Below are positions 1 to 64,000 of a stretch of DNA of 64,000 nucleotides, piece after piece. Numbering within the stretch: the first letter of the stretch is position 1; each line of letters opens with the position of its first letter. This DNA comes from Nitrosopumilaceae archaeon (GTDB lineage Archaea; Thermoproteota; Nitrososphaeria; Nitrososphaerales; Nitrosopumilaceae), in NCBI GenBank assembly GCA_965208905.1, contig OZ242365.1, positions 1,088,001-1,152,000 of the forward strand. Direction: 5' to 3'. The notes beneath the pieces were generated by a model. The model was not told where the DNA came from. It saw only the letters and a list, made by a program, of their open reading frames with translations, and searched no databases. A program made the position numbers and the translations under genes.

Positions 1-18
1 AAATATCATGCCAACAGA

Positions 19-1353
19 CTACAATACAACTTTGCCCGGATTAAATATTGTATAAGGGTCAAACAACTCTTTGAGACGTAAAAATGCATTGTAATTCTTA
101 TCGCCGTACTGCTGTGCCACATAAGGGGTTCGGCCTAAACCATCGCCATGCTCAGCAGTTATAGTTCCATGCATCTGCATTATACTGTCCAGATACCATT
201 TTGACAGATGCCTATTGGCAGGGTGACGCACATGTATGTTGCCATTACCAATATGGCCATAATAGTATACTTTTTGACTTGACCGTCTCTCTAGTTCATA
301 TAGCAACTCCATTAAAGATGGTATCTTTTCAAGTGGGACGGCAACATCTTCTATCATATCTGGCGTGTCACGATAGTACGACATTGTGCGTGAGAGGGCC
401 GAAGACCTGTGGGACCACCATATTTGAGCATCAGACTTATCTTCACATAGTATAATTTTACCTTGTGCTATGTTGTGTAATGTGTCATACCACTGTACTA
501 AAGGCACATCAAACTCCACAAACAGCACTGTATTATCATCATTATACAGTACGCCCGGGCCCATTATCTCCAGCGACAGTGGATTTAATTTTAATATATT
601 AATACAGTCAGAGGCGGCGGCATGTCCATCTGCATAAGATATTATGACAAGATAGACCAGTGATGGTTTAGTAAAAGTCTTTAAATCAACAGATACAATT
701 ACACCCAAGGTTCCCTCAGAGGCAGCCACCACTTTATGCGAGTCTTCGGGTGTGGTAACAGCATCCAGTCTGTATCCGGATGAGTTTTTTGTGGTACACG
801 GATACATATCCAAGTCGATATCAGAGCATATATCATATATCATACCAGAATAATGTTCATTATCCGGAAGTGTAATTATATCACCACGTCCATCAATTAT
901 GGTAATCTTGATTAAATTATCTATCGTACAGCCATACTTTAGTGAGTGACTTCCAGCAGCATTATTTGCTACCATTCCTCCCACCGTACAGTATGGACCC
1001 ACTGAAGGGTTTGGTCCATAAAGGCGCGACTTAGACTCCAATATTTTATCCAACATGCCCTTGTACACGCCAGAACCTGCTGATAATACATCATTATTTA
1101 GTGCAAGATCATTGAACAGTCTCATGTCCAGTATTATGCCAGAGTTTAGGGCTCCACCAGTCAAACCAGTACCACCGCCCCTACACGTTATGGTGGTATT
1201 ATTGTGTGTGGCATGATGTATAATGTGTTGTATATCCTCTAGATTTGAGGGCACATAGACAGAGTCGGGTATGATGGAAAATCCACTAGCATCAACCGAG
1301 TAAAATCTGCGGTATGGTAGATCCTTTATAATTTTATTCTGTAATAATCCCAT
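19..1353 (-). CDS. FAD-binding oxidoreductase (GlcD/D-lactate dehydrogenase-like)
   Basis: RGGGTGLTGG FAD-binding motif, GPNPS..CTVGGM, ASEGTLG, GHIGNGNIH, AEHGDG and FDP..IFNPGK motifs of the FAD_binding_4/FAD-oxidase_C family. Confidence 0.9.
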   Translation of the reverse strand: MGLLQNKIIKDLPYRRFYSVDASGFSIIPDSVYVPSNLEDIQHIIHHATHNNTTITCRGGGTGLTGGALNSGIILDMRLFNDLALNNDVLSAGSGVYKGMLDKILESKSRLYGPNPSVGPYCTVGGMVANNAAGSHSLKYGCTIDNLIKITIIDGRGDIITLPDNEHYSGMIYDICSDIDLDMYPCTTKNSSGYRLDAVTTPEDSHKVVAASEGTLGVIVSVDLKTFTKPSLVYLVIISYADGHAAASDCINILKLNPLSLEIMGPGVLYNDDNTVLFVEFDVPLVQWYDTLHNIAQGKIILCEDKSDAQIWWSHRSSALSRTMSYYRDTPDMIEDVAVPLEKIPSLMELLYELERRSSQKVYYYGHIGNGNIHVRHPANRHLSKWYLDSIMQMHGTITAEHGDGLGRTPYVAQQYGDKNYNAFLRLKELFDPYTIFNPGKVVL

Positions 1354-2663
1354 CTCTCTGGATCAAACTTTGCCACAAATTCAGCTTCTTCGCGGTCTAT
1401 TCTAGATTGTATTACATCACGCAAGGCAAAGCTTGTCAAATATTTGAACATCTTTGTGTGTGCCTGCATTACAAAGAGGTGGCGCATCTGCTGACCCCCT
1501 CCCAGGCCCCAGTAACCCATGCGCAAGGCTAGAGGTTCTAAAAATACAGTATTATGTAAAGCATAATTTACATCATTAATTCTTGGATCCAAAGTATAAC
1601 TCTCCAGAGGACCACCTTTGGCAAATCCCAATATCTCACCAGTACAGTTGTTTAGGCGCAATGTGTTTAGTATAATCTCTGGATCCCGTATGGATTGTTC
1701 AAAGGATTCGGGGCTAAACTGTAGTGGTTTTGGTAGCTCGGCAAATATATCAAAGAGTGTACTAATAAATTCTGGATTATTTCGTGCCTCCATGGTCTCT
1801 ATGGTGGGTACAAATCGCAGGTTATCATATGTGTACTCTGCTTGTATCGTGATCTCTTTGGTGCGTAGATGCATAAACGACAGTACCGCATTAAAAAAAT
1901 TCTTGCGTAACTCATATGGTATGGATGATAGTACATGTTGGCACATCTTTGACTCGTTGTTAAGTAGATCCTCAAAGTATGCTACAGAGCGCCTTACAAT
2001 CAGTGATGGGTGCCAGGCTAGTGCATGTGCATTCATCTTTGCCAGTACCATAGCATGAGCAAAGTCGCCCAATGCATAGCCGCATATGCGGTCCACCACA
2101 GATAGGTACCAACCCAAATTCATATAGTGTTCCTGGAGCTCTACGTTGTCTCTAGTAAGTTCAGATGATGCAAAACACTCATCTATCTTAGCTTGTGCCA
2201 CGTCCCGGGTTTGGCCGCTCCATGGATGTGTAGTTCGAAGTATGAGCATCTTTACGATATTTAAATCGACATCAGCTTTGCGCATCATATTCAAGACATC
2301 CTTGTTGCTTGTGATAAAAGAGAGTACACTCATCTCATGGGGCTTATCCATTATTTTTAGAGGATCAAAGTCGTGAAAGAGTGCAGCGGTGTATATATGA
2401 CGAATATCCGATTTTGTAAAGTTCATCTTGTTCTTTGTGGTACATGTTGATAAAAGGGAGATGTATGTGACCGCCAGTTCATGATCTATGTTGTGATAGC
2501 CATAGTATTCTTTACCAAGGCCCATACTCTCAAACAACTCAATAGCGTAGTCTAACATATCTATAAGAGAGGGCTCCTGTAGGCCACTCTCCTGTAGTAT
2601 CTTGACAATGTTGTCACGACTTGCCAATTCTGCAGGAGTCGTAACACTAGTCAGCGGCAACAC
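1326..2663 (-). CDS. HD-domain protein with probable C-terminal GNAT-like domain
   Basis: YHNIDH...FHDFD HD motif; C-terminal ILGFAKGG...VFLEPLALRMGYWGLGGG resembles acetyl-CoA-binding motif A. Confidence 0.7.
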   Translation of the reverse strand: MLPLTSVTTPAELASRDNIVKILQESGLQEPSLIDMLDYAIELFESMGLGKEYYGYHNIDHELAVTYISLLSTCTTKNKMNFTKSDIRHIYTAALFHDFDPLKIMDKPHEMSVLSFITSNKDVLNMMRKADVDLNIVKMLILRTTHPWSGQTRDVAQAKIDECFASSELTRDNVELQEHYMNLGWYLSVVDRICGYALGDFAHAMVLAKMNAHALAWHPSLIVRRSVAYFEDLLNNESKMCQHVLSSIPYELRKNFFNAVLSFMHLRTKEITIQAEYTYDNLRFVPTIETMEARNNPEFISTLFDIFAELPKPLQFSPESFEQSIRDPEIILNTLRLNNCTGEILGFAKGGPLESYTLDPRINDVNYALHNTVFLEPLALRMGYWGLGGGQQMRHLFVMQAHTKMFKYLTSFALRDVIQSRIDREEAEFVAKFDPERWDYYRIKL

Positions 2664-2745
2664 AATTATACATTAGAATAACATATTTTTAAAAGATTAT
2701 GATTTGCCAAAAATAGATTAATGGTTATGCAGCCATGCAGATATA

Positions 2746-3330
2746 ATGCAGGGTGTAGAGTGCAGTGATGCAAATATCAATCTGGCTGCACGCATGGTGC
2801 AGCAGGGCAAAGTCATAGTCTTTCCCACTGATACTGTATACGGTATAGGATGTGACCCGTACAACATACAGGGCATAAGACGAATATACCAGATAAAGGG
2901 GCGCGATACATCAAAGTCCCTACCAGTACTGGTAAAGTCAGTGGATACAGCACAGCAGATGGCCATCATGACAGATTGTGCCAAAAGACTAGCAGAGAGA
3001 TTCTGGCCAGGACCTCTTACAATAATACTATACATGCAGAAAGACGGCCCCAAGTATGTGTCACAGAACGACAAGATAGCCGTGCGCATGCCAGATGGAC
3101 GGTGCATCCGAGAGTTATTAGATAGATGTAATTGCATAGTGGGGAGTAGCGCCAACATTTCAGGACATGGATCATCACGTACACTACAGGATATAGATGT
3201 GTCATGTGACATGGCATTAGATGGTGGTATCATACCCAAAGGTGGCGAGTCAAGTATTGTGGATGCAACAAGAGAGGATATTGTAATATTACGCCAGGGG
3301 GCCATATCAAAAGAGGACATGCTATGTTGA
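2746..3330 (+). CDS. sua5: L-threonylcarbamoyladenylate synthase (Sua5/YrdC/TsaC)
   Basis: FPTDTVYGIG, KGR, FWPGPLT, AVRMP, SSANISG, SSIVD, LRQGA motifs. Confidence 0.93.
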   Translation: MQGVECSDANINLAARMVQQGKVIVFPTDTVYGIGCDPYNIQGIRRIYQIKGRDTSKSLPVLVKSVDTAQQMAIMTDCAKRLAERFWPGPLTIILYMQKDGPKYVSQNDKIAVRMPDGRCIRELLDRCNCIVGSSANISGHGSSRTLQDIDVSCDMALDGGIIPKGGESSIVDATREDIVILRQGAISKEDMLC

Positions 3331-3839
3331 ACCTCATAGTCACATGCTTTAGACATGCAGAAGAAGATGCCATCCTAGAGATGAAAAGATTAACCGATGA
3401 TACCGTTAGTATGAAACAGACCAACATCTCGGGAGTATTGACTGGTCTGACATCTAAAGATCCAATAATGATATCACAAGGCATACAAGATATGGTCGCA
3501 GAGGAGCCATGGAGTGTTCGGTATGTACGCCGCATAATACCCATACAGAGTGTGGTAAATACCGACATTGACAGTATAATGGAAGGCATACAACATGTAC
3601 GACATCATATCACAGATGATGATACATGGCGCGTATCTATTAAAAAACGCAACACCTCATTATCAAGTCAAAAGATAATATCAGATATTGCCGGTATGAT
3701 ACCAAACAAGGTATCATTGGAGTCTCCAGATATTATTATACATGTGGAGATATTGGGCGGCATAACCGGAGTTGCAGCTCTACGGCCAGGAGATGTATTT
3801 AGTTTGGATAAAACAAAGAGATCACTATCTGAGAATTGA
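3324..3839 (+). CDS. THUMP-domain RNA-binding protein
   Basis: WRVSIKKR...KVSLESPDIIIHVEI THUMP signature; overlaps sua5 stop. Confidence 0.85.
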   Translation: MLNLIVTCFRHAEEDAILEMKRLTDDTVSMKQTNISGVLTGLTSKDPIMISQGIQDMVAEEPWSVRYVRRIIPIQSVVNTDIDSIMEGIQHVRHHITDDDTWRVSIKKRNTSLSSQKIISDIAGMIPNKVSLESPDIIIHVEILGGITGVAALRPGDVFSLDKTKRSLSEN

Positions 3840-4562
3840 TGCGCACTCCACTAAGATGTCCTCTAAATTATAGCCAGCACGTTTATGCGATTGTGCAAAT
3901 CCAAAGGTCTGTTGGAGCCTCTCTACGTCTCCAGAAAATTTCATTGTTGAGCATTGTACATTACAGAGTAGTTGACGTAACTCTCTGGATTCGCCCAAAG
4001 ATATTACCAGACACGTATCATTGGTAGGGGCGCCGGCCGTTTGAATGGCACTGGATATCTGTGTGGTCCCAGCCAGCCGCTGTATAATATCAATCTCTAA
4101 ATTATTTGATAAGATGTCTTTGTTCTTCTCTGCCGTTATGGATATTTCAAGAATGCGGCGCAGGTGCGACTCACTTAGGACGTAATGGGGGTTTATGGCC
4201 TGTATACGTAGTGTCGGATAGGACTGTCGCATCTCATCCAAGTTTATGGCATCTGCTCTGGCGCAAAATACCAGAACTACATATGGAGGGATATCAAACC
4301 ACAAACCACTAGAGCCTCCATGTATTATGGGTATTATAGAGACAACGTCTCCATCACGTATTATTGTGTTACGTCCATCTAGTGCGGATGAGTCTACTCC
4401 ATTTACGGCTACCAATATATTTTTGGTGTCAGGTATGGGCGTATTTGGCGGAAGGTTCTGTACCATGTTATGTAATAATTTAGATATAGTTGTTTCAGAT
4501 GTGTCTGGAGTATATTGTGGAAATGTCTTTTTTGCGCCACCAAGTAATTTAATAATTATCAT
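3825..4562 (-). CDS. MoaD/ThiS ubiquitin-like domain fused to KEOPS subunit Cgi121
   Basis: N-half VAVNG...DGDVVSIIPIIHGG (beta-grasp sulfur carrier); C-half SNNLEIDII..LAGTTQISSAI..AG (Cgi121). Confidence 0.8.
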   Translation of the reverse strand: MIIIKLLGGAKKTFPQYTPDTSETTISKLLHNMVQNLPPNTPIPDTKNILVAVNGVDSSALDGRNTIIRDGDVVSIIPIIHGGSSGLWFDIPPYVVLVFCARADAINLDEMRQSYPTLRIQAINPHYVLSESHLRRILEISITAEKNKDILSNNLEIDIIQRLAGTTQISSAIQTAGAPTNDTCLVISLGESRELRQLLCNVQCSTMKFSGDVERLQQTFGFAQSHKRAGYNLEDILVECASILR

Positions 4563-4631
4563 ATAATTTTTGTATAAATATGCGACAAAAAAACGTTTGG
4601 AATTAACTGGTGTAAAATGTTGTTTTAATAA

Positions 4632-4988
4632 TTATGCTACTTTTTCATCCGATGTTGTAACTATAGGTTCCGCATCATCGGGTGTCGCGCTATCGGTGGA
4701 TTCATTATTATCATAATCATCAACTATGACTTCAGTGTCTGTAACCTCCAATCGTGCCAGCTCGGCGGCCTCCTCTTCACGAGCCTTCTGGTCTGCAAGT
4801 TGCTTTTGCTCCTCACGGGCAATACGTTTAACTGTCTTTGTGATAAAACCAGCTATTTCGTTCTTGAGTTCTTTGGAGGTGATCGTAGATATTGTCATCA
4901 AGGCCTTTTTGTTATCCTCAAAGTTCTCACCAAAGCTGTCTTCGTATTTTTCAAGCAGATCTGTGGAGATTCGTCTTACTCTATTCAC
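4632..4988 (-). CDS. rps17e: 30S ribosomal protein S17e with acidic C-terminal extension
   Basis: F..NFEDNKK...SKELKNEIAGFIT signature. Confidence 0.92.
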   Translation of the reverse strand: MNRVRRISTDLLEKYEDSFGENFEDNKKALMTISTITSKELKNEIAGFITKTVKRIAREEQKQLADQKAREEEAAELARLEVTDTEVIVDDYDNNESTDSATPDDAEPIVTTSDEKVA

Positions 4989-5441
4989 TATTTATTATGC
5001 GCCATGGAGGGGTAATTATACCTATAGATTTTGGTCTGGCGATGGTTTTTAGAGGTTGGATATCTATTACGGGTGGCCACATACTGGTCTTGAGTATGAT
5101 ATTGCAAGCCAAAGGTTGTAACATATGTTTGATGCGTAGTGAACTGAATTAAAATCCTTATATGATAGACAATAATTTCGGCTAAAATTAATACAAAAAT
5201 CACATAAACATAATATTGTACCAAAGACTCACAAACTGGATTATATCATAACGATATCTACGCAATTAGAATTACTGTACAGCAAACAGGATACAAGTGG
5301 GTTATACAGAATAAAGACATGTATATCCACCCCGCAGCAACTTGTTGCGGTAATACACCTAGGCATACTTAATGACTCTTAGATGGTCGTACATCTTGGC
5401 TAATTTTATCTCCCCTGTACAATATATGCAATTTATGGACT

Positions 5442-5774
5442 CTACAACCTCAGCTGAAAGTGTGTTGTTTTTGTCTCTTGCACTGCCCTTACTGGCTTGA
5501 TCAGAACAACTAATTTATTCAAAAACCCCAACATATTCCCTTTGAGATTGCGGTATTTGATATACATTTTCGGCAGTCGAATCTCATGCTGCCCGCACAT
5601 CTGACGATCAGAGCCTATGTGAAACCGACCAAAACACGGGCCCTGGCCCACCATACCGTCAAGTTTAGGTAGAAACATCTTCAGCGCCTCGATCTTTCTG
5701 GTGTCCGACACCCGGTTGGTACGTCTCCGTAGAACATCTGCAGGTGTATAATACTCAAATCTTTGTGCGGTCAT
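5442..5774 (-). CDS. hypothetical protein (possibly a remnant)
   Basis: 110-aa ORF whose ATG overlaps the tatD stop (ATGA coupling); no recognisable motif. Confidence 0.3.
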   Translation of the reverse strand: MTAQRFEYYTPADVLRRRTNRVSDTRKIEALKMFLPKLDGMVGQGPCFGRFHIGSDRQMCGQHEIRLPKMYIKYRNLKGNMLGFLNKLVVLIKPVRAVQETKTTHFQLRL

Positions 5775-6529
5775 TTGAGATAGTTACACAGATAGGATTT
5801 CATATTAGAGTGTAGTTGTTCTATCATATCCGCATAGGAGTATCGGAATGCTTCAGCAGCTACAAACGCCACACTAGGCAGAAACCCCAGCTGAGCTGGC
5901 ATGTGGCAGAAACAGCCAGAGAAACTCACCGGGCCGTCTGTCTCTATCAGGAGCCTATCCAAATGTGTCAATGAGAGTAGTCTCTTTTTATCAGAGGCAT
6001 ATACTGAGAGGGGCCCATATGACACATATAGTCCCATATCCATAGCTCGACGCAGATTTGACTTGTTGCCATCAAACCAATGGAGTAGTGAGCGACACGA
6101 GTACGATGTTAATATATCAAGTATCATATCAAGACTCTTGCGAGAGTGTATGGATACAGGTAAATTCAACTCTTCGGCCATATCCAACTGTGTAGTAAAG
6201 AGTGCCTTCTGCGTCTTCATATCTACAGAGTATGTAGGATCAAGACCCATCTCGCCTACTCCTACAATCTCTTGGTTATGTATGATATCAGATATATGCT
6301 GTATGTCATCTGTATCAGCAAACTGTGGGTGTATGCCCACAAAGGGTAACACTCGAGGACTCATCCGAGATAGCTGTATCGTGTTTATAGAGTCCTCTAA
6401 ATTAGTCGATACACAGCAGGCAACCATATTGGTGGCATCCATGCCTCGCAGAATATACTCCATATGGGGCGAATAGTGTGCATCAGAGAGGTGTATGTGT
6501 GCATCATATAGAGGAGTAGTTTGTTTCAT
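5771..6529 (-). CDS. tatD: TatD-family DNase/amidohydrolase
   Basis: DAHIH, GIHP, GEMGLD, SIHSR, LHWF, LLIETDGP. Confidence 0.93.
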   Translation of the reverse strand: MKQTTPLYDAHIHLSDAHYSPHMEYILRGMDATNMVACCVSTNLEDSINTIQLSRMSPRVLPFVGIHPQFADTDDIQHISDIIHNQEIVGVGEMGLDPTYSVDMKTQKALFTTQLDMAEELNLPVSIHSRKSLDMILDILTSYSCRSLLHWFDGNKSNLRRAMDMGLYVSYGPLSVYASDKKRLLSLTHLDRLLIETDGPVSFSGCFCHMPAQLGFLPSVAFVAAEAFRYSYADMIEQLHSNMKSYLCNYLK

Positions 6530-6583
6530 TAGACATCTTTGTGATATTTTTTTAACTTTAATACTTATTTAAAAATCAAATAC

Positions 6584-6820
6584 ATGTATCATATGACTAC
6601 AAAGAGTACAGAGTTTGGACTCTCACCTATGTATAGGATACTAAAAAAGAGTGGAGCCGGACGTATTAGTGATGAGTCTGCTACCGAGTTGCGACGAATT
6701 ATAGAGGATATGGCCGAATCTGTGGCTAAAGGGGCAGTAGAATTAGCTACACATGCAGGACGCAAAACGATAAAAGCCGAAGACATCATATTGGCCTCAA
6801 AGATGGTCGGCAAGATATAG
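6584..6820 (+). CDS. archaeal histone (HMf-like)
   Basis: RILKKSGA.RIS...HAGRKTIKAEDI histone-fold signature; start may be ATG at 6593. Confidence 0.92.
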   Translation: MYHMTTKSTEFGLSPMYRILKKSGAGRISDESATELRRIIEDMAESVAKGAVELATHAGRKTIKAEDIILASKMVGKI

Positions 6821-6854
6821 AGTTTAAATTATTCTTATAGTATGGTCTGTATGC

Positions 6855-6926
6855 GGTGAGGTGGCAGAACGGTTATGCGTGGGCCTGCAAAGCCTATACA
6901 AGAGGGTTCGACTCCCTTCCTCACCT
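6855..6926 (+). tRNA. tRNA-Cys(GCA)
   Basis: Acceptor GGTGAGG/CCTCACC, anticodon loop CT-GCA-AA, T-loop GGTTCGACTCC. Confidence 0.93.
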
Positions 6927-7343
6927 CTCTTCTGTTACCAGTATTGTGCCGTTCATCCATGGATGTAATGTACAATGATACAGAAAACTTCCCACATACT
7001 CAAAGGTGTACGTGAATGTCTGATCATACTCCATGTGACCGCTATCAAATAAGTCTGTAGCGTTTCCATATACACCTGATGTCACACTATGAAATGCAGC
7101 GTCCTGATTCTCCCAGGTTATTGTATATCCCAAGGGTATAGATAATACATCTGGAATGTAGCAGGCGTTATCCTCCTCGCATCCGGGTCGTGACGACTTT
7201 GTGGGCATTACAATGTCAGGCTCCTGTATTATATCAGTAACAACTGATGGGGCATCTTCTGTATACAATGTTGATAATAATAGTACAGATACCAGAGATA
7301 TCACTACCAGAGATACTACTACAGACAGGATTACAATCCTCAA
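6921..7343 (-). CDS. membrane-anchored blue copper (plastocyanin/cupredoxin) protein
   Basis: N-terminal TM; W.N.D.AFHSVTSG and YHCTLHPWM type-1 copper ligands. Confidence 0.9.
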   Translation of the reverse strand: MRIVILSVVVSLVVISLVSVLLLSTLYTEDAPSVVTDIIQEPDIVMPTKSSRPGCEEDNACYIPDVLSIPLGYTITWENQDAAFHSVTSGVYGNATDLFDSGHMEYDQTFTYTFEYVGSFLYHCTLHPWMNGTILVTEER

Positions 7344-7957
7344 GTGTGTTCATAGTTGTATAATACGCGCTTTATACATAGGTAGGGGTTTGGGTGGAAA
7401 TTACATACTAAAGTTCATAGAACTACCGGGGGCATTCTACAAGGATAAACCCCCAAATTGTCTAAACATATATCGAAAAATATAAGGATCATCAATTTAG
7501 AATACCAATAATGAATAAATGCGATCAAAAGACATAGGAACAATTCCAACAGTACCGCTTTACGTTCGTCTTGTTTGTTATCGTGCGAATTGCAGGTAAT
7601 CTAAAGGCGCTATACTCGCCCGTAAAGCTGAAATCCAACATCCTATCCAAATCATATGGCAGTCATTCCTGAAGAGTGATGGGGCTATCGTTCATGCAGA
7701 ATAAGGATGAGCTCGACCGGCACTATCAAAGTAGTAGAGTCTATATTTGCTGCCCTGAAGGGGCGGCGGGAAATGGGGAGGTAGCCTTCGTTCCCGTAGG
7801 ACACACATTCAGGACAGGGAGGTGGCCACACAGACCATCGTGTGTAATAGACACACCCCAGGCTGCGTGAACACTTACATCAGATTTTTTAATGAAGATA
7901 TCGGATGGAACATAATGAAAGATGTGTGGCCGCTGTGGCCGTCTGGTGAGCAGTGAC

Positions 7958-9475
7958 ATGGAGCATGCTCCCATAGAGATAGACGAGGAGGTTCTAGAGG
8001 ATCTCAGGACGGCGGTACGCGGGAAGGTGATGGTGCAAGAGTCGACAAGACTGCTGTACTCACTGGACGGAAGTTCATACCAGGTGGTTCCGGACGTGGT
8101 GATTGTCCCAGAGGACGAGGTGGACGTGGTCCGGGCCGTGATAATCGCAGGAGAGGAGGACATCCCGATCACGCCACGCGGATGCGGTACCGGACTAGTG
8201 GGTGGTTCATTGAATGTCGGAATCTGCCTTGACATGAAGAACCTCAACTCCGTCAGTGTGGACGGAGATAGCGCCACCGTAGGGTCTGGTGTAGCTAGAG
8301 GGGCCCTCGACCGGGTGCTGGGCAAGCACGGCAAGATGCTTGGCCCCAACCCATCGGTGGGCGGTTTCTGCTCGATCGGCGGCATGCTAGCACACAACTC
8401 GGGCGGAAGCAGAAGCGTCAAGTATGGCAGTATGGTGGACAATGTGGCAAGGATCACGTTCGTCGACGGAACTGGAAGGATGATCACGCTTCCGGACGAC
8501 GAGGATATAGGGCAGGATGTCATGAGGATTGCCAAGCTTATAGACAGGGACAAGTTCCCAAAGGTGACCAAGAACGCCTCAGGATACAGACTAGACAGTA
8601 TAGGATCCATCGGCGAGACCCACAAGCTGTTGGTTGGCTCTGAGGGGACATTAGGGGTTATTCTCTCGGCTGATCTGAACATCGTCGACGAGCCCAAAAA
8701 CAAGATGCTTTTCGTGCTAGGGTACGACTCATCCTACAGCGCAATGGCTAACTGCCCCAAGGTGGTCGGAACGGGTCCGTCGGCATGCGAGTTTATAGAC
8801 CACCACATTCTCTCCCAGGCGGATCTGGGCCTGGATCCTGGAACAAACTGCATACTACTGGTGGAGTATGACGACGACCTGCAGGAGCGCGCCGCGATGC
8901 TCAGATCGGTCGTTACCGGCACCATAGTCGCCGAGTCTGGCGACCAGAAGGAGATGGACTGGTGGTGGGACCACAGGAACGCTGCGCTTCATCACAGCCT
9001 GGTTGCCGTCGACAAGCACAAGCGGACGCCGCACATGATCGACGACGCGGCCGTGCCGCTGGACCGTATGGTGGAGATGCTTCACATCCTGGACGGCATA
9101 AACGAAAAGTACGGCACAAGCATCATCACGTTCGGGCACGTGGGCAGCGGGAACATTCATGCCCGCTTGGAGATGGATAACACAAAGACCGACACCATAA
9201 GGAAGATCGCGAGTGCGTACTGCAGGGAGATCAACAAGCTTGGAGGTACCATAACCGCCGAGCACGGGGACGGATTCGCGTCCTCGGAGTTTATCGAGAT
9301 GCAGCACGGGAGTCAGAACTACAACGCATTCAAGGCGGCAAAGAGGTATTTTGATCCATACGAGATACTCAACCCGAACAAGAAGATCACCGAGAAGAGC
9401 ACCATTGTAGAGCACCTCTCTGCGGTGCGCACCTTCCACGGAGGCAAGATGGCCCTCTCCGAGGAAGCCTACTGA
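7958..9475 (+). CDS. FAD-binding oxidoreductase, GC-rich paralogue of 19..1353
   Basis: RGCGTGLVGG, GPNPSVG, GSEGTLG, GHVGSGNIH, AEHGDG, FDPYEILNP; ATG at 7958 preferred over 7922. Confidence 0.9.
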   Translation: MEHAPIEIDEEVLEDLRTAVRGKVMVQESTRLLYSLDGSSYQVVPDVVIVPEDEVDVVRAVIIAGEEDIPITPRGCGTGLVGGSLNVGICLDMKNLNSVSVDGDSATVGSGVARGALDRVLGKHGKMLGPNPSVGGFCSIGGMLAHNSGGSRSVKYGSMVDNVARITFVDGTGRMITLPDDEDIGQDVMRIAKLIDRDKFPKVTKNASGYRLDSIGSIGETHKLLVGSEGTLGVILSADLNIVDEPKNKMLFVLGYDSSYSAMANCPKVVGTGPSACEFIDHHILSQADLGLDPGTNCILLVEYDDDLQERAAMLRSVVTGTIVAESGDQKEMDWWWDHRNAALHHSLVAVDKHKRTPHMIDDAAVPLDRMVEMLHILDGINEKYGTSIITFGHVGSGNIHARLEMDNTKTDTIRKIASAYCREINKLGGTITAEHGDGFASSEFIEMQHGSQNYNAFKAAKRYFDPYEILNPNKKITEKSTIVEHLSAVRTFHGGKMALSEEAY

Positions 9476-9576
9476 CTCCGAGGGTCATGGTGCCTGGCAA
9501 CATACGCCACACCCGGATAGCCGGGTGGATGGCCTAGCCTGCGCAGAGCCATCCTGATGCCTTCATGGCACGCATT

Positions 9577-10392
9577 TCAGGGTGCGGGAGATGCTGGGTA
9601 GGATCCGAGCAGTTTAAGAAAGTCGACTTGCTGCTTGATCTCCGAGATCATCTCTTGGACGTTCTCGTCCTGGCCGTGGCCGTCAAAGTCAATGAAAAAG
9701 TCGTACTCCCAAGAGCCAGCCTTTTTGGGGCGCGACACCATCTTGGTTATGTTTATTCTACGGTCCCGAAAGTGTCCAAGCACGTTGTGCAGGGCTCCGG
9801 ACTCGTCCCGGACGGAGACCGTCAACGAGGTCTTGTTACGGCTGACGGGGTCTGCCGCCTCTTTGGACATTATAAAGAACCGAGTGTAGTTCCGCGGACG
9901 GTCCGCTATATTATAGAACATCACCGGGATACCGTACAGCTCGGCCGCCCCCTCGCTGGCTATGCAGACCGTATCTGCCCGGTTCAGGTCTCTTACTATC
10001 TTGACGCTGTCTGCCGTACTGAATGCCACCATCCGCCGCAGACCGTGGCCCTCTATGAACTTCCTGCACTGTTCCAGCGCCTGAGGGTGGGAGTAGACCG
10101 TGCTTGCCTGTCCTATGTCGCCCAAGCCTATCAGGCAGTGTCGGATGGGGTAGTAAATCTCCCCCACTATGACCAGCGAGGTGGAGAGTAACAGGTCGTA
10201 GGTTTGCCCGACGGCGCCCTCCAGCATGTTTTCTATCGGGATTGCCGCATACTCGGACTCTCCGCTCTCCACCATCCCTAGCGCCCCGCCAAAGGTCTCG
10301 GCGGGCATAGTTACGATGGATTTGCCAAAGAACGACTTGGCCGCGCTCTCGCTATAGGCTCCCCGCGCTCCCGGAAATGAGACGCGCGTCAT
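9577..10392 (-). CDS. pheA: prephenate dehydratase
   Basis: GA.SE.AA, PIEN, SHPQAL.QC, NYTRFF, C-terminal ACT domain (GAL..INIT..SRP, LLGSY). Confidence 0.93.
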   Translation of the reverse strand: MTRVSFPGARGAYSESAAKSFFGKSIVTMPAETFGGALGMVESGESEYAAIPIENMLEGAVGQTYDLLLSTSLVIVGEIYYPIRHCLIGLGDIGQASTVYSHPQALEQCRKFIEGHGLRRMVAFSTADSVKIVRDLNRADTVCIASEGAAELYGIPVMFYNIADRPRNYTRFFIMSKEAADPVSRNKTSLTVSVRDESGALHNVLGHFRDRRINITKMVSRPKKAGSWEYDFFIDFDGHGQDENVQEMISEIKQQVDFLKLLGSYPASPAP

Positions 10393-10876
10393 TGCGCCTG
10401 CAGGGCGGCGGTCTTGCCGTCCACAATCTGGGCAGGCGCGATACGTCGCAGTGGCCCGTACGACTCCAAGCCTTGGCGAATCACGGCTTTAGGCATTCGA
10501 TGCCTGTCGTCTGTACCGTGCTGCACGCCGGAGACCATCGGGTCGCCGGCAGGTGCTATAGGGAGCCGAAATCGGAAGATCACTCTTTGTACTGACCAGA
10601 CTGGCAACATCATATGTTGTTTGACTCTCATAGTTTATTATTGTACAGATATGACGGGGTTGCCCAACAAGCGTATTCATGCCGCTTGCGGTCAAATCTG
10701 GGGCGGTCTGGCGCGGGTTTCTGCCCCTCCATAATGCCACATAGTGTGGTATTTTTGCCTCGCAGGAGCCTATTTTGACGGCGCAGTTGTCCGTTTAAGC
10801 AGATCATAAGCCATACATGCCTGTATATGGAGTAGTGATGCCGGTGTTCTGTGTTGTTGTACTTTGGCACAGGGAA

Positions 10877-11447
10877 TTATATACCTGGGTATGCACGCGT
10901 AACATACGCGTACATTCCTAGATGCTTCATGGCGCTTGATGTTTTGGGTCGATTGCACGCTTGATTCTCACGCCGCCGTCTGGCGTCCGGAACTGCACAA
11001 ACAGGTGGCTTCCGGGTCCGGCCCATTTCACGCCTTTCGAGGGCTATTCCTTCCCCCGCGGGAACCTCTCGTCTGGTTCCCCGTTGTATGATGTTTACCG
11101 ACGCATTGCCGTCGGCATTTGCTACATGCCCACATCCCATACACTTGAACATCTCCCCATTTCGGTTCTCCTTGGATATGTAGCCGCATATACTGCACTC
11201 CTGGCTCGTGTGTTTTGGACTTACCTCTACTACATGGATGCCCAGCCGCTCTGCGATAATGCGTATTTTTCGCAGTATTGCATAATGCCGAATAAACCGC
11301 ATACCGCGATTCAGACCTGTCTTGTGCCTGCCACCGCGCCTGCTCATGGCCTCTAAGTTGAGCTGCTCGACATATATTACATCCACGCCCTCGCATATCT
11401 TCTTGGCTAGAAGCCACTCCGCATACTCGCGGTCATTCGCATTACCC
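10877..11447 (-). pseudogene. tnpB: tnpB C-terminal fragment (RuvC-II, zinc ribbon, RuvC-III)
   Basis: VIYVEQL, TSQECSICG...FKCMGCG..NADGNASVNI; cut at the IS3 insertion. Confidence 0.9.
10891..10915 (-). other. subterminal hairpin at tnpB 3' end (candidate omegaRNA stem)
   Basis: Minus strand ATGTACGCGTA-TGT-TACGCGTGCAT, an 11-bp stem with one G-U pair, adjacent to the TIR. Confidence 0.45.
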
Positions 11448-11519
11448 TGGTGGGGACCCCGCTAGAATGAGAACACTCACGTTCATACAGCTTAAAGTCG
11501 TAATGGGAGGGATGATGCC

Positions 11520-11810
11520 ATGGTAAGAACAAAGTTTACTCCAGACCAAAAGATCCAGATCGTTTTGGAATCAATCAAGACCAATATTGGCACGGCCGAG
11601 CTGTGCCGCAAGCACAACGTTCATCCCCAAACGTTTCAAGCCTGGCGGCAAAAGTTCATGGACGCAGGCAAGTCCGGACTGACCCATCACGGAAAGAAGG
11701 ATCCGATAAAGGCCATCAAAAAGGAGAACGGCGACCTAAAGCGAATCATAGGGGATCTGACAATCGCAAACGACGCTTTAAAAAAAACCTTGGAGGCAAG
11801 CAACGATTGA
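11520..11810 (+). CDS. IS3 OrfA (HTH + leucine zipper)
   Basis: KFTPDQKIQIV...ELCRKHNV...W HTH_Tnp_1 pattern. Confidence 0.9.
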   Translation: MVRTKFTPDQKIQIVLESIKTNIGTAELCRKHNVHPQTFQAWRQKFMDAGKSGLTHHGKKDPIKAIKKENGDLKRIIGDLTIANDALKKTLEASND

Positions 11811-12637
11811 ACGCGGTAAAAATCATGCAGGAACAACATTTGAGCCTGCGCAAGTCGCTAGGGTATGCGGGCGTATCCAGGCGCCAATGGTACTACAAAC
11901 CCAAGCCCAGAGACATGGGATTGAATCCGGATATATTGAGCACTGTGCTAGATACGAGCAGAAAGAGGCCCACGTACGGCACACGGCGCATGGCGGCCCA
12001 GATAACGCGCGATACGGGAATTGTGGTGAACCGCAAGCAGATACAGCGGATATATCGCAAAATGGGCTACATCCAGCCACAAAATACCAAAAACGACATC
12101 ATTCGAGCGGGTCAAAAGCTCTTCAAACCCAAAGCCCCACACCAGTTGTGGGAGACGGACATCACATACATCTGGTGCGGTATAGACGGCTGGTGCTACT
12201 GCTTCAACGTAATTGACTGCTTTACGCGCAAGTGGATCGCCTACGCGTTTGATGTCAATGCCACACGAGACATTGCAATCACCTCAATCACCAACGCGGT
12301 TGCCGCAGAGAAACCTGACTGCTCACAATTACGATTGCGTACGGACAACGGCAACCAGTATACGAGCCGCGACTTTAGACATGCGGTTCAGGCCCTTGGC
12401 ATCGGCAAACATGAATTCATCTACAAGAATACGCCGGAGCAGAACGGACATGTCGAATCATTTCACAAGACGCTGAAAAAGGAATACATCTGGCCGCACG
12501 AGTTTGCGAACTATCAGGAGGCAGAGACGATCATTGCAAAGGCCTTTGTAGATTACAACACCGAGAGGATTCATTCCTCTATCGGATACATGACACCAGT
12601 AGAATTTGCCGAACAGTTGGAGATGACAAATAAATGA
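11780..12637 (+). CDS. IS3 OrfB DDE integrase, joined to OrfA by a -1 frameshift
   Basis: WETDITY, RTDNG.QY, NGHVESF..LK.E; slippery TTTAAAAAAAAC at 11777-11788. Confidence 0.9.
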   Translation, partial: KKNLGGKQRLNAVKIMQEQHLSLRKSLGYAGVSRRQWYYKPKPRDMGLNPDILSTVLDTSRKRPTYGTRRMAAQITRDTGIVVNRKQIQRIYRKMGYIQPQNTKNDIIRAGQKLFKPKAPHQLWETDITYIWCGIDGWCYCFNVIDCFTRKWIAYAFDVNATRDIAITSITNAVAAEKPDCSQLRLRTDNGNQYTSRDFRHAVQALGIGKHEFIYKNTPEQNGHVESFHKTLKKEYIWPHEFANYQEAETIIAKAFVDYNTERIHSSIGYMTPVEFAEQLEMTNK

Positions 12638-12694
12638 TGGAAGATGTATGTAAAATCATGCCGAAAACAGTAACATTCTATGGGGTCCACTCCA

Positions 12695-12769
12695 ACCCCG
12701 GTTGTACTTTTCTCGTTTATGTTTAATTTTACGTGTTGAGTTTGAGTGTTTGTTGTGGTGCGATATGGT
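12695..12769 (-). pseudogene. tnpB: tnpB middle fragment
   Basis: Encodes TISHHNKHSNSTRKIKHKREKYNRG, in frame with both other fragments once the TSDs are collapsed. Confidence 0.85.
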
Positions 12770-12942
12770 GGGACTGGGAAGAAATGCTGACCTAGGGAAA
12801 GTGCTGACCCGAAGTGGGAAGAAATGCTGACCTGACCTATATTTCCACTCCGACCCCAATTTCCACTCCGCTAATTTGACCAATGTTTCCACTCCAGACA
12901 TGAACTACCCTAATGTTGAATAAAAGATGAAAAATATACTAC

Positions 12943-14328
12943 TTATTTTTGCTTGGCCTTGGCAGCAGCCTGTATGAGAGTCATCCACTTGTTATCACCC
13001 TGTACAATTATACCGGCGGCCTCTGCCGGAGTCTGGTTATCTGATAATCCAAGGTGTGAACGCACAAAGTTATGATATAACTTCAAACCTGTTATGATAC
13101 CCGAATCCTCGCGCTTTAGACCGCGCGTTACCTTCTCACGGTGACGTAACGTGTTCCCATTGAACGACTCCATCTGGTTGTTGTGATGTATGCCATCAAA
13201 CGCGACATCGTTTACATGTTGGGTTTCTTTGTGCAGAAAGTTCTTGGCTTTGTATTGTCTCTTCCATGCATTGTGGAAGTTTGTAGCACCGTCTGATATC
13301 AGGGTATCCGGAACCTTGCCTGCTATACATTTGGCCTGCTTGAACATTGGAGCCACATCATCATTGCCCTTATGTTCAGCCACCATCTTTGAAATCCAGT
13401 ATCTTGTATCTGAATCCAACATGGCAAACAAGTATCGCTTGTTGCCCTTAATTTTCAAGTGCAGCTCATCCGTTCTCCATTCCTCTCCGACCTGTAGTTG
13501 TATTGTATCAACATAGGACTCCATTAGTTTGGCGTAGGTAGCGGCCCAATTCTGTATGGTTCTGTAGGTTATCTTGGGGCCGTTCTGCCCCAACTGTCTT
13601 GCCACCTTCCTGGATGACAATCCACTAAAGTACATTCCTACTGCCGTACAGATGTCATCCGGCGTGGTATGCTTCATCTCAAAGCCAAGGTTCTGAATGA
13701 ATCGTCTCCCACATGTTTTGCAGCCGTACTGCTGTTTCTTGCGACACTTGCCCTTCTTGATGATATTAGTAGAGTCACAGAACTTGCATCTGGTGTGATC
13801 ATGCGGCTGTATTATACGCCGTTCACCATTATGCCACTGGACTGCTTGAATGTGTTTGCATGTACTCCCTGTATGTATGTGGTCCGGGCATGAACACATC
13901 CACCCGCTACCGAAATTACGCACCTCGTATGATTCATCAGTACTCTGTGATTTGACTAGATAGTGGTCGTGCGATATACGTTCTACCTGATTATTGGCCT
14001 GATGTATCATCATGCCGCGGTCAGCACGCGCCTTTGCGCCAAGATGCTCTTCTAATGCATATGCATGCTTGCAATATATCGCATCATCAGGACATGTACA
14101 GTTCCAGCTTCGGGCTGTCCGTGTCAACGTATACTTGACGCATGGTTCAGTCTGTGAACACACCTCGTATGTAGAATCATCTACTTGACGAATCTGATTC
14201 TTTTGTTTTGTTATCAATATGCCTCGTTGTTTTCTGTAATTCATTTGCATGGTAGCGTATCGGCACCATTTAAGGCGGTAAAAGTCAATCTTGAGGTATA
14301 GGAGTACTCCTGTGAACGCTGTGGGCAT
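12943..14328 (-). CDS. IS6-like DDE transposase with two N-terminal SWIM zinc fingers and a C4 zinc ribbon
   Basis: CTCPD..YCKH and CSCPD..TCKH (SWIM); CKFC..CKTC; HTH; WRTDE, LISDG, NNQMESF triad; true start probably 14250 or 14244. Confidence 0.88.
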   Translation of the reverse strand: MPTAFTGVLLYLKIDFYRLKWCRYATMQMNYRKQRGILITKQKNQIRQVDDSTYEVCSQTEPCVKYTLTRTARSWNCTCPDDAIYCKHAYALEEHLGAKARADRGMMIHQANNQVERISHDHYLVKSQSTDESYEVRNFGSGWMCSCPDHIHTGSTCKHIQAVQWHNGERRIIQPHDHTRCKFCDSTNIIKKGKCRKKQQYGCKTCGRRFIQNLGFEMKHTTPDDICTAVGMYFSGLSSRKVARQLGQNGPKITYRTIQNWAATYAKLMESYVDTIQLQVGEEWRTDELHLKIKGNKRYLFAMLDSDTRYWISKMVAEHKGNDDVAPMFKQAKCIAGKVPDTLISDGATNFHNAWKRQYKAKNFLHKETQHVNDVAFDGIHHNNQMESFNGNTLRHREKVTRGLKREDSGIITGLKLYHNFVRSHLGLSDNQTPAEAAGIIVQGDNKWMTLIQAAAKAKQK

Positions 14329-14777
14329 ACATAAAATGGACTATCTGGCAACTCCACGGGTTGTAAGGGACTGGGAAGAAACGCTGACCCAGAGTCGAAA
14401 TGGAGGTCTTGTACGATTAGGAGTGCGGAGTGGAAATTGTACGTCTGGGGCGGAAACATAGGTCAAATCACTACGCGCTATTTTGGGGCACACGCTATAT
14501 TTGGGACAGTTCAAAGAGTGGTCCACTCAACATCCCGTGAAAACCGAGCTATGACTATCATCTTTGAGGAGTGCTTGAGTCCAGAGATAACATGACAGTA
14601 GTGTGTGTACTGGCCGGAGGGAGGCTGTAAAAACCAGTCCTATAAAGGGGCCTAGACTAGAAATGGCATAAGGTGTGTGGTAGGTGCATGAGGTCAGTTT
14701 TAGTGAACTGAGTATAAGGCTATGTACCATCATTTTCTGTCTTAAACATTGAAATTAACGATAAACGTTCGTGACAT

Positions 14778-15255
14778 ATGCGAGGCTATTATGCGATACA
14801 GGTTTGTATGAATGGGCATGTTATCACTGATCGGCATAGGTGGGACGACGTCGAATATTGTACAGAATGTGGGGAGAAGACAATAATCAAATGTCAAAAT
14901 CAAAGCTGTGGTGAGGAGATACGTGGTGAGTCAACTACCCCCTCCAATTTCCCGCTCGCTGTAGGTTGGCCCAGCACCAAATAACTGTCATAAATGTGGA
15001 GAACCATACCCTTGGACACGGGATAAGATCGAAGCACTTCAGAAGTTGATAGAGTTGTCATCTCTGGACAAGGAACACAAAAAATACGTGTTGGATGAGG
15101 TTGTACACATCATAAGTGAAACACCAAAGACCAAAATCATTTGTGATGTATTTAAGAAAATCATTCCTGAAGATGAATCATCGATTTGGTCTGTACTCAT
15201 AGAGGTGGCTACACAGAAGGCAAAGGACATTCTAACCGGCGTGTCACCGACATAG
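14778..15255 (+). pseudogene. DUF2321-like Zn-ribbon protein, one frameshift
   Basis: QVCMNGHVIT..YCTECG..C..CG.EIRG in one frame continues as CHKCGEPYPWT in the next; removing 1 nt near 14940-14975 gives about 158 aa. Confidence 0.7.
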
Positions 15256-15322
15256 ATGGCAATTTACATGAAACCATCCAGATTTCCACAATGGGAGCCA
15301 AGAAAAGAGTAGCCTTTGTTAA

Positions 15323-18274
15323 TCATCCTTCCAAATCTTTCCGACCCAAATGCTTCTCATGTACCAACCAATCGTATATCTGTTCTAAGTTGTCCACACT
15401 CAATCCCAATATATCCGAAACACGCCTGTCAATCTCTTGTCGCACCTTATCACTATCCACCATATTGATGGGCTTCATCTCCTTTTTACAAAGGTCATCG
15501 AAAACCCCATCCAACTGTGTGATGATGTGTTCGTCCATGCTAGCAAAATCCGGCACAGGCATTTGTCTGCATGACGTTAGTGTCATCAAGCCACGTTCAG
15601 TTTGCTGTGAGTTGGATACGAACCAATATGTGAGTATTCCAAAGATTGAGTTAAACCATACCATAAACGCTTTTTCATGATTACTATCATTCAGTCTGAC
15701 GTTGGGCCATGCACTACCACCAACTGTCTCCATCTCCGTATATGCGGCAATCAATCGTTGGGAGGTATACCGAACATACAGGTTGATGTGTGTATGTGTT
15801 CTTGTATCCCAAACATTGTTTACCTGTTCCTTTGTTGCATCTTGTTTTTTCTCTAATGAATAATCCGGAGGCACAACCATAATTCGTTGTGTTTTAGCAT
15901 CATTTCCCCACAAACACTGGTATCTTTGTCTGCGCCCGTATCTGATTTTTATAAAAGGACCCTGCGGAGTACCATCATGTTTGGTTCCAATTATGTCAAG
16001 GTGATGTTTCCCCATGTACGATATTTCTCCAATAGTAGTCATTTCAATACCCAACCCACCATTTATCAGACTGTATGCAGTCTGTAAGAGAAATATGTTT
16101 GATGTTCTGGTCAACATCCATCGTCCATCTTCCACAGTACAGTCTAACATATCGCCAACATGTGTGTCTCCTAAAACAAGTGACGTTCCACCCATGCAAT
16201 GCTCAATTCTATTGGCCGGTGTTTTTCGTATGATTTTTGCAACCTCCAACCCTCCAAGACGTGACGTAGGTAGTTTATTGAGCAATACAAATTTAATTCT
16301 GGGAAATTGCCCTTCTGGCCACTTGGTTGTTCTTTTACGGGCTATCAATACCACCTCCTCCATTCCTGTACCGGCAGAGAAGGTCAACTCATCAGTTCCT
16401 GCTGAACGACGCAGTCTGACTACTGTTATGTCATCGTACCATTGGTTCAATACTTCACGTATGTCTGACCATGCCGAACCAGAAGTCATGGTAGCTGGCA
16501 GTATGAAGCCCATCACACCACCTGGTTTTAGTTTCCGATGGGTGATTGCAATAAAGTATGATGCCAGACCGGCATGTCCATGAGATCCGGTTTCGCAGAA
16601 GAGGTTAGCGTTGGTTTTTCCCATATCACTCTGTATATCCGGCGGTATACCAAATACAGCAAAAGGAGGAACCGGGTCGGTTCGTCCACTGCCGTGGTTT
16701 GTAGCCTTTACGAATGGTGGATTCATGAGTACAAAATCAAACGATTCAGAACGAAGCCTCACACTCGTAAGATTCTGTCCGCCTTGTCCACCATGTCTTT
16801 TACCAACATCTCCAGATAGTGCCTCTATCTCAAGGCTTATGGAGTCTTCACTAATTTCTGAATCTACATCTCTAATAAGATCCAACGAGCCCAATGAACG
16901 AACAGGTTTACGAGGCCGTGTCTTTACCGGCATCGGTGTCCCTATTGGCATCTGGTATATTCTGGCTTCTTTGAATATGTTCGCGGGATATAACACAGCC
17001 AAGTTGGAAACTGTCAAATGTGTTGCGGTCGGCATTATATCAAAACCCCACAATACATCAGCCATTACTGTGGGGTGCATCTTTGCAATATTCTCGTCAT
17101 TGGCATGACAATGTATTATGTGGTTATATGCGGCGGTCAGCAACATGCCGGTGCCACACGCAAAGTCAGCTATGCGGAGTTTCTCTATGCGAGATTTATC
17201 ATTCCAAATTTTATCACTTATCGGGGGCAATACAAGTTCGGCTAAAAGTGTAGCAGCTTCAGGTCTAGTATAGAATGAGGCCGATTTTTTTCGTTCAATT
17301 AGGTCATTCTGATATAATGCACCATATACATCGCCAGAATTCTGCATGCCGAGACTCATTACAACTGAGACTGTTTGAATTATCACATCTATAATGACAG
17401 ATGCAGATCGTTCCGGTATCACATTAAACAGGTCGCGTGTAATCTCAAAGACTGGACCATAATTGATGTCCAATACAGATTCCATACCATTCATGATGTC
17501 ATATTTGGTGGGCTTGTTTGTCAGAGAACCAATGGATGTAAGTGTCTTTATTTCGTCTAGATGTGAAGATAGTTCTTCATAAAAGATACTTCCATTGAGT
17601 AGCATCAACGCGGCCATAGACATAGCTTGTCTGTCACTCATACCATACAGGGTGTCAGTACTCTTGTTATAGCCCAACAAACTGATTATCTCTGACTTGA
17701 CACCGTTGTCAGCATCAACCAATGTATTGGCTATACTGTTTATCTGCTTCTGAATAATTTCTGTATACTCATCTTCAACATTGCGTGATACTATGGAAAG
17801 GCGTGTCGCCGTTATAACATCGGTTATGTTCCCCCTTAGGTATCCGTTGGTGGGAAATCTGTTGGTGCGGTCATGTACAAAATATTCCAGCTCGGAACTA
17901 CCAAACTTTGTTCGAAAGTCATCCGCGTCATCTGCATGCGCAAGCTCGTCGGGGAACAGCACCCCGACTATGGCTGACGGTGTGATGTTACCTTCCTCCA
18001 ACGTTACTTCTAAACGGTCGCCGACCTCCCGCTCCAGATTGCTCCTGTCTGTCTCCAACTCAATAATTACGGCTTGGTTTACGCTTCCTGTCCCCTTTGG
18101 TCGCACTATGATGTCAGGTCGCTTGCCGTGTTTACCAGAGACGGTCCGTGTCCTCTCGGCCTTTGCAGTACACCAGCCACTGTCATTTATGACCTCTGCT
18201 ACCCAGGGGTTGATTGCAGACTCTACGGCCCGGCCACCACGACGCGTTATGGGAAGCAACCTCCGTCCGGCCAC
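15323..18274 (-). CDS. Type IIG-like fused restriction endonuclease/amino-methyltransferase
   Basis: N-terminal RPDII..IIELE nuclease motif; FYTRPE, IADFACGTG (motif I), MNPPF (motif IV); C-terminal TRD-like region. Confidence 0.85.
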   Translation of the reverse strand: MAGRRLLPITRRGGRAVESAINPWVAEVINDSGWCTAKAERTRTVSGKHGKRPDIIVRPKGTGSVNQAVIIELETDRSNLEREVGDRLEVTLEEGNITPSAIVGVLFPDELAHADDADDFRTKFGSSELEYFVHDRTNRFPTNGYLRGNITDVITATRLSIVSRNVEDEYTEIIQKQINSIANTLVDADNGVKSEIISLLGYNKSTDTLYGMSDRQAMSMAALMLLNGSIFYEELSSHLDEIKTLTSIGSLTNKPTKYDIMNGMESVLDINYGPVFEITRDLFNVIPERSASVIIDVIIQTVSVVMSLGMQNSGDVYGALYQNDLIERKKSASFYTRPEAATLLAELVLPPISDKIWNDKSRIEKLRIADFACGTGMLLTAAYNHIIHCHANDENIAKMHPTVMADVLWGFDIMPTATHLTVSNLAVLYPANIFKEARIYQMPIGTPMPVKTRPRKPVRSLGSLDLIRDVDSEISEDSISLEIEALSGDVGKRHGGQGGQNLTSVRLRSESFDFVLMNPPFVKATNHGSGRTDPVPPFAVFGIPPDIQSDMGKTNANLFCETGSHGHAGLASYFIAITHRKLKPGGVMGFILPATMTSGSAWSDIREVLNQWYDDITVVRLRRSAGTDELTFSAGTGMEEVVLIARKRTTKWPEGQFPRIKFVLLNKLPTSRLGGLEVAKIIRKTPANRIEHCMGGTSLVLGDTHVGDMLDCTVEDGRWMLTRTSNIFLLQTAYSLINGGLGIEMTTIGEISYMGKHHLDIIGTKHDGTPQGPFIKIRYGRRQRYQCLWGNDAKTQRIMVVPPDYSLEKKQDATKEQVNNVWDTRTHTHINLYVRYTSQRLIAAYTEMETVGGSAWPNVRLNDSNHEKAFMVWFNSIFGILTYWFVSNSQQTERGLMTLTSCRQMPVPDFASMDEHIITQLDGVFDDLCKKEMKPINMVDSDKVRQEIDRRVSDILGLSVDNLEQIYDWLVHEKHLGRKDLEG

Positions 18275-18623
18275 CTCTTTGCAGTATTAAATCTACCAAA
18301 TGTTTTGTAGCTTGCTTTATAGTGCCAATAGACGCACCACAACCGTGATGATTGCCCACCGCTAGTTGTTCGTGCCGCCAAGCACTGTTCGTGCCGCCAA
18401 GCACTGTTCGTGCCGCCAAGCACTGTTCAGCTTCCAAGGTCTGCGAGCACCCTCTCTGCATTAAGAGAATGTCTATCCTTGACTGCGTCTCCCCAATTTC
18501 CAACACCGTCGCCTTTCTCTTGGATTCAATCTTTGATGCCAGCCCACAGTAGATAGCCCGATGCTGGCCTTGTTTATGCCGGATAATGTTGCCCTTGATG
18601 GTCTTGAAGTTGATGGAACTCAT
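18183..18623 (-). CDS. hypothetical protein containing a 19-bp tandem repeat
   Basis: ATG-started ORF upstream of and co-directional with the RM gene; its C-terminus depends on repeat number. Confidence 0.4.
   Translation of the reverse strand: MSSINFKTIKGNIIRHKQGQHRAIYCGLASKIESKRKATVLEIGETQSRIDILLMQRGCSQTLEAEQCLAARTVLGGTNSAWRHEQLAVGNHHGCGASIGTIKQATKHLVDLILQRGGRTEVASHNASWWPGRRVCNQPLGSRGHK
18367..18428. repeat. 19-bp tandem repeat x3.3
   Basis: (TGTTCGTGCCGCCAAGCAC)x3 + TGTTC, perfect copies. Confidence 0.95.
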
Positions 18624-18935
18624 ATAGAAAATATAGACGATCTGTTAATAAGGTTATACGAACAGCCGCCTCCAAACTCAGTGTTGTAAGAACTTTTAAC
18701 CTAACTGAACTATTAAAATTATGATCTGGAATTGTCCTGACCTATGTTTCCGCCTCAGACCAACATTTCCACTCCGCTAAAACATACCTCGTTTCCACTC
18801 CGCACGCCTGATGTATAACTAATGTACTCCAACTACTATTTCCAGTCTAGGCACCACTTTGGGACAGGCGCCATTAATGGGACAGTCCACACAATCAATC
18901 CCCTTTTAATATAATGTCGTTTTGATAACCACATT

Positions 18936-19454
18936 GTGGACTGGTACGCGGAGATTTTACCATCAATTATGTCAGCATCGATAGCGATTGCCATAATAAC
19001 TACACTTGTGCTAGCAAGGAAGGACAAGAAACGCGAGTGCCGCGAGAGGCAAGCTACGGAGGTAAAGATGCTGCTTGATGCACACATGAACTTATGGAGT
19101 GGCCTGCGGCAGATGGAGGCGCATGCTGCTGGTATACCTGATAGGAATAAGCAGTCGGGTAGTCACGCCCTGTTGGTAGACGACTTCAAGTGGCTTCGCG
19201 ACGTATTACGCAACGAGTCGCTCATGTTGGCGCCCGAGATACATGATGAATACGTCAAGTTTCTCAAAGAACCCCTGAAGCAGGCAATGTTTGGCCTCGG
19301 CAGCTATATCCCCGCTAGCTCTCACATATATGGTGCGTCAGATACACCGTACTTGGCTAACCTCTCCAAAATGCAGCAAATAGCCGAGAAGCAGTGGAAG
19401 AAGTATGAGTCCGAATACCGCATGCTTGGTGGAAAGTATCCGCACGCCAGATGA
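18936..19454 (+). CDS. hypothetical protein with N-terminal TM helix
   Basis: 172-aa ORF with hydrophobic segment SIMSASIAIAIITTLVLA followed by basic residues. Confidence 0.65.
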   Translation: MDWYAEILPSIMSASIAIAIITTLVLARKDKKRECRERQATEVKMLLDAHMNLWSGLRQMEAHAAGIPDRNKQSGSHALLVDDFKWLRDVLRNESLMLAPEIHDEYVKFLKEPLKQAMFGLGSYIPASSHIYGASDTPYLANLSKMQQIAEKQWKKYESEYRMLGGKYPHAR

Positions 19455-19476
19455 TCTTCCAATACCTCAACCCACA

Positions 19477-20430
19477 TTACGCCTCAACAGTAGGATAGTC
19501 AACATACTCGAACTTCAGCGACTCTATCATGGCCTTGGCCTCCTCAACACATTCAAACTTGGGCGAACACACCAGATAACCTATACCGCGCCTCTCCTCC
19601 GTAAACCCGCCTTGGCCGACCCGAAGGGCTATGACACACCGGTTCTCCGGCAGATGAAGTCCCCACTCTTTTGGTATGAATATACTCCACGGCTGCTGCC
19701 AGTGTTCCATGTATGCAACAACCACTCCCGGGCGGTACCTGCGCATCTGCCCCATCTTGCGCGTCAGGGTGTGGAAGTTGGCATCGGCATCGTCTCCCCT
19801 ACCTCCGTATTTTGTGACGTACTTCATTTTGGGGCGGTACTTGCCCGGATCAATGCAGAACTCGCCCCCCACATACACACCGCGCTTCATGGTACATGCC
19901 TCTTCGTATGCAAGCGGACCAGTGCCGTACCAAACCTCTACGTCCCACCTGTTGTTGTTCATGTCTTCAATGTCAATGTCAAATGTATGTTTGTTGTCAC
20001 AGTCCATATGTTCCACCTCGATGTCCACTATTCGGAATCCTGCCTCGTAGAACCACTTGGTGACGCGCGCCTGAACTGCAATCCCGCCCCCATCACTGCC
20101 TGTCTGCAAGCGATCCAACTCCCTGTCGACATCGCCCCGCAACTCGTAGATGTTTTGGGCCGTCTCAAATTTCCGCATCAGGTTGGGGTGTAGCCGGCGC
20201 AATTCGTCAATGTCGGGTGCATCCTGCCGCTCCAATATGTGTCGCAGGGTTCGTGTTCGACACAACTGTCCACGGTAGTCCGTGATCTGTTTTGTGATGG
20301 AATCGTACTTCTTGGCTTGGCCCTCCCGGCAAATATTGGACTGGTTTGTCTTCCACCACTCCAGCAACTCGTCCAACGTTTTGAGGCCCGCGCATGGGTC
20401 AAATTTTGCCATGCTCTGTTCCCGATGCAC
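19477..20430 (-). CDS. hypothetical protein, possible PD-(D/E)XK-fold nuclease
   Basis: 317-aa ORF; GFRIVDIE..FDIDIED..WDVEVW pattern resembles a restriction-endonuclease core. Confidence 0.55.
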   Translation of the reverse strand: MHREQSMAKFDPCAGLKTLDELLEWWKTNQSNICREGQAKKYDSITKQITDYRGQLCRTRTLRHILERQDAPDIDELRRLHPNLMRKFETAQNIYELRGDVDRELDRLQTGSDGGGIAVQARVTKWFYEAGFRIVDIEVEHMDCDNKHTFDIDIEDMNNNRWDVEVWYGTGPLAYEEACTMKRGVYVGGEFCIDPGKYRPKMKYVTKYGGRGDDADANFHTLTRKMGQMRRYRPGVVVAYMEHWQQPWSIFIPKEWGLHLPENRCVIALRVGQGGFTEERRGIGYLVCSPKFECVEEAKAMIESLKFEYVDYPTVEA

Positions 20431-20652
20431 ATCTTCTATTAAGGTTTAGCTTTGACCTGAACTGTCCCAAAGTGGTGCCTAGACTAGATATAGGGCCATG
20501 TTTAGTGGAGGGGAGATTATACGTCTAAGGTGGAAACGTAGGTCACCAACTTTCCAATTCTGGGTCAGTGTTTCTTACCAGTCCAGATTATGATGTGTAG
20601 TGTTTGTCCAAATAACACCCGGAATTCAGAAAAACCACGTCACCCGCAGATA

Positions 20653-21555
20653 TTAGGTTCGGCGCTTCCCAGTCTTACATTGTTTAAGTTTCAGCAGCAG
20701 TCTTTTAATATCCTTCTCATCTCTTACAGGCGCATAGTAGTTGCCCGTACCGTGGTGGCCAGGATCGGATACATCCTTTACAAATTCATCTTCCGTAAAA
20801 TCACCCTTCCGACCAAAATAGACTTTGATCTTACTACGCTGAACTATCGCGGTGCATAGTAGATACTCACCATCACGCCCAAATCCGACATAGTATTTCG
20901 TTGGCAATTCCTTTACTCCTGAGAATGTAGAGAGCATCCTATCACGAAGTGTCTTGTATAGTGGGTTTTTGGATTCATGTGGATTGGTGTTCGAAGTTCG
21001 TTCTTGCTCTGTGTTGGTTTCAAGTATTTTAGGTGTAGTCTTTACGGCCGTATCTATTGGACCGCGTTTACCAGCTATATACCTCAGTGTCACAATCCCA
21101 TTTTCAAACTTCCTTAACTCATACAGGCATTCATTATCTTTTTTACCCGCAGCGTATATCTGATCCTTGTTAAACTCTGGTGCGACGATTATTGCATAGA
21201 TGTTATTCCACTTGAATGAATTCGGATCCTCATGGGCGTTATACGATTTATTGTATGCCAGAGTCAGTGTAGCGCGATTATCATCCATCTTATTGAGATA
21301 GTTTTCGGCCTGCTGGCGAACCGTATCAGAACGCCTGTTCTTGTACTCGATTGCTACAAAAGTATGGGCTTGGGGGTCATATACAACCGTATCTGGAATT
21401 TTGTCTGATATTTGCATCTTACTTTTGACCAACTTTAGATTTGGAAATAGTATGTGTAGATTATCTTCGAACCACTTGTGTTGTTTACTCTCGTCGGGAA
21501 AGTTAACATCGTCCAACTCACAACATCCTTTGGTGGATGTGTAGAATGTACGCAT
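20653..21555 (-). CDS. NucS-like PD-(D/E)XK nuclease fused to DUF5655-like domain
   Basis: E...W.E.NL..LF, PDTV..FVAIEYK..QA..Y, IIVAPEF; C-terminal TKYYVGF..DVS..GH.GTG. Confidence 0.72.
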   Translation of the reverse strand: MRTFYTSTKGCCELDDVNFPDESKQHKWFEDNLHILFPNLKLVKSKMQISDKIPDTVVYDPQAHTFVAIEYKNRRSDTVRQQAENYLNKMDDNRATLTLAYNKSYNAHEDPNSFKWNNIYAIIVAPEFNKDQIYAAGKKDNECLYELRKFENGIVTLRYIAGKRGPIDTAVKTTPKILETNTEQERTSNTNPHESKNPLYKTLRDRMLSTFSGVKELPTKYYVGFGRDGEYLLCTAIVQRSKIKVYFGRKGDFTEDEFVKDVSDPGHHGTGNYYAPVRDEKDIKRLLLKLKQCKTGKRRT

Positions 21556-21752
21556 ACGTTTTTGGTATAATGGCGATATTTAATATTGTTGTAAATGTGA
21601 AGTCATGCCTGGACTAGTAATGTAGGTATGCAACCACCATTTCTACTCCGCTAAAACAGATCTCATTTCCAGTCCGGACGCCTGATGTATAAAGACCTGC
21701 GTTTCCAGTCCGGGTCAGTACTTTCCCTAGGTCAGCATTTCTTCCCAGTTCC

Positions 21753-22456
21753 GATATGGTACGGCGCGTCTCATCATTCCATGTACGGTTCGTGCGGAAT
21801 GCGGTTGCTGTATCGTATGATGTGATATTTGAGGTGTTATGGTCTGTCTTGCACACGACGGTCGGATTTGTTATCCCCCTGTCTATGCCGGCAACAACCC
21901 CGGTCTTGGCGCACCGTTCGGGTGCCGGTACGTCATATGTTATGTGTAGCCGGTAGATATGGTCACACGACTTGACATGCACCCACGACTTTGGTGTAAC
22001 CTGCACCAAACGGAAAGACCTGGCGCCATACAGCCAGTTGTGTGGAAATTGATATGACTGCTCCTCGCACAACTCAACAACACCAAGGCCCGGCAATGAC
22101 GCGTGCCTGTTGTCCACATATACAGGCTGCACATCACATGATACTGCCTTTGTATTATCGCGCTTTCTGGAGCGGAAACTTAGTTTGCCGTTGCCGTATT
22201 TGTTCGAGACATCCGCAGCAGTGCGGGCTTGGTGTATGGCAGTATTTTGGTATATACGCTCTACTGTTTGCAGCCACTGCACGGAACGCCTCATCTTGGT
22301 GAACTCCCTGGAGAGATCATATGTAGTGAGTGTGGGGTTAGTAAGCAGCCGCTCCACGGCCCAGTTGTACACGAACCGCTGTGAGTCCCGTATTTTAGAT
22401 ATGTGACGCGCCTGAGAGCGTGTCAGGTCTATGCGGAAACCATAAGACCGATACAT
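21753..22456 (-). pseudogene. tnpB: tnpB N-terminal fragment (HTH, RuvC-I)
   Basis: MYRSYGFRI..RFVYNW, FRSRK, LPGLG, AGIDRG; reads into the 9-kb transposon TIR after RRTIS. Confidence 0.88.
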
Positions 22457-22581
22457 GTAGTTTTATACACTATAATACTTTATAAATATGTATCCTACAG
22501 GACTTGCCTTGCCTGCCCAGGCATATAATTCCCTTGGCACATGTAGATGGATTTAATATTCATAATACAACAAGAGCATCA

Positions 22582-23145
22582 ATGATACATACCAAGTGGT
22601 CAGATGACTTTATGGGGATAGCGTATAGATACTTTGATCTGCGCATGAATATTGTTCCCTTACTGCCCCATAGAAAGAAGGCATTAAAGATGTGGCAGGA
22701 TGTAATACATTGGTGGTATGATGCATCCATTCGTGTCAGGTTTATAGAGTATCCAGACCAGTACAGGTTTGTCATAGGTGCCGAGTCGCGAAGACCCGAC
22801 TCGAATGTGTCATTTTACAAAATACTACACAAATCGCCACACTATGAGCGATTCAAGACAGGGTATGGTGATGCAGCATATCTGCGTCTGGGAGAGTACT
22901 CAACAAAGAGACTACAGGATGTAAAGGATTCAGATGTATGCAACTGTGGTCATCCGGCAGGAGACCATGCAGATGATGAGAGTACAGAGTGTCTGGAGGA
23001 CGGGTGTGATTGTAATGAGTTTGTTCAGACGCAGGTGTACATGTTGCGGCGTAAAAAGACCATAACAGACATTGTATTCTTGGATTATACGGATATAGAA
23101 AAAGATCCATTATCTTGGAACTGTATAAACTCCAATCCTAGTTGA
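22582..23145 (+). CDS. conserved hypothetical protein with Cys/His cluster
   Basis: CNCGH...H...C..C.C motif; the track start (22504) lies inside the mobile element, so ATG at 22582 is preferred. Confidence 0.75.
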   Translation: MIHTKWSDDFMGIAYRYFDLRMNIVPLLPHRKKALKMWQDVIHWWYDASIRVRFIEYPDQYRFVIGAESRRPDSNVSFYKILHKSPHYERFKTGYGDAAYLRLGEYSTKRLQDVKDSDVCNCGHPAGDHADDESTECLEDGCDCNEFVQTQVYMLRRKKTITDIVFLDYTDIEKDPLSWNCINSNPS

Positions 23146-24466
23146 AGCGACTACGGTCACCACGACTGCCGCGACCACCACGACTGCCACCGCCGCGGTT
23201 ATTGTCTCGACCAGTGTCTCTACCATTCCCTCGACTGTAACCGCCACGGCCACCAAATCCGCCACGGCCAAAGCGTCGACGACCCTGCCCATTTCGGGGC
23301 GGCCCACCTCTATGAGAACCCACAACACGCTTGAGGGGGTCGGGTATATTCACCTCTATTCCTAACTCTTTGTTGAGGTCTGTGAGTTCTACTTTTATCT
23401 GGCGCTTTATCAGATTCCAGTCAGATATTGACGAGTATGACACAAATGTAATGGCCTTGCCCTTTGCGCCTGCGCGAGCAGTCCGTCCTATGCGGTGAAA
23501 GTATATCAAATCCTGATTGGGCACATCATAATTTATCACCAACTGTACCCGGGGAACGTCTATACCTCTAGCTGCAACATCGGTTGCCACAAGGATCTCA
23601 GCCTTACCGCTACGAAATTTACCCATGGACAACTCTCGGCGGTGCTGTGACATGTCACCTTCTATGGCCACTGCGTCTAACTTTTGACGATGTAGTATTC
23701 TAACCACATCCCGTGTTCTATACTTGGTAGAGCAGAATACTATCTTTTGTCCTTTAGTGTCCGCTATAAAGTTGAAGAGATGTTCGGGTTTGTCACGATC
23801 TTTGAGTACTAGAAACGACTGGTCTATGCCCTCACCGCTGAGATCATCGGCATCCAACAAGAATTGTTTTGGGTTTTGTAGATACTCTTCAGACAATCGC
23901 AGTATCTCCACTGGCATTGTAGCAGAGAACATTGACATCACCTTCTCCTCGGGAACCAAATCCAAGACAAACTGTATGTCATCTATAAAGCCCATATCCA
24001 GCATGGTGTCGGCCTCATCAAGTACCACATGTCGTATATCGTTGAGCTCAATTGTGCCACGTTTTATGTGATCAATTAACCTACCAGGGGTTGCCACTAA
24101 TATTTCAACTCCTCGTTCCAGAGAATCTATTTGCACGTTCATGCTCTGACCACCATAGATGGTAGCTACACGAAGATCTGTATACTTGCCAAACTTTCGT
24201 ATCTCATCGGTTATCTGCATCGCCAGCTCACGGGTTGGTGCCAAGATCAGTCCCTGAATAGTTCTGTTGGGTGGTATATCCTGTAGCATGGATACAGCAT
24301 ATGCTGCAGTCTTGCCAGAGCCTGTATGAGCCTGTCCTATGACGTCCCGTCCAGATAACAGGACGGGTACTGCCGCCTCCTGTATGGGAAAAGCTTCCTC
24401 GAAGTTTATCTTATCTAGTGCTTTCAGGATAGTCTCGTTTATTCCCAGATCACTAAATTTTGTCAT
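23138..24466 (-). CDS. DEAD-box RNA helicase
   Basis: Q motif, GSGKT, PTRELA, DEAD, SAT, ARGID, HRIGRTAR, RGG-rich tail. Confidence 0.96.
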   Translation of the reverse strand: MTKFSDLGINETILKALDKINFEEAFPIQEAAVPVLLSGRDVIGQAHTGSGKTAAYAVSMLQDIPPNRTIQGLILAPTRELAMQITDEIRKFGKYTDLRVATIYGGQSMNVQIDSLERGVEILVATPGRLIDHIKRGTIELNDIRHVVLDEADTMLDMGFIDDIQFVLDLVPEEKVMSMFSATMPVEILRLSEEYLQNPKQFLLDADDLSGEGIDQSFLVLKDRDKPEHLFNFIADTKGQKIVFCSTKYRTRDVVRILHRQKLDAVAIEGDMSQHRRELSMGKFRSGKAEILVATDVAARGIDVPRVQLVINYDVPNQDLIYFHRIGRTARAGAKGKAITFVSYSSISDWNLIKRQIKVELTDLNKELGIEVNIPDPLKRVVGSHRGGPPRNGQGRRRFGRGGFGGRGGYSRGNGRDTGRDNNRGGGSRGGRGSRGDRSRFN

Positions 24467-24733
24467 TCCCTACTCTTGTACGACGAATCACTAACATCAC
24501 ACTACAAATCATTTAATTAAAATAAATTTTTGATACTCATATAAGCGCTTGTTATAATTTGTAGGCGGCTTTCTGGCTAACTTTTGTCGTCTGTTTGTTA
24601 GATTAAGACGTTTAATGTGACTGAGAGTTCGATTTAGACTTGTATTATCCGCACCTGGTAGTGATTTACTGTACGGCAAGGTGGACTTTTGCGCCAACAA
24701 TTATTCTAGTAACCTTCCTTGGAGTCGCCTTTG

Positions 24734-25744
24734 TTACTCTGTGGGAATGCTTTGTATACGTTCTATGGCCGTCTGGAATACCGAAAATGGTTGCGCACCA
24801 GATATCAGAACATATCCAATCTGATCATTGCCCACAAAGAATGCAGGTGTACCAGTCACGCCATACGAAACACCATCAGTATAATCAGATGCCACCTCAG
24901 ATATGTGGTCACCAGATCCAAGACATTCATCAAAGGCATCAGTATCAAGTTCCATATCAGCAGCATATGTCTGGAATACCTCAATGGCACTAACAGAGTC
25001 CAGACCACCCCACAATCCCATATTCTCAAAGAGTATATCATGATAATCCCAGTAGGCATCCTGCTCATGGGCGCACTCTGATGCCACGGCAGCGGCAACT
25101 GCGTTGGGGTGTATATTCTGTAGTGGAAAGTCTCTGTATACCAGCTTTGCCACGCCTGTCTCTATATAAGTGGACTTCAGATCGGGTAGAGTTTCAGTGT
25201 AGAATCGTGCGCAGAATGGACATTGAAAGTCCGAGAACTCGATTATTGTAATGGGCGCATCGCTATTGCCAAGTACGGGATCATCATCTGCACTAGGAAT
25301 AATTGGAGGTGGGGCAGTAGCAGACTCTGGGTCGGTGAGCATCTTATCTTCCAAGGCCCTCATCTCATCAGATAGTGTATCTATCTTATCTTCTAAAAAT
25401 AGAACTGCCTGATTCAAGTCCGACATCTCTATTGGGTCCTGATTAAGAATGGGTGCAGATAGTCCAGCAAAGAACGCAGCAACCCCCACAGTGGCTATGA
25501 GTGCAGCGTATAGACCCTTGTTGACGGGTCTGCTACCATCAGCATGTTGGCGAGTTTTTGGTGGATCATCATGTGTATCTTTGTCCTTAGGGGTAGTAAC
25601 TTCGTCTTCGGGGGCAGTATCTTTGTCGTTAAGGGCAGTATTTTCGTCTTCAGGAGCAGTATCTTCATCTTCAGGGGTTGTAACTTTGTCTTTAGGGGCA
25701 GTATCTTTAGGTGTGATCTCGTCGGGTTTTGGTATATCGGACAA
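24734..25744 (-). CDS. DsbA-family thiol-disulfide oxidoreductase, membrane anchored
   Basis: EFSDFQCPFC, RDFPL..H, GVTGTP; TM segment; start placed at TTG 25744 because the track start overlaps tRNA-Thr. Confidence 0.88.
   Translation of the reverse strand: MSDIPKPDEITPKDTAPKDKVTTPEDEDTAPEDENTALNDKDTAPEDEVTTPKDKDTHDDPPKTRQHADGSRPVNKGLYAALIATVGVAAFFAGLSAPILNQDPIEMSDLNQAVLFLEDKIDTLSDEMRALEDKMLTDPESATAPPPIIPSADDDPVLGNSDAPITIIEFSDFQCPFCARFYTETLPDLKSTYIETGVAKLVYRDFPLQNIHPNAVAAAVASECAHEQDAYWDYHDILFENMGLWGGLDSVSAIEVFQTYAADMELDTDAFDECLGSGDHISEVASDYTDGVSYGVTGTPAFFVGNDQIGYVLISGAQPFSVFQTAIERIQSIPTE
25575..25722. repeat. degenerate 21-nt (7-aa) tandem repeat in the DsbA N-terminus
   Basis: PKDKVTT/PEDEDTA/PEDENTA/LNDKDTA/PEDEVTT/PKDKDT. 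Confidence 0.75.
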
Positions 25745-25783
25745 TACGACTTGTATAAAACATCGCACAATATTAATGATAAA

Positions 25784-25858
25784 AGCCAATGACGGGATCC
25801 GAACCCGCGACCTTTCGCTTACAAGGCGAATGCTCTAGCCAGGCTGAGCTACATTGGC
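25784..25858 (-). tRNA. tRNA-Thr(TGT)
   Basis: rc GCCAATGTAGCTCAGCCTGG...TTCGC-CT-TGT-AA-GCGAA...GGTTCGGATCCCGTCATTGGC. Confidence 0.93.
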
Positions 25859-26012
25859 ATGAGGCATTGTGTACATATTGGCGATTTAAATTATGTGGAA
25901 GATTAGTCGGGCATTATATCGCTGAGCAAGCACACGGCGATGCGTACTTATCGATATAATCTCCTCTGACAAATACATTAGTCTTTAATATCACGGATAG
26001 AATCTCGATTCA

Positions 26013-26249
26013 ATGAGAAAGATTCCCAAAAAGAGGCTGCGTATAATCATGATAGTGTTTCTAAGTACGGGTGCCTGGGGCATAATACTAGGAATGATAC
26101 TGCCATTGACATCGTCATTTCCAATGTATATAACCATACTGGGTGTAACGCAGTTGGGTCTGGGCGGATTCTTTGGATGGAAGTATCTGACACAGGAGTC
26201 CGATGATAATGATGATAGTAAAAGGCAGCGACGCAGAAGGCGCCGTTAA
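26013..26249 (+). CDS. small two-TM membrane protein
   Basis: Two hydrophobic segments and an Arg-rich tail. Confidence 0.7.
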   Translation: MRKIPKKRLRIIMIVFLSTGAWGIILGMILPLTSSFPMYITILGVTQLGLGGFFGWKYLTQESDDNDDSKRQRRRRRR

Positions 26250-26349
26250 TTTTGTTTATATCATCAATTCAAGGACTATGACCTACAAGGGTTCGGTGGT
26301 ATCATGAGGAATTATGAAACGCTGTCCCTACAAACTCTAGGTTAAATAA

Positions 26350-26922
26350 ATGGATACACAGACGACATCTATGCTAGATTTAGTGGCCAAACATCTGTTC
26401 CTAACAAAGGGTAAAGGGGTTCATGAAGACAAGTTGACCAGTTTTGAGTATGCTCTGCGGGATGCAGGGATAGCTGGAACCAATCTGGTTCTAATATCCA
26501 GCATATTTCCTCCCCATGCATCCCTCATACCCCGCAGTGAGGGTCTAAAGTTGATCAAGCCCGGGCAGATACTATTTACAATATACTCAAAGAATCAGAC
26601 CAACGAGCCACACCGCCTCTGTGGCGCATCCGTTGGATTGGCTAGGCCTACGGATCCCACACGATATGGATACCTATCAGAGTACGACTCTTTTGGTCAG
26701 AATGAGCAACAGACAGGTGATTATGCAGAGGACGTTGCCGCTCAGATGTTGGCATCATCGTTGGGTATCGACTTGGATATAGAAAAAAGTTGGAATGAAA
26801 AGAGACAGCAGTGGACAATATCAGGTCAGATATACAACTCATCCAACATAACACAGACCGCCAAGGGGGACAGAGATGGTAAGTGGACCACAGTCTTTGC
26901 GGCAGCAGTGTTACTGCTTTAA
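26350..26922 (+). CDS. pdaD: pyruvoyl-dependent arginine decarboxylase
   Basis: SFEYALRDAGIA..NLV.ISSI cleavage site, YGYLSE, WTTVFAAAV. Confidence 0.93.
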   Translation: MDTQTTSMLDLVAKHLFLTKGKGVHEDKLTSFEYALRDAGIAGTNLVLISSIFPPHASLIPRSEGLKLIKPGQILFTIYSKNQTNEPHRLCGASVGLARPTDPTRYGYLSEYDSFGQNEQQTGDYAEDVAAQMLASSLGIDLDIEKSWNEKRQQWTISGQIYNSSNITQTAKGDRDGKWTTVFAAAVLLL

Positions 26923-28112
26923 CGCCTATATCCTTTTAGGTAGAATGCCGCAGCTGCACCACCTGCAATCACCACTATTATAACCACCACCAGCGAGTCG
27001 GTCACATCATACGGTGTAGGTTCCATTGGTGCAGCATCAGATGTGGTATCGTCGGTCTGAGTCATATCATCCGGTACAGGCTTTGTAGTATTAGAGGGCG
27101 ACATGTCCAGTGTTATGCGGGTCTCGCCAACACTAACAGAGTCCAACTCACCCAACAGAAAGGTTCCTCGAATCAAGCTTCCAGAGTCAGGATCAAAGAA
27201 CCAACCACGGTCAGTCACATCATCAGGTCTGCCATCCATACCAGGTAGTGTTGTAATCACATCAGAGATTGAGGGCGCACTACTAGAGGATATTGCCACC
27301 CGTACAAGTGAACTTAGCGGGTAAAAGCCATCATCAAAGTACGATGAACGATGTATGGTATCAACGCCCAGACGCTCTAATGGGTCTATATCATCAGTTA
27401 GCGTATCGACATACGACTTGGTGACTCGTAGCTGTGTTATAGGACCTGCACTCTCCACATCCATCACAAAGAGCAGAAACGAGTTCTCATCTGTGGCCAG
27501 TATCTTGGCAGCATCGACAAACCCGCCACCCTGTGCTATATCTTGTGGAAATACTGTGTTTAGGAACTTTTCATAGAGTGATAGTGTTGTATCATTCTGT
27601 ATGGTATACACTACTGATACTGTATTATACGTCATTGCCTTGCCGGGCACACTTAATGCAGTATGTTGTTCATCATTAAAGTGCACAAATACAGAGTGAA
27701 AGTCTGCAGTTAGGCCAAGTGCACTGTTCAGTCTTGAGATAAATTGATCCCCCACCAGACGCGTTCCATTCTGCACCATGCCAATATCGGTCTCTTCGGG
27801 TATGCGTGCGACATTCACTATAAGACATGCCTCATCTACAACCCCCGGCACGCAACCATTAGCATTGGTGAATAGGACTCCCAATACTCGAGGGTGATCC
27901 CACAGATCCCGCTCCAATGTATTTGATATTATAGTGTCATCGATATTCGAGGTCATGTGCACGATTGTGGCAGTACCAGTGTCTATATCATCATACAGGA
28001 CAACCTGAACGCTTTCTATATAATGTGAAATATCCATACTCTGCGCAGCAGAGGGTATCACAAAAGACAACAAAATCACAAAAGACAGCAGGGCAGCCGA
28101 TGGTATCATCAT
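26919..28112 (-). CDS. secreted/surface protein with C-terminal membrane anchor
   Basis: Signal peptide, P/T/D-rich linker, C-terminal TM plus FYLKGYRR. Confidence 0.8.
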   Translation of the reverse strand: MMIPSAALLSFVILLSFVIPSAAQSMDISHYIESVQVVLYDDIDTGTATIVHMTSNIDDTIISNTLERDLWDHPRVLGVLFTNANGCVPGVVDEACLIVNVARIPEETDIGMVQNGTRLVGDQFISRLNSALGLTADFHSVFVHFNDEQHTALSVPGKAMTYNTVSVVYTIQNDTTLSLYEKFLNTVFPQDIAQGGGFVDAAKILATDENSFLLFVMDVESAGPITQLRVTKSYVDTLTDDIDPLERLGVDTIHRSSYFDDGFYPLSSLVRVAISSSSAPSISDVITTLPGMDGRPDDVTDRGWFFDPDSGSLIRGTFLLGELDSVSVGETRITLDMSPSNTTKPVPDDMTQTDDTTSDAAPMEPTPYDVTDSLVVVIIVVIAGGAAAAFYLKGYRR

Positions 28113-28231
28113 GTGTCAACGATATGCTGTAAAATTATTAAACCATACGGAATGTGTTGTTTGTCAAGCAACCGTATAGTGTTACAGCATACAGGGACAA
28201 CACAAATTTGCTTGTCCATATACTATACAGT

Positions 28232-28810
28232 ATGGCACTAGTACCATTTTTGGATGAAGCTCTCACATATCCGATATTTTCCATAATTGCCATGGGTGGT
28301 GCAGCCTTTGTGGGGCTGCTGCACGGCTACATAATAGGTAAGGCAATAGTGTCACGATTCGATATTGTGTATAGACACGCCAAACCATTCTCCATACTAT
28401 TTGGGATACTATTCTTGGCCAATGCACTGCTTAGTCTGCCGCGATTTTCATCTCCTGACAAGATACGACTATCCGTACTCTTTGATTCGGCAGAGCCCAG
28501 TGTATTTGTAGATTTGATGTTTGATTTGATTGGTGTCGGTAGTGGCCTGATTGCAGTACTAGCCATATCCTTGACTGTACTAAGCCTGATACTGCTCAAG
28601 ATAGCCCCCATCCGGGGAGCCGCAAAGGCATTTGCCATAATAGTGAGTGGTCTAGTTTTGGTACTCACAGTACAGGCCAGGTTCACATACCTGTCACCCA
28701 GTAGTTTTGAGATACTACTTTATTTTATGTATCAAATTAGTGTAGTAGCTGGAGTCATAGTTGGGATCATACGGTATAAGGTTCCTCCCGCAAAGTCGGG
28801 TGATGGTTGA
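28232..28810 (+). CDS. multi-pass membrane protein
   Basis: About 5 hydrophobic helices; ATG at 28232 preferred. Confidence 0.75.
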   Translation: MALVPFLDEALTYPIFSIIAMGGAAFVGLLHGYIIGKAIVSRFDIVYRHAKPFSILFGILFLANALLSLPRFSSPDKIRLSVLFDSAEPSVFVDLMFDLIGVGSGLIAVLAISLTVLSLILLKIAPIRGAAKAFAIIVSGLVLVLTVQARFTYLSPSSFEILLYFMYQISVVAGVIVGIIRYKVPPAKSGDG

Positions 28811-29039
28811 TGTGTTGTTGTATAGTGTTAAATACGTCATTAAACCGTACTATATGATGGCGCTTGTCAAAATGGGCTGGTAACTTATCCGCGCTTGAAA
28901 AGCCCATGTTAGAATTACAATATTCTCCAAAAAAGCCGTGATTTTTACATTTCAAGTCCGCACCACCCACCAACAACCACAATGCGCAAATACGGAATCT
29001 TGGAACAACCTTAAAACGTACCTCGGGAAAAACAATACC

Positions 29040-31496
29040 GTGAAGCCATTCCACAAGATCCTCGAAGTCAGACCTGATGTACAGGACGGCACATTAGACC
29101 AATCTGCATATGCGGCCAATCTGGGTGATGTAGTGTCTGATATAGACAAACCTGCCGCCAAAGAATACCGCAACCCTGTACTATTCAGAGAGATGACATA
29201 TGAGACTGAAGGAATGCGCAAGGCATTAGATCACATTCGTGTACGGCTACAAGACGGCAAGGGTAATGGATTAAGACAGCTAGAGACAAGTTTTGGTGGT
29301 GGAAAGACGCATGCAATGATTGCAATGTATCATAAATGCAAGGACTGGGATACTACACCTGTTGTCATAGACGGCCAGTCCCTGCGCACAACATCCACGT
29401 TATGGGGCGAGATAGAACGGCAGTTAGACGGTAATATACAAAAGATGGCCGGCCAGGTTGCACCTTCAGGAGACCAAATCTATGAGTTGCTACACAACAG
29501 GAAGAAGCCCATACTCATACTGATAGATGAGATCTTCAACTATGTGGCAGGCGCGGCTGCCATACCAATAGGCAATTCAGACTTGGCTGCACAGACCATA
29601 ATATTCATGCAGAGGTTATACGGCCAGCTAGGTAGTCTGCAAAACGTATGCTTGGTGATGTCTCTATCCAAACGTGATGATGTACTTGGTACTGATACCG
29701 GTAATCGCACTGCAAAAATACAAAATGAGTACTACTCAAAACTACAAAAGATAGCCGGTAGGCATCACCAGCTAGACACCATATCTGAGGATAACGACAT
29801 ATCACACATAATACGTCGCAGACTATTCAGTACAAGTGAAGAGACCATACAGTATGGTGCAAAGGACACTATACAGTGGTGTATAGAACAGATGGTGGAG
29901 GGTGAATCACTACTAGGTGATGACATAGAGAAGTACAAGGAGAGATTTGCCAACACATACCCATTCACGCCAGATGTAATCGACACACTACACAAAAAAT
30001 GGGCATCCTACCCGACATTTCAGAGGACTCGCGGGGTACTGCGACTACTCTCACTAGTAGTGCACTCGTTGTTGGAGTCCAAGAGGTCTTGGATTGCACC
30101 AAGCGATATTGACTTGTCCGTACCTGAGATACGCCAGGAATTGTTAAAGCATACCGGCGATAACACCGAGAGTGTGATATCTACCGACATAGTGGGAAGC
30201 GATGCATTATCCAGAAAGGCAGATGAAGAGATAGGTGTTCGTTGCGCAGCAAGCATATTCATGTATTCATTTCCGCCCAGGACTGGTCGTGGTGCGACAT
30301 ATGAGGAGGTAAAGCGCTCCACCTTCACGTATAACATAACACACTCGTTTATTGGAGATACAGTGGGTAAACTACTGCGGCGTTGTTTCTATCTTGATGA
30401 GACAGATGACAAGATGTTGTATTTCGACATAAAGCCAAACATAAACCACATGATAGACCAGGCCAAGCGGAATGTATCTGATGGAACAGTACATGATGAG
30501 GAGCGAAATAGATTGGATGGAGCTATAGATGGCGGGATGTTCGGTGACATACACATATGGCCTGATGAGACCGAGGCATACAACATACCAGACAGGCCGG
30601 TTTTACAGTTGGTAATATGCAAGAAGGATGATCCGGAGTGGTGTGCAAAGGTCGTGAACGGCACTAACAAGTCGCGCCGCATAAACATGAATGGCCTGAT
30701 ATTTCTGCTTCCCAGCAATGGGATTATGCTAAGTGATCTGTTGCGACTGTATCTAGGCGTGAAGTTTGTCAAAGGGAGTTTGTCTGCAGAGTACAAGGCT
30801 TCCACGCGCTCCTACCTGAACTCGGAGATAAAGCGCGCAAAGGACGGAATAGGTGATGAGTTGTGCAAAAAGTATTCTGTGGTGTATGTTCCGGCGGAGG
30901 GCGGTAAGGTCAGAAAGATTCGCGACTATATGTTCAATCCCGCCACTGACAGCTTAAAGTCGTTGGATAGTCTGATGTGGGAGCGCCTCACCAAGGAAGA
31001 CCATGTGGCCGCCAGAATAGCCCCGGACATCGCAGCGCGATACGGGAAGGATGCAGACGGCGCGTACGAGTCGATGATACGCACGCCGGGCAGCATAATG
31101 CCCGCATCCTTTGAGGTTGTACGGGAGGCATTCGAGTCTGATGAACCAGAAGTACCCGAGACTCCGGACACGCCTACGCATGGAGGGCGTCCATGGGGAG
31201 GTTCAACGTGGGATGAGCCAATACAGGATGAGCCAATACAGGAACCAGAAAAGACGTATGAGCGCGTACTGTATACTGATGTGGTCGACGCGGCAAGGTT
31301 GACCGGCATGCGCTGGATGCTTCGGTCGCCGCAGGAACTATCTCTTAAGGGATTTGTCTGCAACATAAGCCAGCGCCCTGATGGAATGTACGACATACGC
31401 GTGGAGATGGGAGGTGCGGTCCCGGACAGTGTGGTGTCCAACATAAGACCCACCAACCGGGGAAAATTGGAGAAGGATGACGGCTGGGACGAATAG
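29040..31496 (+). CDS. DUF499-family ATPase
   Basis: LETSFGGGKTH Walker A, ILIDE Walker B, IIRRRLF, YPF.P, FQRTRGVLRL; GTG at 29040 is the likely start. Confidence 0.9.
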   Translation: MKPFHKILEVRPDVQDGTLDQSAYAANLGDVVSDIDKPAAKEYRNPVLFREMTYETEGMRKALDHIRVRLQDGKGNGLRQLETSFGGGKTHAMIAMYHKCKDWDTTPVVIDGQSLRTTSTLWGEIERQLDGNIQKMAGQVAPSGDQIYELLHNRKKPILILIDEIFNYVAGAAAIPIGNSDLAAQTIIFMQRLYGQLGSLQNVCLVMSLSKRDDVLGTDTGNRTAKIQNEYYSKLQKIAGRHHQLDTISEDNDISHIIRRRLFSTSEETIQYGAKDTIQWCIEQMVEGESLLGDDIEKYKERFANTYPFTPDVIDTLHKKWASYPTFQRTRGVLRLLSLVVHSLLESKRSWIAPSDIDLSVPEIRQELLKHTGDNTESVISTDIVGSDALSRKADEEIGVRCAASIFMYSFPPRTGRGATYEEVKRSTFTYNITHSFIGDTVGKLLRRCFYLDETDDKMLYFDIKPNINHMIDQAKRNVSDGTVHDEERNRLDGAIDGGMFGDIHIWPDETEAYNIPDRPVLQLVICKKDDPEWCAKVVNGTNKSRRINMNGLIFLLPSNGIMLSDLLRLYLGVKFVKGSLSAEYKASTRSYLNSEIKRAKDGIGDELCKKYSVVYVPAEGGKVRKIRDYMFNPATDSLKSLDSLMWERLTKEDHVAARIAPDIAARYGKDADGAYESMIRTPGSIMPASFEVVREAFESDEPEVPETPDTPTHGGRPWGGSTWDEPIQDEPIQEPEKTYERVLYTDVVDAARLTGMRWMLRSPQELSLKGFVCNISQRPDGMYDIRVEMGGAVPDSVVSNIRPTNRGKLEKDDGWDE

Positions 31497-34071
31497 GCTC
31501 ATTGGTACGATAATACCAATAAATGATATATCAAAGGGTGGAGCCGCAGAGAAGAAGAGGGGTCGCGGTAGAATCAACAACTTACATCGGTGGTGGGCTT
31601 CGCGGCCTACTACAGTATCCCGCATCACAGCATATGCAGCACTGGTTGATCCGCCAATAGAAGAACATAAGAAAATGATACTAGACATGTGCGACTATGA
31701 TAATACAACCAAACCCGAACGGATAGCAGTACGGGATGCCGCGCGCAAGCGAATCAAAGAAAAGTGGGAAAATCCTCCAAAGGTGCTGGATCCGTTCGGC
31801 GGCACGGGGGCGCTGCCGTTCAGCGCCGCGTGGCTGGGCTGTGAATCACATTCTATGGATTACAATCCTGTTGCTGTTATATTACAAAAGTGCGCGTTGG
31901 AGTATCCGACCAGGTACGGGCATGAACTCAAGGAAGATGTCATGCGGTATGCGAAACAAGTTGGCGAGCTGTTGAAGGAGCGTACCACGCCTTATTATCC
32001 GGGCGAGTCGCACTACGGGTATATCTGGTGCCGGACAATCCGGTGTAAGTGCGGGTGTATAATCCCACTTATACACGACTACACACTCTCAAAAAGTTAT
32101 GGTATGCATTTCCGGCCCGCTGCGCGAGACGGCGAGGTTGAATTCACCATACACGACAAGGGTGAGATACCTCCCGGTCAGGTGGGAGGTAGGCGGGCCA
32201 TATGTGTAAACTGTGGACACACGTACACCAACATAGAGATACGAGACATGGTATGGGACCACGGCTCGGAGATGATGTGTGTTGCCACATCCGTACCAAA
32301 GCGAGGGAGGAGTAAGTCGTATAGGTCGGTTGATGCGGATGACCGGACACTGTATGAGTCATGCGCCGCGCAGCTGAAAGAGTGTCGTGCGCAGTTTCGC
32401 GAGAAATATGACATAGACCCAATACCTGACATCGTCATCCCCATGCCAGACGGCCTGGAGTATAGGCCGGGTGGACCGGTATGGCATGTCTTGCGCATAG
32501 CTACGTTTGGCCACACCCGTTGGTCGCAACTCTTCAACAACCGGCAGCTACTGTGCATGGTGATACTATTGGATATACTGCGCGAGATCGAGGCGGACGT
32601 AATAAAGAATCACGGCATGGAGCGCGGCATTGCCATAATGACTTACCTTGGGCTAATGATGGACAAGACTCTGGAAAGGTACTGTAGATTGTCACCTTGG
32701 CTAACAGATAGTGGCAGAGTCACACATTGCTTCTCCCAACAAAATCTACGTAACACGTGGGACTATCCGGAGGTTGCCCCCCACATATTATGGGGGCAGT
32801 CAATCACCCATATTTCGGACGGCATGAACGCGGCCCTCTCCAACAACACCGTATGCGACGTGCGACGGGCCTCGGCCACCAACCTACCATATGATGACTG
32901 TACATTCGATGCCGTATGCACGGACCCGCCGTATTATGATGCCATGCAGTACTCATACACGTCCGACTTCTATGTGTGGCTGAAGCGCTCCATTGGACAT
33001 TTACACCCTGAATTATTCCGCGGCACGCATACTCCAAAGAAAAACGAGGTGATTGAGACAGAAAGCCTGGCCATGCATATAACACCGGAATGTAAGGTGC
33101 GAGACAGTGATGGCTATCAACAGCTAATGTCACGGTCACTACACGAGATGCATCGTGTGTTGAAACCAGATGGTATACTCACATTAGTATACGCGCATAA
33201 GACCACTGAGGGTTGGGAGACCCTCATCAAATCAATATTAGAGGCGGGATTCACGATAACAGCGGCCTGGCCGGTCGATACTGAGAGTTCATCCCGCATG
33301 AAATCCCGTGGTACGGCAGCCCTTGCCTCATCAATATACATGGTGGGCCGTAAGTGGGAGCGCAAACCGGTAGCCGAGTGGCGCACAGTACAGTTAGAGT
33401 TCCGCGAGCATGTGTGCGCCATGCTGGACAGGCTCATCAAGGCAAACATAACGGGCTCGGACTTTTACATTGCGGCCATCGGGTCCGCTCTGGAGATATT
33501 CGGTAAGTATAAGGCGGTGCGAAGAAGTAATGGCGAGCAAATCACTATAGACGAAATACTTGATGAGATACGCACCCTGTGCTCGGAGTTCATAGTAAAG
33601 ATGCTCACACAGGGTGGTGGCGGAAACATAGATCCGCTAACCAAGCTCTACATAACGTGGCGGTGGGCGTACGGCAATCAAAAAATACACTTTGATGTTG
33701 CGCGAAAGTTGTTCACCGGTGTGGGACGAGACATGGACGAATATTCGGGCAAGGGTGGTATAATACGGCGCAAAGGCAGTGAAGTAAAGCTGCTGACGCA
33801 TCAGGAGCGCGATGAAGAGATACGTATCAAGAGCCGCATAGATGCCATACATCAGGCCATCCGCTACTGGCACGCCAACAAGCTTGACGACATGAAGGAG
33901 ATATTGCGCGAGACTGGCAATATAGGCGATGTGTTCAATGCCGTCTGCAAGGCGATTGCAAGGGCCGGGAATGGAGAGACAGATGAAGCGAGGGAGATCG
34001 ACCAGTTCCGTTCAGGGCGAGAAGAAGAGATAAACGAACCTGTGGGGCAGCTAAGGATGACTGATTACTGA
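31477..34071 (+). CDS. DUF1156-family DNA adenine methyltransferase
   Basis: LHRWWASRP, DPFGGTG, DYNPVA, Zn ribbon, LFNNRQL, TDPPYY, YAHK..GW. Confidence 0.9.
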   Translation: MTAGTNRLIGTIIPINDISKGGAAEKKRGRGRINNLHRWWASRPTTVSRITAYAALVDPPIEEHKKMILDMCDYDNTTKPERIAVRDAARKRIKEKWENPPKVLDPFGGTGALPFSAAWLGCESHSMDYNPVAVILQKCALEYPTRYGHELKEDVMRYAKQVGELLKERTTPYYPGESHYGYIWCRTIRCKCGCIIPLIHDYTLSKSYGMHFRPAARDGEVEFTIHDKGEIPPGQVGGRRAICVNCGHTYTNIEIRDMVWDHGSEMMCVATSVPKRGRSKSYRSVDADDRTLYESCAAQLKECRAQFREKYDIDPIPDIVIPMPDGLEYRPGGPVWHVLRIATFGHTRWSQLFNNRQLLCMVILLDILREIEADVIKNHGMERGIAIMTYLGLMMDKTLERYCRLSPWLTDSGRVTHCFSQQNLRNTWDYPEVAPHILWGQSITHISDGMNAALSNNTVCDVRRASATNLPYDDCTFDAVCTDPPYYDAMQYSYTSDFYVWLKRSIGHLHPELFRGTHTPKKNEVIETESLAMHITPECKVRDSDGYQQLMSRSLHEMHRVLKPDGILTLVYAHKTTEGWETLIKSILEAGFTITAAWPVDTESSSRMKSRGTAALASSIYMVGRKWERKPVAEWRTVQLEFREHVCAMLDRLIKANITGSDFYIAAIGSALEIFGKYKAVRRSNGEQITIDEILDEIRTLCSEFIVKMLTQGGGGNIDPLTKLYITWRWAYGNQKIHFDVARKLFTGVGRDMDEYSGKGGIIRRKGSEVKLLTHQERDEEIRIKSRIDAIHQAIRYWHANKLDDMKEILRETGNIGDVFNAVCKAIARAGNGETDEAREIDQFRSGREEEINEPVGQLRMTDY

Positions 34072-37000
34072 TGAAGTATGGCGACTTGAAGCCGGACATG
34101 CTGATAGACGGTCCGTATTGGGACAGGCCGGTTACACTGGAACAGTTCGAGAGTGCTGGACAGCACACCAAACTAACCATACGACGTTACAATGGCACTA
34201 CGAGCACTATACGTGTGAAACTTGAAGATATAGACATTCATCACACACAGTACGGCACGCCATGGCGTACAAGGGCGGCGGTTGACATGCTGCGCCACAA
34301 ACATGCAAAGGGTGGTGGGGCCGACATGGGTGGGATGGACCCCCTTCCGCACCAGATACAGTCAATACGCCGCATAACCAGCCAGTACGATAACATAAGG
34401 TTCCTGCTGGCAGATGAGCCCGGGGCCGGCAAGACCGCAGTCGCGTCCAGCATAATACGCGAGATGAAACTACAGGGACGTGCGGACCGCACACTGATAG
34501 TTACACCCGCACACCTCAAATACCAGTGGAGGGCTGAGTTGAAGCGATTCACCGGCCTGAAGGGATACATAGTTGAGGGAGGCAGTATAGACCAGTCCAA
34601 CCCGTGGCCGACAGACGAGCACGACATACTCATAACATCCATTGATTACGCCAGGGGTGAGAAGAACCTTCAGGTATTGGCGCGCATGGAGTTTGATCTG
34701 GTGGTTGTGGATGAGGCCCACCACATGAACTCGTCCGGCAAGAACGTAAGTAAACGGTACAGGGTGGGCGAGGCACTCTCAAACATATCGAAACACATGC
34801 TGTTCCTGACCGCGACACCGCACCGCGGCAAGCCTGAAAACTTCCAGCGCCTCCTGAAACTACTAAATCCGGAACTGTTCCCTGACGGCCTTTCATCCGA
34901 GGAGGTGGCTGTCCGCAAGGGGCCGATGTTCCTGCGCCACCTCAAAACGGAGATGACGGACATGGATGGCAGGCCAATATTTCCCAAACGCAGTGTAAGA
35001 TCCCTCAAATACGAGATGTCCATACCGGAGAGCGACATGTATAAAATGGTGAGCAACTATGTGCGCAAACAGCATCAGAGATTAGTAGAACAGGATGAGC
35101 GACAACTCGCACCATTCCTAATACTACTGATACAGAAACGCATGGCATCCAGCACGTACGCGCTGCAAAAGACGTTGGAGCGACGCAGGGACAAACTCAA
35201 GGACTATCTGGAGAGGGACATATTCCCAAGACCCAATCTGGAGTACGAAGAAGTGGACGATGAGTATGATGAGGATGACCCCGAGCATGAGCGGCGGGAC
35301 GACGAGTTGAGCGGCATAAGCGCGTCGCGCACGCCAGAAGAGCTGAAGGTAGAGATTGCCGAACTGGACAGCTTGGTTGAGGCAGCAGACCAGGCGGCCA
35401 GCACAAAGCCGGACAGGAAGCTTGAAAAGCTGCTCGACATAGTAAAGAGTCTCGGTGACGGCAAACTGCTGGTATTCAGTGAGTACATGGACACCATACA
35501 GTATCTGGAGAAGCATATTGGTGAGCGGGTATGCCGTATAGACGGCAAGATGAAGCAACAGCAACGAGATGCTGCTGTGCAGGAGTTCCGTGATACATAC
35601 CGCATAATGCTGGCAACAGATGCCGCGCGAGAGGGAATGAACATGCAGTTCTGTAATACAATGGTGAACTATGATTTGCCCTGGAGTCCAATTGTACTGG
35701 AGCAGCGCATGGGTCGTCTGCACAGATACGGCCAGGAGAAGGATGTTACAATACACAACATGATAGCAGACAACACAATAGAGGGGGACGTATTGGAGAG
35801 GCTGGATGCCAAAATCAAAGAGATAGAGAAGCAATACGAGGCAGTAGACGTCATAGGAACAATACTGTCGGAGGTCAACATAAAGGACATAATGGTGGAA
35901 TCGATTACGGGGCGCGTCTCCGATGGCGTCAGTAAGCGGATGCGGTATGTCGGGGAGAAGATGCGGCGGGAGCAGGAGATGTTGGAGCGCACACCGGTGG
36001 ATCTGGAAGCGGCTCTCAGGGCAAAGGGTGAGATTGCTGCAAAACATGTTGATGGTAAACATCTTGTATACATGATGCAGAACATATTCAGTGGATTGGG
36101 CGGGAGCGTCAAGTCAACCAACACAAAGACCACGATACAGGTACCATCAGAGTTGCGCAGTGGGCCGTTTAGGCGCAAGCGGGAGTCGTTTGACATACCC
36201 GTGCAGGAGGCTCTGTCAAGGGGCACCAAACTGTACAAGCACATAGAATCCTGGGTCATGGACAACTGCAGGGCCGACCTGCAGGGAGGGTCGGTGTTTG
36301 CAGGCAACTATGAAGGCCACATAGTGTTCCATATAACCAAATTGAAGGACAGTTCGGGTAAGACTGCTGAAGTTTTGGTGCAGGCCCACCGCGTCGGCGC
36401 GGACGGTGTTGTGCAGTCCGTGCATCCGGATATATTGAGCGAGTTGGACGATATGGGTGGAGACCCCGGAGCCAGGCCGGAGGTTGGCAGTGCAACGGAC
36501 AGGGCGTTTGAGGATGCCCAGGCTAGGTCAAGGCAGCTGAACGAGGAAGCGAGAGAGTACTGGAGGCATCGGAGTGAGACGATGAACATAGGCGGGGGTT
36601 TGGAGTCGCTACGGATGGAGTTGGGCGATCTCATGCCCGGGACGCCAGAGTGGAAGGCGATAGATGAAAAGATAAAGAACTTGGAGTCGTGGGAGGGTAA
36701 CATGCAGAGGAGCGCCAGCACAGACAAGCTGCACGTGGAGGAGCCTGTATTGGTGGGCTGGGTCAGGGTAGTGCGGCGCAAGGATACACAGGATACAGAG
36801 ATACGCGGCATGAACCGCAGTATGGAGATAGAACGCAAAGAGGGTTTCATACCCGAGGATGTCTCGAATAAACGCGGCCTTGGATACGATATACTATCAA
36901 AACATCCAGATGGCCGGGAGCGTCATATAGAGGTGAAGGCGCGGTGTTCATTCACACCAGTACAACTCACCCCCAATGAGGAGAATGCACGTCTTAAAGA

Positions 37001-37154
37001 CCCGAACTACAAACTACACGTGCACGTAATTGATGGTGATACACATTATACAACCATCTTAGACGATCCATCTAAACTGATTACAAAGAAAAATACTACA
37101 CATGATGCTCCGATTTCTGAACTTAACCGTCTTGGTGAGGTGTATGAATACTAA
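34071..37154 (+). CDS. SNF2-family helicase with C-terminal DUF3883 (NOV-C) nuclease
   Basis: PHQ, LLADEPGAGKT, DEAH, LTATPH, EG.N.Q, EQRMGRLHRYGQ; GYDI.S..R.IEVKAR..LTPNE. Confidence 0.92.
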   Translation: MKYGDLKPDMLIDGPYWDRPVTLEQFESAGQHTKLTIRRYNGTTSTIRVKLEDIDIHHTQYGTPWRTRAAVDMLRHKHAKGGGADMGGMDPLPHQIQSIRRITSQYDNIRFLLADEPGAGKTAVASSIIREMKLQGRADRTLIVTPAHLKYQWRAELKRFTGLKGYIVEGGSIDQSNPWPTDEHDILITSIDYARGEKNLQVLARMEFDLVVVDEAHHMNSSGKNVSKRYRVGEALSNISKHMLFLTATPHRGKPENFQRLLKLLNPELFPDGLSSEEVAVRKGPMFLRHLKTEMTDMDGRPIFPKRSVRSLKYEMSIPESDMYKMVSNYVRKQHQRLVEQDERQLAPFLILLIQKRMASSTYALQKTLERRRDKLKDYLERDIFPRPNLEYEEVDDEYDEDDPEHERRDDELSGISASRTPEELKVEIAELDSLVEAADQAASTKPDRKLEKLLDIVKSLGDGKLLVFSEYMDTIQYLEKHIGERVCRIDGKMKQQQRDAAVQEFRDTYRIMLATDAAREGMNMQFCNTMVNYDLPWSPIVLEQRMGRLHRYGQEKDVTIHNMIADNTIEGDVLERLDAKIKEIEKQYEAVDVIGTILSEVNIKDIMVESITGRVSDGVSKRMRYVGEKMRREQEMLERTPVDLEAALRAKGEIAAKHVDGKHLVYMMQNIFSGLGGSVKSTNTKTTIQVPSELRSGPFRRKRESFDIPVQEALSRGTKLYKHIESWVMDNCRADLQGGSVFAGNYEGHIVFHITKLKDSSGKTAEVLVQAHRVGADGVVQSVHPDILSELDDMGGDPGARPEVGSATDRAFEDAQARSRQLNEEAREYWRHRSETMNIGGGLESLRMELGDLMPGTPEWKAIDEKIKNLESWEGNMQRSASTDKLHVEEPVLVGWVRVVRRKDTQDTEIRGMNRSMEIERKEGFIPEDVSNKRGLGYDILSKHPDGRERHIEVKARCSFTPVQLTPNEENARLKDPNYKLHVHVIDGDTHYTTILDDPSKLITKKNTTHDAPISELNRLGEVYEY

Positions 37155-37201
37155 AAACAACCATACCAATGCTTTTATGGTTTTAGGATGATATTGTTGC
37201 A

Positions 37202-38131
37202 ATGAAACTACCCCGACTCGGCGATTTCCAACCTGGCATAGACTACCTTAAAGGTGGCTTTACTTGTGATTTTTTTGTATTTGATAGAATGTTTGACTCA
37301 ATATATCAGGAAATATGTCTGCTTCACATATACCATCCGCTAACCGATGCTGCCTCACAGATGGAAGAAATATTCAATGAATTGAAAGGTATCGGCTTTA
37401 ACGAGTTGGTGAGAAACAAAGGGAAGTTAACTGTGCCAAACAAAAACATCGACATTGTTCTGATTGGCTACCATCACGGCAATGACATGGAGTATGTCAA
37501 TGAGTTGCTGTCAACATTTGAAAGGAATTACGGAGTACTCAGACCTGACATATTGATATACTCTCTCGACGAGAAGAAGGCACAGATTACAGAGTTTAAC
37601 CGACTTGAGGTTATGTATTGCCCGCATTATGAGTTTACCAAGCATGCGTTATTCATGATTCTATCACATTTATGGAACCGTCGGAACTTCATATATGAGC
37701 ACGGATTTTATGTGCTGCTTGATCGACTGTTAAATGAAAGTCTGGTGCGGGCCTTGGGCATTAACAAAAAAGAAGATACAATCACACTGGGCCATAAAGT
37801 ATGGACATTAAGAGGTGTATTGAAGGGGCATTTGCCGAATAGTGATGCTGAATTTGTACTAAAGTTTTTGAACTTTTTGGCCGAGGCTAGAAATTACGGC
37901 ATACATGGTAATGAGGAAGCGTGGAAGAAAAGAAAAGAGTCATGGGATGAAGTCAAACCGGAGTTAGAACAACGTCGCTGGATAATTCCAAGTAATAGTA
38001 AGTTAGCAAGTATGGATGAGAAAACAACAAAAGAACAGAATGGACACAGTCTACTAAAGATTCTTACTGTCTCAACGTATATCATTAAGGACTGGTTGAA
38101 CGAGTACGCGAAACCTAGCGGTCAGACATGA
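37202..38131 (+). CDS. putative HEPN-domain protein
   Basis: Helical C-terminus with TLG...ARNYGIHG (R-x4-H). Confidence 0.6.
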   Translation: MKLPRLGDFQPGIDYLKGGFTCDFFVFDRMFDSIYQEICLLHIYHPLTDAASQMEEIFNELKGIGFNELVRNKGKLTVPNKNIDIVLIGYHHGNDMEYVNELLSTFERNYGVLRPDILIYSLDEKKAQITEFNRLEVMYCPHYEFTKHALFMILSHLWNRRNFIYEHGFYVLLDRLLNESLVRALGINKKEDTITLGHKVWTLRGVLKGHLPNSDAEFVLKFLNFLAEARNYGIHGNEEAWKKRKESWDEVKPELEQRRWIIPSNSKLASMDEKTTKEQNGHSLLKILTVSTYIIKDWLNEYAKPSGQT

Positions 38132-38663
38132 TCACTGCCGAGTCTAACCTATCGCCAATCTGTACCAAACATTAGAGGACTGGAAACGTGGCAGTAGTGC
38201 ATAAAAAGTGCAGTACTGGCCACAATCGTATGATGTTTTGTCAAAATTAGGCGCATAGTCCTGTCAACCTGTACTGTGTATATGCCTAGGCGATTTTTAA
38301 TTGTGCAGAAACTTTCACATACCGCTATATCTGATTCAGGATGACATGGTCTCCTGTTCGGGATCACCATAGGTCGGATCTGAACGAGCTTTCTCGGTAG
38401 GGTTGCCCATCTCCCCCGACGATCTCCAGTATGGTGTTCAGTATCAGGCCCGGCAGGTACTGCTTGACTATATCGAATGGTCGCTGATCACGTTTTGTCT
38501 TTGTCATTTGGGATGATTATGATAATCTGATCAATATACTTTACGATCTTGGGATGATGTATGTCCGTAGGGCACAGCCCCAATCCCCACAATCCTAATA
38601 TAGACATGGACTTCACCACGACATAATGATGAGGCGGGACATACTTTTTCGTTTTAGAGGCAC

Positions 38664-39413
38664 ATGAGTACGGCTAGGACTGTGTACGAGAGCCATGGTA
38701 CAAACACAAGATACCTTGGGTATGTGCTGAACGGAGATTTTGAAAGATACGTGAGAGATCGGGTGGGTCCCAGATACCGTGACGATGAGGGGGATCAATT
38801 ACTGTCTGATGTAGACGACACGAAACAGGCTGGTTTTGACTCGGAAGTGCTCAAGACCAAAATACACTACATACCATCAAGGATTGCCGAAGTTCTAGCG
38901 GAGTGCTTTTTGATGGACCGACACGACGTGTTGATTCCATACAATCGCATACGCGATGCCATAAGCCCCACGGCGAGTCCGGCGGGTCCGGACATAATAG
39001 GCATTGTTGGCACTCTGTTCATCTTTGGTGAGACAAAGTCATCCTCGGAACAAGGACATCCCCCCAGTGTGGTCAACGGCAGTTCCGGCATGATTGGGCA
39101 GCTGAACAGCATCAAGCGCGACAAGGAAAAACGTAGCCGCATGATAAAATGGTTGGGACACAAAACCAGGCAGTTTGAAGCCAATGCAGACCATACCTCT
39201 TGGTGTCGGGCTAAGCAACAATACTATGAATCGGAAGGACGGAGTTTTAAGATATGTGGGATATTGATTCGCGATACAGATCCAGACGAGCGCGACGTTG
39301 CAAAAGTACACGACAGTGTGTCGGTTGACATATATTCCTCAACACCATTGGATATCATGGCTCTCTACATCCCAGTACCAATCCCCAATCTGCCTGATGT
39401 GGTGATGAGCTAG
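38664..39413 (+). CDS. Hachiman HamA-like PD-(D/E)XK nuclease
   Basis: AEVLAE..GPDIIG..FGETKS pattern; directly upstream of a Ski2-like helicase. Confidence 0.62.
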   Translation: MSTARTVYESHGTNTRYLGYVLNGDFERYVRDRVGPRYRDDEGDQLLSDVDDTKQAGFDSEVLKTKIHYIPSRIAEVLAECFLMDRHDVLIPYNRIRDAISPTASPAGPDIIGIVGTLFIFGETKSSSEQGHPPSVVNGSSGMIGQLNSIKRDKEKRSRMIKWLGHKTRQFEANADHTSWCRAKQQYYESEGRSFKICGILIRDTDPDERDVAKVHDSVSVDIYSSTPLDIMALYIPVPIPNLPDVVMS

Positions 39414-39414
39414 C

Positions 39415-42400
39415 TTGACCGCGCAAGAATATGAAGAGAGTCGGTTGGACGCAGCACACATGCTGGCCAACCAAATAAGAATTCGTCAACAACTGTTGGG
39501 AGAAAACAGATCACGACATGACAAAATAGATCGTGCAATCGACCTGTACGAACTATCTATCGTCGAGATGTGGAGAAGCCGCGATACCCCCGCCGGGAAA
39601 TTTCAAGAGACGTGCAGTAAATGTTGTGACTTGCTACGCGCCCTACCCCTGCCCGACGAGCCCGAGGAAAAGACCAAACATGTGTTGAAGTTGTTCGCGT
39701 ACTCATATCTAGGAGAAAGGTGGGTAGAAATGCAGCGCGTGATCGAAGAAGAGGCCGTTTGGGATGTACCGAAAGACGTTACATGGGATCGGCGGGTAGT
39801 TTATGACACATACCTGGCTATACTGTACCTGATAAAAAAGAAAGAATGGAGCGATTTGGACAGGTGCTCAAGGCTGGTGGACAAACTGCGAAATGATCAG
39901 AAGACGCATGAACGAACTCTAATGCAGAACACCGATCCTAATCAACAGGGGTATCTGGCCCGGGACTTGGCCGCATACTACCACTTGGCTGGAACCGTCG
40001 ACATACTGGCTCGCTTCATGCGAGAGGGCGGCAGCCCGAGTGACACAAGAGCACGGGTAGGCCATCATATGGATGCGGCTCTGCGGTTAGCTGATGGGGC
40101 ATGGGAGTTGGAGACGTTGCTGATCATACTGAAGGCCGCGTTCATGAAAATGATCGAAAATGCTATCTGGACCGTGATAGGTACAAAAAACCCTCAAACA
40201 ACCAACCTGATTAGAAAGATCACAGGACAGGACAGCCAGAAACCCGTCTATGAGTTGTTGTATCCGCAGCGGGACGCAATACGTCAACACCTACTTGATT
40301 CGGCTATCGAGGCAACCGTTCTCACACTTCCCACATCCAGTGGCAAGACACTCCTTGCAGAATTCCGTATACTCCAAATCCTGAACCAGACACGTGACAC
40401 CGGTGGTAAGGTGGCATATGTGGCCCCGACTCGGGCACTGGTCAACCAGGTGACATCTCGGCTACGTAGGGACATGGAATCTCTGGGTATAAAGGTGGAG
40501 AAGATGAGCGGTGCAATAGACATTAACGTATTCGAAGAGAATGTCCTGCGGGGCAACGACTTTGATGTGCTAGTCACCACACCAGAAAAACTGAACCTGC
40601 TTATACGCCACCCTGACGGACGTCTAGCCAAGGACATAACATTAACTATAATTGACGAGGCCCACAACATAGCCAACGAATCCCGGGGGCTCAACATGGA
40701 GATGCTTGTATCCAACGTCCGTAGTGACTGTCCACGATCCACACTGCTACTGATGACACCATTCATACCGAACCACCAGGAGGTCGCCGCGTGGCTGAAT
40801 CCAGATAATCCCCACTCTATAAGTGTCAGTATTGGATGGTGGCGCCCCAATGACCGGGTGGTGGGGATCTGCTATGCGGACGGGCCAAAGGGGGGCAGAG
40901 TGCTGAATTTTGAGCCGTTGGTAACCCACGGTCCCGACATGCGGATGTCCGAGAGTATACCATTGGGTAGCGTTAATGTTACGGAATCTCCGTCCCAGAT
41001 ATCCAAAAGCAAAATGGCATCATTGGTCGCGTCGGTTATGGCGGGCAGCAGTGTGCTAATTCTTGCCCAGACCATAGACCACACGTTTAACATAGCCAAG
41101 ATGCTATGCGACATGATTCCAGACGAGAAAGATGACGAGAACTTGGATATGGTTTCCAGATACGTAGAGCAGGAGATGGGACAAAACTTTGAGCTGGCTA
41201 GATACATCAGGAAGGGCGTGGGAATCCATAACGCGGGTCTGCCTGATGATGTAAAGGAATTGGTGGAGTGGCTCATGGAGTCTGGTTCGTTGAGAGTGGT
41301 AGTGTCTACCACCACATTGGCCCAAGGAATGAACTTTCCGGTTGATACCATACTGTTTGCCACACACAAGTACGCCGGACACGGCGACATGCCGCCCACG
41401 GACTTTTGGAACATAGCAGGACGGGTGGGACGGGTGTATCAGAACTCGGTAGGATTAGTGGGCATAATGGCGCCAAAACCCACCGAACGTAAAATGGCCA
41501 CCGAATATGTCCTGCAACAAACCGAGGATCTGGCCTCGCGCCTCAAAGCTCTAGTGGAAGAGGCCGGCGACACTCACCTTTCTCTCCTATCATACGCCGC
41601 AGATCCCGGTTGGTCGTCGTTCCTACAATACATTTCCCATCTGTACCGACAGGCAGGCGAGCTGCGAGACTTTATCTACAAGGCGCAAACTAGTCTAGAG
41701 AAGACGTATGGCTATGGGCAGCTGACCAACAGCAGCAAACGGGACCTCCTGAAAGCGGTGGAAGAATACGCGAATGACTTGGACCAGGGGAAGGGGGAGA
41801 TGGCACGACTCTCGGACATAACCGGGCTGAACGTCCAATCAGTGGAGACTGCGATGAAAAAGTCAGACGAGCTCACGGCAAGGGACGCACGGTGGGGCGA
41901 CAGCCTACTCTCTGGCGACTCCAGTTCTCTGGGGCGGTTGTTGGACATAGTGTTCCAAGATATACCTGAAACCAAGGAGGATGTACAAGGGATAAAATCT
42001 GGCGCCCCGATCACGGGAGACAACATGGGCAGGCTCGTTACGGAGTGGATGCGCGGAACTAGCCTTCACGATATAGCAACTAACATACTCGGAGCGGACG
42101 ATGCCAAGTCTATAAGTAAGTGCGTCAGGATTATCTACAACAAAGTTGCCAATTCTGCCTCATGGGGCCTGGCGGCGATGCTAAAGATTCCCCAAGAGGG
42201 TATTTCTGAGGAAAGTGTAGAAGAGCAGAGGCAGTCAGTCATGAACCTGCCGGCTAAAATATACTACGGAGTAGATACCGATGCGGCGGTGTTGATGCGG
42301 CTCAACAATGTACCTCGATCCATTGCCAAAAGGATGGGGGCTGTGTACGAGAGTGAGCACTCCGTACGGGAGTCCACGCCCGGCATGGTCCGAGAATGGA

Positions 42401-42507
42401 TCTCCGATTTGGGAGATTTCCAATGGAACAAAGTAACCAGCTCGCCATTCCTCTCTGGGGCAGAGTACCGAAGAATATGGGTAAGGCTTAACGGGGAAGA
42501 TCAATAA
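39415..42507 (+). CDS. Ski2-like DEAD/DEAH helicase (HamB-like)
   Basis: LPTSSGKT, PTRAL, TPEK, DEAH, HNAGL, STTTLAQGMN, NIAGRVGR; long helical N-terminus. Confidence 0.88.
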   Translation: MTAQEYEESRLDAAHMLANQIRIRQQLLGENRSRHDKIDRAIDLYELSIVEMWRSRDTPAGKFQETCSKCCDLLRALPLPDEPEEKTKHVLKLFAYSYLGERWVEMQRVIEEEAVWDVPKDVTWDRRVVYDTYLAILYLIKKKEWSDLDRCSRLVDKLRNDQKTHERTLMQNTDPNQQGYLARDLAAYYHLAGTVDILARFMREGGSPSDTRARVGHHMDAALRLADGAWELETLLIILKAAFMKMIENAIWTVIGTKNPQTTNLIRKITGQDSQKPVYELLYPQRDAIRQHLLDSAIEATVLTLPTSSGKTLLAEFRILQILNQTRDTGGKVAYVAPTRALVNQVTSRLRRDMESLGIKVEKMSGAIDINVFEENVLRGNDFDVLVTTPEKLNLLIRHPDGRLAKDITLTIIDEAHNIANESRGLNMEMLVSNVRSDCPRSTLLLMTPFIPNHQEVAAWLNPDNPHSISVSIGWWRPNDRVVGICYADGPKGGRVLNFEPLVTHGPDMRMSESIPLGSVNVTESPSQISKSKMASLVASVMAGSSVLILAQTIDHTFNIAKMLCDMIPDEKDDENLDMVSRYVEQEMGQNFELARYIRKGVGIHNAGLPDDVKELVEWLMESGSLRVVVSTTTLAQGMNFPVDTILFATHKYAGHGDMPPTDFWNIAGRVGRVYQNSVGLVGIMAPKPTERKMATEYVLQQTEDLASRLKALVEEAGDTHLSLLSYAADPGWSSFLQYISHLYRQAGELRDFIYKAQTSLEKTYGYGQLTNSSKRDLLKAVEEYANDLDQGKGEMARLSDITGLNVQSVETAMKKSDELTARDARWGDSLLSGDSSSLGRLLDIVFQDIPETKEDVQGIKSGAPITGDNMGRLVTEWMRGTSLHDIATNILGADDAKSISKCVRIIYNKVANSASWGLAAMLKIPQEGISEESVEEQRQSVMNLPAKIYYGVDTDAAVLMRLNNVPRSIAKRMGAVYESEHSVRESTPGMVREWISDLGDFQWNKVTSSPFLSGAEYRRIWVRLNGEDQ

Positions 42508-42946
42508 ATCAAGTGGTAGTCGATTTTCGGATTGTCGCATAACGAAATTGACTGAAAACAACACAAAACGGACCGGTTAAGCGGAGCCTGTATGGTCAGC
42601 TAAACCACATATACTTCTGCTGTCCCATCTGTATTCAAATTTGTAACTACATTCTAATTCAAATTAGTATATCCGAATATAACATCCGCTAGGTGGTTGA
42701 GGCTGCCTTCATGAAACAGTGAGATGGTGCACTGTGAGACAAAAATACGTAGATGTTTTCAAACCCTGGAATTGTTCATGAACCTTGTCCCTTCAGCATG
42801 GTCTCAGTCCTCAAATCTGAGTTATTTTTCCGCCTCCTAAATAGTATCAACACTAACTCAACATTATTGATAAACTACGTCACCCGAACTATATAAGGAA
42901 TGACACGTGAAGGGGCTGTTAAGTTAACGTGAGTCAATATTTGGTG

Positions 42947-44206
42947 TTAAACACGTGAGTTAGTCTTTGCGGCGGCCTGTATCAATGTCAACAATTTATC
43001 GTGGCCCTCTATGGTAATTCCAGCAGCCTCACCAGGGGTGATATTGCCGTCCAAGCCAAGATGCGGTCTTACATGGTTATGATAGATTCGTAGTCCTGAT
43101 AATATTGGGGAGTTATCTTTTTTGAGGCCCCGTATTACATCTTCCCGTAACCGTATGGTATTCCCGTTGAATGATTCCATTTGGTTGTTATGATGTATGC
43201 CGTCAAAGGCAACATCATGAATGTGTTCCGTGTTCTTGTGCAGAAAGTTCTTTGCTTTATACTGTTGTTTCCAAGCGTGGTGAAAGTTGGCGGCCTTGTC
43301 ACTGATTAGTGTAGTTGGGACTTTGCCAGCTACTTGTTTGGCCTCTTTGAACATGGGTTCAACATCATCATTACCCTTGTGTTCGGCCACCATTTTGGCC
43401 AACCAATAACGGGTTTCTGAATCCAACATTGCGAATAGGTATCGTCTATTTCCCTTGACCTTCATGTAGATTTCATCCGTGCGCCAAGCCTCTCCGACCT
43501 GTGGCCTTATCTTGTCTAGATATGTTTCCATCAATTCGGCATAATCTTCTGACCAATTGTATACTGTAACGTGGCTTACCTTCACGCTAAATCGCTCTAG
43601 AAATGTTGCGGCCTTTCTGGTGGATAGTCCTGCAAAGACCAGTTCAACGGCTTGGGTTATTTGTTCGGGTGTTGCGTGTTTTTTCTCAAAGCCTAGATTG
43701 TGTATAAATCGCTTGTTACAGTCTTTACATTTGAATTGCTGAACTGGACCTTTCTTGAATTTCCGTATGCAGTCTTTGTGTATATTCTCTGAACCACAAT
43801 GTTTACACCGTGTAACATCAACTTGCTTGATGACTGTTTTAGGTACTTCCTCTTGGACGGCTTCCCTTAGGCGCCGTGATATTTCAACGGCATGGGCGTG
43901 CTTGCATACAACACCCCTGTACATTGAATCGGGACAGGAACAAACCCATCCCGATTCTGTATGTATTACCTCATAGACCTTATTGGAAGATTGAGATCTA
44001 ACAGTATAAGTTGTATCATCAACTCTTGTTATCTGATTAGGCTTGCTTGCTATCTGCGCACCCCTTGTGATTCTAGCCTTTTGGCCGGGGCTATGATTTT
44101 TATCAGGTAATACAACAGTAGGCTCAGAGTGCAAATCTCTCGTCATTGGGGCTGATTCCCCTTTGGCATTTGTTTTCATCATCGCATTTACTGTTGTTTT
44201 ACTCAT
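42947..44206 (-). CDS. IS6-like DDE transposase with one SWIM finger
   Basis: CSCPD..CKH, CKHC..CKDC, WRTDE, LISDK, NNQMESF; clearly homologous to 12943..14328; ATG at 44206 or 44224. Confidence 0.9.
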   Translation of the reverse strand: MSKTTVNAMMKTNAKGESAPMTRDLHSEPTVVLPDKNHSPGQKARITRGAQIASKPNQITRVDDTTYTVRSQSSNKVYEVIHTESGWVCSCPDSMYRGVVCKHAHAVEISRRLREAVQEEVPKTVIKQVDVTRCKHCGSENIHKDCIRKFKKGPVQQFKCKDCNKRFIHNLGFEKKHATPEQITQAVELVFAGLSTRKAATFLERFSVKVSHVTVYNWSEDYAELMETYLDKIRPQVGEAWRTDEIYMKVKGNRRYLFAMLDSETRYWLAKMVAEHKGNDDVEPMFKEAKQVAGKVPTTLISDKAANFHHAWKQQYKAKNFLHKNTEHIHDVAFDGIHHNNQMESFNGNTIRLREDVIRGLKKDNSPILSGLRIYHNHVRPHLGLDGNITPGEAAGITIEGHDKLLTLIQAAAKTNSRV

Positions 44207-44304
44207 AGTATAGGTAAATAACATGCCATATATAAAGTATAGGTAAATAAATTTATCAATTATAAATAGGTAAATTTATATGATATACAATTTATTTACC
44301 TATA
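44207..44304. promoter_or_regulatory. operator-like repeat array in a divergent promoter
   Basis: AGTATAGGTAAATAA at 44207 and 44236, ATAGGTAAAT at 44266, inverted TTATTTACCTATA at 44292. Confidence 0.65.
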
Positions 44305-44492
44305 TGACAAGATTAAGTGATAATGAAACCGTGTTGACTTTGGCAGTATCAAAGAGTAAATCATTACGGACCACAGTACCAATTCATATCATACGTAAAT
44401 TGGAGGTTAGTCCAGGAGATCATGTTACTTGGGATTTAGACAAAACAGACAACGGAGAATGGATAGCAATTATGAGAAAAAAAGACGGATAG
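44304..44492 (+). CDS. AbrB/MazE-like DNA-binding protein
   Basis: SKSLRTTVP..I...LEV.PGD.V.W swapped-hairpin signature. Confidence 0.78.
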   Translation: MTRLSDNETVLTLAVSKSKSLRTTVPIHIIRKLEVSPGDHVTWDLDKTDNGEWIAIMRKKDG

Positions 44493-44533
44493 AAATGATG
44501 TCAAGAAAACACAAAAAGGAGTAAGATGTGGGA

Positions 44534-45323
44534 ATGATGTTGTTAAAGAAAGAGCCAAAATCTCCTCTTAGGTACGCTGGTGGTAAGTCAAGAGGCGTAA
44601 TGGAGATCTCAAAATACATCCCAAACGGCACTAAAGAAATGGCATCCCCCTTCTTGGGGGGGGGGGGCTGTGGAGATTGCTTGCGCAAACAATGGTGTTT
44701 TTGTTTATGGCTATGATAATTTTCAGCCGTTAGTAGAATTTTGGCAATGCATACTCGCCGACCCTGTAAAACTTGCACAAATCATACAAGAGTATTACCC
44801 GTTACCAAAACTTGATTTTTATCGACTTCAAAAAACCCAATCAGACTATACATCAAAGTATAGGAGAGCTGCAATCTTCTTTGTTATTAACAGGGCGTCT
44901 TTTTCAGGTACCACCCTTTCTGGTGGAATGTCGCCCAATCATCCCCGATTTACAAAGTCCTCCATAGAACGTGTGTCGAATTTCAAAATAGACAAACTAT
45001 CAGTCGAATTAATGGATTTTAGAAATTCCATAACAAAATCAGAAAACATGTTGTTGTATCTTGATCCACCATACCCATTGAAAAATTGTAGTCTTTATGG
45101 GAGGAGGGGAAATATGCATAACGGATTTGATCATGAAGGACTGGCCAAGATTCTCCATTCTAGGGATAAGTGGATATTATCATATAGTAATACTGCATAC
45201 ATACGTGAGCTATACCAAGATTACCATATAGTCACACCAGAATGGAAATATGGCATGTCGGTTGACAAAAAATCAAAAGAGGTTTTGATCCTAAGTGATG
45301 ATTTGGCAAGGCTAATTCCATGA
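44534..45323 (+). pseudogene. D12-class (Dam-like) N6-adenine methyltransferase, out of frame at a G12 tract
   Basis: PLRYAGGKS, SPFLGGG / A..F..NR.SFSG, YLDPPY, WILSY; G12 at 44656-44667, while G11 restores PFLGGGAVEI. Confidence 0.88.
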
Positions 45324-46261
45324 CATTGCAGACAGAATCGGGTAAGGCATTTGAATATGCTTTAGCTTATACAATCAGTAACAAATTACATTCAAAACAA
45401 AATGTGGAATTGATGTTGAACCCCACATATGAAAATACTAAGAGTTGTTTTGAAAAATTTGATATTAACATACAAAAGAAATACTTGGAGTCTGCTATTT
45501 CGACTGTAGATCATATAATTACCATCGAGCCAAGACTTGAAAATCCACTACGTAATGATTGCACACTACGAATCGAAATACAACCAGACCGAACAGGACA
45601 GTCTGGCGATGTTCGGGATATAATCACAGTAAGTTCGGATGACAACTGGCAGATTGGGTTCTCTGCCAAGAATAACCACGATGCCGTGAAGCATTCCCGT
45701 TTATCACACCTGATAAATTTTGGTCAGAAGTGGTTCGGCATACCATGTTCGGATGAGTACATGGATGAGGCAGGAAGGATATTTGGAGAACTCAAAAACA
45801 AAATGTCAAAAAGTAAGAATCTAACATGGTCGCAATTACCAAATAAGGTTGATGATTATTACCTTCCAGTACTATACGCCTTCCAAACTGAAATATGCCG
45901 ACTTGCCCAGAAAAACGCACTTATACCTCAAATGTTGATAGAATATCTTGTGGGCAAACATGATTTTTACAAGATCATGAAATACAACACATACACATTG
46001 ATACAGGGCTACAATCTACATGGTACGTTAGGAAAGCCATCCAAAAATATCAAACCACGATACAAGATTCCAATATTGAGCCCACCTACCGAGATAATTA
46101 AAACCAGTATAGAGAGAACCAACACACTACACATGATCTTGAACAATGGTTGGGAGTTGTCCTTCAGAATCCACAATGCAAGAACACATGTAGAACCTTC
46201 ATTGAAATTTGACATTAAGTTAATAGGAATACCAAATACTATGTACAATGATCGTGTCTAG
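45320..46261 (+). CDS. HaeIII-family restriction endonuclease
   Basis: GKAFEYA, GDVRD, IGFSAKNNH.AVKHSRLS, DFYK, FRIHNA..VEPSLKFDI; ATGA-coupled to the methylase. Confidence 0.85.
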   Translation: MTLQTESGKAFEYALAYTISNKLHSKQNVELMLNPTYENTKSCFEKFDINIQKKYLESAISTVDHIITIEPRLENPLRNDCTLRIEIQPDRTGQSGDVRDIITVSSDDNWQIGFSAKNNHDAVKHSRLSHLINFGQKWFGIPCSDEYMDEAGRIFGELKNKMSKSKNLTWSQLPNKVDDYYLPVLYAFQTEICRLAQKNALIPQMLIEYLVGKHDFYKIMKYNTYTLIQGYNLHGTLGKPSKNIKPRYKIPILSPPTEIIKTSIERTNTLHMILNNGWELSFRIHNARTHVEPSLKFDIKLIGIPNTMYNDRV

Positions 46262-46334
46262 GTATAATCCAACTCACTCACTTAACACCATACATCAACT
46301 CACGTTAACTTAACAGCCCCGAATAGAGTAGTAT

Positions 46335-46580
46335 ATGGCAATTTTAACAAAAATAACAGTAGCGGGACACAGACAAATCTACAGATATAATGATGACGTT
46401 TTGGTATATGTGAATAAGCAATCCGACTTCAGACCGGGTTTACGTGACATTCAAGGACATATCTTAATGTCAAAGGTGGAGGCTGATCAAGCCAAATCCA
46501 TGCCGGTTACCTTGACAGAGAATGGTAATGCCGAACATTGTTCCAAATGTTTAGAATATAATGGCTTTCGATTGATATGA
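46335..46580 (+). CDS. hypothetical protein
   Basis: 81-aa ORF with C-terminal HCSKC, coupled to the next gene. Confidence 0.5.
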   Translation: MAILTKITVAGHRQIYRYNDDVLVYVNKQSDFRPGLRDIQGHILMSKVEADQAKSMPVTLTENGNAEHCSKCLEYNGFRLI

Positions 46581-47167
46581 TACAAATACCCGAAGTAGCA
46601 ATCAATGACACCAACAAGGTATACCCATACTGTGTAATAGGCGCCCCGCCACAACACATCAAACTTCCCATCTCAAAGGGCGTAATATCCATTGGTAATA
46701 ACAACATCATACGAGAGTTTACTACGATACACTTACCTACCCAGGATGTCACAAAGATAGGTAATGACAACTACATTATGTCATATTGTCATATAGCGCA
46801 TGATTGTATTCTACACGATAATATTATCTTAGCGACGAGAGTTACACTAGGCGGCCATGTAGTGATATATGACAACGCTTACCTAGGACAGTGTAGTGCG
46901 GTACACCCACATTGTAGAATAGGACGGAATGCCATGATTGGAATGAGTTGCCCAATCGTGAAGGATGTGCCACCATTCGCGCTGATTAATCAGGGAAAGT
47001 TCACAAAGATAAACAAGACCGGGTTAAAACGCGCTGGTGTTTCGGATGAGGACATTAACGGTATCGAGGATGTATATCGTGGTAAAAACAGACACTCTAC
47101 GTGGTATGAGAAAGAGATAGAAGTATTCATGGAGAATGCCAAATCAGTATATGCACCGGAATTTTAG
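46577..47167 (+). CDS. LpxA-like hexapeptide acyltransferase (N-terminally short)
   Basis: IG.NN.IREFTTIH, T.IG.DN..M...HIAHDC, LGGHV, DVPPF, IN..GLKRAG. Confidence 0.82.
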   Translation: MIQIPEVAINDTNKVYPYCVIGAPPQHIKLPISKGVISIGNNNIIREFTTIHLPTQDVTKIGNDNYIMSYCHIAHDCILHDNIILATRVTLGGHVVIYDNAYLGQCSAVHPHCRIGRNAMIGMSCPIVKDVPPFALINQGKFTKINKTGLKRAGVSDEDINGIEDVYRGKNRHSTWYEKEIEVFMENAKSVYAPEF

Positions 47168-47210
47168 GTGAGGGTAAGTTATTGGGTGTTAAGCTTGGAG
47201 GATGGGTGGG

Positions 47211-47233
47211 GGTCAGCATAACTTCCCAGTTCC
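47211..47233. repeat. orphan copy of the 9-kb transposon right end
   Basis: GGTCAGCATAACTTCCCAGTTCC vs GGTCAGCATTTCTTCCCAGTTCC (21730-21752), 21/23. Confidence 0.75.
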
Positions 47234-47507
47234 TAACCAAAACTACAGATTTGCACAATATCTGATTATTTCAGGGGGTCCGACCAAACTTACCATCACT
47301 GGCAGATTTTGCCAAGGCTCCCAGATCAGAAATGAGTTTCGGTGGAAGGTAGACCACGTTAGGATAGTCATGCCCGACTCTTAAATACGGGAAATCGTGC
47401 CCAACCCATCGTCCCTTAGAATGATCTACCGACACTTACCAGCCACATCTGCGGGAAGGATATAACTAGAGTATTTGATATTTTGTGTGTGACTCTTTTG
47501 GTATGTA

Positions 47508-48386
47508 TTATACACGTAGATGAAATGCTCCATCTATGGCTACTGCCAAAAATATGATTGTCAGATATGGCGCAGTCACCTTGTATGCCCGCCAGGCAAA
47601 GTCGGATGTGGGGTTTTGTGTCAGTTTATAGTGGTATAACAACATGAGGCCTCCAGAGACCGACGCTATGCCTAGGTATAGCAACCCCATACCAAACATG
47701 TACAACATTAAAGAGTATGGAACCAGTATCAGTGTGTTTGCCAGTATATACTTGGAGGTACGCCTCATGCCTATCACTACCGGCAACATAGGAACATTTG
47801 CCTGTTCGTACTCGTCGCGAATCTTCATGGCCAGACACCAAAAGTGTGAGGGTGTCCATACAAATACCAAAAATCCCACCAAAAACCCCAATAGATCTAG
47901 TGTACCTGTGGCTGCTGACCATCCTGCCCAGGATGCCGCACTACCGGCTATACCTCCTATCACTATATTTGATGTATTTAACCGCTTCAGCCAGACTGTG
48001 TATATTATAACATATGAGAATATTCCCACTGCTATGAAGAAGGCAGATACCACATTTATCAGAAAGTATCCATATATCACAGAGGCACAACTTAATACCA
48101 ATCCATAGAACAATACGGTCTTGGCAGATATACGTCCGGCAGGAATGGGACGTGTACTTGTACGAGTCATTCGAGGGTCTATGTCACGATCATAGTAATG
48201 GTTGAGGGCACTACTTCCTGCAGATGCAAGTGCCCCTGCAACTACTATATGCAGATATGTCATGTATGTTATGTCTACCGGGTCTGGTGAGAGTTGGCTG
48301 GCACCATACAGTGATGCCACTGCTGTAATCACCAACAATACCACAATTCGGGGCTTTGAAACCTCTAGAATATCTTTGAGTGCCAA
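47508..48386 (-). CDS. cyoE: protoheme IX farnesyltransferase (heme O synthase)
   Basis: KPR, NHYYDRDID.RM.RT..RP, YT.WLKR, WTPSHFW, EY..A.VPMLP. Confidence 0.95.
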   Translation of the reverse strand: MALKDILEVSKPRIVVLLVITAVASLYGASQLSPDPVDITYMTYLHIVVAGALASAGSSALNHYYDRDIDPRMTRTSTRPIPAGRISAKTVLFYGLVLSCASVIYGYFLINVVSAFFIAVGIFSYVIIYTVWLKRLNTSNIVIGGIAGSAASWAGWSAATGTLDLLGFLVGFLVFVWTPSHFWCLAMKIRDEYEQANVPMLPVVIGMRRTSKYILANTLILVPYSLMLYMFGMGLLYLGIASVSGGLMLLYHYKLTQNPTSDFAWRAYKVTAPYLTIIFLAVAIDGAFHLRV

Positions 48387-49038
48387 TTAAAGCATTATGT
48401 TATGTATATACATTTAATTTCTTTGGAACTGTGACATCTTAGGTACATGGTCCATGAGATGAAACAGTCTGTGTTTCCACAGATGTTGACGGTGAACCGC
48501 CATTCCGAGGAGCTCCATTGAGATGTCTCTTATTGGTCGAACTGTACAGCCCAACCTTTGGACAGCCTGTGCAGACCATCACGTCATGAACACTTGGAGG
48601 ATGTGTGCAAGCACCAAGATGTATCCTTCCTCTCAAGACCATTCCGGCCTTGTCTTGCAGTGAATACACGGACTACGCCCGCCTACTCCACTGCACTGCA
48701 TAAAAAATAAACAGTATGTTGAACGCCGTGTTGACATCCGCGTGCATCAGAACCCCCAATTATAACCCCTGAACTGGCTGCTGTGGCGCCATGTGTTTGT
48801 ACTGTCACACATACAGTATTGTTGTGAAGTGTATTTTGGGTTAGCTACGTGCTCCAACAGTGTATATCTAAAAAATCACTTGACCAAATGTAGTTACCGG
48901 ACGCTATACGCTACTGTGTTGCCCGTATTGTTTATGATTCCTGTTTTTAGCCATTGCCGCAATTATATTGCAGATGTTATGCACCTGAACGTTCCAAGCC
49001 CATATAGTATGGACTTTATACCATTGGAACGCAGCCTA

Positions 49039-49683
49039 CTAGACTTTGTGTATCGGCGGTCGACCCCTATGCTCTCCGGTTATGATGTAATTCACCGAAT
49101 CACTCATGAATAGGGCATGATCCGCTATGCGCTCTAAATATCTCAAAACAAGGGCTTCGGCCATGGCACATTTTGTGTCTTTGGAGTTTATCAGGGACAG
49201 CATCCTTTCACGATATATGATGTCCACCATTGCTTCCTGTTCTTGTATGTGTCTTGCCTTGTCCAGATTTAATGTGGCAAATGAGAGTATGGCATCTTTC
49301 ACCATCCTCTCGACCAAAACGAATGAATCATTCAGATGTGTACGAACACATCTGCGCAGATCGCCAAACGAGTCACGAATCAATGTTATATCATAAGCAT
49401 ATCGGCCAAACCGCAGAAAGTCATAAGATATCTCTATGGATGAACGTGTGAATCGAAAGTCTTGCGCAACTGGTTGATATTTTAAGAGTATCTCAAAGGT
49501 TAGGTTTCCGACCTCAAAGTATTTTTTACTTATCATGTCTGATATCTTTAGAGCCTCACTACTGGTATTGGTCCCTACAACAAATGACTCTGTCGCCAAA
49601 GACATAATCTTGATGTCCAAAGTCCCCATCTCGCTTAATGCAAACGAGAGTTTCTTTAGAGATGGATCTATGAGCCGTACCAT
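49039..49683 (-). CDS. phoU: phosphate signalling protein PhoU
   Basis: YQPVA.D.R, RYLERIADHA; end of pst operon. Confidence 0.9.
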   Translation of the reverse strand: MVRLIDPSLKKLSFALSEMGTLDIKIMSLATESFVVGTNTSSEALKISDMISKKYFEVGNLTFEILLKYQPVAQDFRFTRSSIEISYDFLRFGRYAYDITLIRDSFGDLRRCVRTHLNDSFVLVERMVKDAILSFATLNLDKARHIQEQEAMVDIIYRERMLSLINSKDTKCAMAEALVLRYLERIADHALFMSDSVNYIITGEHRGRPPIHKV

Positions 49684-50514
49684 TTAACCGAATTGGCCTT
49701 GGACATATTTAGCAGTTAGTTTGTCAACTGGCCTCTCAAAGACCTGCTTTGTCTTTCCATGTTCGACAAGCTTTCCTAGATACATAAAACCAGTATAGTC
49801 AGAGCAACGGACTGCCTGTTGCATGTTGTGCGTCACTATGATTATGCAATAATCTTTTTTGAGCTCTTCGATGGTCTCTTCAATCTTTTGTGTAGCTATG
49901 GGGTCTAATGCAGAGGCAGGCTCATCCATCAGCAGTACTTCGGGTTGTATGGCCAAGGCTCGAGCTATACACAGGCGTTGCTGTTGACCACCTGAAAGTT
50001 CCATGGCAGGTTTCTTCAATATGTCCTTGACCTCCTCCCATAGATATGCCATATTCAGACAGTCCTCTACTATCTCATCTAGAATGTCCTTGTTCCTGAC
50101 CCCGTTCAACTTGACTCCCGCCACCACATTATCGTATATACTCATGGTGGGAAATGGGTTGGGTTTCTGAAATACCATTCCCACTTTTCTGCGGTGGTAT
50201 ATGGGATCAATTCTTTTATCATACAAGTCAGCACCATCCAGTAATACGCGTCCTTCCACCTTGGCATCTGGCGTCATATCGTGCATACGATTTAAGCATC
50301 TCAGATATGTGGTCTTGCCGCAACCAGACGGTCCTATGAGTGCAGTTACAGACTTTTCAGGAAACGCCAGTGTGAGGTCTTGAACCGCATGCGTCTTTCC
50401 ATAGTATATGTTGATGTTCTCGGTTCGCATCTTGTATCTGGTCTGTGGTTTATCTATTGTTGTGATTGTGGCACTTCTGTCTGTCATTACAGTACTCATC
50501 CTCTCATCCAACAC
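49684..50514 (-). CDS. pstB: phosphate ABC transporter ATPase
   Basis: [40 protein letters not shown]. Confidence 0.96.
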
Positions 50515-50517
50515 CTC

Positions 50518-51438
50518 TTACCCTCTTAATACCCCTCTTAACCCTTTGCCGCTTTTGTCCCTCAGAAAGAAGTAGCGTACACCCAGATGTATGGCAAATA
50601 TGATGATTACCAGTGTAAGTGCAGCCCCCCACCCGGCAATTCGGGCCTCATCGTATGGCTGTAGTGATAGGCGCCATATCCTTAAGGGTAGAGCATCAGT
50701 CGATGAGTCAAACCCACTAAAGAATATGTTACTACCTAGAATTGTCATTATGAGAGGTGCGGTTTCGCCCCCCACCCTAGATATGGACAGCAGTACTCCG
50801 GTCAGTATGCCTTTCTTTGCTTGTGATAGTACTATACGCAGTGTGATTACCATCTTTGATAACCCTAAAGCCGCCCCCGCCTCACGATATGTCCATGGGA
50901 CCATACGGAGAGCCTCTTCGGTGGATCTGGCAACTATGGGGAACATTATGAACGACAAGGCTATGGCTCCAGCCCAGACTGTATAGTATCCCAAAGTCAG
51001 TACAATTGCCAAAAATGCAAATATGCCCAACACAATGGAGGGTACCTGCATAAAGACATCCATAAAGAATCGAATCTGCTTGGCAAAACGACTATTCCCA
51101 CCATACTCTGATAGATATATCCCACCCATTATTCCAATGGGAAGTCCAATCAAAGATGTCAGGGCTATTATAATTACAGTGCCTTGTATGGCGGGTCCTA
51201 TGGATATCTGACCTGCTCCCACGGCTCCGGGTTTACCTGTCAGAAACTCCCAGTTTAGCGCCGGCACGCCACTATACACTGCAGTCCCTAAAATCCATAT
51301 CAGAGGTATTATTGCCATAAGGGCGCAGACTATCACAGTGCCCACTACAATCTTATCCACCCAAAGACGTCTCCTTACATTGGACTTGAACATGGCTCGT
51401 ATCTCGGCACGCTTCTGTTGCCGATCTGTATACGTCAA
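50518..51438 (-). CDS. pstA: phosphate ABC transporter permease
   Basis: YLSEY, PSIV.G, REAG.ALG, GETAPL. Confidence 0.95.
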   Translation of the reverse strand: MTYTDRQQKRAEIRAMFKSNVRRRLWVDKIVVGTVIVCALMAIIPLIWILGTAVYSGVPALNWEFLTGKPGAVGAGQISIGPAIQGTVIIIALTSLIGLPIGIMGGIYLSEYGGNSRFAKQIRFFMDVFMQVPSIVLGIFAFLAIVLTLGYYTVWAGAIALSFIMFPIVARSTEEALRMVPWTYREAGAALGLSKMVITLRIVLSQAKKGILTGVLLSISRVGGETAPLIMTILGSNIFFSGFDSSTDALPLRIWRLSLQPYDEARIAGWGAALTLVIIIFAIHLGVRYFFLRDKSGKGLRGVLRG

Positions 51439-52412
51439 TGTATTGGTCCCTCGTTGACCTTTACCATGCGGGCCACCAAAAAGTGGGCGGCGACATTTAT
51501 GCTCAGCCCCACTGCCAGTAGGATCAGTCCAATACCTACGAGCGCGGCCGGGTGTAAACTTACCGGCGATGCCTCAATGAACTCGTTGGCTATTATACTG
51601 GGCATGGTCTGACTGGAGTCAAACAACGATTGAGGTATGGCTCGTAAGCCTGTCGTATTTCCAATCAACATGGTGACTGCCATCGTCTCTCCCACGGCCC
51701 TACCTAGTCCCAACATGGATGCCCCCAACAGGCCCGTCTTTGAGTACGGGAATATGGCCATACGAAACATTTCAAATGTGGTGGAGCCTAACATGTATGC
51801 TGCCTCTCTCTGTTGTTGAGGAACTGCCATCATGACCTCACGAGATATGGATGATATGGTGGGTATGATCATTATGGCCAGTATTATACTGGCAGTCATT
51901 ATGTCTAGACCAAAAGGCGTTCCCCCAAACAAGAATATGGAGTCGCCGAACATGTCGTGTAGTGGCTTTTCCACCAAATCCCTAAAGTATATTCGAAACA
52001 CAAACAGCCCCCACAACCCAAACACCACACTGGGAACCGCTTCTATGAGTTCTACCAGATATCCCAATGGCTGTCCAATCTTTTTTGGGATTATCATTAC
52101 CAACATTGCTATACCTATACTTAGTGGAAATCCAATGGCAAGTGCAATGGCACTGGTTATCAGCGTACCTAATATGTATGGGAATGCCCCAAACGACTCC
52201 CTTCCAGGTACGGGATTCCAGTCTGTACCGGTGATGAATCCAATGCCCTCCTCCTCCCAAATGGGCATGGACTCTATCCCTAACTGTAGTACTATTATGA
52301 GTATTACAGCTAGAACGTAGGCCCCCGCCGCCGCTGCAGCAAATTTGAATATCTTATCTGAGAGTAACGACTTCTTCTCCTTTTCATCCCGCTTGAACCA
52401 CTGCTTTGCCAT
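51435..52412 (-). CDS. pstC: phosphate ABC transporter permease
   Basis: W.P, PSVVFGLWG, LGLGRAVGETMAV, IANEF. Confidence 0.95.
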   Translation of the reverse strand: MAKQWFKRDEKEKKSLLSDKIFKFAAAAAGAYVLAVILIIVLQLGIESMPIWEEEGIGFITGTDWNPVPGRESFGAFPYILGTLITSAIALAIGFPLSIGIAMLVMIIPKKIGQPLGYLVELIEAVPSVVFGLWGLFVFRIYFRDLVEKPLHDMFGDSIFLFGGTPFGLDIMTASIILAIMIIPTISSISREVMMAVPQQQREAAYMLGSTTFEMFRMAIFPYSKTGLLGASMLGLGRAVGETMAVTMLIGNTTGLRAIPQSLFDSSQTMPSIIANEFIEASPVSLHPAALVGIGLILLAVGLSINVAAHFLVARMVKVNEGPIH

Positions 52413-52530
52413 TACGATGAATTGTGAATGTGAAAATATGTGGAATACATAAATAGATTACACAGTACATACTCCTCTATGTTATCTATATAGAATACCT
52501 GTATAATATAAGATACGCCTATGAAATAGT

Positions 52531-53592
52531 GTGGGCTACACAAAGCAGACAAGAAAGTTACAAAAGAGTGGCGGCTCAACATATGTAGTATCACTTCCCC
52601 GTGATTGGGTGATGAAGATGAACCTAAATTCCGGTGATGATATATTGATGTCCGTAAATGTAAACAACTCTTTAACCATACATCCTGATGCCCATAAAGC
52701 GGATCATAAACAGGCCGTTGCAGTTGTGGGTCCCAAGGACTCGGATGAGTCCATTAGACGTAAGGTGGTGGCAATGTATCTGGCCGGTTATGACTCCATC
52801 AAAATAACGGCAAAAGGCATACGATTAGGCCCAGGTCAATTGAATATAGTGCGGGCATTTGCCCGCTCCTCAATGGTAGGTACAGAGATAATTGAGTCTA
52901 GCCCGGAATTTATAACAATTAAAATTCTTACACGCCTACCCGAATTGACGTTTTCTACAGGTCTACTTAGAATGTGCAACATGACTGTGGAGATGCATAA
53001 AGAGGCATTGGAGGCGGTAATGGCAAAAGATGAAGAGTATGCCAAAGAGGTGGTGAAACTTGATGATGAGATAGATAGGTTCACGTTTTACATGATGCGC
53101 AATCTGAACATGGCTGTCGGTGATGCCAATGTAATGCAAGAGATGTCGTTGGGTGGTCCGAGAGACTGTATGCATTACAGAACCGCAATTTCACGTGTAG
53201 AGCGGGTGGCAGACCATGCAGTACTTATAGCCAAAAAGGTCAAGTTCCTCTCCGAAAGTGTAAATCCTGAAATTATGACTAGAATGCAGGATCTCTCCGG
53301 ATCTGTAATGAGTCTGTTCGAATCATCTGTAAGTGCACTAGTGGAGTCTGATTATGTGGCAGCTGAAGAGGTATCTGGACGTATTCCTCACATATATGTA
53401 ATTCAAGAGGAGCTTATGATGTCCATAAAAAAGTCATCTCCGAATGTGACTGCTATAAAATTCATACTAGACAGTATTCGGCGTTCTTTGGAGTATACTG
53501 CAGATATCACCGAAGTGGTTATGGATCTAAATATTGAAAAGGTAATCGATGTGAATCTTCCACATAAAGTAGTTGATGCAGTGGCCCGATAG
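52531..53592 (+). CDS. AbrB-PhoU phosphate uptake regulator
   Basis: RKLQ.SGGSTY.VSLP..W N-terminus; DDEIDR and ERVADH PhoU repeats. Confidence 0.9.
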   Translation: MGYTKQTRKLQKSGGSTYVVSLPRDWVMKMNLNSGDDILMSVNVNNSLTIHPDAHKADHKQAVAVVGPKDSDESIRRKVVAMYLAGYDSIKITAKGIRLGPGQLNIVRAFARSSMVGTEIIESSPEFITIKILTRLPELTFSTGLLRMCNMTVEMHKEALEAVMAKDEEYAKEVVKLDDEIDRFTFYMMRNLNMAVGDANVMQEMSLGGPRDCMHYRTAISRVERVADHAVLIAKKVKFLSESVNPEIMTRMQDLSGSVMSLFESSVSALVESDYVAAEEVSGRIPHIYVIQEELMMSIKKSSPNVTAIKFILDSIRRSLEYTADITEVVMDLNIEKVIDVNLPHKVVDAVAR

Positions 53593-53602
53593 ATATGGAG
53601 AT

Positions 53603-54073
53603 ATGGTAAACTTCTCTACTATTGTTGCAGACCTCCAAGAGGCATTACAACACGACATGCCGCAGATAAGGTTTCTGTTGTTGAAGAACCCTGCCATGGC
53701 ATATACTCGTATAGTGGAGATAGGTCGTGATGTGGGCTTAAAGTATGGCATACAATTGATTGTAAACTTTCCCCACGAAGGGAAGATAGAGAAGTTTGAT
53801 ATGTATGGGAAGCAAGATCTCAGCTTGATAATAGACAAGGAGCGTCGTAACTTTCCCATATCCAGAAGTATAGTGAAAGATAAGGCCAAAGAAATATTTG
53901 GTGACGTCAAAGTTGAGGATGCTTATATGTATGAAGGCAAGGAGGGAGCTCGGGTCTGGACTCTGAATGGCAAGATAGACATACTGCCCCACTCCCTTCA
54001 TATATGGACTTACTTTGATGATGATGTCATGTTATACTGTGATTGGCTTTTAGAGAACGTGTATCAACTGTAA
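53603..54073 (+). CDS. conserved hypothetical protein
   Basis: Long ORF in operon-like position; ATG at 53603 preferred. Confidence 0.75.
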   Translation: MVNFSTIVADLQEALQHDMPQIRFLLLKNPAMAYTRIVEIGRDVGLKYGIQLIVNFPHEGKIEKFDMYGKQDLSLIIDKERRNFPISRSIVKDKAKEIFGDVKVEDAYMYEGKEGARVWTLNGKIDILPHSLHIWTYFDDDVMLYCDWLLENVYQL

Positions 54074-54074
54074 C

Positions 54075-54431
54075 TTAGTCGGACAGTTGGGATAACAGGG
54101 ACTTTGCCTCTTCGTGTTCGGAGTCTATCTTTAGTATCTGCATGCAACATAATACTGCCTCCTGAGGTTGCTTGAGCGCCAGATGTACATTGGTCTTGAG
54201 CATAAGGGCTTCTATATCGTCATGCTGAAACGTAATGGCAGATTCAAAGTAGGGCAAGGCTCGAGCTGGCTCCTCAAGTATGTAGTATATGCTGCCCATT
54301 ATAAATAAAAAGTCATGATCTTCGGTGTATCTCTCTTCTATGGATTTGCCAAACTCCAAGGCTTCCGTGTATTCGCCCCTTTGAACCATCTTTCGTAGCT
54401 TTCTCTTTGGATATGTGAGTGAAAAGGGCAA
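54075..54431 (-). CDS. tetratricopeptide-repeat protein
   Basis: G.Y.EAL, G..Y...A..Y..A TPR periodicity. Confidence 0.8.
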   Translation of the reverse strand: MPFSLTYPKRKLRKMVQRGEYTEALEFGKSIEERYTEDHDFLFIMGSIYYILEEPARALPYFESAITFQHDDIEALMLKTNVHLALKQPQEAVLCCMQILKIDSEHEEAKSLLSQLSD

Positions 54432-55916
54432 CTATGAGACTCGCAGTATGCCGTTTTGAATCAGGAACTGTAACCCTTGAACGAATGACTCATCATCAAT
54501 GGAGCCTTCCGCCCACCACATTGCCGTATTTTTAATCCAGTCCGGTATGGCTCCACCTGTACTATCCCCCGTCGACTCTGTAGGTGGTATGGACAGTATG
54601 CCGTTTTGAATCAGGAACTGTAACCCTTGAACGAATGACTCATCATCAATGGAGCCTTCCGCCCACCACATTGCCGTATTTTTAATCCAGTCAGGTATTA
54701 CTGCCACTGGCTTTGCACCAGAATAGACATCTATTGGTACCAAAAGATAGTCTCCTTCTGATGATGGGGGTACTACGCCGTCTTTTGACAGGCCGTATAT
54801 GTATATCAGATAGTTGGTCATACCGGCCTCATTTACTATAAACTCAATCTCTGCCTGACCCGATGGCGAGTACAGGTATAGTCTTCCCTCATCACTGGAT
54901 ATGGAGCGCTTAGGAGGTGTCAGTGGTTGACCTGATTCGTCCACATCGACCACCCAAAAGTCATACTGGACTTGATTGAGAAATTCAGTATCATCGTACT
55001 TTGAGATAAATTTGATTAACATTCTCATGGGACACTCTTCTACGGGTGGGTCTGGACTGTAAAAGACATGTAGTTGGTACTTGAAGAAGTGTGATGGCTT
55101 CTTTATGGACTGATCAAGGCCATCTATGCTCGGACATCCCAACTGTGATTGTTGCTGCGCAGTGGATTCGATGTCGGCAAACGGATTTTCAGTCACACCA
55201 CTTCTGTACTCTTGAAGTTCAAACTCATACTCTCGAGGTGGTATACCTTCAGATACATGCGTCCATGTGAGCGCCTTTATGGGAAACGGGAATCCGTCCG
55301 CGACCCATATTTGGCTGTTGGCCCCACCAGTTCTCCATCCCACTACTACTACATTGTCAAAATGACCGGCAGGTACATCATGGCCATCTACTAGTAACTC
55401 TTTTGGTAGTATCTGCTCGCCACCTATGTTGGCAATCTTGCCCCAGGATGGCAGTGAAAAGTCTTTTGGTTCATTCGCATTGGCAAACGCAGATAGCCAT
55501 ACCACTGATGATTTGAATGCTCCAATGTATGAACTTAATTCTGGGGAACCTCCTGTGGGTTCTGGTGCTATCTTTCCTAACTCCATCTGGCCGACCGTTA
55601 TCCTACTACCATCATATGTGACAACATGAGCCAACCACTTAGTCTCGGTTCCCACTTGTATATCCTTCTCAATCCATATGTCCATGCTGAACTCTGCACA
55701 CTCTTTGTAGTCTACATGACACATATCATAAGAGTAGTAGTCGCCTATCTGCATACCTTCACCCACATGCCAGTCTCCATTATAGTCCACTCCGCCCTGT
55801 TGAAACTGTGCCATGGCCATATCCACTTGGCTTAGTAGTATTATACAACTAAACAGTACTAGGGTTATTGATGCACACAAATCTACTCTTTTCATAATGT
55901 ACAAAATACACATCAC
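54432..55916 (-). CDS. secreted protein with duplicated IPDWIK..WW C-terminal domain
   Basis: Signal peptide; two copies of IPDWIKNTAMWWAEGSIDDESFVQGLQFLIQNGIL. Confidence 0.85.
   Translation of the reverse strand: MMCILYIMKRVDLCASITLVLFSCIILLSQVDMAMAQFQQGGVDYNGDWHVGEGMQIGDYYSYDMCHVDYKECAEFSMDIWIEKDIQVGTETKWLAHVVTYDGSRITVGQMELGKIAPEPTGGSPELSSYIGAFKSSVVWLSAFANANEPKDFSLPSWGKIANIGGEQILPKELLVDGHDVPAGHFDNVVVVGWRTGGANSQIWVADGFPFPIKALTWTHVSEGIPPREYEFELQEYRSGVTENPFADIESTAQQQSQLGCPSIDGLDQSIKKPSHFFKYQLHVFYSPDPPVEECPMRMLIKFISKYDDTEFLNQVQYDFWVVDVDESGQPLTPPKRSISSDEGRLYLYSPSGQAEIEFIVNEAGMTNYLIYIYGLSKDGVVPPSSEGDYLLVPIDVYSGAKPVAVIPDWIKNTAMWWAEGSIDDESFVQGLQFLIQNGILSIPPTESTGDSTGGAIPDWIKNTAMWWAEGSIDDESFVQGLQFLIQNGILRVS
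54444..54692. repeat. 99-bp identical direct repeat
   Basis: 54444-54542 = 54594-54692. Confidence 0.95.
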
Positions 55917-56000
55917 TAATATTAAGACTTAATGCATTATCGGGGTCCGAAGCTGATTTTGGTATGACAAATATAGAGGGTAGATTATACTGTACATGTT

Positions 56001-56159
56001 ATGTGCGACTGCTCAAAGGTACACCTGTATGAGGTGGAGTTCAAGTTGAACGGCATGGTTGTTGTTCCAGTACACAAGAACTGTGGCTTTGCATTGGGGG
56101 AGAAACAGGCAGACAAGCTCCAAAAGGAGCTGGTAAAGTTATGGGGATTTGAAGAATAA
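56001..56159 (+). CDS. small Cys/His protein (52 aa), not in the ORF track
   Basis: Hand translation MCDCSKVHLYEVEFKLNGMVVVPVHKNCGFALGEKQADKLQKELVKLWGFEE. Confidence 0.7.
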   Translation: MCDCSKVHLYEVEFKLNGMVVVPVHKNCGFALGEKQADKLQKELVKLWGFEE

Positions 56160-56180
56160 ATAAATTAAAATGTACTAAAC

Positions 56181-56315
56181 TTAACGATCAGCATTCTTGC
56201 ATACGTCGTTGGGACATGCGCAATTCACATCACAGTAGCATGAAGCTTGTAACGCGCAATCACATTCTGTACCTGCTTCTAATGCTGCTTGGCAACCACA
56301 TGCGGGATCTACCAT
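56181..56315 (-). CDS. metallothionein-like peptide (44 aa), not in the ORF track
   Basis: Hand translation MVDPACGCQAALEAGTECDCALQASCYCDVNCACPNDVCKNADR: 9 Cys, four CxC. Confidence 0.72.
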   Translation of the reverse strand: MVDPACGCQAALEAGTECDCALQASCYCDVNCACPNDVCKNADR

Positions 56316-56350
56316 GTTTGCATTATTCTAAAATGTTATTTAAAGTTGTA

Positions 56351-57181
56351 CTACTTTATTTGTGAATTTAAATTCTCTAAAATAAACTCTATCTCGTGAC
56401 GGATTAGAGATGTATTATCCTTGGCCTCTCCCACATCCATGGCAATACTACAAACAAACTCATGATGTGTGGGATTTGTATACATGGCAGCGCTTGCCTG
56501 ATGACATAGGTAATAGTAACAGTCAGCTAGACGCTGCTCCTGTAACAGTATATCTGTCTTGTACTGTATTATCTCTGCTGACTGTTGTTGATGTATGCCG
56601 GTTACGGCCTTACTCATTCTGTTTAATAGCGTTGTAGATGTCCTCTCCATACCCCACATGCCTGATATGCGTGCAACCGTATCTGAGTGATCTTTTACAT
56701 GCCGAAGATGCTCTAGCGCATGTGTGGATGATACATGATGATTCATTGCAAGAACTGCATCACACAAGTGCATATTGGCACACTTTTGCCAGCAGGTTGC
56801 CATTGTTGGTGTATTGGCGTTTTGTGCACGTGCAGTACATACCATGGAGTTGGTCAAACTGATTCTGGCACAATCACAGAATATTTCGGCTATGCGGGGC
56901 TTTATGTTTTGAATTAGCGATGCCAACATCATTGTATCATCCTGTATTATGTTCATTGTGGAGTATCCTGCTAAAATAAACGACCTTGACTCGTTTATAC
57001 TGCCATGATGTATTATTATGGTCCGATCATCACAAGTATACACAGTAGACGGTACTGTGACATCTTCATCAAATATGATTATGTCGTGTATGCACGTGGG
57101 ATATCCAGTATTGTTGGCATGACAACCTACCAGAGCAATTGGATAACTCCCCAAGCCAGATATAATACGTTTAAGGTTCAC
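56351..57181 (-). CDS. conserved hypothetical protein (degenerate nucleotidyltransferase-like N-terminus)
   Basis: 276-aa ORF; LVGC.A......C.HDIIIFD pattern. Confidence 0.65.
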   Translation of the reverse strand: MNLKRIISGLGSYPIALVGCHANNTGYPTCIHDIIIFDEDVTVPSTVYTCDDRTIIIHHGSINESRSFILAGYSTMNIIQDDTMMLASLIQNIKPRIAEIFCDCARISLTNSMVCTARAQNANTPTMATCWQKCANMHLCDAVLAMNHHVSSTHALEHLRHVKDHSDTVARISGMWGMERTSTTLLNRMSKAVTGIHQQQSAEIIQYKTDILLQEQRLADCYYYLCHQASAAMYTNPTHHEFVCSIAMDVGEAKDNTSLIRHEIEFILENLNSQIK

Positions 57182-57264
57182 TATGTGTGGCAGTTATGTC
57201 TACGAACTAAAAAAGCATGATTGTTCCCTTGCGTTTAAATTAAGATGTAAAGTAAATAAAGAGG

Positions 57265-57340
57265 GCTCCTGTGGTGTAGTCCGGCTAAGCATACTGCCCT
57301 CTCAAGGCAGTGATCCCGGGTTCAAATCCCGGCGGGAGCA
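57265..57340 (+). tRNA. tRNA-Glu(CTC)
   Basis: GCTCCTG/CGGGAGC acceptor, CTGCC-CT-CTC-AA-GGCAG, GGTTCAAATCC. Confidence 0.95.
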
Positions 57341-57380
57341 CTCAAACATTAATTATAGTATGGTGTATAGTCATGATGTT

Positions 57381-57483
57381 GCCGGGGTCGCCTAGCCTGG
57401 TAGGGCGCGCGCCTGGAAATCTAAGAGACCACACAGCGCGTTCTCGCAAGGGATCGGGAGTTCAAATCTCCCTCCCGGCGCCA
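57381..57483 (+). tRNA. tRNA-Ser(GGA) with an ~16-nt anticodon-loop intron
   Basis: GCCGGGG/TCCCGGC acceptor + G CCA, CGCGC-CT-GGA-A[atctaagagaccacac]A-GCGCG, long variable arm. Confidence 0.88.
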
Positions 57484-57921
57484 TTACTTCCATACTGTTA
57501 CTGTGACCCAGTCCTGTATTGTGTGCCCGCCTGCATATGTGCCTTCTACGGATATGCGGTATAGTCCTTCTAGAACTATATCTCCGTCATTTTTGGTCTG
57601 ATTCCACATAATTGTATAATCAAGACCCGGCGGTAGAAAACTATCTGTATGTTCGCCACCATCATACATGATCATGCCTGAAAGGCCAGTTATTCGTAAA
57701 TTCCACTGCGTTGAGGTCTCCAGTGGTATGGTTCCAGTGTTTACCACTCTTACTTGTATGGGTTCCCCCCGTTTGTAGTCACTCTTATCGGTTATGACAC
57801 TGATTGAGGCGCCTTCTACATATGTGAGACTATTACTGTCTAGATTCAAAAGTGTCACTCCAACAACCAATCCTGAAGCTGCACCCACTGACATAAACAC
57901 TGCCAGTGTCTTTTGTAACAA
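57484..57921 (-). CDS. exported Ig-like protein
   Basis: N-terminal TM; TDK..Y..GE.I...V.N.G, W.Q...G..V..G.Y. Confidence 0.72.
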   Translation of the reverse strand: MLQKTLAVFMSVGAASGLVVGVTLLNLDSNSLTYVEGASISVITDKSDYKRGEPIQVRVVNTGTIPLETSTQWNLRITGLSGMIMYDGGEHTDSFLPPGLDYTIMWNQTKNDGDIVLEGLYRISVEGTYAGGHTIQDWVTVTVWK

Positions 57922-58917
57922 TTATGAATGCCTTCCCTTTGTACGCCATCGTCGTGGATATGTATTTGGAGCCATTATTATACGACGTGTCTCAAAACAA
58001 TGTCCCTTTGTAGCGTCACGAATTTCCGACTCAGTCATCTTACATTCGGCTAGTGCCACTGCCTCCCCCTTCTGAGTGTATATGGCCACCGTCTCGTGTC
58101 GGTTTAGTTCTGGTGACATCTGTAGTATTCCAGGTACGGCCAGCTGGGCCCCATGACAGAGTGCGTCCACTGCCGAATCTCGTATTACCACTGACTTGAG
58201 TCTGCTGAGAGCCGCCTCGACTGGATATATCATGGATCTCAACAGTGTGGAGTCTCCACTCTCCTTCCATGTATCGTATGCATCTGAGAGATGGTGTAGT
58301 GTGACTAGTTTGTCTTGTTCTGTGAACTGATTCACCATTGTGCGGCGTAACTCAATCATTGTGGCGCCCGGACCCAATATCTCGCCTATATCGTATAACA
58401 ACTTTCGGATATAAGTGCCTGACTCGCATGATATCTGTAGTAAGGCCAGACGCTCTTTCTGTTCTAATAACTTCATGCTGTGTATTGTGCGTGTACGGGT
58501 ACGACGGCGAACGCTGGAGCGCTGAGGCGGTCTTTGGTATATCATACCGGTAAACTCAGAGAGTACCTCATCTAGTCTCTGTTTTGTAGGCAGTGTGTGG
58601 AACCTACAGACTGCATGATACTCTTTGGGACCATACAATAAAACCCCCAAGGCCTTTGTTGCCTCACCTAGACCCAAAGGCAGCACGCCAGATACTTGAG
58701 GGTCCAAAGTACCACTGTGGCCCACCTTTGGTAACCCTAGTATGCGCTTTGTCCAGGCTACTGTCTCGTGACTTGTGGGTCCTGGAGGTTTGTCCAGTAG
58801 TATTATGCCGTATTGGAGCAACTGCTCTATACTGCGATTGTTATAGGCAGTACCATATGCAGAGTCAGTTATGTCTTGATCTATCTCGACCAAGCCTTCC
58901 AGCTGAGATAGCGTCAT
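57922..58917 (-). CDS. cbf5: H/ACA pseudouridine synthase Cbf5
   Basis: LDKPPGPTSH, GHSGTLDP, GTYIRKL, ELRR, PUA domain. Confidence 0.95.
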   Translation of the reverse strand: MTLSQLEGLVEIDQDITDSAYGTAYNNRSIEQLLQYGIILLDKPPGPTSHETVAWTKRILGLPKVGHSGTLDPQVSGVLPLGLGEATKALGVLLYGPKEYHAVCRFHTLPTKQRLDEVLSEFTGMIYQRPPQRSSVRRRTRTRTIHSMKLLEQKERLALLQISCESGTYIRKLLYDIGEILGPGATMIELRRTMVNQFTEQDKLVTLHHLSDAYDTWKESGDSTLLRSMIYPVEAALSRLKSVVIRDSAVDALCHGAQLAVPGILQMSPELNRHETVAIYTQKGEAVALAECKMTESEIRDATKGHCFETRRIIMAPNTYPRRWRTKGRHS

Positions 58918-59474
58918 ATCATGTCATCCAACTTTTCAACGACCTCTCTTATCACTTGAGATATTCCCTTACCGTCAGTCTGTATAATTATATCAAATAT
59001 GCCATTATCTACACCAAAATCAAACCCATAGTTGTTCTTGTATAGTGTACGGTTTCGCCTATATCTGTCCCGGGCAATTTTGTATGCATGCGCAGCATCC
59101 ACACCGTCTCGATTTTGCAGTCGGCGGGCACTAACATCCTCGGAGCATTCCAACCACACCCGTATGGCATCAGATGTTAGCCATGGTAGTGTATAGCTTG
59201 TTATGACTACGTCTCCGTCACTACAAATCTGCAACAACTTCTCATCCATCCTTCTATCAAAGTCAAAATTTTCTTCACGCATGGCTAAAAAGTTCATGCC
59301 ATCTACAGTGTCCCACCAATCATCTCCTGTGGGTGTAAATCCTTCCTTTCTGGCTATCTCTTTTAGTATGTCCCCGCCGCTAATGCAACTCATATTGTAT
59401 GTGTCAGCTAGGCTGCGAGCGATGGTAGACTTTCCCACTGCAGGTGGACCAGATAATATTATGGCACGAGTCAA
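58914..59474 (-). CDS. cmk: cytidylate kinase
   Basis: SGPPAVGKST P-loop; conserved position between DUF106 and cbf5. Confidence 0.88.
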   Translation of the reverse strand: MTRAIILSGPPAVGKSTIARSLADTYNMSCISGGDILKEIARKEGFTPTGDDWWDTVDGMNFLAMREENFDFDRRMDEKLLQICSDGDVVITSYTLPWLTSDAIRVWLECSEDVSARRLQNRDGVDAAHAYKIARDRYRRNRTLYKNNYGFDFGVDNGIFDIIIQTDGKGISQVIREVVEKLDDMI

Positions 59475-60103
59475 TTGAGTTCCATAGTAGTCTTTGTAAC
59501 CTTCATAATTATTCCACTAAACGCTATCGATGACAAAAAGTACCACGCCCACAAAAATAACGCATTCTCCACCTCGCATACGTGGTCTGGATCGGCCGCC
59601 TGCTCGGCAGTGCAGGTCAGCTGGAAGAAATCTCCAGGTATGACGTTTAACGATACTGGGGATATGGCTACTGTATATGAAAACAAGTACGGCAGGACAA
59701 AATAGAATATCAGTATCAGCGGTATGAACGTAATCATCATGGGACGCAGGTTCATCTGCATCATCTCCATCGATAGCTTGTTCATGTATGCGGATTTTTT
59801 ATTTAGTTGGTTTATGCGTTCTTGATCCTTGGAACGAAATGCTGCCATTCTCTCCTTGTTGAAGGCGCGGGTCTCCTTCATTATACGTCTCCATTTCACC
59901 TGATCTATCATCTTCTTTCGTATTGCCGAGTTGAGTAGGTTTAGCATTATGCCAAATCCTGATACCGCAAAAGCCGCCGCAATCAGGCCAGCAATTACAG
60001 GATCATCACTACCTAATGCTCCACGATCGCCCCCCAAGAACCCTAAAAAGCCACCATCATCCTGCAGGAATATGCCCTGAAGTAGTAAAAGTATACTTTC
60101 CAT
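59471..60103 (-). CDS. EMC3/TMCO1 (DUF106) membrane insertase family
   Basis: TM-coiled coil-RPM..T.IP..WYFL; synteny after adk. Confidence 0.88.
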   Translation of the reverse strand: MESILLLLQGIFLQDDGGFLGFLGGDRGALGSDDPVIAGLIAAAFAVSGFGIMLNLLNSAIRKKMIDQVKWRRIMKETRAFNKERMAAFRSKDQERINQLNKKSAYMNKLSMEMMQMNLRPMMITFIPLILIFYFVLPYLFSYTVAISPVSLNVIPGDFFQLTCTAEQAADPDHVCEVENALFLWAWYFLSSIAFSGIIMKVTKTTMELN

Positions 60104-60107
60104 GATA

Positions 60108-60728
60108 CTATAATCCTATGGCCCTTATTACATCATTTGCTGCCTCGACTAGACGACCCTCTCTATTCACTATTGGTTTGACAGGAGATCCAGAGACCAC
60201 CGAGCAAGCGGATATCACGGCCGCCTGTAGGTCCAACTCCTGCTTTATAATATTCATGGTCACCAGATCTCGATTTCGTGTGGGGTCATTCATGCGTCTG
60301 TTGTATATCTCTTCGGGCTTTGCTGATACTGATATGTAATTGGTGGGTTTTAGTATGCGCAGTATGTTTTCAGGCAGTCCGGGATAGTAGCCAGAAGTGG
60401 TACTGATGAATGCATGAGTGTCTATTATTATTACGTCGCATTCTTCGTTGGCAATCCGCTCGGCCGCTGTCCTTTGAAGATTCTCCTGCTCTTTAGTGGG
60501 GAGGCATCGAATGACATCTCTGTCACGTATGCCGTTACGTCTTGCCTCCTCTAACATGGCACTGCCAAAACTCTTCACCAAGACAGTCTTACCACTGGAT
60601 TTTATCTTCTCAACTATGGTGTTTACAAGTGAGGTCTTCCCTACACCGGGTATGCCGACTATTACTATACGTTTAGCGGCGGCCAAGTAAAGCACCCAAA
60701 CGCGGCATAACCACTTCGACCTGTTCAC
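60108..60728 (-). CDS. adkA: archaeal adenylate kinase
   Basis: GIPGVGKT, IDTH, GYYPGLP, RR..D..R.RD; true start probably about 60690. Confidence 0.93.
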   Translation of the reverse strand: MNRSKWLCRVWVLYLAAAKRIVIVGIPGVGKTSLVNTIVEKIKSSGKTVLVKSFGSAMLEEARRNGIRDRDVIRCLPTKEQENLQRTAAERIANEECDVIIIDTHAFISTTSGYYPGLPENILRILKPTNYISVSAKPEEIYNRRMNDPTRNRDLVTMNIIKQELDLQAAVISACSVVSGSPVKPIVNREGRLVEAANDVIRAIGL

Positions 60729-62103
60729 GTACCAGTTGTGTATAGTAGTTTATCAGTATGTCAACCATCAACAATACGCCGATTCCTGTACCAAATACGC
60801 CTAGCACATCTGAGACTCCAGCCAACACCCCTAATACCACCGATCCTAGTATGGTGACTGATGGGATGTACTTGTTTAGAAGGGCCTCGATGGGTTTGTT
60901 GGATCGCCGGAATCCTGGTACCTGAACATCAGCATCCAGTAGATTCTGGGCAGCACTTTTTGGCGAGAGGCCACCTAGTTCCACCCATAGACGTCCAAAT
61001 ACAACTACGATTCCTATCATGAATAGTATGTACCCTACGGCTCTGGTAGGATCTGCAGCTGCTATCTCCAGTCCTCGCGGCGGGGTGACGTAGTATATTA
61101 AACCTCCAATAGGAGTGGATGGGTTTGTGGGATCAAACTGTCCTATGATGTTCCAAAACACGTCTGTATTTCGCGGATTCACATTGGCCCAAAGCATCTG
61201 CCCCAAGAAGACGGCGTTTGCTGTCAATGCAGATGCTAGTATGACTGGTATGTTGGATACGTACATCATCTTGATGGGGTATACTGCTGAGAATCCTCTA
61301 TATCGTGTGGAGACTATGGGAATCTCTATCTTCATACCCTGTGTGAATACAAGTATCATGAGTATTCCCGCCGTGAGGAATAACCCAAATATGCTGGGCA
61401 ACTGGTTCATGCGGAAGAATACGTTGGATAGGTCTCCGGCCATCGCAGACTGGGCTACATACGGTAGTATGCCGATGGTTCCACCATCTCCTGCAGGCAG
61501 TGGCGAGAATATACTCCAGAGTATCTGCTGTGTCACACCTGCCATAATGAAGAGGCTTATACCGCTACCCAGCCCCCATCCTTTTTGAATCATCTCATCC
61601 AGGAACATTATCAGTATGGATGCGGCCATCAACTGACCGATCATCACGTATAGATGAGAAGGATCCATAATATTGGGTCCGTATACTGCTATGGCGTATA
61701 CTACGGATTCGGCGACAATTACTATATATGTGACCAACTTTGTCGCGGTTTGAAATATGCCCCGCTCTTCGGGCCTTTTAAAATCAAACTTCAATATCTC
61801 CGAACCGCGCAACAACTGCATCAGCAGACCAGCTGTAACTATGGGGCCGATACCCAACTCCACTAGTGTTCCCTGTTGGGATGCAAATATCACTCGGGCA
61901 AATGCTAAAAAGTCCATCTCGGGGGTTACCGCCCCAAACAGGGGTGTCTGTCCCATTACCATGTATATTAGTAGGGCTACACCGCTCCACAACAATCTCT
62001 TTTGTAGTGTGAGCTTCTTCTTTGGCTTGGGTACCTGAGGCAGGTAAGGTTCAACTTTAAAGACTATTTGACGAATTATCTCGGTGGGGGTTCTATTGGC
62101 CAT
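60673..62103 (-). CDS. secY: preprotein translocase SecY
   Basis: ELGIGPIVTA, DE..KGWGLGSG.SLFI, Y.SNIP, PGFR, GTG.LL. Confidence 0.97.
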   Translation of the reverse strand: MANRTPTEIIRQIVFKVEPYLPQVPKPKKKLTLQKRLLWSGVALLIYMVMGQTPLFGAVTPEMDFLAFARVIFASQQGTLVELGIGPIVTAGLLMQLLRGSEILKFDFKRPEERGIFQTATKLVTYIVIVAESVVYAIAVYGPNIMDPSHLYVMIGQLMAASILIMFLDEMIQKGWGLGSGISLFIMAGVTQQILWSIFSPLPAGDGGTIGILPYVAQSAMAGDLSNVFFRMNQLPSIFGLFLTAGILMILVFTQGMKIEIPIVSTRYRGFSAVYPIKMMYVSNIPVILASALTANAVFLGQMLWANVNPRNTDVFWNIIGQFDPTNPSTPIGGLIYYVTPPRGLEIAAADPTRAVGYILFMIGIVVVFGRLWVELGGLSPKSAAQNLLDADVQVPGFRRSNKPIEALLNKYIPSVTILGSVVLGVLAGVSDVLGVFGTGIGVLLMVDILINYYTQLVREQVEVVMPRLGALLGRR

Positions 62104-62521
62104 TCTCTGTCAATACCTCGCCGCCTGCGGCCTTTACCTTTGCATCCGCTGACTTTGTCGAAGCAGGAATTTTTATGATGTATGGTTCAGAGATGCTGCC
62201 TCCTCCCAACAATTTTTCGTATCCGGCATTACCCAAGTCTATAATACGAACATCCCCATCCTGAGTGCCATATGTGCGATAGAGATCATTTAGGTCCCGA
62301 ACACTGGCCCACTTTTTTGTTACATTGGGATATGGAGGTCGCGTGGATCCATGACCAAAGTGTTTTGGGTCGTACTTTAGCATGGAAGAGTAGTGATGCT
62401 TTAGTTGCCCGGAAACGCCCAAACCGCCTTTGTGACCACTGGCACGATGCTGGGCTACCTGCCCCCATCCGTGGTTTCTGGAGCCTCTGTATCTTCTTGT
62501 TTTACGAAGTCGTGTGGCCAT
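62093..62521 (-). CDS. rpl15: 50S ribosomal protein L15
   Basis: RG.R.HGWG...HR..G.KGG.G, KLLG.G. Confidence 0.95.
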   Translation of the reverse strand: MATRLRKTRRYRGSRNHGWGQVAQHRASGHKGGLGVSGQLKHHYSSMLKYDPKHFGHGSTRPPYPNVTKKWASVRDLNDLYRTYGTQDGDVRIIDLGNAGYEKLLGGGSISEPYIIKIPASTKSADAKVKAAGGEVLTENGQ

Positions 62522-62522
62522 A

Positions 62523-62990
62523 TTATATCATTCTCCGTATTATGTCGGGCAAATCTTTGTTCTTTCCTAGTATGCCTTTCTGTCCTGCCAGACGTTTTGT
62601 ACTCCGCCTGAAACCCAATCTGGGAGGGGCTAATGCGAACCATGGTTTTAATGGTTTTAGTTTGGATAAGGCAACTTTACCTGTGTATAAAGACTCGGCT
62701 ATTGCATCAGAGCTGTCGTAGCCCATATCTTTGATGTCTGTATCTGTTAGAGGATGATAGCCTGTCTTTCTGGCCCTCTTCTCTACCAACTCCTTTGTTA
62801 TGTCTTCGGAGGCTTCACACCATGATACAAATGTCTGTATCTTCTGTAGCATACCACGTGTGGTGTCTGTAGCTGGCACTATTGTAGCTCTGTATTTCTT
62901 CTCCAACTTTAAGAGTTTCATGGTGGTCCGGGCCCAATGTGGTACATCTGCTTGCCCTTTTACTCTTAGTACGAGGTATGCCTTTGCCAT
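62523..62990 (-). CDS. rpl30: 50S ribosomal protein L30
   Basis: T..LL.L, GMLQK...VSW, F.L.PPR.GF; synteny. Confidence 0.93.
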   Translation of the reverse strand: MAKAYLVLRVKGQADVPHWARTTMKLLKLEKKYRATIVPATDTTRGMLQKIQTFVSWCEASEDITKELVEKRARKTGYHPLTDTDIKDMGYDSSDAIAESLYTGKVALSKLKPLKPWFALAPPRLGFRRSTKRLAGQKGILGKNKDLPDIIRRMI

Positions 62991-62999
62991 AATGTATAA

Positions 63000-63614
63000 T
63001 CACCCTTGACTAAATGTCTGTCTCAGACAGTTTAGTATTGCCTTTGATGTCGAGTTCATTGTAGCTGTAGATCCGGTGGCGTTTGTCCATGCATCCTGCA
63101 AACCTGCTAACTCTAATAGACGTTTTATCTTTCCTCCTGCAACTAGTCCTAAACCCCGAGGCGCCGGAAGTATCTCGATTGTAACACTACCACCTTTTCC
63201 ACGTATTTTAAAGGGAACAGAGTGTTTCTGGTCACATCTGCATTCCCAACTACCACAACCTAATTTTACCGGACTGACGTTGAGGTACGCCTGGTTGGTA
63301 GCCTTTTCAATGGCAATGCGCATCTGTTTGGACTTGCCCTGCCCCACTCCTAAGTATCCATTCTGGTTGCCTGCCGCAACTATTGCCTTGAATCGGGTGG
63401 ATTGACCGTTGGATGTCATCTTTTGAATTATTCCAACATCGACCAACTCAGTTTTGAGATCTGGCAACAACTTCTTTACTATGCCTGCTTCTTGTATTCG
63501 CAGTCCCTGCTCTATTATCTCTTCAATACTAGTTACCGCCCCCGACTCGACTTTCTTTCCTAGTGTTGTCATTGGCGTCCATACCTCTTCGGTATCTCGC
63601 CTTGATCTATTCAT
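63000..63614 (-). CDS. rps5: 30S ribosomal protein S5
   Basis: W.P.T.LG, GCGSWEC, PAPRGLGL. Confidence 0.96.
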   Translation of the reverse strand: MNRSRRDTEEVWTPMTTLGKKVESGAVTSIEEIIEQGLRIQEAGIVKKLLPDLKTELVDVGIIQKMTSNGQSTRFKAIVAAGNQNGYLGVGQGKSKQMRIAIEKATNQAYLNVSPVKLGCGSWECRCDQKHSVPFKIRGKGGSVTIEILPAPRGLGLVAGGKIKRLLELAGLQDAWTNATGSTATMNSTSKAILNCLRQTFSQG

Positions 63615-64000
63615 TGGACGGATACCTCCTTATCGATGGTTGACTTGAACACTTCAATATCATTTTTAATGGTAAGATGTTCTCCATTTAGTCTTTCCTG
63701 TGGGGGGAATGACTCTGAATTTGCAGGTATGTCCAACCCAGCATCTATCATTCCTTTGAGTACTGCGGCAACACGTTGTGTGTAACGTCGTGTACCTGTG
63801 TATAGTATGGCTTGTGTGGTGCCGCTGTGTAGTGCCTTTTTACCTGCCAAATATCCAGTTAGATACGCTGCTGGAATATTTTTACGAGAACCCTTCCAAC
63901 CATTCTTTAGTAGTGCCCGTGAATGGGCTGATGCGACAACTTGGTCTCCAGTTAGTTTTGGTTGTAGTACCTGTACCTGTGTATTTTCATTTGATATCGA
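63611..64000 (-). CDS. rpl18: 50S ribosomal protein L18 (5' end outside window)
   Basis: GW.G..KNIPAAYLTGYLAG..., LKG..DAGL.IP..RL.GEH; ORF open to the window edge. Confidence 0.93.
   Translation of the reverse strand, partial: SISNENTQVQVLQPKLTGDQVVASAHSRALLKNGWKGSRKNIPAAYLTGYLAGKKALHSGTTQAILYTGTRRYTQRVAAVLKGMIDAGLDIPANSESFPPQERLNGEHLTIKNDIEVFKSTIDKEVSVQ

Follow-up and report, generated by a model that had tools for sequence, protein, structure and literature searches.

The element described here lies in a window of 64,000 nucleotides (the whole stretch of DNA that was analysed) from the genome of a Nitrosopumilaceae archaeon. The pattern GGGAATTATAT(A/G)CCTGGG is found exactly twice in this window, at 10872-10889 (+) and 22516-22533 (-), compared with 0.09 occurrences expected by chance, and two matches were reached in none of 100 shuffles. 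In the orientation of the enclosed tnpB gene, which lies on the minus strand, these sequences form a right-end terminal inverted repeat (TIR), GGGAATTATATACCTGGG, at 10872-10889 and a left-end TIR, GGGAATTATATGCCTGGG, at 22516-22533. Both ends are directly adjoined by an 8-bp target site duplication (TSD), TTGGCACA, read from the sequence at 10864-10871 on the right-end side and at 22534-22541 on the left-end side. BLAST alignment with an intact copy from elsewhere in the genome divides the window element into three pieces (viz. 10872-11446, 12695-12769, and 21753-22533), with overlaps between the pieces as target duplications predict. The first interruption is an IS3-family element at 11448-12694 (+), recognised by its Pfam domains (HTH_Tnp_1 and rve), its ends and the BLAST alignment, which carries orfA/orfB and is flanked by the TSD ACCC at 11444-11447 and 12695-12698. 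The second, at 12770-21752, is a transposon of 8983 bp that has the TIR GGGACTGGGAAGAAATGCTGACC and the TSD GATATGGT (12762-12769 and 21753-21760) and contains a SWIM + IS240-type DDE transposase gene (12943-14328, minus strand) and, as cargo, an Eco57I-like type IIG restriction-modification gene (15323-18274, minus strand). Excision of both insertions by script leaves a 1420-bp unit with a single 447-codon open frame, equal in length to three intact genomic copies, and the TIR- and TSD-bounded unit proposed in the preliminary description is thereby confirmed. The explanation developed below, in which this unit is a non-autonomous transposon with tnpB alone, built on IS1595-family ends and interrupted twice at 10872-22533, is as a whole likely.

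The sole gene of the 1420-bp element is tnpB, and no transposase gene is present inside it. In the window this gene is divided, on the minus strand, into an N-terminal piece (21753-22456, ATG at 22454-22456) with the HTH_OrfB_IS605 domain and the start of the OrfB_IS605/RuvC domain, a middle piece between both insertions (12695-12769, delimited by BLAST) and a C-terminal piece (10877-11447) with the TNB zinc-ribbon domain (PF07282, E 1.8e-18), RuvC-III and a tail. The stop codon (10877-10879) lies inside the right-end TIR, as had been noticed earlier, and the same arrangement is seen at locus L001, where the open reading frame spans 2078-3415 and the element ends at 3420. A TATA-box-like motif, TTTATAAAG, read at 22478-22486 (minus strand) and centred 26 nt ahead of the tnpB start codon, is kept in all of the copies aligned and probably represents an archaeal promoter giving a leaderless tnpB mRNA. 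The TnpB protein of an intact copy matches PF12323 (E 2.8e-6), PF01385 (E 9.1e-8), and PF07282 (E 1.6e-17), and the same domains are found in the window pieces. The catalytic motifs GIDRG, VEQLN, and NADGNAS and a CSVCG..CLKC zinc finger can be read in the translation and are seen again when it is aligned with Cas12f/TnpB chains; the RuvC glutamate (in VEQLN) was assigned by eye, since the HMMER alignment is shifted by one position there. Over codons 1-372, pN/pS is 0.17-0.25 in all 10 pairs compared. TnpB is under purifying selection with its RuvC D-E-D residues and zinc ribbon intact, and it looks functional.

Three intact 1420-bp copies are present elsewhere in the genome (352058-353477, 553922-555341, and 2062478-2063897), together with four copies of a sister subfamily. 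With the window copy included, all 8 genomic copies of the two subfamilies are bounded by 18-bp TIRs and 8-bp TSDs, of which six are perfect, one matches at 7/8 positions and one at 6/8. The genome search for further copies with their own duplications, which the preliminary description had suggested, was thus successful, and its view of a multi-copy, non-autonomous TIR/TSD element with tnpB as the sole gene holds. Relatives with the same ends as the window element are found in five congeneric species; their loci were gathered by genome search, and a related-locus search of genome contigs yielded only two. A scan of the ends of these relatives identified GGGAATTAT-type ends with a TSD match of at least 6/8 in 18 of 23 loci from the five congeners, and in two further loci from a named Nitrosopumilaceae MAG; 15 of these 20 loci have a perfect TSD. 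Four loci missed by the scan were resolved by copy-to-copy alignment and possess terminal GGGAATTAT, with TSDs of 8/8 in three and 7/8 in one. A scan of metagenome contigs with the 22-nt left flank, as a probe for the empty site, gave no matches.

The genome, which is 99.6% complete in one contig, has 75 TnpB zinc-ribbon matches and no match to either Y1 TnpA (PF01797; control matched in 6 of 14 genomes) or serine recombinase/resolvase (PF00239; control matched in 12 of 14 genomes), a result that supports the earlier reading of this tnpB as an element without IS200/605 or IS607 ends. Membership of the element in the IS200/IS605 family is rejected on the absence of Y1 TnpA from the genome and because every one of the 8 copies has TIRs and an 8-bp TSD, and membership in IS607 on the absence of PF00239 matches.

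The end sequence GGGAATTATA(TAC) is common to the window element and to four elements of this genome that encode an IS1595-family transposase. All four full-length PF12762 (IS1595-family transposase) genes lie in elements that start with GGGAATTATA and have perfect 8-bp TSDs, and two of the four begin with GGGAATTATATAC, that is, with 13 terminal nucleotides common to the window element. The same 13-mer recurs in the window family, in two further tnpB families (about 1466 bp and 1639 bp long), in MITE-like elements that range from 45 to 430 bp, and in IS1595 elements whose lengths are 2690 and 2837 bp. Such ends enclose elements that encode PF12762 + PF12760 transposases, in some cases together with passenger genes (e.g., a DNA methylase-HNH fusion), and IS1595 transposases are present in 8 of 9 congeners. 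In two congeners, a window-family tnpB and an IS1595 transposase gene are found within one composite unit that has a single perfect outer TSD. One of these (L060) reads TIR, tnpB, IS1595 transposase, TIR, with CCGGTATC on both sides, and the other (L061) consists of the tnpB element, 6 nt, and the IS1595 element, with GGGTCTAG on both sides; the flanks of the inner junction do not match in either unit. The shared termini and the composite units suggest that the IS1595 transposase recognises the ends of the window element. Only 10-13 terminal nucleotides are shared, however, and the inner TIR differs, which counts against a mobilisation link. On balance, we consider it very likely that the IS1595-family DDE transposase of this genome moves the window element in trans.

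The preliminary description had instead named an IS6-like transposase acting in trans as the mobiliser, possibly one of the SWIM + IS240-type DDE family that is found twice in the window. Genes of this family are abundant (13 matches in the genome exceed the Pfam cut-off, and two of these fall in the window), the SWIM-DDE transposon of the window likewise has an 8-bp TSD and starts with GGGA, and another TnpB class in the genome has ends, GGTTCCTCCCGCAAAGTCGG, that we take to be reminiscent of IS6-type TIRs. However, the SWIM-DDE transposon ends (GGGACTGGGAAG...) have only the 4 nt GGGA in common with the window TIR, compared with 10-13 nt for IS1595, and the composite units of the two congeners join tnpB to an IS1595 transposase and not to SWIM-DDE. 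In a scan of 12 SWIM-DDE loci, no such gene was found between GGGAATTAT ends, and only low-scoring, unconvincing pairs were obtained for this or any other TnpB TIR class. Membership in IS6 is accordingly rejected, and mobilisation by a SWIM-DDE transposase is very improbable. We regard it as more improbable still that TnpB itself or a non-DDE mechanism of another kind makes these TIR/TSD insertions with no separate transposase. Most genomic TnpB elements have no adjacent transposase, and the genome yielded no autonomous partner for some TIR classes (e.g., GGTTCC), as such a mechanism would allow. Nevertheless, exact inverted ends flanked by an 8-bp duplication are what DDE strand transfer characteristically leaves, we know of no TnpB that joins DNA, and the same termini bound elements that encode the IS1595 transposase.

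The last ~200 nt of the element are far better conserved than the gene body. This 3' module (10872-11111, minus strand, delimited by alignment and fold) overlaps the tnpB tail, and it is a candidate omegaRNA scaffold. Synonymous divergence is 0.24-0.32 in the gene body; in the 3' module it is 0-0.10 in the six pairs without the window copy and 0.14-0.20 in the four pairs that include it. Mean column identity in the module is 84% between species with proteins of 57-67% identity. The tail of ~70 codons, which had earlier been described as non-conserved, is thus the best conserved part of the element at the DNA level. The consensus fold of the module has 52 pairs, and the single-sequence fold gives z = -2.8 (a single one of 200 shuffled sequences folds equally well); covariation is thin, with double changes in only 4 of the 52 pairs, because the sequence is so conserved. 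The minimum free energy fold confirms the 11-bp hairpin that was previously noticed just inside the right TIR and places it within a further 7-bp stem formed with the inner TIR. The inner TIRs differ between the two subfamilies; each pairs with one and the same ACCTGGG segment upstream, but in a register of its own. An Rfam search over the elements identified tRNAs only and no known RNA family. RNA-library contigs (runs X19 and X20 of one study) cover tnpB and the 3' module, although these contigs show neither strand nor ends and may contain DNA; one X19 contig crosses the TIR of the sister subfamily and stops 2 nt into the flank, without indicating strand or true ends, and such contigs are no more than a hint of transcription through the TIR. 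The pattern of conservation is as for an omegaRNA, and the 3' module may serve as its scaffold, while part of the conservation could instead reflect transposase-binding DNA or gene conversion.

An omegaRNA that reads through the TIR would have a guide that begins with the TSD. For three sister TnpB families in the genome, orientation-specific TAM-like motifs are found directly 5' of the TSD, the expected place for a TAM, and to this extent the earlier proposal of a TSD-first guide gains support. However, in the 8 copies of the window family and its sister subfamily no position is informative at -12..-9 or elsewhere within 40 nt, and no TAM-like motif is found beside the TSD in the relatives of the window family either. 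A weak AT-rich patch is seen at -27..-19 in these 8 copies. The lack of such a motif, unlike in the sister families, is what might be expected if the shell and its mobiliser are as described above but TnpB and its RNA have no donor-site homing role, with TnpB acting as a hitchhiker, a nuclease with another target (e.g., TIR-proximal sequence), or a regulator; the DDE cut, moreover, already leaves a donor-site break, making the benefit of homing less obvious (PMC13565253, a 2026 review). We consider this unlikely, though to be taken seriously, since the protein is under purifying selection with its catalytic residues intact, the 3' module is kept right up to the TIR as where the guide is flank-derived, the sister families with the same ends have the geometry expected of homing, and eight copies give little power to detect a short or degenerate TAM. 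For the window family itself, we rate a homing role at only slightly below an even chance.

The explanation that we favour for the locus, including homing, can be set out as follows. A 1420-bp tnpB shell on IS1595-family ends was later hit by the IS3 element and by the SWIM-DDE transposon. In an intact shell, tnpB would be transcribed from the TATA-like promoter that lies within the left end of the shell, and the ~200-nt 3' module overlaps the 3' part of tnpB and continues into the right TIR. The IS1595-family DDE transposase from the four other genomic elements, which have the same terminal 10-13 nt and 8-bp TSDs, would move the shell in trans. Transcription passing through the TIR would yield a guide that begins with the TSD, here TGTGCCAAAGTAC..., and TnpB may in turn cleave a site that is empty or has been repaired precisely; the element would be regained by recombination with a chromosome copy that still carries it, in the manner shown for IS605 TnpB. 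A broader proposal, which taken as a whole is tentative and somewhat short of an even chance, is that Y1 and serine partners were abandoned in this genus of ammonia-oxidising archaea and that TnpB-omegaRNA became the standard cargo of transposase-less DDE shells, with the TIR within the scaffold, the guide starting at the variable 8-bp TSD, and subfamily TAMs directly outside the TSD on the left side; these shells may include those with IS1595-type ends and at least two other TIR classes. If this is true, RNA-guided homing, or TAM-dependent insertion survival, would work for cut-and-paste elements with non-specific targets.

TnpB-DDE associations are called rare in prokaryotes in a 2026 review, where it is discussed whether they pay (PMC13565253), and the present elements bear on what a DDE cut-and-paste transposon would gain from an RNA-guided nuclease. 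The genome represents a compact natural test bed, with one candidate transposase family and dozens of tnpB-only shells that fall into several subfamilies; its congeners add composite units holding both genes, and the predicted guides and TAMs are usable in cleavage and transposition assays. For annotation, labels such as "IS200/IS605 family TnpB" can mask elements that are mechanistically IS1595.

Members of the IS1595 family are reported to have 8-bp TSDs, passenger genes and, for the ISNwi1 type, ends of the form ggnnatTAT. The window element has the same GGGAATTAT termini and 8-bp TSD as this family, and differs in that it is without a transposase gene and has tnpB as its sole gene. With IS200/IS605 elements (of which the IS1341 group has tnpB only) and IS607 it shares a canonical TnpB (PF12323, PF01385, and PF07282) and a conserved RNA-like 3' module at the right end; those families, however, are described as having neither TIRs nor a TSD (PMC13565253), whereas the window element has both and its genome is without Y1 and serine TnpA. 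In the Fanzor TIR/TSD transposons found in eukaryotes and their viruses (Yoon et al., 2023, PMC10711439), a non-autonomous cut-and-paste element likewise has a TnpB-type nuclease gene and no other, and the guide RNA, as described there, reaches the TIR/TSD boundary, as is predicted for the candidate RNA here. The window element differs from them in its archaeal host, its ordinary TnpB, and a variable 8-bp TSD in place of a short fixed motif. The parallel with Fanzors that was drawn at the outset is a fair one, but a prokaryotic case was already in print: DDE-transposase-associated TnpB branches (DDE-1 to DDE-6) with inverted terminal repeats have been described, in which solo TnpBs carry the ends of transposase-bearing elements, indicating movement in trans (Altae-Tran et al., 2023, PNAS, PMC10691335). 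The window family conforms to this pattern in its inverted repeats and in its solo copies with the ends of transposase-bearing elements, and, as in those branches, the 3' end of tnpB lies <250 bp from the transposon end (PMC10691335). IS1595 does not occur in the main text of that paper and may be among the six branches detailed in its supplements, and the DDE partners of TnpB named in the 2026 review are ISL2, IS630, and IS1031 (PMC13565253). DDE-linked TnpB with inverted ends and movement in trans is thus known in outline since 2023 (PMC10691335); what is new here is that solo copies are the norm throughout a genome that has 75 TnpB matches, and that TAM-like motifs abut the variable 8-bp TSD in sister families.

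Our analyses confirm the inverted ends and the TSD of the tnpB-only element as observed features of the window. The 18-nt TIR pattern matches at two positions only in the window, viz. 10872-10889 (plus strand) and 22516-22533 (minus strand), against a chance expectation of 0.09 matches, and two or more matches occurred in 0 of 100 shuffles. An 8-nt direct repeat, TTGGCACA, adjoins both ends of the element, and the window pattern match places both repeats exactly where the preliminary description had put them. A domain search locates the N-terminal part of tnpB (HTH_OrfB_IS605 and OrfB_IS605 domains) at 21614-22456 and its C-terminal part (TNB zinc ribbon) at 10877-11386, both on the minus strand. 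Alignment of an intact genomic copy resolves the window copy into three colinear pieces (10872-11446, 12695-12769 and 21753-22533), the first and second of which are split by a nested IS3-family element (11448-12694, TSD ACCC) and the second and third by a nested 8983-bp transposon (12770-21752, TSD GATATGGT). Scripted removal of both insertions leaves a 1420-bp unit with a single open frame of 447 codons.

The 8983-bp transposon carries genes for a SWIM plus IS240-type DDE transposase, an Eco57I-like type IIG restriction-modification protein and a DUF5655 protein. Several subterminal motifs are repeated in it, and its end sequences recur further inward, at window positions 14367 and 20584, which suggests that other elements are nested inside it. 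A 19-nt unit, TGTTCGTGCCGCCAAGCAC, is also present within this transposon in three perfect tandem copies (18367-18428).

The source genome (G000; one contig of 2.21 Mb, 99.6% complete) holds three intact 1420-bp copies of the element, starting at genome positions 352058, 553922 and 2062478 with TSD matches of 7/8, 6/8 and 8/8, respectively, and four copies of a sister subfamily (protein identity 87-90%, with a variant left end), all four with perfect 8-bp TSDs. The expectation that further copies would each have a TSD of their own is borne out by these intact and sister copies, at matches from 6/8 to 8/8. With the protein as query, relatives at 56-67% identity were found in five of the nine other genomes of the genus, whereas the 141 genomes that represent 26 further genera in the family yielded none; the source names of homologues point to Nitrosopumilaceae, sponge-associated Cenarchaeum MAGs included. 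The ends of 18 of the 23 loci from these five congeners, and of two loci of a named Nitrosopumilaceae MAG, are of the GGGAATTAT type with a TSD matching at no fewer than six of eight positions, and the TSD is perfect in 15 of these 20 loci. The same scan returned no pair or a spurious match at three sister-subfamily loci of the source genome, and copy-to-copy alignment of four loci missed by the scan revealed the same terminal GGGAATTAT; three of these four loci have a TSD of 8/8 and the remaining one a TSD of 7/8.

The source genome contains four full-length IS1595-family transposase genes, each encoding PF12762 and the PF12760 zinc ribbon, and all four reside inside elements (2131, 2131, 2690 and 2837 bp) that begin with GGGAATTATA and are flanked by perfect 8-bp TSDs. 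The 13 terminal nucleotides GGGAATTATATAC are common to the 2690-bp and 2837-bp elements and the window element. The strongest evidence for IS1595 as the partner is provided by two composite loci in congeners. One of these, L060, is a 2562-bp unit with CCGGTATC on both outer flanks, in which a tnpB belonging to this family (59% identical) is accompanied by the gene for an IS1595 transposase; the other, L061, is a 2509-bp unit with GGGTCTAG on both outer flanks, in which 6 nt separate a complete tnpB element from a likewise complete IS1595 element. Because the flanks at the inner junctions are mismatched in both loci, the right end (stop side) of tnpB functioned, paired with an IS1595 end, as a transposon terminus. 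The 2690-bp and 2837-bp IS1595 elements (L006, genome 1770047-1772736, and L007, 1043578-1046414) carry as a passenger the gene of a DNA methylase-HNH nuclease fusion, which is split in L006 and intact in L007.

The preliminary description had read the element as a non-autonomous DDE-type shell mobilised by an IS6-like enzyme, possibly of the SWIM-DDE family. Thirteen SWIM plus IS240-type DDE transposase genes are present in the source genome, the second one in the window lying near 43109-43492. However, the ends of the SWIM-DDE transposon have only GGGA in common with the TIR of the element, and a scan of 12 SWIM-DDE loci found no such gene bounded by GGGAATTAT ends, and this candidate was rejected. 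The non-autonomous DDE-type shell stands, with ends that belong to IS1595 and not to a SWIM-DDE or IS6-like enzyme.

A TnpB zinc-ribbon model has 75 matches in the 2.2 Mb source genome, and profile searches of this 99.6% complete genome detected neither a Y1 TnpA nor a serine recombinase. The genome being without either enzyme, no copy in it sits beside a Y1 or serine TnpA, an arrangement that had been named as speaking against DDE-type ends. A TIR (at least 11/14) with an 8-bp TSD (at least 7/8) is present at 35 of 74 scanned TnpB loci, in at least six TIR classes, and by our own tally, which includes the window copy, GGGAATTAT-type ends bound 27 of the 74 loci examined. The GGGAATTATATAC termini are shared by a tnpB-only family of ~1466 bp, whose protein is only 32% identical to the TnpB studied here (e.g. 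L004 at genome 33496-34967, and copies at 102957-104422 and 339644-341109), by a 1639-bp tnpB family and by MITE-like elements of 45-430 bp. Two of the 1639-bp elements (genome 1455264-1456902 and 2049469-2051107) have swapped flanks, TAATTTCC being the left flank of one and the right flank of the other, as expected if recombination between the copies had inverted the ~594-kb segment between them. Another tnpB-only class has GGTTCC ends (TIR GGTTCCTCCCGCAAAGTCGG, 8-bp TSD), which we take to be reminiscent of IS6-type TIRs, and comprises subfamilies of 1608-1644 bp (e.g. genome 240813, 329623 and 872874) and 1513-1516 bp (e.g. 29114, 443078 and 1678958); no autonomous partner for it was found in the source genome.

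When the flanks of all copies were oriented by tnpB, three sister families displayed, on the left side (start side), a motif that directly precedes the TSD. The ~1466-bp family has G immediately 5' of the TSD in 14/14 copies, with T (10 copies) or A (4) at -11; the ~1515-bp GGTTCC-ended subfamily has TT at -11/-10 in 6/6 and G at -9 in 4/6; and the ~1615-bp GGTTCC-ended subfamily has TA at -10/-9 in 8/8. The mirrored right-side positions of these three families carry no signal, hence the motifs are not palindromic target preferences; they are TAM-like and orientation-specific, standing at the place expected of a TAM if the guide consists of the TSD plus flank. The TAMs predicted for the sister families read TNG, TTG and (A/T)TA. 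In three of four copies of a related family from another species, position -9 is G. No such motif was found in eight copies of the two subfamilies of the element itself, nor in its relatives, and the proposal of a guide that begins with the TSD (TGTGCCAAAGTAC...) is therefore right in geometry by analogy with the sister families but unproven for this element. In the 40 nt upstream of these eight insertions, an AT-rich, TATA-like patch at -27 to -19 from the left end is weak (~1 bit per position, n=8) and may reflect mere preference for intergenic DNA.

The last ~200 nt of the element are far better conserved than the gene body. Synonymous divergence, 0.24-0.32 in the gene body, is 0-0.10 in this stretch for the six pairs without the window copy and 0.14-0.20 for the four pairs with it; column identity in the stretch averages 84% over species whose proteins are 57-67% identical. 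The RNAalifold consensus of this stretch has 52 pairs, four with compensatory changes, and a single-copy fold of the 3' region gives z = -2.8. The computed fold of one copy contains the 11-bp hairpin noted earlier, and around it a 7-bp stem in which CCCAGGT of the inner TIR pairs with ACCTGGG further upstream; the inner TIR of the sister subfamily is different and pairs with that ACCTGGG segment in a different register. RNA-library contigs span the 3' region, although they prove little, since contigs cannot show ends or strand. This conserved region with its predicted fold has the appearance that an omegaRNA scaffold extending into the TIR would have, and is a candidate for one. The protein retains all three TnpB domains in the domain search, with the RuvC D, E and D motifs and the zinc finger, and pN/pS is 0.17-0.25 over codons 1-372 in 10/10 copy pairs; TnpB is under purifying selection during copy divergence. 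In all copies the tnpB ATG is preceded by the motif TTTATAAAG, whose centre lies at 26 nt upstream; it resembles an archaeal promoter for a leaderless mRNA and may be one. The function of the tnpB element is one that we infer.

An earlier survey describes six TnpB branches tied to DDE transposases, all with inverted terminal repeats, and solo TnpBs whose nearly identical ends imply mobilisation in trans (Altae-Tran et al., 2023; PMC10691335), and a 2026 review (PMC13565253) gives ISL2, IS630 and IS1031 as the DDE partners of TnpB and calls such associations rare. DDE-linked TnpBs with inverted repeats and trans-mobilised solo forms being already published, the present architecture is not novel in kind. 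The main text of PMC10691335 does not mention IS1595, and a full-text search, judged from titles and the openings of abstracts, found no publication on a TnpB-IS1595 association. What may be new in comparison with these systems is IS1595 as the partner, a genome in which Y1 and serine partners have been replaced throughout, and the occurrence of TAM-like motifs beside the TSD in sister families.

Follow-up and report, generated by a model that had tools for sequence, protein, structure and literature searches.

Elements of the IS1595 family that carry passenger genes have ISNwi1-type ends ('ggnnatTAT') and are flanked by 8-bp duplications. TnpB proteins are found in transposons of different build, among them the IS200/IS605 family with its subterminal hairpins and its mobilisation by TnpA (Y1). 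IS200/IS605 elements are described in passages of two sources (PMC13565253, PMC3119063) as lacking terminal inverted repeats (TIRs) and making no target site duplication (TSD). In the main text of Altae-Tran et al. (2023, PNAS, PMC10691335), DDE-transposase-associated branches are reported, in which TnpB lies within transposons bearing inverted terminal repeats and a DDE transposase. A 2026 review (PMC13565253), in its passages on this association, names ISL2, IS630 and IS1031 as DDE partners of TnpB and rates the association as rare and unexplained. Archaeal IS6-like elements are argued to form a separate group in the part of Harmer & Hall (2019, PMC6807381) devoted to them.

In this study, we analyzed a window of 64,000 nucleotides, meaning the whole stretch of DNA to which all coordinates refer, from a 2.2 Mb archaeal genome that also served for the paralog comparisons. 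Within it, a tnpB gene is split into three pieces by two transposons. The locus is best read as a non-autonomous, IS1595-ended tnpB copy split by two recent insertions through neutral nesting, to which we assign a probability of about 0.8.

Reconstruction of the split tnpB element

Joining positions 22456-21753, 12761-12695 and 11443-10877 of the minus strand (704 + 67 + 567 nt) gives an open frame of 1338 nt, free of stops and frameshifts, which translates into 445 aa followed by a single terminal stop. The initial annotation had proposed that these pieces constitute one 445-aa tnpB, and this is borne out: across the junctions the sequence is ..RRTIS/HHNK.. and ..KYNRG/NANDREY.., just as given there, and the joined product aligns colinearly, gap-free and from end to end with six paralogs that are intact in this genome (445, 445, 445, 442, 442 and 442 aa), whose sequence is also tracked by both junction regions. 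The RuvC acidic residues named in that annotation are likewise present, the product containing the GIDRG, VEQL and NADGNA motifs as well as a C4 zinc finger.

Piece A (21753..22456, minus strand) comprises codons 1-234 plus 2 nt and encodes RuvC-I (GIDRG) as well as the HTH/WED-REC part; on the plus strand it opens with 8 nt that form the second TSD copy left by the 9-kb transposon described below. Piece B (12695..12761, minus strand, 67 nt) separates both insertions, is in frame and is matched by the paralogs (..HHNKHSNSTRKIKHKREKYNRG..). Piece C together with the right end of the element (10872..11443, minus strand) covers codons 258-445 with the stop codon at 10877-10879, and carries RuvC-II (VEQL), the zinc finger, RuvC-III (NADGNA) and a putative omega-RNA scaffold region. 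The left end (22457..22533, minus strand) is a 77-nt leader ending in the inverted terminal repeat GGGAATTATATGCCTGGG. The whole is flanked by an 8-bp TSD, reading TTGGCACA on the plus strand, at 10864..10871 (right-hand copy in tnpB orientation) and 22534..22541 (left-hand copy). With the inserts removed the element is 1420 bp long, and two intact copies have the same length.

The closest intact paralog (93-94% identical) contains all three Pfam domains of TnpB (N-terminal HTH/WED-REC, split RuvC or OrfB_IS605, TNB zinc finger), and matching halves of this domain order were found on piece A (HTH_OrfB_IS605 at 3.1e-7 plus the start of OrfB_IS605) and piece C (Cas12f1-like_TNB at 3e-18). The paralog passes the NCBIfam model guided_TnpB (NF040570) with 126.2 bits at a cutoff of 100; the window pieces alone, being fragments, reach 36.9 and 79.4 bits. 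Aligned to Cas12f structures, its GIDRG and NADGNA motifs fall on RuvC D326 and D510 of chain 7l48_A, and the Glu of VEQL lies at most 2 residues from E422, where the HMMER register is ambiguous. The catalytic motifs of this paralog and of the joined product are identical. The only gene of the restored element, tnpB, encodes a predicted RNA-guided RuvC nuclease.

Among the family copies, the last ~160 nt of the element are 97-99% conserved, compared with 71-96% elsewhere in the element, and the right end TAATTCCC is common to all eight copies. The predicted RNA fold of this region is modestly stable (z = -2.43), and the search of Rfam gave no match to an omega-RNA family. The 3′ end may have an omega-RNA function.

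The two inserted elements

Two unrelated transposons with perfect TSDs had been recognized in the initial annotation, and they could be assigned to the IS3 family and to an IS6-like family. The IS3-family insertion lies at tnpB codon 257 and the IS6-like transposon at codon 235, 67 nt upstream; both points fall between RuvC-I and RuvC-II.

The IS3-family insertion sequence (11448..12694, plus strand, 1247 bp) has the ends TGGTGGGGAC...GTCCACTCCA and is flanked on both sides by the 4-bp TSD ACCC (11444-11447 and 12695-12698). It contains orfA (11520-11810; Pfam HTH_Tnp_1) and, in a second frame extending to 12637, orfB (Pfam rve, rve_3, HTH_21). With overlapping frames for an HTH protein and an rve-type DDE protein, ends TGGTGG..CTCCA of the TG...CA type and a 4-bp TSD, it corresponds to the IS3 family, and nothing notable differs. 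Thirteen copies are present in the genome; identity of the window copy to the 12 others is 99.76-100%.

The second insert (12770..21752, minus strand) is an IS6-like transposon of 8983 bp with 51-nt inverted ends (12770-12820 and 21702-21752, 90% complementary), repeated subterminal motifs and an 8-bp TSD GATATGGT on both sides (12762-12769 and 21753-21760). As a whole it occurs once in the genome, its sole full-length blastn match being itself, and its terminal 23-mer family has 46 genome occurrences at up to 5 mismatches. The transposase (12943..14328, minus strand, 461 aa) consists of two N-terminal SWIM zinc fingers, a Zn ribbon and a DDE_Tnp_IS240 (IS6-like) core. It matches Pfam DDE_Tnp_IS240 at 1.1e-11 (45.5 bits, cutoff 27) and SWIM at 1.4e-7, and its 85.7 bits against NCBIfam transpos_IS6 stay below the curated cutoff of 125. 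By tblastn the family has 13 copies in the genome, and relatives in thaumarchaeal records are named IS1/IS6 or DDE-type transposase.

This transposon is internally composite and carries cargo. An inner segment of 6219 bp (14367..20585) is bounded by a second pair of the family end motifs (14367 on the plus and 20585 on the minus strand), its arms (14368-14418 and 20534-20584) are 75% complementary, and its flanks GGTTGTAA and GATTATGA match at 5 of 8 positions, i.e. there is no clean TSD. Probably, as one reading among others, this segment is a nested non-autonomous relative holding most of the cargo. An N6 DNA methyltransferase-like protein of 983 aa (15323..18274, minus strand; Pfam Eco57I at 9.6e-7, N6_Mtase) gave weak matches to type I/II/IIG MTases and mad2 in PADLOC. 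A PDC-S18-like protein of 300 aa (20653..21555, minus strand) is encoded by a candidate defence gene; it was matched over its full length by PADLOC PDC-S18 at 7e-46 and scored 21.4 bits for Pfam DUF5655, under the cutoff of 24. A related cargo-carrying element of the same family, 3602 bp long, has 50-nt TIRs and an 8-bp TSD. The 9-kb transposon probably moved as one unit, and it shows that archaeal IS6-like elements are able to move defence-type cargo. Its cargo and composite build had been overlooked in the initial annotation.

With its DDE_Tnp_IS240 core, ends starting with GG, 8-bp TSD and TIRs exceeding those of bacterial IS6/IS26, this insert resembles the archaeal 'IS6-like' elements as characterized in the relevant part of PMC6807381. 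It differs from these elements, given there as under 1 kb, in its 8983 bp (IS6/IS26: about 0.7-0.9 kb), its cargo and its 51-nt TIRs with subterminal motifs; the transposase further differs in its two N-terminal SWIM fingers and its score below the NCBIfam IS6 cutoff.

Origin of the double interruption

The 1420-bp tnpB transposon would first have inserted with a prephenate-dehydratase gene on one side and a conserved ORF on the other, and two later events, the IS3-family insertion and the 8983-bp IS6-like insertion, would then have inactivated the copy. In a genome of which 11.7% are repeats (258,481 bp in 188 intervals), another mobile element would offer a safe landing place, and such insertions would escape purging. 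Both insertions look recent, in agreement with the initial annotation: seven of the 12 other IS3 copies are 100% identical to the window copy, the tnpB frame is unbroken, and its private substitutions are mostly synonymous (17 versus 8 non-synonymous). At the corresponding site of the nearest relative (G005) the whole complex is absent. Alleles with zero or one insertion were not found, and contigs of the runs covering the region contain no joint that skips an insert, although contigs cannot show rare variants; order and recency are therefore read from sequence identity. The neutrality of the insertions is inferred as well.

As to how many tnpB copies are interrupted, a question raised in the initial annotation, others were found besides that of the window: in one, a 1.1-kb IS with about 12 copies divides the gene, and another is cut short next to a gene for an IS6-like transposase. 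Nesting also concerns the IS3 family, of which another copy lies within a 4-copy repeat. Frames of at least 395 aa are kept at 43 of the 52 tnpB loci in the genome, and pairwise dN/dS within the family is 0.15-0.28, pointing to purifying selection. By arithmetic from the repeat content, about 0.2 elements of 1.4 kb should be hit twice if insertion is uniform, and several if lethal insertions are lost from the population; two insertions 67 nt apart within 1420 bp are mildly unlikely by position (roughly 9%). The earlier annotation had left the choice between selected disruption of an active nuclease and an insertion sink. Since long frames prevail, the family is under purifying selection, repeats are abundant and other elements are nested as well, a neutral sink is the better reading, whereas the part of that alternative invoking selection is without support, and the split gene gives no evidence for host selection against TnpB.

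Selected inactivation would mean that the RNA-guided nuclease of this tnpB copy was harmful, e.g. with a guide matching a genomic site, and that cells with the disrupted copy outgrew the rest. Two independent insertions that interrupt the interval from RuvC-I to RuvC-II, 67 nt from each other, in a gene under purifying selection until recently, are in line with this. The first insertion, however, already kills the gene and the second adds no gain; moreover, the loci with long frames include the six close paralogs, dN/dS of the family is low, and nesting occurs elsewhere and is expected from the repeat content, which makes this explanation improbable. Slightly less improbable, yet still unlikely, is a preference of one or both invaders for a sequence or a DNA structure found midway along tnpB, by which the gene would be an active target and not a passive sink. 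It receives some weight because another interrupted tnpB was also hit mid-gene, at codon 202/203 of 450, three IS insertions in two tnpB families lie at codons 202-257, and some small mobile repeats in Haloquadratum regularly target other mobile elements, as stated in a passage of PMC3119063. Against it, the six close paralogs with nearly the same local sequence were not hit, and the TSDs GATATGGT and GTCCGTTG of the IS6-like family are unrelated. Among the 13 IS3 copies, just 2 are located within other repeats and one more abuts a tnpB element, and the IS3 TSDs (TGAC, CGGT, ACAT, ACCC, TGGA) share no motif.

That mis-joined repeats merely simulate the nesting is very improbable, even though multi-copy repeats fill the region and contigs break off at the borders of repeats: each of the three nested elements is flanked by a perfect TSD of its own, their excision restores the exact 1420-bp element and an open frame, and the joint 21752/21753 is bridged by 33 nt without mismatch in one contig per run from four runs of one sample. 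Neutral nesting of two recent insertions stays the preferred reading.

IS1595-type ends and comparison with known TnpB systems

The tnpB element has 20-nt TIRs starting with GGGAATTATATAC and 8-bp TSDs. Flanking duplications of 8 bp were present in all eight family copies (six perfect, one 7/8, one 6/8), by which, together with the TIRs, an identity as classical IS200/IS605 tnpB was ruled out. A genome-wide scan yielded 26 TIR pairs with at most one TSD mismatch: 17 enclose tnpB only, four enclose neither gene, and five correspond to four elements with an IS1595 transposase, because one long TIR pair overlaps another. Beyond the 17, the same genome contains four further tnpB-only elements with a variant left end. 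The first 10-13 nt of the tnpB element are identical to those of the four transposase elements, whose protein matches DDE_Tnp_IS1595 at 1e-40 and NCBIfam transpos_IS1595 with 173 bits (cutoff 75); the two larger IS1595 elements of the genome carry an N6/N4 methylase-HNH gene. The window element holds tnpB without an IS1595 transposase gene of its own.

Both genes occur together in a sister genome (G001), in an element of 2562 bp whose TIRs start in the same way and whose 8-bp TSD is perfect; its TnpB is colinear with and 57% identical to the window family. Across five other genomes of the genus, TIRs and 8-bp TSDs were found at 23 of 30 family-1 tnpB loci. One genome (G009) has 12 family-1 tnpB matches, yet the match to the IS1595 transposase, using a single query, is only partial and stop-containing; the situation in G002 is similar. 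The tnpB element of the window is best classed as a non-autonomous element sharing its ends and TSD length with IS1595-family transposase elements. With such ends and TSDs, it would most likely be moved in trans by an IS1595-family DDE transposase rather than by an IS200/IS605 TnpA. This view of trans-mobilisation draws on the TSD length and on an identity of just 10-13 bases at the ends. The ends and TSDs had escaped notice in the initial annotation.

A sister tnpB family shares these ends, and in it a G (consensus ATNG) stands directly 5′ of the left 8-bp TSD copy in 14 of 14 elements of this genome, in two of three elements in G008 and in five of six in G006, where TnpB is just 56% identical; the right side of these elements gave no complementary signal. 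The position of the G fits the TAM required if a guide, read from the right-end flank (TSD + flank), recognises the empty site. It is conceivable, if rather doubtful, that IS1595 cut-and-paste transposons of this archaeal genus captured TnpB/omega-RNA modules that still work as homing or retention devices. If this were true, the persistence sites of DDE transposons would be shaped by RNA-guided nucleases.

A pairing of IS1595 with TnpB was not found named in the searchable literature; the main text of PMC10691335 contains no occurrence of IS1595, which its supplementary tables may list. Compared with the branches described in that main text, the solo tnpB elements are alike in having ends nearly identical to those of transposase-bearing elements and the tnpB 3′ end near the transposon end. 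They differ in that the partner is an IS1595-family transposase (IS630 being named there), the host genus is archaeal and Nitrosopumilaceae-like, and the transposase is missing from most copies.

With the IS1341-type solo tnpB of IS200/IS605, the window element shares the protein family (HTH_OrfB_IS605, OrfB_IS605, TNB zinc finger, D-E-D), a gene reaching to at most 5 bp from the right end and a highly conserved 3′ end, as an omega-RNA would predict, but it differs in its 20-nt TIRs and 8-bp TSDs. It resembles IS1595 elements with passengers in the 8-bp TSD, the ends starting with GGGAATTAT and the presence of passenger genes; unlike there, the passenger is tnpB, as the sole gene in 17 TIR-bounded elements of the genome. 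The split tnpB itself is ordinary, a case of transposons nesting in transposons in a transposon-rich archaeal genome. The IS1595-TnpB link, in contrast, is a new form of DDE-associated TnpB, and the population of IS1595-ended tnpB elements, the two-gene element of the sister genome and the one-sided TAM-like base together provide a natural system for studying the role of an RNA-guided nuclease in a DDE transposon.

Structure of the interrupted tnpB gene and its two inserts

The initial annotation had assigned three separate stretches on the minus strand to a single tnpB gene, and these were confirmed in full as its pieces: 22456-21753 (piece A, 704 nt), 12761-12695 (piece B, 67 nt) and 11443-10877 (piece C, 567 nt) join to 1338 nt encoding 445 residues and one terminal stop, and the proposed junction residues are those found in the joined translation. 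The genome consists of a single contig of 2,214,775 bp (C1), with the window at positions 1088001-1152000, and holds seven further members of this tnpB family (family 1), of which six are intact, three with 445-aa and three with 442-aa open frames, and one is interrupted by stops. After excision of the inserts, the joined product is colinear with the six intact paralogs with zero gaps, and both junctions match paralog sequence. Using Pfam, HTH_OrfB_IS605 and the first half of OrfB_IS605 were detected in piece A, and the Cas12f1-like TNB zinc-finger domain in piece C. All three domains are present in the closest intact paralog, which is 93-94% identical to the split gene and scores 126 bits against the NCBIfam model guided_TnpB (cutoff 100). 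In its alignment to Cas12f structures, GIDRG and NADGNA fall on the catalytic aspartates, and the glutamate of VEQL lies at most 2 residues from E422.

The first insert (11448-12694; 1247 bp) was assigned to the IS3 family on the basis of overlapping orfA (HTH_Tnp_1) and orfB (rve) frames, TGGTGG...CTCCA ends and the duplication of ACCC at both flanks. Among the 13 IS3 copies of the genome, seven are 100%, three 99.92% and two 99.76% identical to the window copy. Matching 4-bp flanks are retained in only five copies. In the other eight, half-sites are swapped and pair up between copies (C1: 1083323/2187163, 1727491/2098869 and 1526238/1788650/1326780), which points to IS-mediated inversions or exchanges. 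One other IS3 copy lies inside a 4-copy repeat, and another adjoins a tnpB element.

The second insert (12770-21752; 8983 bp) is an IS6-like transposon with 51-nt inverted ends (90% complementary), and GATATGGT is duplicated at both flanks. A 9-bp target site duplication (TSD) was rejected, since the ninth base also closes the right inverted repeat and 8 bp is the economical reading. The transposase (461 aa) comprises two SWIM fingers, a Zn ribbon and a DDE_Tnp_IS240 core and scores under the NCBIfam IS6 cutoff; its database relatives, in thaumarchaeal and Cenarchaeum records, are named as IS1/IS6 or DDE-type transposases. The transposase family has 13 copies in the genome, while the complete unit is single-copy. 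Within the insert, a second pair of family ends was found at 14367 (+) and 20585 (-), with flanks matching at 5/8 positions, besides further end-like repeats. Judging from the perfect outer and the degraded inner TSD, the inner nesting appears to be the earlier event: a 6.2-kb non-autonomous relative would have nested in the IS6-like element, and the composite 9-kb transposon would later have entered tnpB as a single unit.

As cargo, the second insert carries genes for an N6-methyltransferase-like protein (983 aa) and a 300-aa protein matching the PADLOC defence candidate PDC-S18 (7e-46), two ORFs with no family match, and two small ORFs (14778-14984 and 15046-15255), one matching the N-terminal and the other the C-terminal part of DUF2321, which are probably one cargo gene disrupted by a frameshift or stop. 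The 300-aa DUF5655 gene was discarded as a part of the core IS, being absent beside every other transposase copy. Upstream of the methyltransferase gene, a 19-bp unit is repeated three times in exact tandem (18367-18428), which was picked up as a 24-nt repeat (TGTTCGTGCCGCCAAGCACTGTTC) with overlapping copies. A related 3602-bp IS6-like element, present in two identical copies (C1:1337692-1341293 and 1851328-1854929) with ~50-nt terminal inverted repeats (TIRs) and an 8-bp TSD, also bears additional ORFs, so that carrying cargo is usual for the family in this genome. Recombination between these two copies is indicated by a flank they share, GTCCGTTG, which lies on the left of one and on the right of the other. 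Also, a lone end motif of the family (GGAACTGGGAAGTTATGCTGACC, minus orientation) lies at 47211-47233. The 9-kb transposon with its cargo was not found in two other genomes of the genus, G005 and G008; one close match was obtained there (G008, 92% identity to 21231-21675), the others being transposase or end relatives of lower identity.

Age of the insertions and reasons for the double hit

As first reported, the duplications at both inserts are perfect, and so is that at the tnpB element itself. Both insertions also look recent, as the IS3 copy equals seven others at 100%, all TSDs are perfect and the split gene has no internal stop. Its private substitutions (17 synonymous, 8 non-synonymous) retain a signature of constraint. 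The contigs of four sequencing runs (X6-X9) from one sample, probably that behind the assembly, would leave out rare alleles and show no indels and no alternative joints skipping an insert; contigs of the same runs cross the 21752/3 junction. A loose contig end at 11446 runs on as uninterrupted tnpB; it differs from the window sequence and was thus regarded as a paralog, not as an empty allele.

Among the sister genomes, the closest is G005 (flanks 94-98% identical), in which the complex is entirely absent at this position; since ~210 bp surrounding the target are missing there too, it does not provide an exact empty site. In G008, 7250-22544 is missing altogether and ~147 bp are found instead. 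A different 1.7-kb element (L069:155-1879) is present in G005 ~20 bp away from the insertion site, with a gene for a TnpB-like protein of 531 aa that contains a TNB domain, and elements of this kind seem to be tolerated in the intergenic region. The neighboring block at ~7900-10870, which is present in G005 and absent from G008, has 56-57% G+C against a background of 41-47% and contains a 517-aa ORF (7922-9475, +) as well as another ORF that, on inspection, looks like a prephenate dehydratase gene.

The initial annotation had offered two explanations for the double hit, namely that the gene is an insertion sink or that disruption of an active nuclease was selected. Repeats (at least 85% identity and 300 bp) make up 258,481 bp or 11.7% of the genome in 188 intervals, 75 of which are at least 98% identical. 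Counting of interrupted copies revealed 52 TNB-domain loci, 43 with frames of at least 395 aa and nine shorter. The short loci comprise the window copy, a gene split by a 1.1-kb IS (~12 copies in the genome), a truncated gene that adjoins one for an IS6-like transposase, three genes with a stop or frameshift, a lone 3' fragment and an inverted duplicate pair. By our own arithmetic from the repeat counts, uniform random insertion would yield ~0.2 doubly hit 1.4-kb elements, an expectation raised several-fold by purging of insertions in essential genes. A second hit brings no further inactivation, and the paralogs are intact and under constraint, both of which speak against selected inactivation. 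Given also the repeat load and the other nested or interrupted copies, neutral nesting, i.e., the sink, is favoured over selection against the nuclease. A local target preference of the invading elements retains some likelihood, given the 67-nt spacing of the two hits and the mid-gene position of three tnpB insertions. Altogether, the split is real, recent and ordinary. Elsewhere in the window, a three-gene cluster at 28938-37154 looks defence-type (a DUF499 protein, a DUF1156/N6-methyltransferase and an SNF2/ResIII helicase with NOV_C); the genome contains another copy of it at 85% identity or more.

Ends of the tnpB element and its relation to IS1595 transposons

Alignment of the eight family-1 copies with their flanks revealed sharp borders. 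All copies terminate in ...ATAATTCCC, 5 bp past the stop codon, and start with GGGAATTATATACCTGGG (four copies) or GGGACTTATCCC (four copies). Direct repeats of 8 bp flank all eight, six perfect, one 7/8 and one 6/8; that of the window element is TTGGCACA at 10864-10871 and 22534-22541. Without both inserts this element measures 1420 bp, the exact length of two intact copies.

A search of the whole genome for copies of the terminal 12-mer flanked by matching 8-bp sequences yielded 26 TIR pairs, of which 17 enclose only tnpB, from several tnpB families, and four are short or have other cargo. The remaining five represent four elements with a 320-aa transposase, identified by DDE_Tnp_IS1595 (1e-40) and NCBIfam transpos_IS1595 (173 bits, cutoff 75), which have 10-13 nt of terminal sequence in common with the tnpB elements. 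The GGGAATTAT end presumably corresponds to the end consensus of the ISNwi1 group in ISfinder.

Of 30 family-1 loci in five further genomes of the genus, 23 have the same TIR and an 8-bp TSD (18 perfect, five with one mismatch). Two of the seven others lie at contig ends, and one, L129 (G001), is in fact a 2562-bp element (L129:1478-4039; G001:C9:21605-24166) that shares the GGGAATTAT... inverted ends and is flanked by a perfect TSD of 8 bp. An IS1595-family transposase (320 aa, DDE_Tnp_IS1595 at 1e-35) is encoded first, followed by a full-length TnpB, colinear with and 57% identical to the window family, and the element looks like the autonomous form. Since transposase and tnpB are here enclosed by the same ends, the window element is most aptly regarded as derived from an IS1595-family transposon with a tnpB passenger, but lacking the transposase. 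With the query used, IS1595 transposase matches in G009, which has 12 tnpB matches, and in G002 were only partial and stop-containing, which would count against current trans-mobilisation everywhere. Two close loci from a scan of genome contigs, L071 and L072, were not counted as additional evidence; their TIRs and TSDs are the same as those of L127 and L145 of G007, and they are probably the same elements.

The nuclease module and comparison with known TnpB systems

Pairwise dN/dS between family-1 copies is 0.15-0.28. Conservation is 97-99% over the final ~160 nt of the element (71-96% elsewhere), and this stretch folds somewhat better than shuffled sequence (z = -2.43), which makes an omega-RNA at the 3' end likely. 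No omega-RNA family was matched in Rfam by E-value (10500-23000) or at gathering thresholds (whole window); the Rfam matches in the window are four tRNAs only, away from the tnpB locus.

For the analysis of a motif adjoining the guide target (TAM), elements were oriented by tnpB, with -9 denoting the base that immediately precedes the left TSD copy. In a sister family with the same inverted ends (family 2; ends GGGAATTATATACAAAAGTA), G occupies -9 in 14/14 elements of the genome bounded by TIRs and TSDs (e.g., C1:33496-34967 and C1:456071-457536), and the strict left-end set has the consensus ATNG (A 9/10, T 8/10, G 10/10). G is also found at -9 in 2/3 family-2 elements of G008 (loci including L077 and L079) and in 5/6 elements of G006 (L098, L103, L107, L114 and L117), whose TnpB is only 56% identical. 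A metagenome scan with the family-2 TnpB gave one distant locus only (24% identity). On the right side of family-2 elements there is no complementary C (3/17), so the one-sided G is unlike a symmetric DDE target preference, which would not give it. The G occupies the position that a TAM would need for the unoccupied site to be recognised by a guide read from the right-end flank (TSD plus flank). In family 1, no TAM-like base was detected at -9 (A 5, T 2, C 1 in the eight copies of the genome; G in 9/23 in other genomes). Among family-1 loci of the other genomes (L126-L155; G001, G002, G006, G007 and G009), C is found at -13, 5 nt before the TSD, in 15/23.

A report of tnpB in IS1595 elements was not found in the literature searched, which took in the main text of PMC10691335 (Altae-Tran et al. 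2023, PNAS); IS1595 is not mentioned there, and the supplementary tables of that study may bear on the point. Its passages on DDE-associated TnpBs describe inverted ends, with solo tnpB copies having the same ends, and name IS630. A 2026 review (PMC13565253) lists ISL2, IS630 and IS1031 and calls the association rare. The inverted ends and TSDs of the window element are opposite to the defining traits of IS200/IS605 and IS607 as outlined in PMC13565253 and PMC3119063. By its probable IS1595-type mobility, the window element extends the known DDE-associated kind of TnpB, and the one-sided TAM-like base beside a DDE-type TSD may matter more than the split of tnpB.

Follow-up and report, generated by a model that had tools for sequence, protein, structure and literature searches.

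A stretch of 64,000 nucleotides (the window) from an archaeal genome carries at positions 12770-21752 a real transposon of 8,983 bp, in which every module is bounded by units of the element's own end motif. Judged by sequence similarity, the five spacers that hold these units are standard end units of an IS6-related transposon family with a double-SWIM transposase and are not peculiar to the 9-kb element. On balance, we favour the reading that the element is a composite unit transposon, which grew stepwise behind its transposase gene and left former or alternative right ends inside.

The transposon and its insertion site

In a self-comparison of the window, the outer inverted repeat (12770-12820 and 21702-21752) spans 51 nt with 90% complementarity. 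It is flanked by two identical 8-bp copies of the target-site duplication GATATGGT, located at 12762-12769 on the left and at 21753-21760 on the right side. For reconstruction of the empty site, the element and one copy of GATATGGT were removed by script and the remaining sequence was aligned. The reconstructed site aligns unbroken across the junction to seven paralogous copies of a TnpB element at 82-91% identity (91% for 554494-555343, to name one); the host site is thus a TnpB element interrupted by the insertion.

The transposase gene (12943-14328, minus strand) encodes two SWIM zinc fingers, a Zn ribbon and an IS6-type DDE domain. Its product matches the Pfam profiles DDE_Tnp_IS240 with 45.5 bits (cut-off 27) and SWIM with 31.4 bits, while the NCBIfam IS6 profile yields 85.7 bits, under its cut-off of 125. 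Residues D261, D320 and E361 as well as both CxC...CxH motifs are invariant among 27 relatives, and the true start of the transposase is probably M27 (position 14250; 433 aa), as in at least 30 relatives. Profile searches found no other recombinase encoded in the 9-kb element. A previous sequence-only reading had proposed an IS6-like SWIM-DDE transposon, which is borne out by the inverted ends, the duplication, the empty-site match and the DDE and SWIM profiles.

End units and mosaic cargo

All five spacers, A to E, are populated by a 19-bp repeat (GACCnnnnTTTCCACTCC), whose polarity from A to E is +,-,+,-,+. The core TTTCCASTCC, earlier described as iterated, indeed occurs nine times in the 64-kb window as compared to 0.16 expected copies, a count reached in 0 of 100 shuffles; eight of these copies fall in spacers A, B, C and E. 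Using a 19-nt weight matrix derived from genome copies of the repeat, we obtained 14 window matches at a threshold of at least 15 bits, 13 of them in the spacers, in agreement with the claim that the spacers are built from the element's own end motif. Matches are forward in A (three), C (three, plus one at 12.3 bits) and E (three) and reverse in B (three) and D (one). Hence, the alternation of core orientation proposed before is real. The fourteenth match, at 22168, is a motif within the TnpB element that is common to TnpB paralogs.

Spacer A (12770-12896, plus strand) is identified as the left end by self-comparison, matrix matches and a layout like that of other family left ends. Its two alpha tips (12770-12792 and 12810-12832) point left; next come three forward 19-nt cores from 12834, 12852 and 12878 with 26-27 bits each. 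Spacers C (core 18738-18889, plus strand) and E (core 21611-21752, plus strand) are classified as right-end units by self-comparison, matrix and unit alignments, E being the one in use. In C, four forward cores precede a double beta tip that points right and ends at 18889, and the unit is alignable with 20 other right-end units; in E, three cores are forward and one is reverse, and the alpha tip extends to 21752.

By self-comparison, matrix and their mutual alignment, spacers B (core 14367-14513) and D (core 20458-20585), both on the minus strand, are complete MITE-like units in reversed orientation. B shows a left-pointing alpha tip at 14367, reverse cores at 14390, 14426 and 14446 and right-pointing beta tips at 14471-14513, and is 83% identical to part of a MITE at 1698519-1698704. 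D shows a left-pointing beta tip at 20458, a right-pointing alpha tip at 20561-20585 and, in addition, reverse cores, of which one was scored (20526) and a weaker one was recognised by eye. Between B and D, the tips are inverted while the cores are direct repeats, and the two units are reciprocal tip hybrids (alpha...beta and beta...alpha). A degenerate tip-like stretch at 14620-14664 (plus strand) is 79% identical to 20464-20491 and 77% to the reverse complement of 18838-18868, and the weight-matrix scan detects no cores downstream of it.

The structural observation of the sequence-only reading is thus confirmed, including its shared blocks. Extra TIR-like copies had been placed at 14367, where 14367-14392 is 92% identical to 12770-12795, and near 20561-20584, where 20534-20584 pairs with 14368-14418 at 75%. 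The block said to be forward in C and reverse in B is recovered as 18738-18768, matching 14435-14465 in reverse complement at 87%, and the 49/55 match between 18764 and 21638 as 18759-18818 and 21633-21692 (88% over 60 nt). Overall, at 72-94% mutual similarity, the internal units are too divergent to be recent copies.

Terminal GRACTG, as at validated termini, is kept by all seven tips in the element. Right-pointing tips with an intact GRACTG lie at 14513, 18889, 20585 and 21752, one in each of the four spacers (B to E) that lie right of the transposase gene, and the outward-facing tips may thus constitute four nested right ends. Reading the flanks by eye, we found no target duplication around B, D or 14631-18889, nor is there one at any internal unit, as expected if these are ends or junctions and not later insertions. 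The 8 bp preceding 14367 agree with those following 20585 at 5/8 positions (GGTTGTAA and GATTATGA), which weakly hints that 14367-20585 was once inserted as a unit.

The cargo is a mosaic. A DUF2321 fragment of 68 aa (14778-14984, plus strand) covers profile positions 2-51 of 157; what had been listed before as DUF2321 is no more than this fragment. The adjacent gene (15323-18274, minus strand) encodes a 983-aa protein containing an N6-adenine methyltransferase of the Eco57I or type IIG-like restriction-modification kind, which matches Pfam Eco57I and N6_Mtase, PADLOC MTase and, weakly, REase_MTase_IIG, with no nuclease domain among the matches. Upstream of it lies a perfect 19-bp x 3.3 tandem repeat (18367-18428), contained in a 146-aa ORF (18183-18623) that overlaps the methylase start; this ORF, previously listed in one module with DUF2321 and restriction-modification, is doubtful as a gene. 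A 172-aa ORF (18936-19454, plus strand) and a 317-aa ORF (19477-20430, minus strand) follow. The last gene (20653-21555, minus strand) encodes a 300-aa PDC-S18-type protein with a C-terminal DUF5655 domain. Residues 1-292 match PADLOC PDC-S18, a candidate defence family, with E=7e-46. Pfam DUF5655 is matched weakly (21.4 bits, under the cut-off of 24), and the earlier label NucS for the N-terminal part found confirmation in no search.

GC3 amounts to 0.60 and 0.66 in the middle two ORFs, 0.42-0.43 in the methylase and PDC-S18 genes and 0.51 in the transposase gene, so that compositional boundaries fall at units C and D. In sister species, the methylase gene has a DNA homolog (66-75%) with no family repeats within 19 kb and the 317-aa ORF one of 72%, the surroundings of both being devoid of family repeat clusters. 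A sister species shares the 5' part of the PDC-S18 gene together with inner spacer E (21231-21675) at 92% identity, a match that stops inside the spacer E array.

Assembled contigs were inspected from runs X1, X2 and X4 (one sample, the likely source) and from run X5, a separate study. A 4,201-base contig (14196-18396) bridges B and a 2,926-base contig (18860-21785) bridges D and E, both with zero differences from the window, so assembly is not the cause of the spacer layout. Among the pieces listed, contigs of the two studies match the assembly wherever a spacer is crossed. The X5 population has identical modules, and one of its contigs bridges D in unchanged arrangement. At every contig joint reported, the letters are those of paralogous copies (MITEs, TnpB elements, the 1658-kb locus); none of these joints represents a deletion or inversion of the locus.

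The family in the genome and its relatives

The host is a sponge-associated ammonia-oxidising archaeon. Its 2.2-Mb genome contains 49 core/tip clusters of the family, with 170 core matches of at least 12 bits compared to 42 when the genome was reversed as a control. When 21 right-end units are aligned, a conserved unit of about 140-150 bp emerges, with a tip-like inner boundary motif in 8 of 10 units examined. Family ends measure about 130-150 bp and combine a tip beginning with NGRRCTG and an array of the 19-bp subterminal repeat, which is presumably the binding site of the transposase. Perfect 8-bp duplications flank four of nine tip pairs examined (the 9-kb element, a 34.9-kb composite, a 2,075-bp and a 1,821-bp element), one pair shows a 6/8 match and four show none; in this examination, three free-standing MITEs had no target duplications. 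MITE-like units are abundant, some family MITEs being ORF-less, and hybrids of differing tip types are common (at least five clusters besides B and D).

The layout of the 9-kb element recurs in the 34.9-kb composite of the same genome and in an 8-9-kb element of another species. The 43-bp ends of the composite (1251085-1285965) are perfect and flanked by an 8-bp duplication. Its empty site is present in sister genome G205, with locus positions 1-1508 aligned to the right flank and 1499-3110 to the left flank. It contains seven right-end units, whose arrays all share one orientation, and two left ends, a right-end surplus for which simple nesting of whole elements fails to account. In transposase-bearing composites, 11 of 11 right-end-type arrays are directed away from the left end that is proximal to the transposase: C and E, two in G202, and the seven of the 34.9-kb composite, which has two transposase copies and fits this polarity relative to the right-hand copy only. 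As to related elements, where the sequence-only reading had suggested comparing cargo, four double-SWIM elements have only the transposase gene and the units in common and differ completely in cargo, and two non-autonomous elements share ends of 91-93% identity but no interior; this is the result which that reading had counted in its favour. Family cargo is rich in defence genes, i.e. restriction-modification systems, PDC-S18, SIR2 and toxin-antitoxin parts.

Probable stepwise growth and its alternatives

Stepwise accretion would have started from a core of about 1.7 kb, consisting of the left end, the transposase gene and unit B. Growth would have proceeded outward by repeated pairing of the left end with a right-pointing tip further out or, alternatively, by joining of new DNA at an existing end unit, each step gaining one foreign segment and retaining the old right end inside. 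We infer that the methylase segment came first, followed by the GC-rich two-ORF segment and PDC-S18, and likewise the mode of addition. The latest event was insertion of the whole 8,983 bp into the TnpB element with an 8-bp duplication, similar to IS6-type replicative transposition. No intermediate was found, neither the left end with transposase and B alone nor a copy ending at C or D. The reversal of B and D relative to C and E speaks against accretion, which accommodates it only because MITE-like units are tipped at both ends.

It is rather unlikely that the island was built otherwise and that family MITEs or solo ends later entered its intergenic spacers, in which case the units would say nothing about the arrival of the modules. 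Such colonisation agrees with the intergenic position of every unit, the plentiful MITE-like units and the mixed-tip hybrids elsewhere in the genome; the three free-standing MITEs likewise lack duplications, so that the lack of one argues only weakly against insertion. However, duplications are missing from all internal units, right-end array polarity is uniform across three composites (11/11), co-orientation of seven out of seven arrays in the 34.9-kb composite has a chance of about 1 in 64, the GC3 boundaries match C and D, and the sister-species homologs of the methylase and the 317-aa ORF lie without nearby clusters.

The reciprocal tip hybrids B and D fit a single recombinational integration of 5.9 kb at least as well as accretion. 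Hereby, some 5.9 kb of DNA (14514-20457), circular or of foreign origin and with a beta/beta unit, would have recombined with an alpha/alpha unit between the transposase gene and PDC-S18, either by homologous recombination or transposase-mediated like IS26 translocatable units; the hybrids B (alpha...beta) and D (beta...alpha) would remain as directly repeated units. Inverted tips with direct cores are what a crossover within two directly oriented units should yield, and translocatable units and IS6-family arrays are described in the excerpted family review (PMC7986276). As an account of the element we nevertheless consider one-step integration unlikely: tip hybrids are common in the genome, so the B/D reciprocity may be fortuitous, the duplication pairs to be expected are weak or absent (outer 5/8, inner 1/8; flanks by eye), the shared cores of about 80% over about 40 nt are poor substrates for homologous recombination, and unit C and the layouts of the other composites are left unexplained.

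An active platform, at whose arrays the transposase now adds, inverts, drops or exports single defence modules, would be in line with the GRACTG kept at all seven tips, with the many structurally competent sub-elements delimited by left- and right-pointing tips, and with the entirely different cargo of relatives. We regard it as improbable, given the absence of a dedicated recombinase gene, the divergence of the internal units and the X5 population that is unchanged across D. Moreover, the assembled contigs of the two studies contain no rearranged form of the locus; contigs are blind to rare variants, so this absence is weak evidence. The interpretation of the sequence-only reading, a cassette platform or else serial self-nesting, is partly supported. 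Nesting is nearer to the data than a purpose-built platform, since the units inside the element belong to the ordinary end units of the family, the transposase is the element's only recombinase, alternation is no family rule (7/7 co-oriented arrays in the 34.9-kb composite) and rearranged forms are absent from the contigs. Finally, it is very improbable that the 19-bp repeats are operators for the SWIM/HTH protein or a host factor controlling the cargo, their position at module borders reflecting promoters: at least one gene starts downstream of each of B, C, D and E, but the repeats are linked to transposon termini genome-wide and present in ORF-less MITEs, unit A lies downstream of a gene, and the putative PDC-S18 promoter stretch (21556-21610, by eye) is outside the unit E array and within the 92% sister-species match that ends inside this array.

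In ISEcp1-type read-through, adjacent genes are captured via alternative right ends. The proposed stepwise growth resembles this, as the left end would pair with a distant right-end-like sequence while the old end is kept inside; yet ISEcp1 has a transposase of another family and alternative ends that are weak look-alikes, whereas here they would be genuine family units from abundant MITEs or solo ends. Integron mobilisation units are MITE-flanked composite elements, and the outer alpha tips of B and D (14367 and 20585) similarly enclose 6.2 kb of cargo; in contrast, this pair lies inside a larger autonomous element, consists of reciprocal tip hybrids and has no flanking duplication. Mu and Tn7 possess several subterminal transposase binding sites per end, asymmetric between left and right. 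The repeated-site arrays inside each end, likewise asymmetric and with a putative binding role, are comparable, although the transposase architecture is unrelated.

With IS6/IS26 the element shares the IS6-type DDE domain (Pfam PF13610, over cut-off) and, according to the excerpted review, 8-bp target duplications and GG..CTGT..AAA-type tips; the beta tip TGAACTGTCCCAAAG of the family agrees with the IS6 tip motifs quoted there (PMC7986276). The review excerpt further reports arrays of IS6 members and loss of flanking repeats; such arrays likewise interleave gene modules with repeated element sequence, and inner units often lack flanking repeats in both (PMC7986276). The members covered in it measure 700-890 bp, with 15-20-bp inverted repeats, a passenger gene in one only and two MITEs listed (PMC7986276). 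Here, by contrast, the ends are 130-150 bp long and include iterated 19-bp subterminal repeats, two SWIM fingers are present in the transposase, and the inter-module repeats are end or MITE-like units, not whole IS copies. Furthermore, each of the two structures of 9 kb and 35 kb moved as one unit between inverted tips, unlike IS26 compounds with their direct IS copies.

Clade i, compared by description only, comprises three ISfinder members of 1710-1760 bp, whose transposases of about 450 aa carry a zinc finger and a further N-terminal extension (PMC7986276, excerpt). Both the long transposase with Zn-binding N-terminal extension and the putative core 12770-14513 (1,744 bp) resemble this description. 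In the excerpts, the related clade h is placed in Clostridia (PMC7986276), to which transposases with added N-terminal domains are also assigned (PMC6807381), and neither hosts nor cargo or complex ends, the latter two as in the 9-kb element, are given for clade i (PMC7986276). The IS6-related family with a two-SWIM-finger transposase is so far undescribed, and our literature searches and the review excerpt (PMC7986276) agree with the earlier statement that no described IS6-like element is built in this way. Arrays of the IS6/IS26 type are known, while here cargo separated by end units has moved as a single transposon.

Insertion site, core repeats and tips

The host genome is a single contig of 2.21 Mb with 45.6% GC. 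Since it encodes an archaeal AmoA and since near-identical DNA is present, in part, in a run labelled sponge metagenome, the host is an ammonia-oxidising archaeon and probably sponge-associated. The element at 12770-21752 is 8,983 bp long, has inverted ends of 51 nt (90% complementary) and is flanked on both sides by GATATGGT, an 8-bp direct target repeat. Its insertion target is a TnpB (IS200/IS605-type) gene. The empty site was rebuilt by a script that deletes the element and one GATATGGT copy; hereby, the rebuilt site aligns without a break across the junction with seven other copies of the TnpB element, at 82-91% identity. Given the inverted ends, the GATATGGT flanks and this unbroken alignment, the insertion is precise and real. 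An IS3-family element (about 11500-12697; transposase 11603-12637), whose last ~395 bp are repeated at 13 other places in the genome with 99-100% identity, has inserted into this TnpB element as well, at a distance of just about 75 bp from the 9-kb transposon. The spot is thus an insertion nest.

The sequence-only reading of this DNA had placed alternately oriented arrays of the element's own end motif between its cargo modules. Every one of its repeat blocks was found again by self-comparison of the window. The motif TTTCCASTCC is indeed iterated, with nine occurrences in the window against 0.16 expected, eight of them inside spacers A, B, C and E. A scan with a 19-nt core matrix, (G)ACCnnn[AG]TTTCCACTCC[AG], built from clustered genome copies, reproduces the alternating core polarity (A +++, B ---, C +++, D -, E +++). 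Of the matrix matches in the window, 14 score at least 15 bits, and 13 of these fall within the spacers; the fourteenth (22168) belongs to the TnpB element and was found again in its paralogs. Genome-wide, 170 matches reach at least 12 bits; the reversed sequence, as a control, gives 42.

Cores and three tip types (alpha, GGGACTGGGAAG…; beta, TGAACTGTCCCA…; gamma, TGAACTGTTCAG…) were mapped across the genome and fall into 49 clusters. Hereby, in a left end three forward cores come after an outward tip, which is often doubled; a right-end unit has a single reverse core and three forward ones before its outward tip; and a MITE comprises a left tip, cores and a right tip within 170-210 bp. The tip types combine freely among family units. 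Right-end units can be aligned in 21 cases across about 140-150 bp, and a tip-like inner boundary is recognisable in eight of ten examined; matching flanks, as expected of MITEs with their own duplications, were seen in none of these eight. A fourth tip type around CTGTCAAAAA was dropped as unspecific, with 248 genome-wide matches at up to one mismatch. At 47211-47233 of the window, a right-pointing tip of alpha type, GGTCAGCATAACTTCCCAGTTCC, stands alone; neither a partner nor cores lie near it. Elsewhere in the genome (1658092-1658400) lies a truncated copy of parts of the 9-kb element, namely its left end and the 3' end of its transposase (96% over 168 bp), with its tip 8 bp from that of a reversed beta right-end unit. 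Such tip-to-tip placement of family ends seems to occur more than once, a further case being at 1256360-1256505.

Read with this grammar, spacer A (12770-12896) is the left end and spacer E (21611-21752) the right-end unit in use, while spacer C (18738-18889), in the same orientation as E, is a second right-end unit with a beta tip. Spacers B (14367-14513) and D (20458-20585), both reverse, are complete MITE-like units of 147 and 128 bp, each with its two tips and with internal cores; in B the left tip is alpha and the right tips are beta, and D, beta left and alpha right, is its reciprocal. All seven element tips keep the terminal GRACTG found at validated termini. Since each spacer right of the transposase gene has one right-pointing tip (14513, 18889, 20585 and 21752), the single left end has four nested candidates for a right end. 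Reading the flanks from the sequence revealed no target duplication around any inner unit. When 8-bp signatures, direct or reverse-complement, were compared by eye among the seven tip flanks, only the outer pair matched, besides a partial match of 5/8 positions between the 8-bp flanks to the left of 14367 and to the right of 20585. The lack of duplications at the inner units and at the free MITEs of the family (3/3) provides the sole, indirect hints at cointegrate transposition.

Transposase, cargo and related elements

The transposase (12943-14328, minus strand) has an IS6-type DDE domain, whose triad is unchanged across 27 relatives, together with a four-cysteine ribbon and two CxC…CxH motifs of the SWIM type. 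It scores 45.5 bits against Pfam DDE_Tnp_IS240 (cut-off 27) and 85.7 bits against NCBIfam transpos_IS6, under the equivalog cut-off of 125; an IS1 model also matches (46 bits), and a shorter relative bears the name 'IS1/IS6 family transposase' in one database. Four copies in this genome extend to the N-terminus (64-78% identity), and nine further copies are without the first ~80-100 residues and hence have one SWIM only. Core arrays accompany only the four double-SWIM copies. Across the order, 88 of 201 sampled genomes contain a match at E 1e-20 or better, and among the matches listed the first 17 residues are reached only by this genome's four copies. The tally includes G108, flagged as unpublished, on which no conclusion depends. 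Within the genus, full-length matches to the double-SWIM part number four in this genome and one each in the sister-species genomes G205 and G202. In a large protein collection, 36 of 57 matches cover at least 80% of the first 215 residues; the usual length of about 433 aa among these relatives suggests M27 as the true start. A 96% identical transposase (P0001) is encoded on a contig of 2,128,233 bp. A search of genome contigs with the single transposase gave one distant, partial match, and a search of metagenome contigs with an alignment as query gave 15 loci at 33-45% identity, where most longer matches start near residue 65-91, as expected of the single-SWIM form.

At the locus of the double-SWIM copy in G205 (L046, G205:C1:1707000-1726900), the 19-nt matrix finds no core arrays. 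Here, a direct duplication of 300 nt at 100% identity (5313-5612 and 10608-10907 of the locus) brackets this only double-SWIM transposase gene of G205, and the 5,295-bp spacing is kept by further short repeats that extend to about 1.4 kb.

The cargo of the 9-kb element includes a 983-aa methyltransferase protein of Eco57I / type IIG-like kind, with Eco57I and N6_Mtase domains at residues 314-608 and weak matches to IIG models; in residues 1-280 no nuclease domain was found, and a PDB sequence search gave no solved relative. A 300-aa protein matches PADLOC PDC-S18 (E=7e-46) with residues 1-292/300 on profile positions 1-299/302. This full-length profile match supports its assignment to PDC-S18, a database candidate for a defence role; a PDB sequence search with it gave nothing usable. 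The DUF2321 frame of the sequence-only reading is present, albeit truncated. Two other ORFs have no assigned function. One of them, of 317 aa, matches none but unnamed clusters in the ESM Atlas and has a homolog in a sister species at 72% DNA identity. Distant paralogs aside, all cargo genes are single-copy in the genome. GC3 amounts to 0.60 and 0.66 in the two middle ORFs compared to 0.42-0.43 in the methylase and PDC-S18 genes, and the composition breaks fall at units C and D. Methylase homologs of sister species share 66-75% DNA identity and have no family repeats nearby; as such repeats are absent within 19 kb of the homolog in G204, it gives no information on breakpoints. In one sister species the 5' part of the PDC-S18 gene is joined to the inner part of unit E (92%), and the similarity stops inside the unit.

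About 100-150 bp upstream of the methylase start lies a perfect 19-bp x 3.3 tandem repeat (TGTTCGTGCCGCCAAGCAC, 18367-18428), and an Rfam scan of 11000-24000 gave nothing at E up to 0.1. At genome 1697901-1698704, a paralog of the N-terminal half of the PDC-S18 protein (36% identical) and a family MITE of 186 bp are separated by about 85 bp, which mirrors the gene-next-to-unit arrangement at 20653-21752.

The same layout recurs on a larger scale in a 34.9-kb composite (genome 1251085-1285965; L051, L052) with perfect 43-bp beta inverted tips and an 8-bp duplication, GATACGTC. As its flanks are contiguous in G205 (L073; 10-base overlap, 95-97% identity), it is a genuine 34.9-kb insertion. It carries two double-SWIM transposase genes and seven right-end-type arrays of one polarity (six tips by mapping, one by eye). 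Encoded between these arrays are two type III restriction-modification systems, SIR2-like and DUF3800 proteins and several proteins outside defence; genes of host-interaction type (cyclophilin-thioredoxin fusion, matrixin, TPR) are also present. The G202 element (L078, G202:C73, 112-9381) consists of a left end, a transposase gene, 6 kb of cargo and two successive right-end units with different tip types, 0.7 kb apart; its cargo encodes a Schlafen/AlbA_2 protein and a 1,430-aa protein in which Mrr, helicase and methylase are fused, and no duplication was seen at either candidate boundary. Perfect duplications of 8 bp (CCTAAAAC and TAATTTTT) flank two non-autonomous elements, one of 2,075 bp and one of 1,821 bp. 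The 2,075-bp element shares 91-93% identical ends with a 2,496-bp one and nothing else. Among the four double-SWIM elements compared, likeness is confined to the transposase gene and the units. Homology among family members thus ends at the units, in line with the breakpoint test that the sequence-only reading had proposed for the spacers.

The window holds a second, simpler IS6-like transposon of 3.4 kb (42912-46320) with an inverted repeat of 50 nt (84%) that begins GGGGCTGTTAAG. Its transposase (42947-44224, minus strand) is of the single-SWIM form, and its cargo comprises a D12-class methylase and a HaeIII-type restriction endonuclease; neither core arrays nor an evident target duplication were found in it.

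Probable growth of the elements and relation to IS6 systems

Taken together, these elements have long structured ends, generate 8-bp duplications, move as units of 1.8-35 kb and carry mosaic cargo bounded by end units. An integron-like cassette platform would use a dedicated site-specific recombinase with cognate sites; here, the repeats are transposon end motifs, and a Pfam and NCBIfam scan, which also took in the neighbouring IS3 transposase as a tenth query, returned no integrase or resolvase family in the nine frames inside the element. In an IS26-type pseudo-compound transposon, cargo lies between directly repeated whole IS copies, whereas the 9-kb element has one transposase gene, end units of 130-150 bp and inverted outer tips with a duplication.

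Mechanistically, the transposase would bind the 19-bp repeats, perhaps via its SWIM fingers, and cleave at the NGRRCTG tip, and transposition may be replicative, as the consulted part of PMC7986276 describes for IS6 members. Right-end arrays have uniform polarity relative to the transposase-proximal left end (11/11 cases in three composites), and right-end units outnumber left ends; both features point to element growth on the right side. Such growth could proceed by two routes. Either the left end would pair with a right-pointing tip lying farther away, for which the abundant solo units and MITEs are a possible source, or an existing unit would be the point where DNA is joined on, as in IS26 translocatable units. 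The tips of B and D, reciprocal around the middle 5.9 kb, fit the latter; both routes are compatible with the present data.

In the contigs of the likely source sample, the depth of the element equals that of flanking single-copy DNA, and B, D and E are bridged as assembled. In the run of a second study, the modules are found at about 95-99% identity, and one contig bridges D in an unchanged arrangement. The contig joints 12868>21662, 12724>21753, 18886>12775, 21748>18839, 20545>21692 and X5 18814>14473 were rejected as rearrangements and assigned to paralogs, as they show paralog letters or a depth unlike that of the element; MITEs, TnpB elements and the 1658-kb locus are the paralog sources of the letters inserted at joints. 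One arrangement dominates, and dominance is all that contigs, being blind to rare variants, can show.

The sequence-only reading had offered a modular platform or, else, serial self-nesting. Hereof, self-nesting, or accretion, is favoured, while an active platform is unproven. It seems rather unlikely that the end units serve as interchangeable ends or crossover sites, such that segments between outward-facing pairs could be exported, dropped or added in a transposase-driven defence cassette system. If true, IS26 translocatable units would have a counterpart in archaea that is made of 150-bp units rather than of whole insertion sequences.

In its workings the element resembles an IS6/IS26-type system, but it fits only part of the IS6 definition. 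It shares the 8-bp duplication; its DDE domain is supported by Pfam, whereas the NCBIfam equivalog model stays under threshold, and it departs from IS6 in size and simple organisation. IS6 tips are described, in the consulted part of PMC7986276, as short related inverted repeats of 15-20 bp with GG at the tip and cTGTt / caaa motifs, and the members as 700-890 bp long, with one passenger-gene case and two MITEs. Here, the beta and gamma tips contain CTGT and AAA (TGAACTGTCCCAAAG, TGAACTGTTCAGTT), and the alpha tip begins with GG but is without CTGT. The ends far exceed the IS6 repeats in length, having an inverted repeat of 51 nt and subterminal arrays. An IS6 element of about 0.7-0.9 kb holds a transposase only, whereas the present one has 8,983 bp and at least five other ORFs; its smallest conceivable core would measure 1,744 bp. 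A survey of mobile elements in the phylum reports, in its consulted part, IS-like transposons with 1-2 genes (PMC6563490), and the full-text literature searched, covering parts of PMC6563490 and PMC7848895, gave no description of such elements in these archaea.

IS6-related transposons of 3.4, 9 and 35 kb, together with the 8-9-kb one of a sister species, carry defence genes, two of these transposons being validated by target duplication and empty site. Their combined cargo spans type II, IIG-like, III and ISP-like restriction systems, PDC-S18, SIR2 and antitoxin-type genes. This widens the picture of IS6 in four respects: the ends are long and structured, the transposase is double-SWIM, some cargo elements are non-autonomous, and unit transposons can be very large. 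No genetic system is known for these archaea, and a natural cargo-tolerant transposon with defined ends would therefore be a candidate starting point for one.
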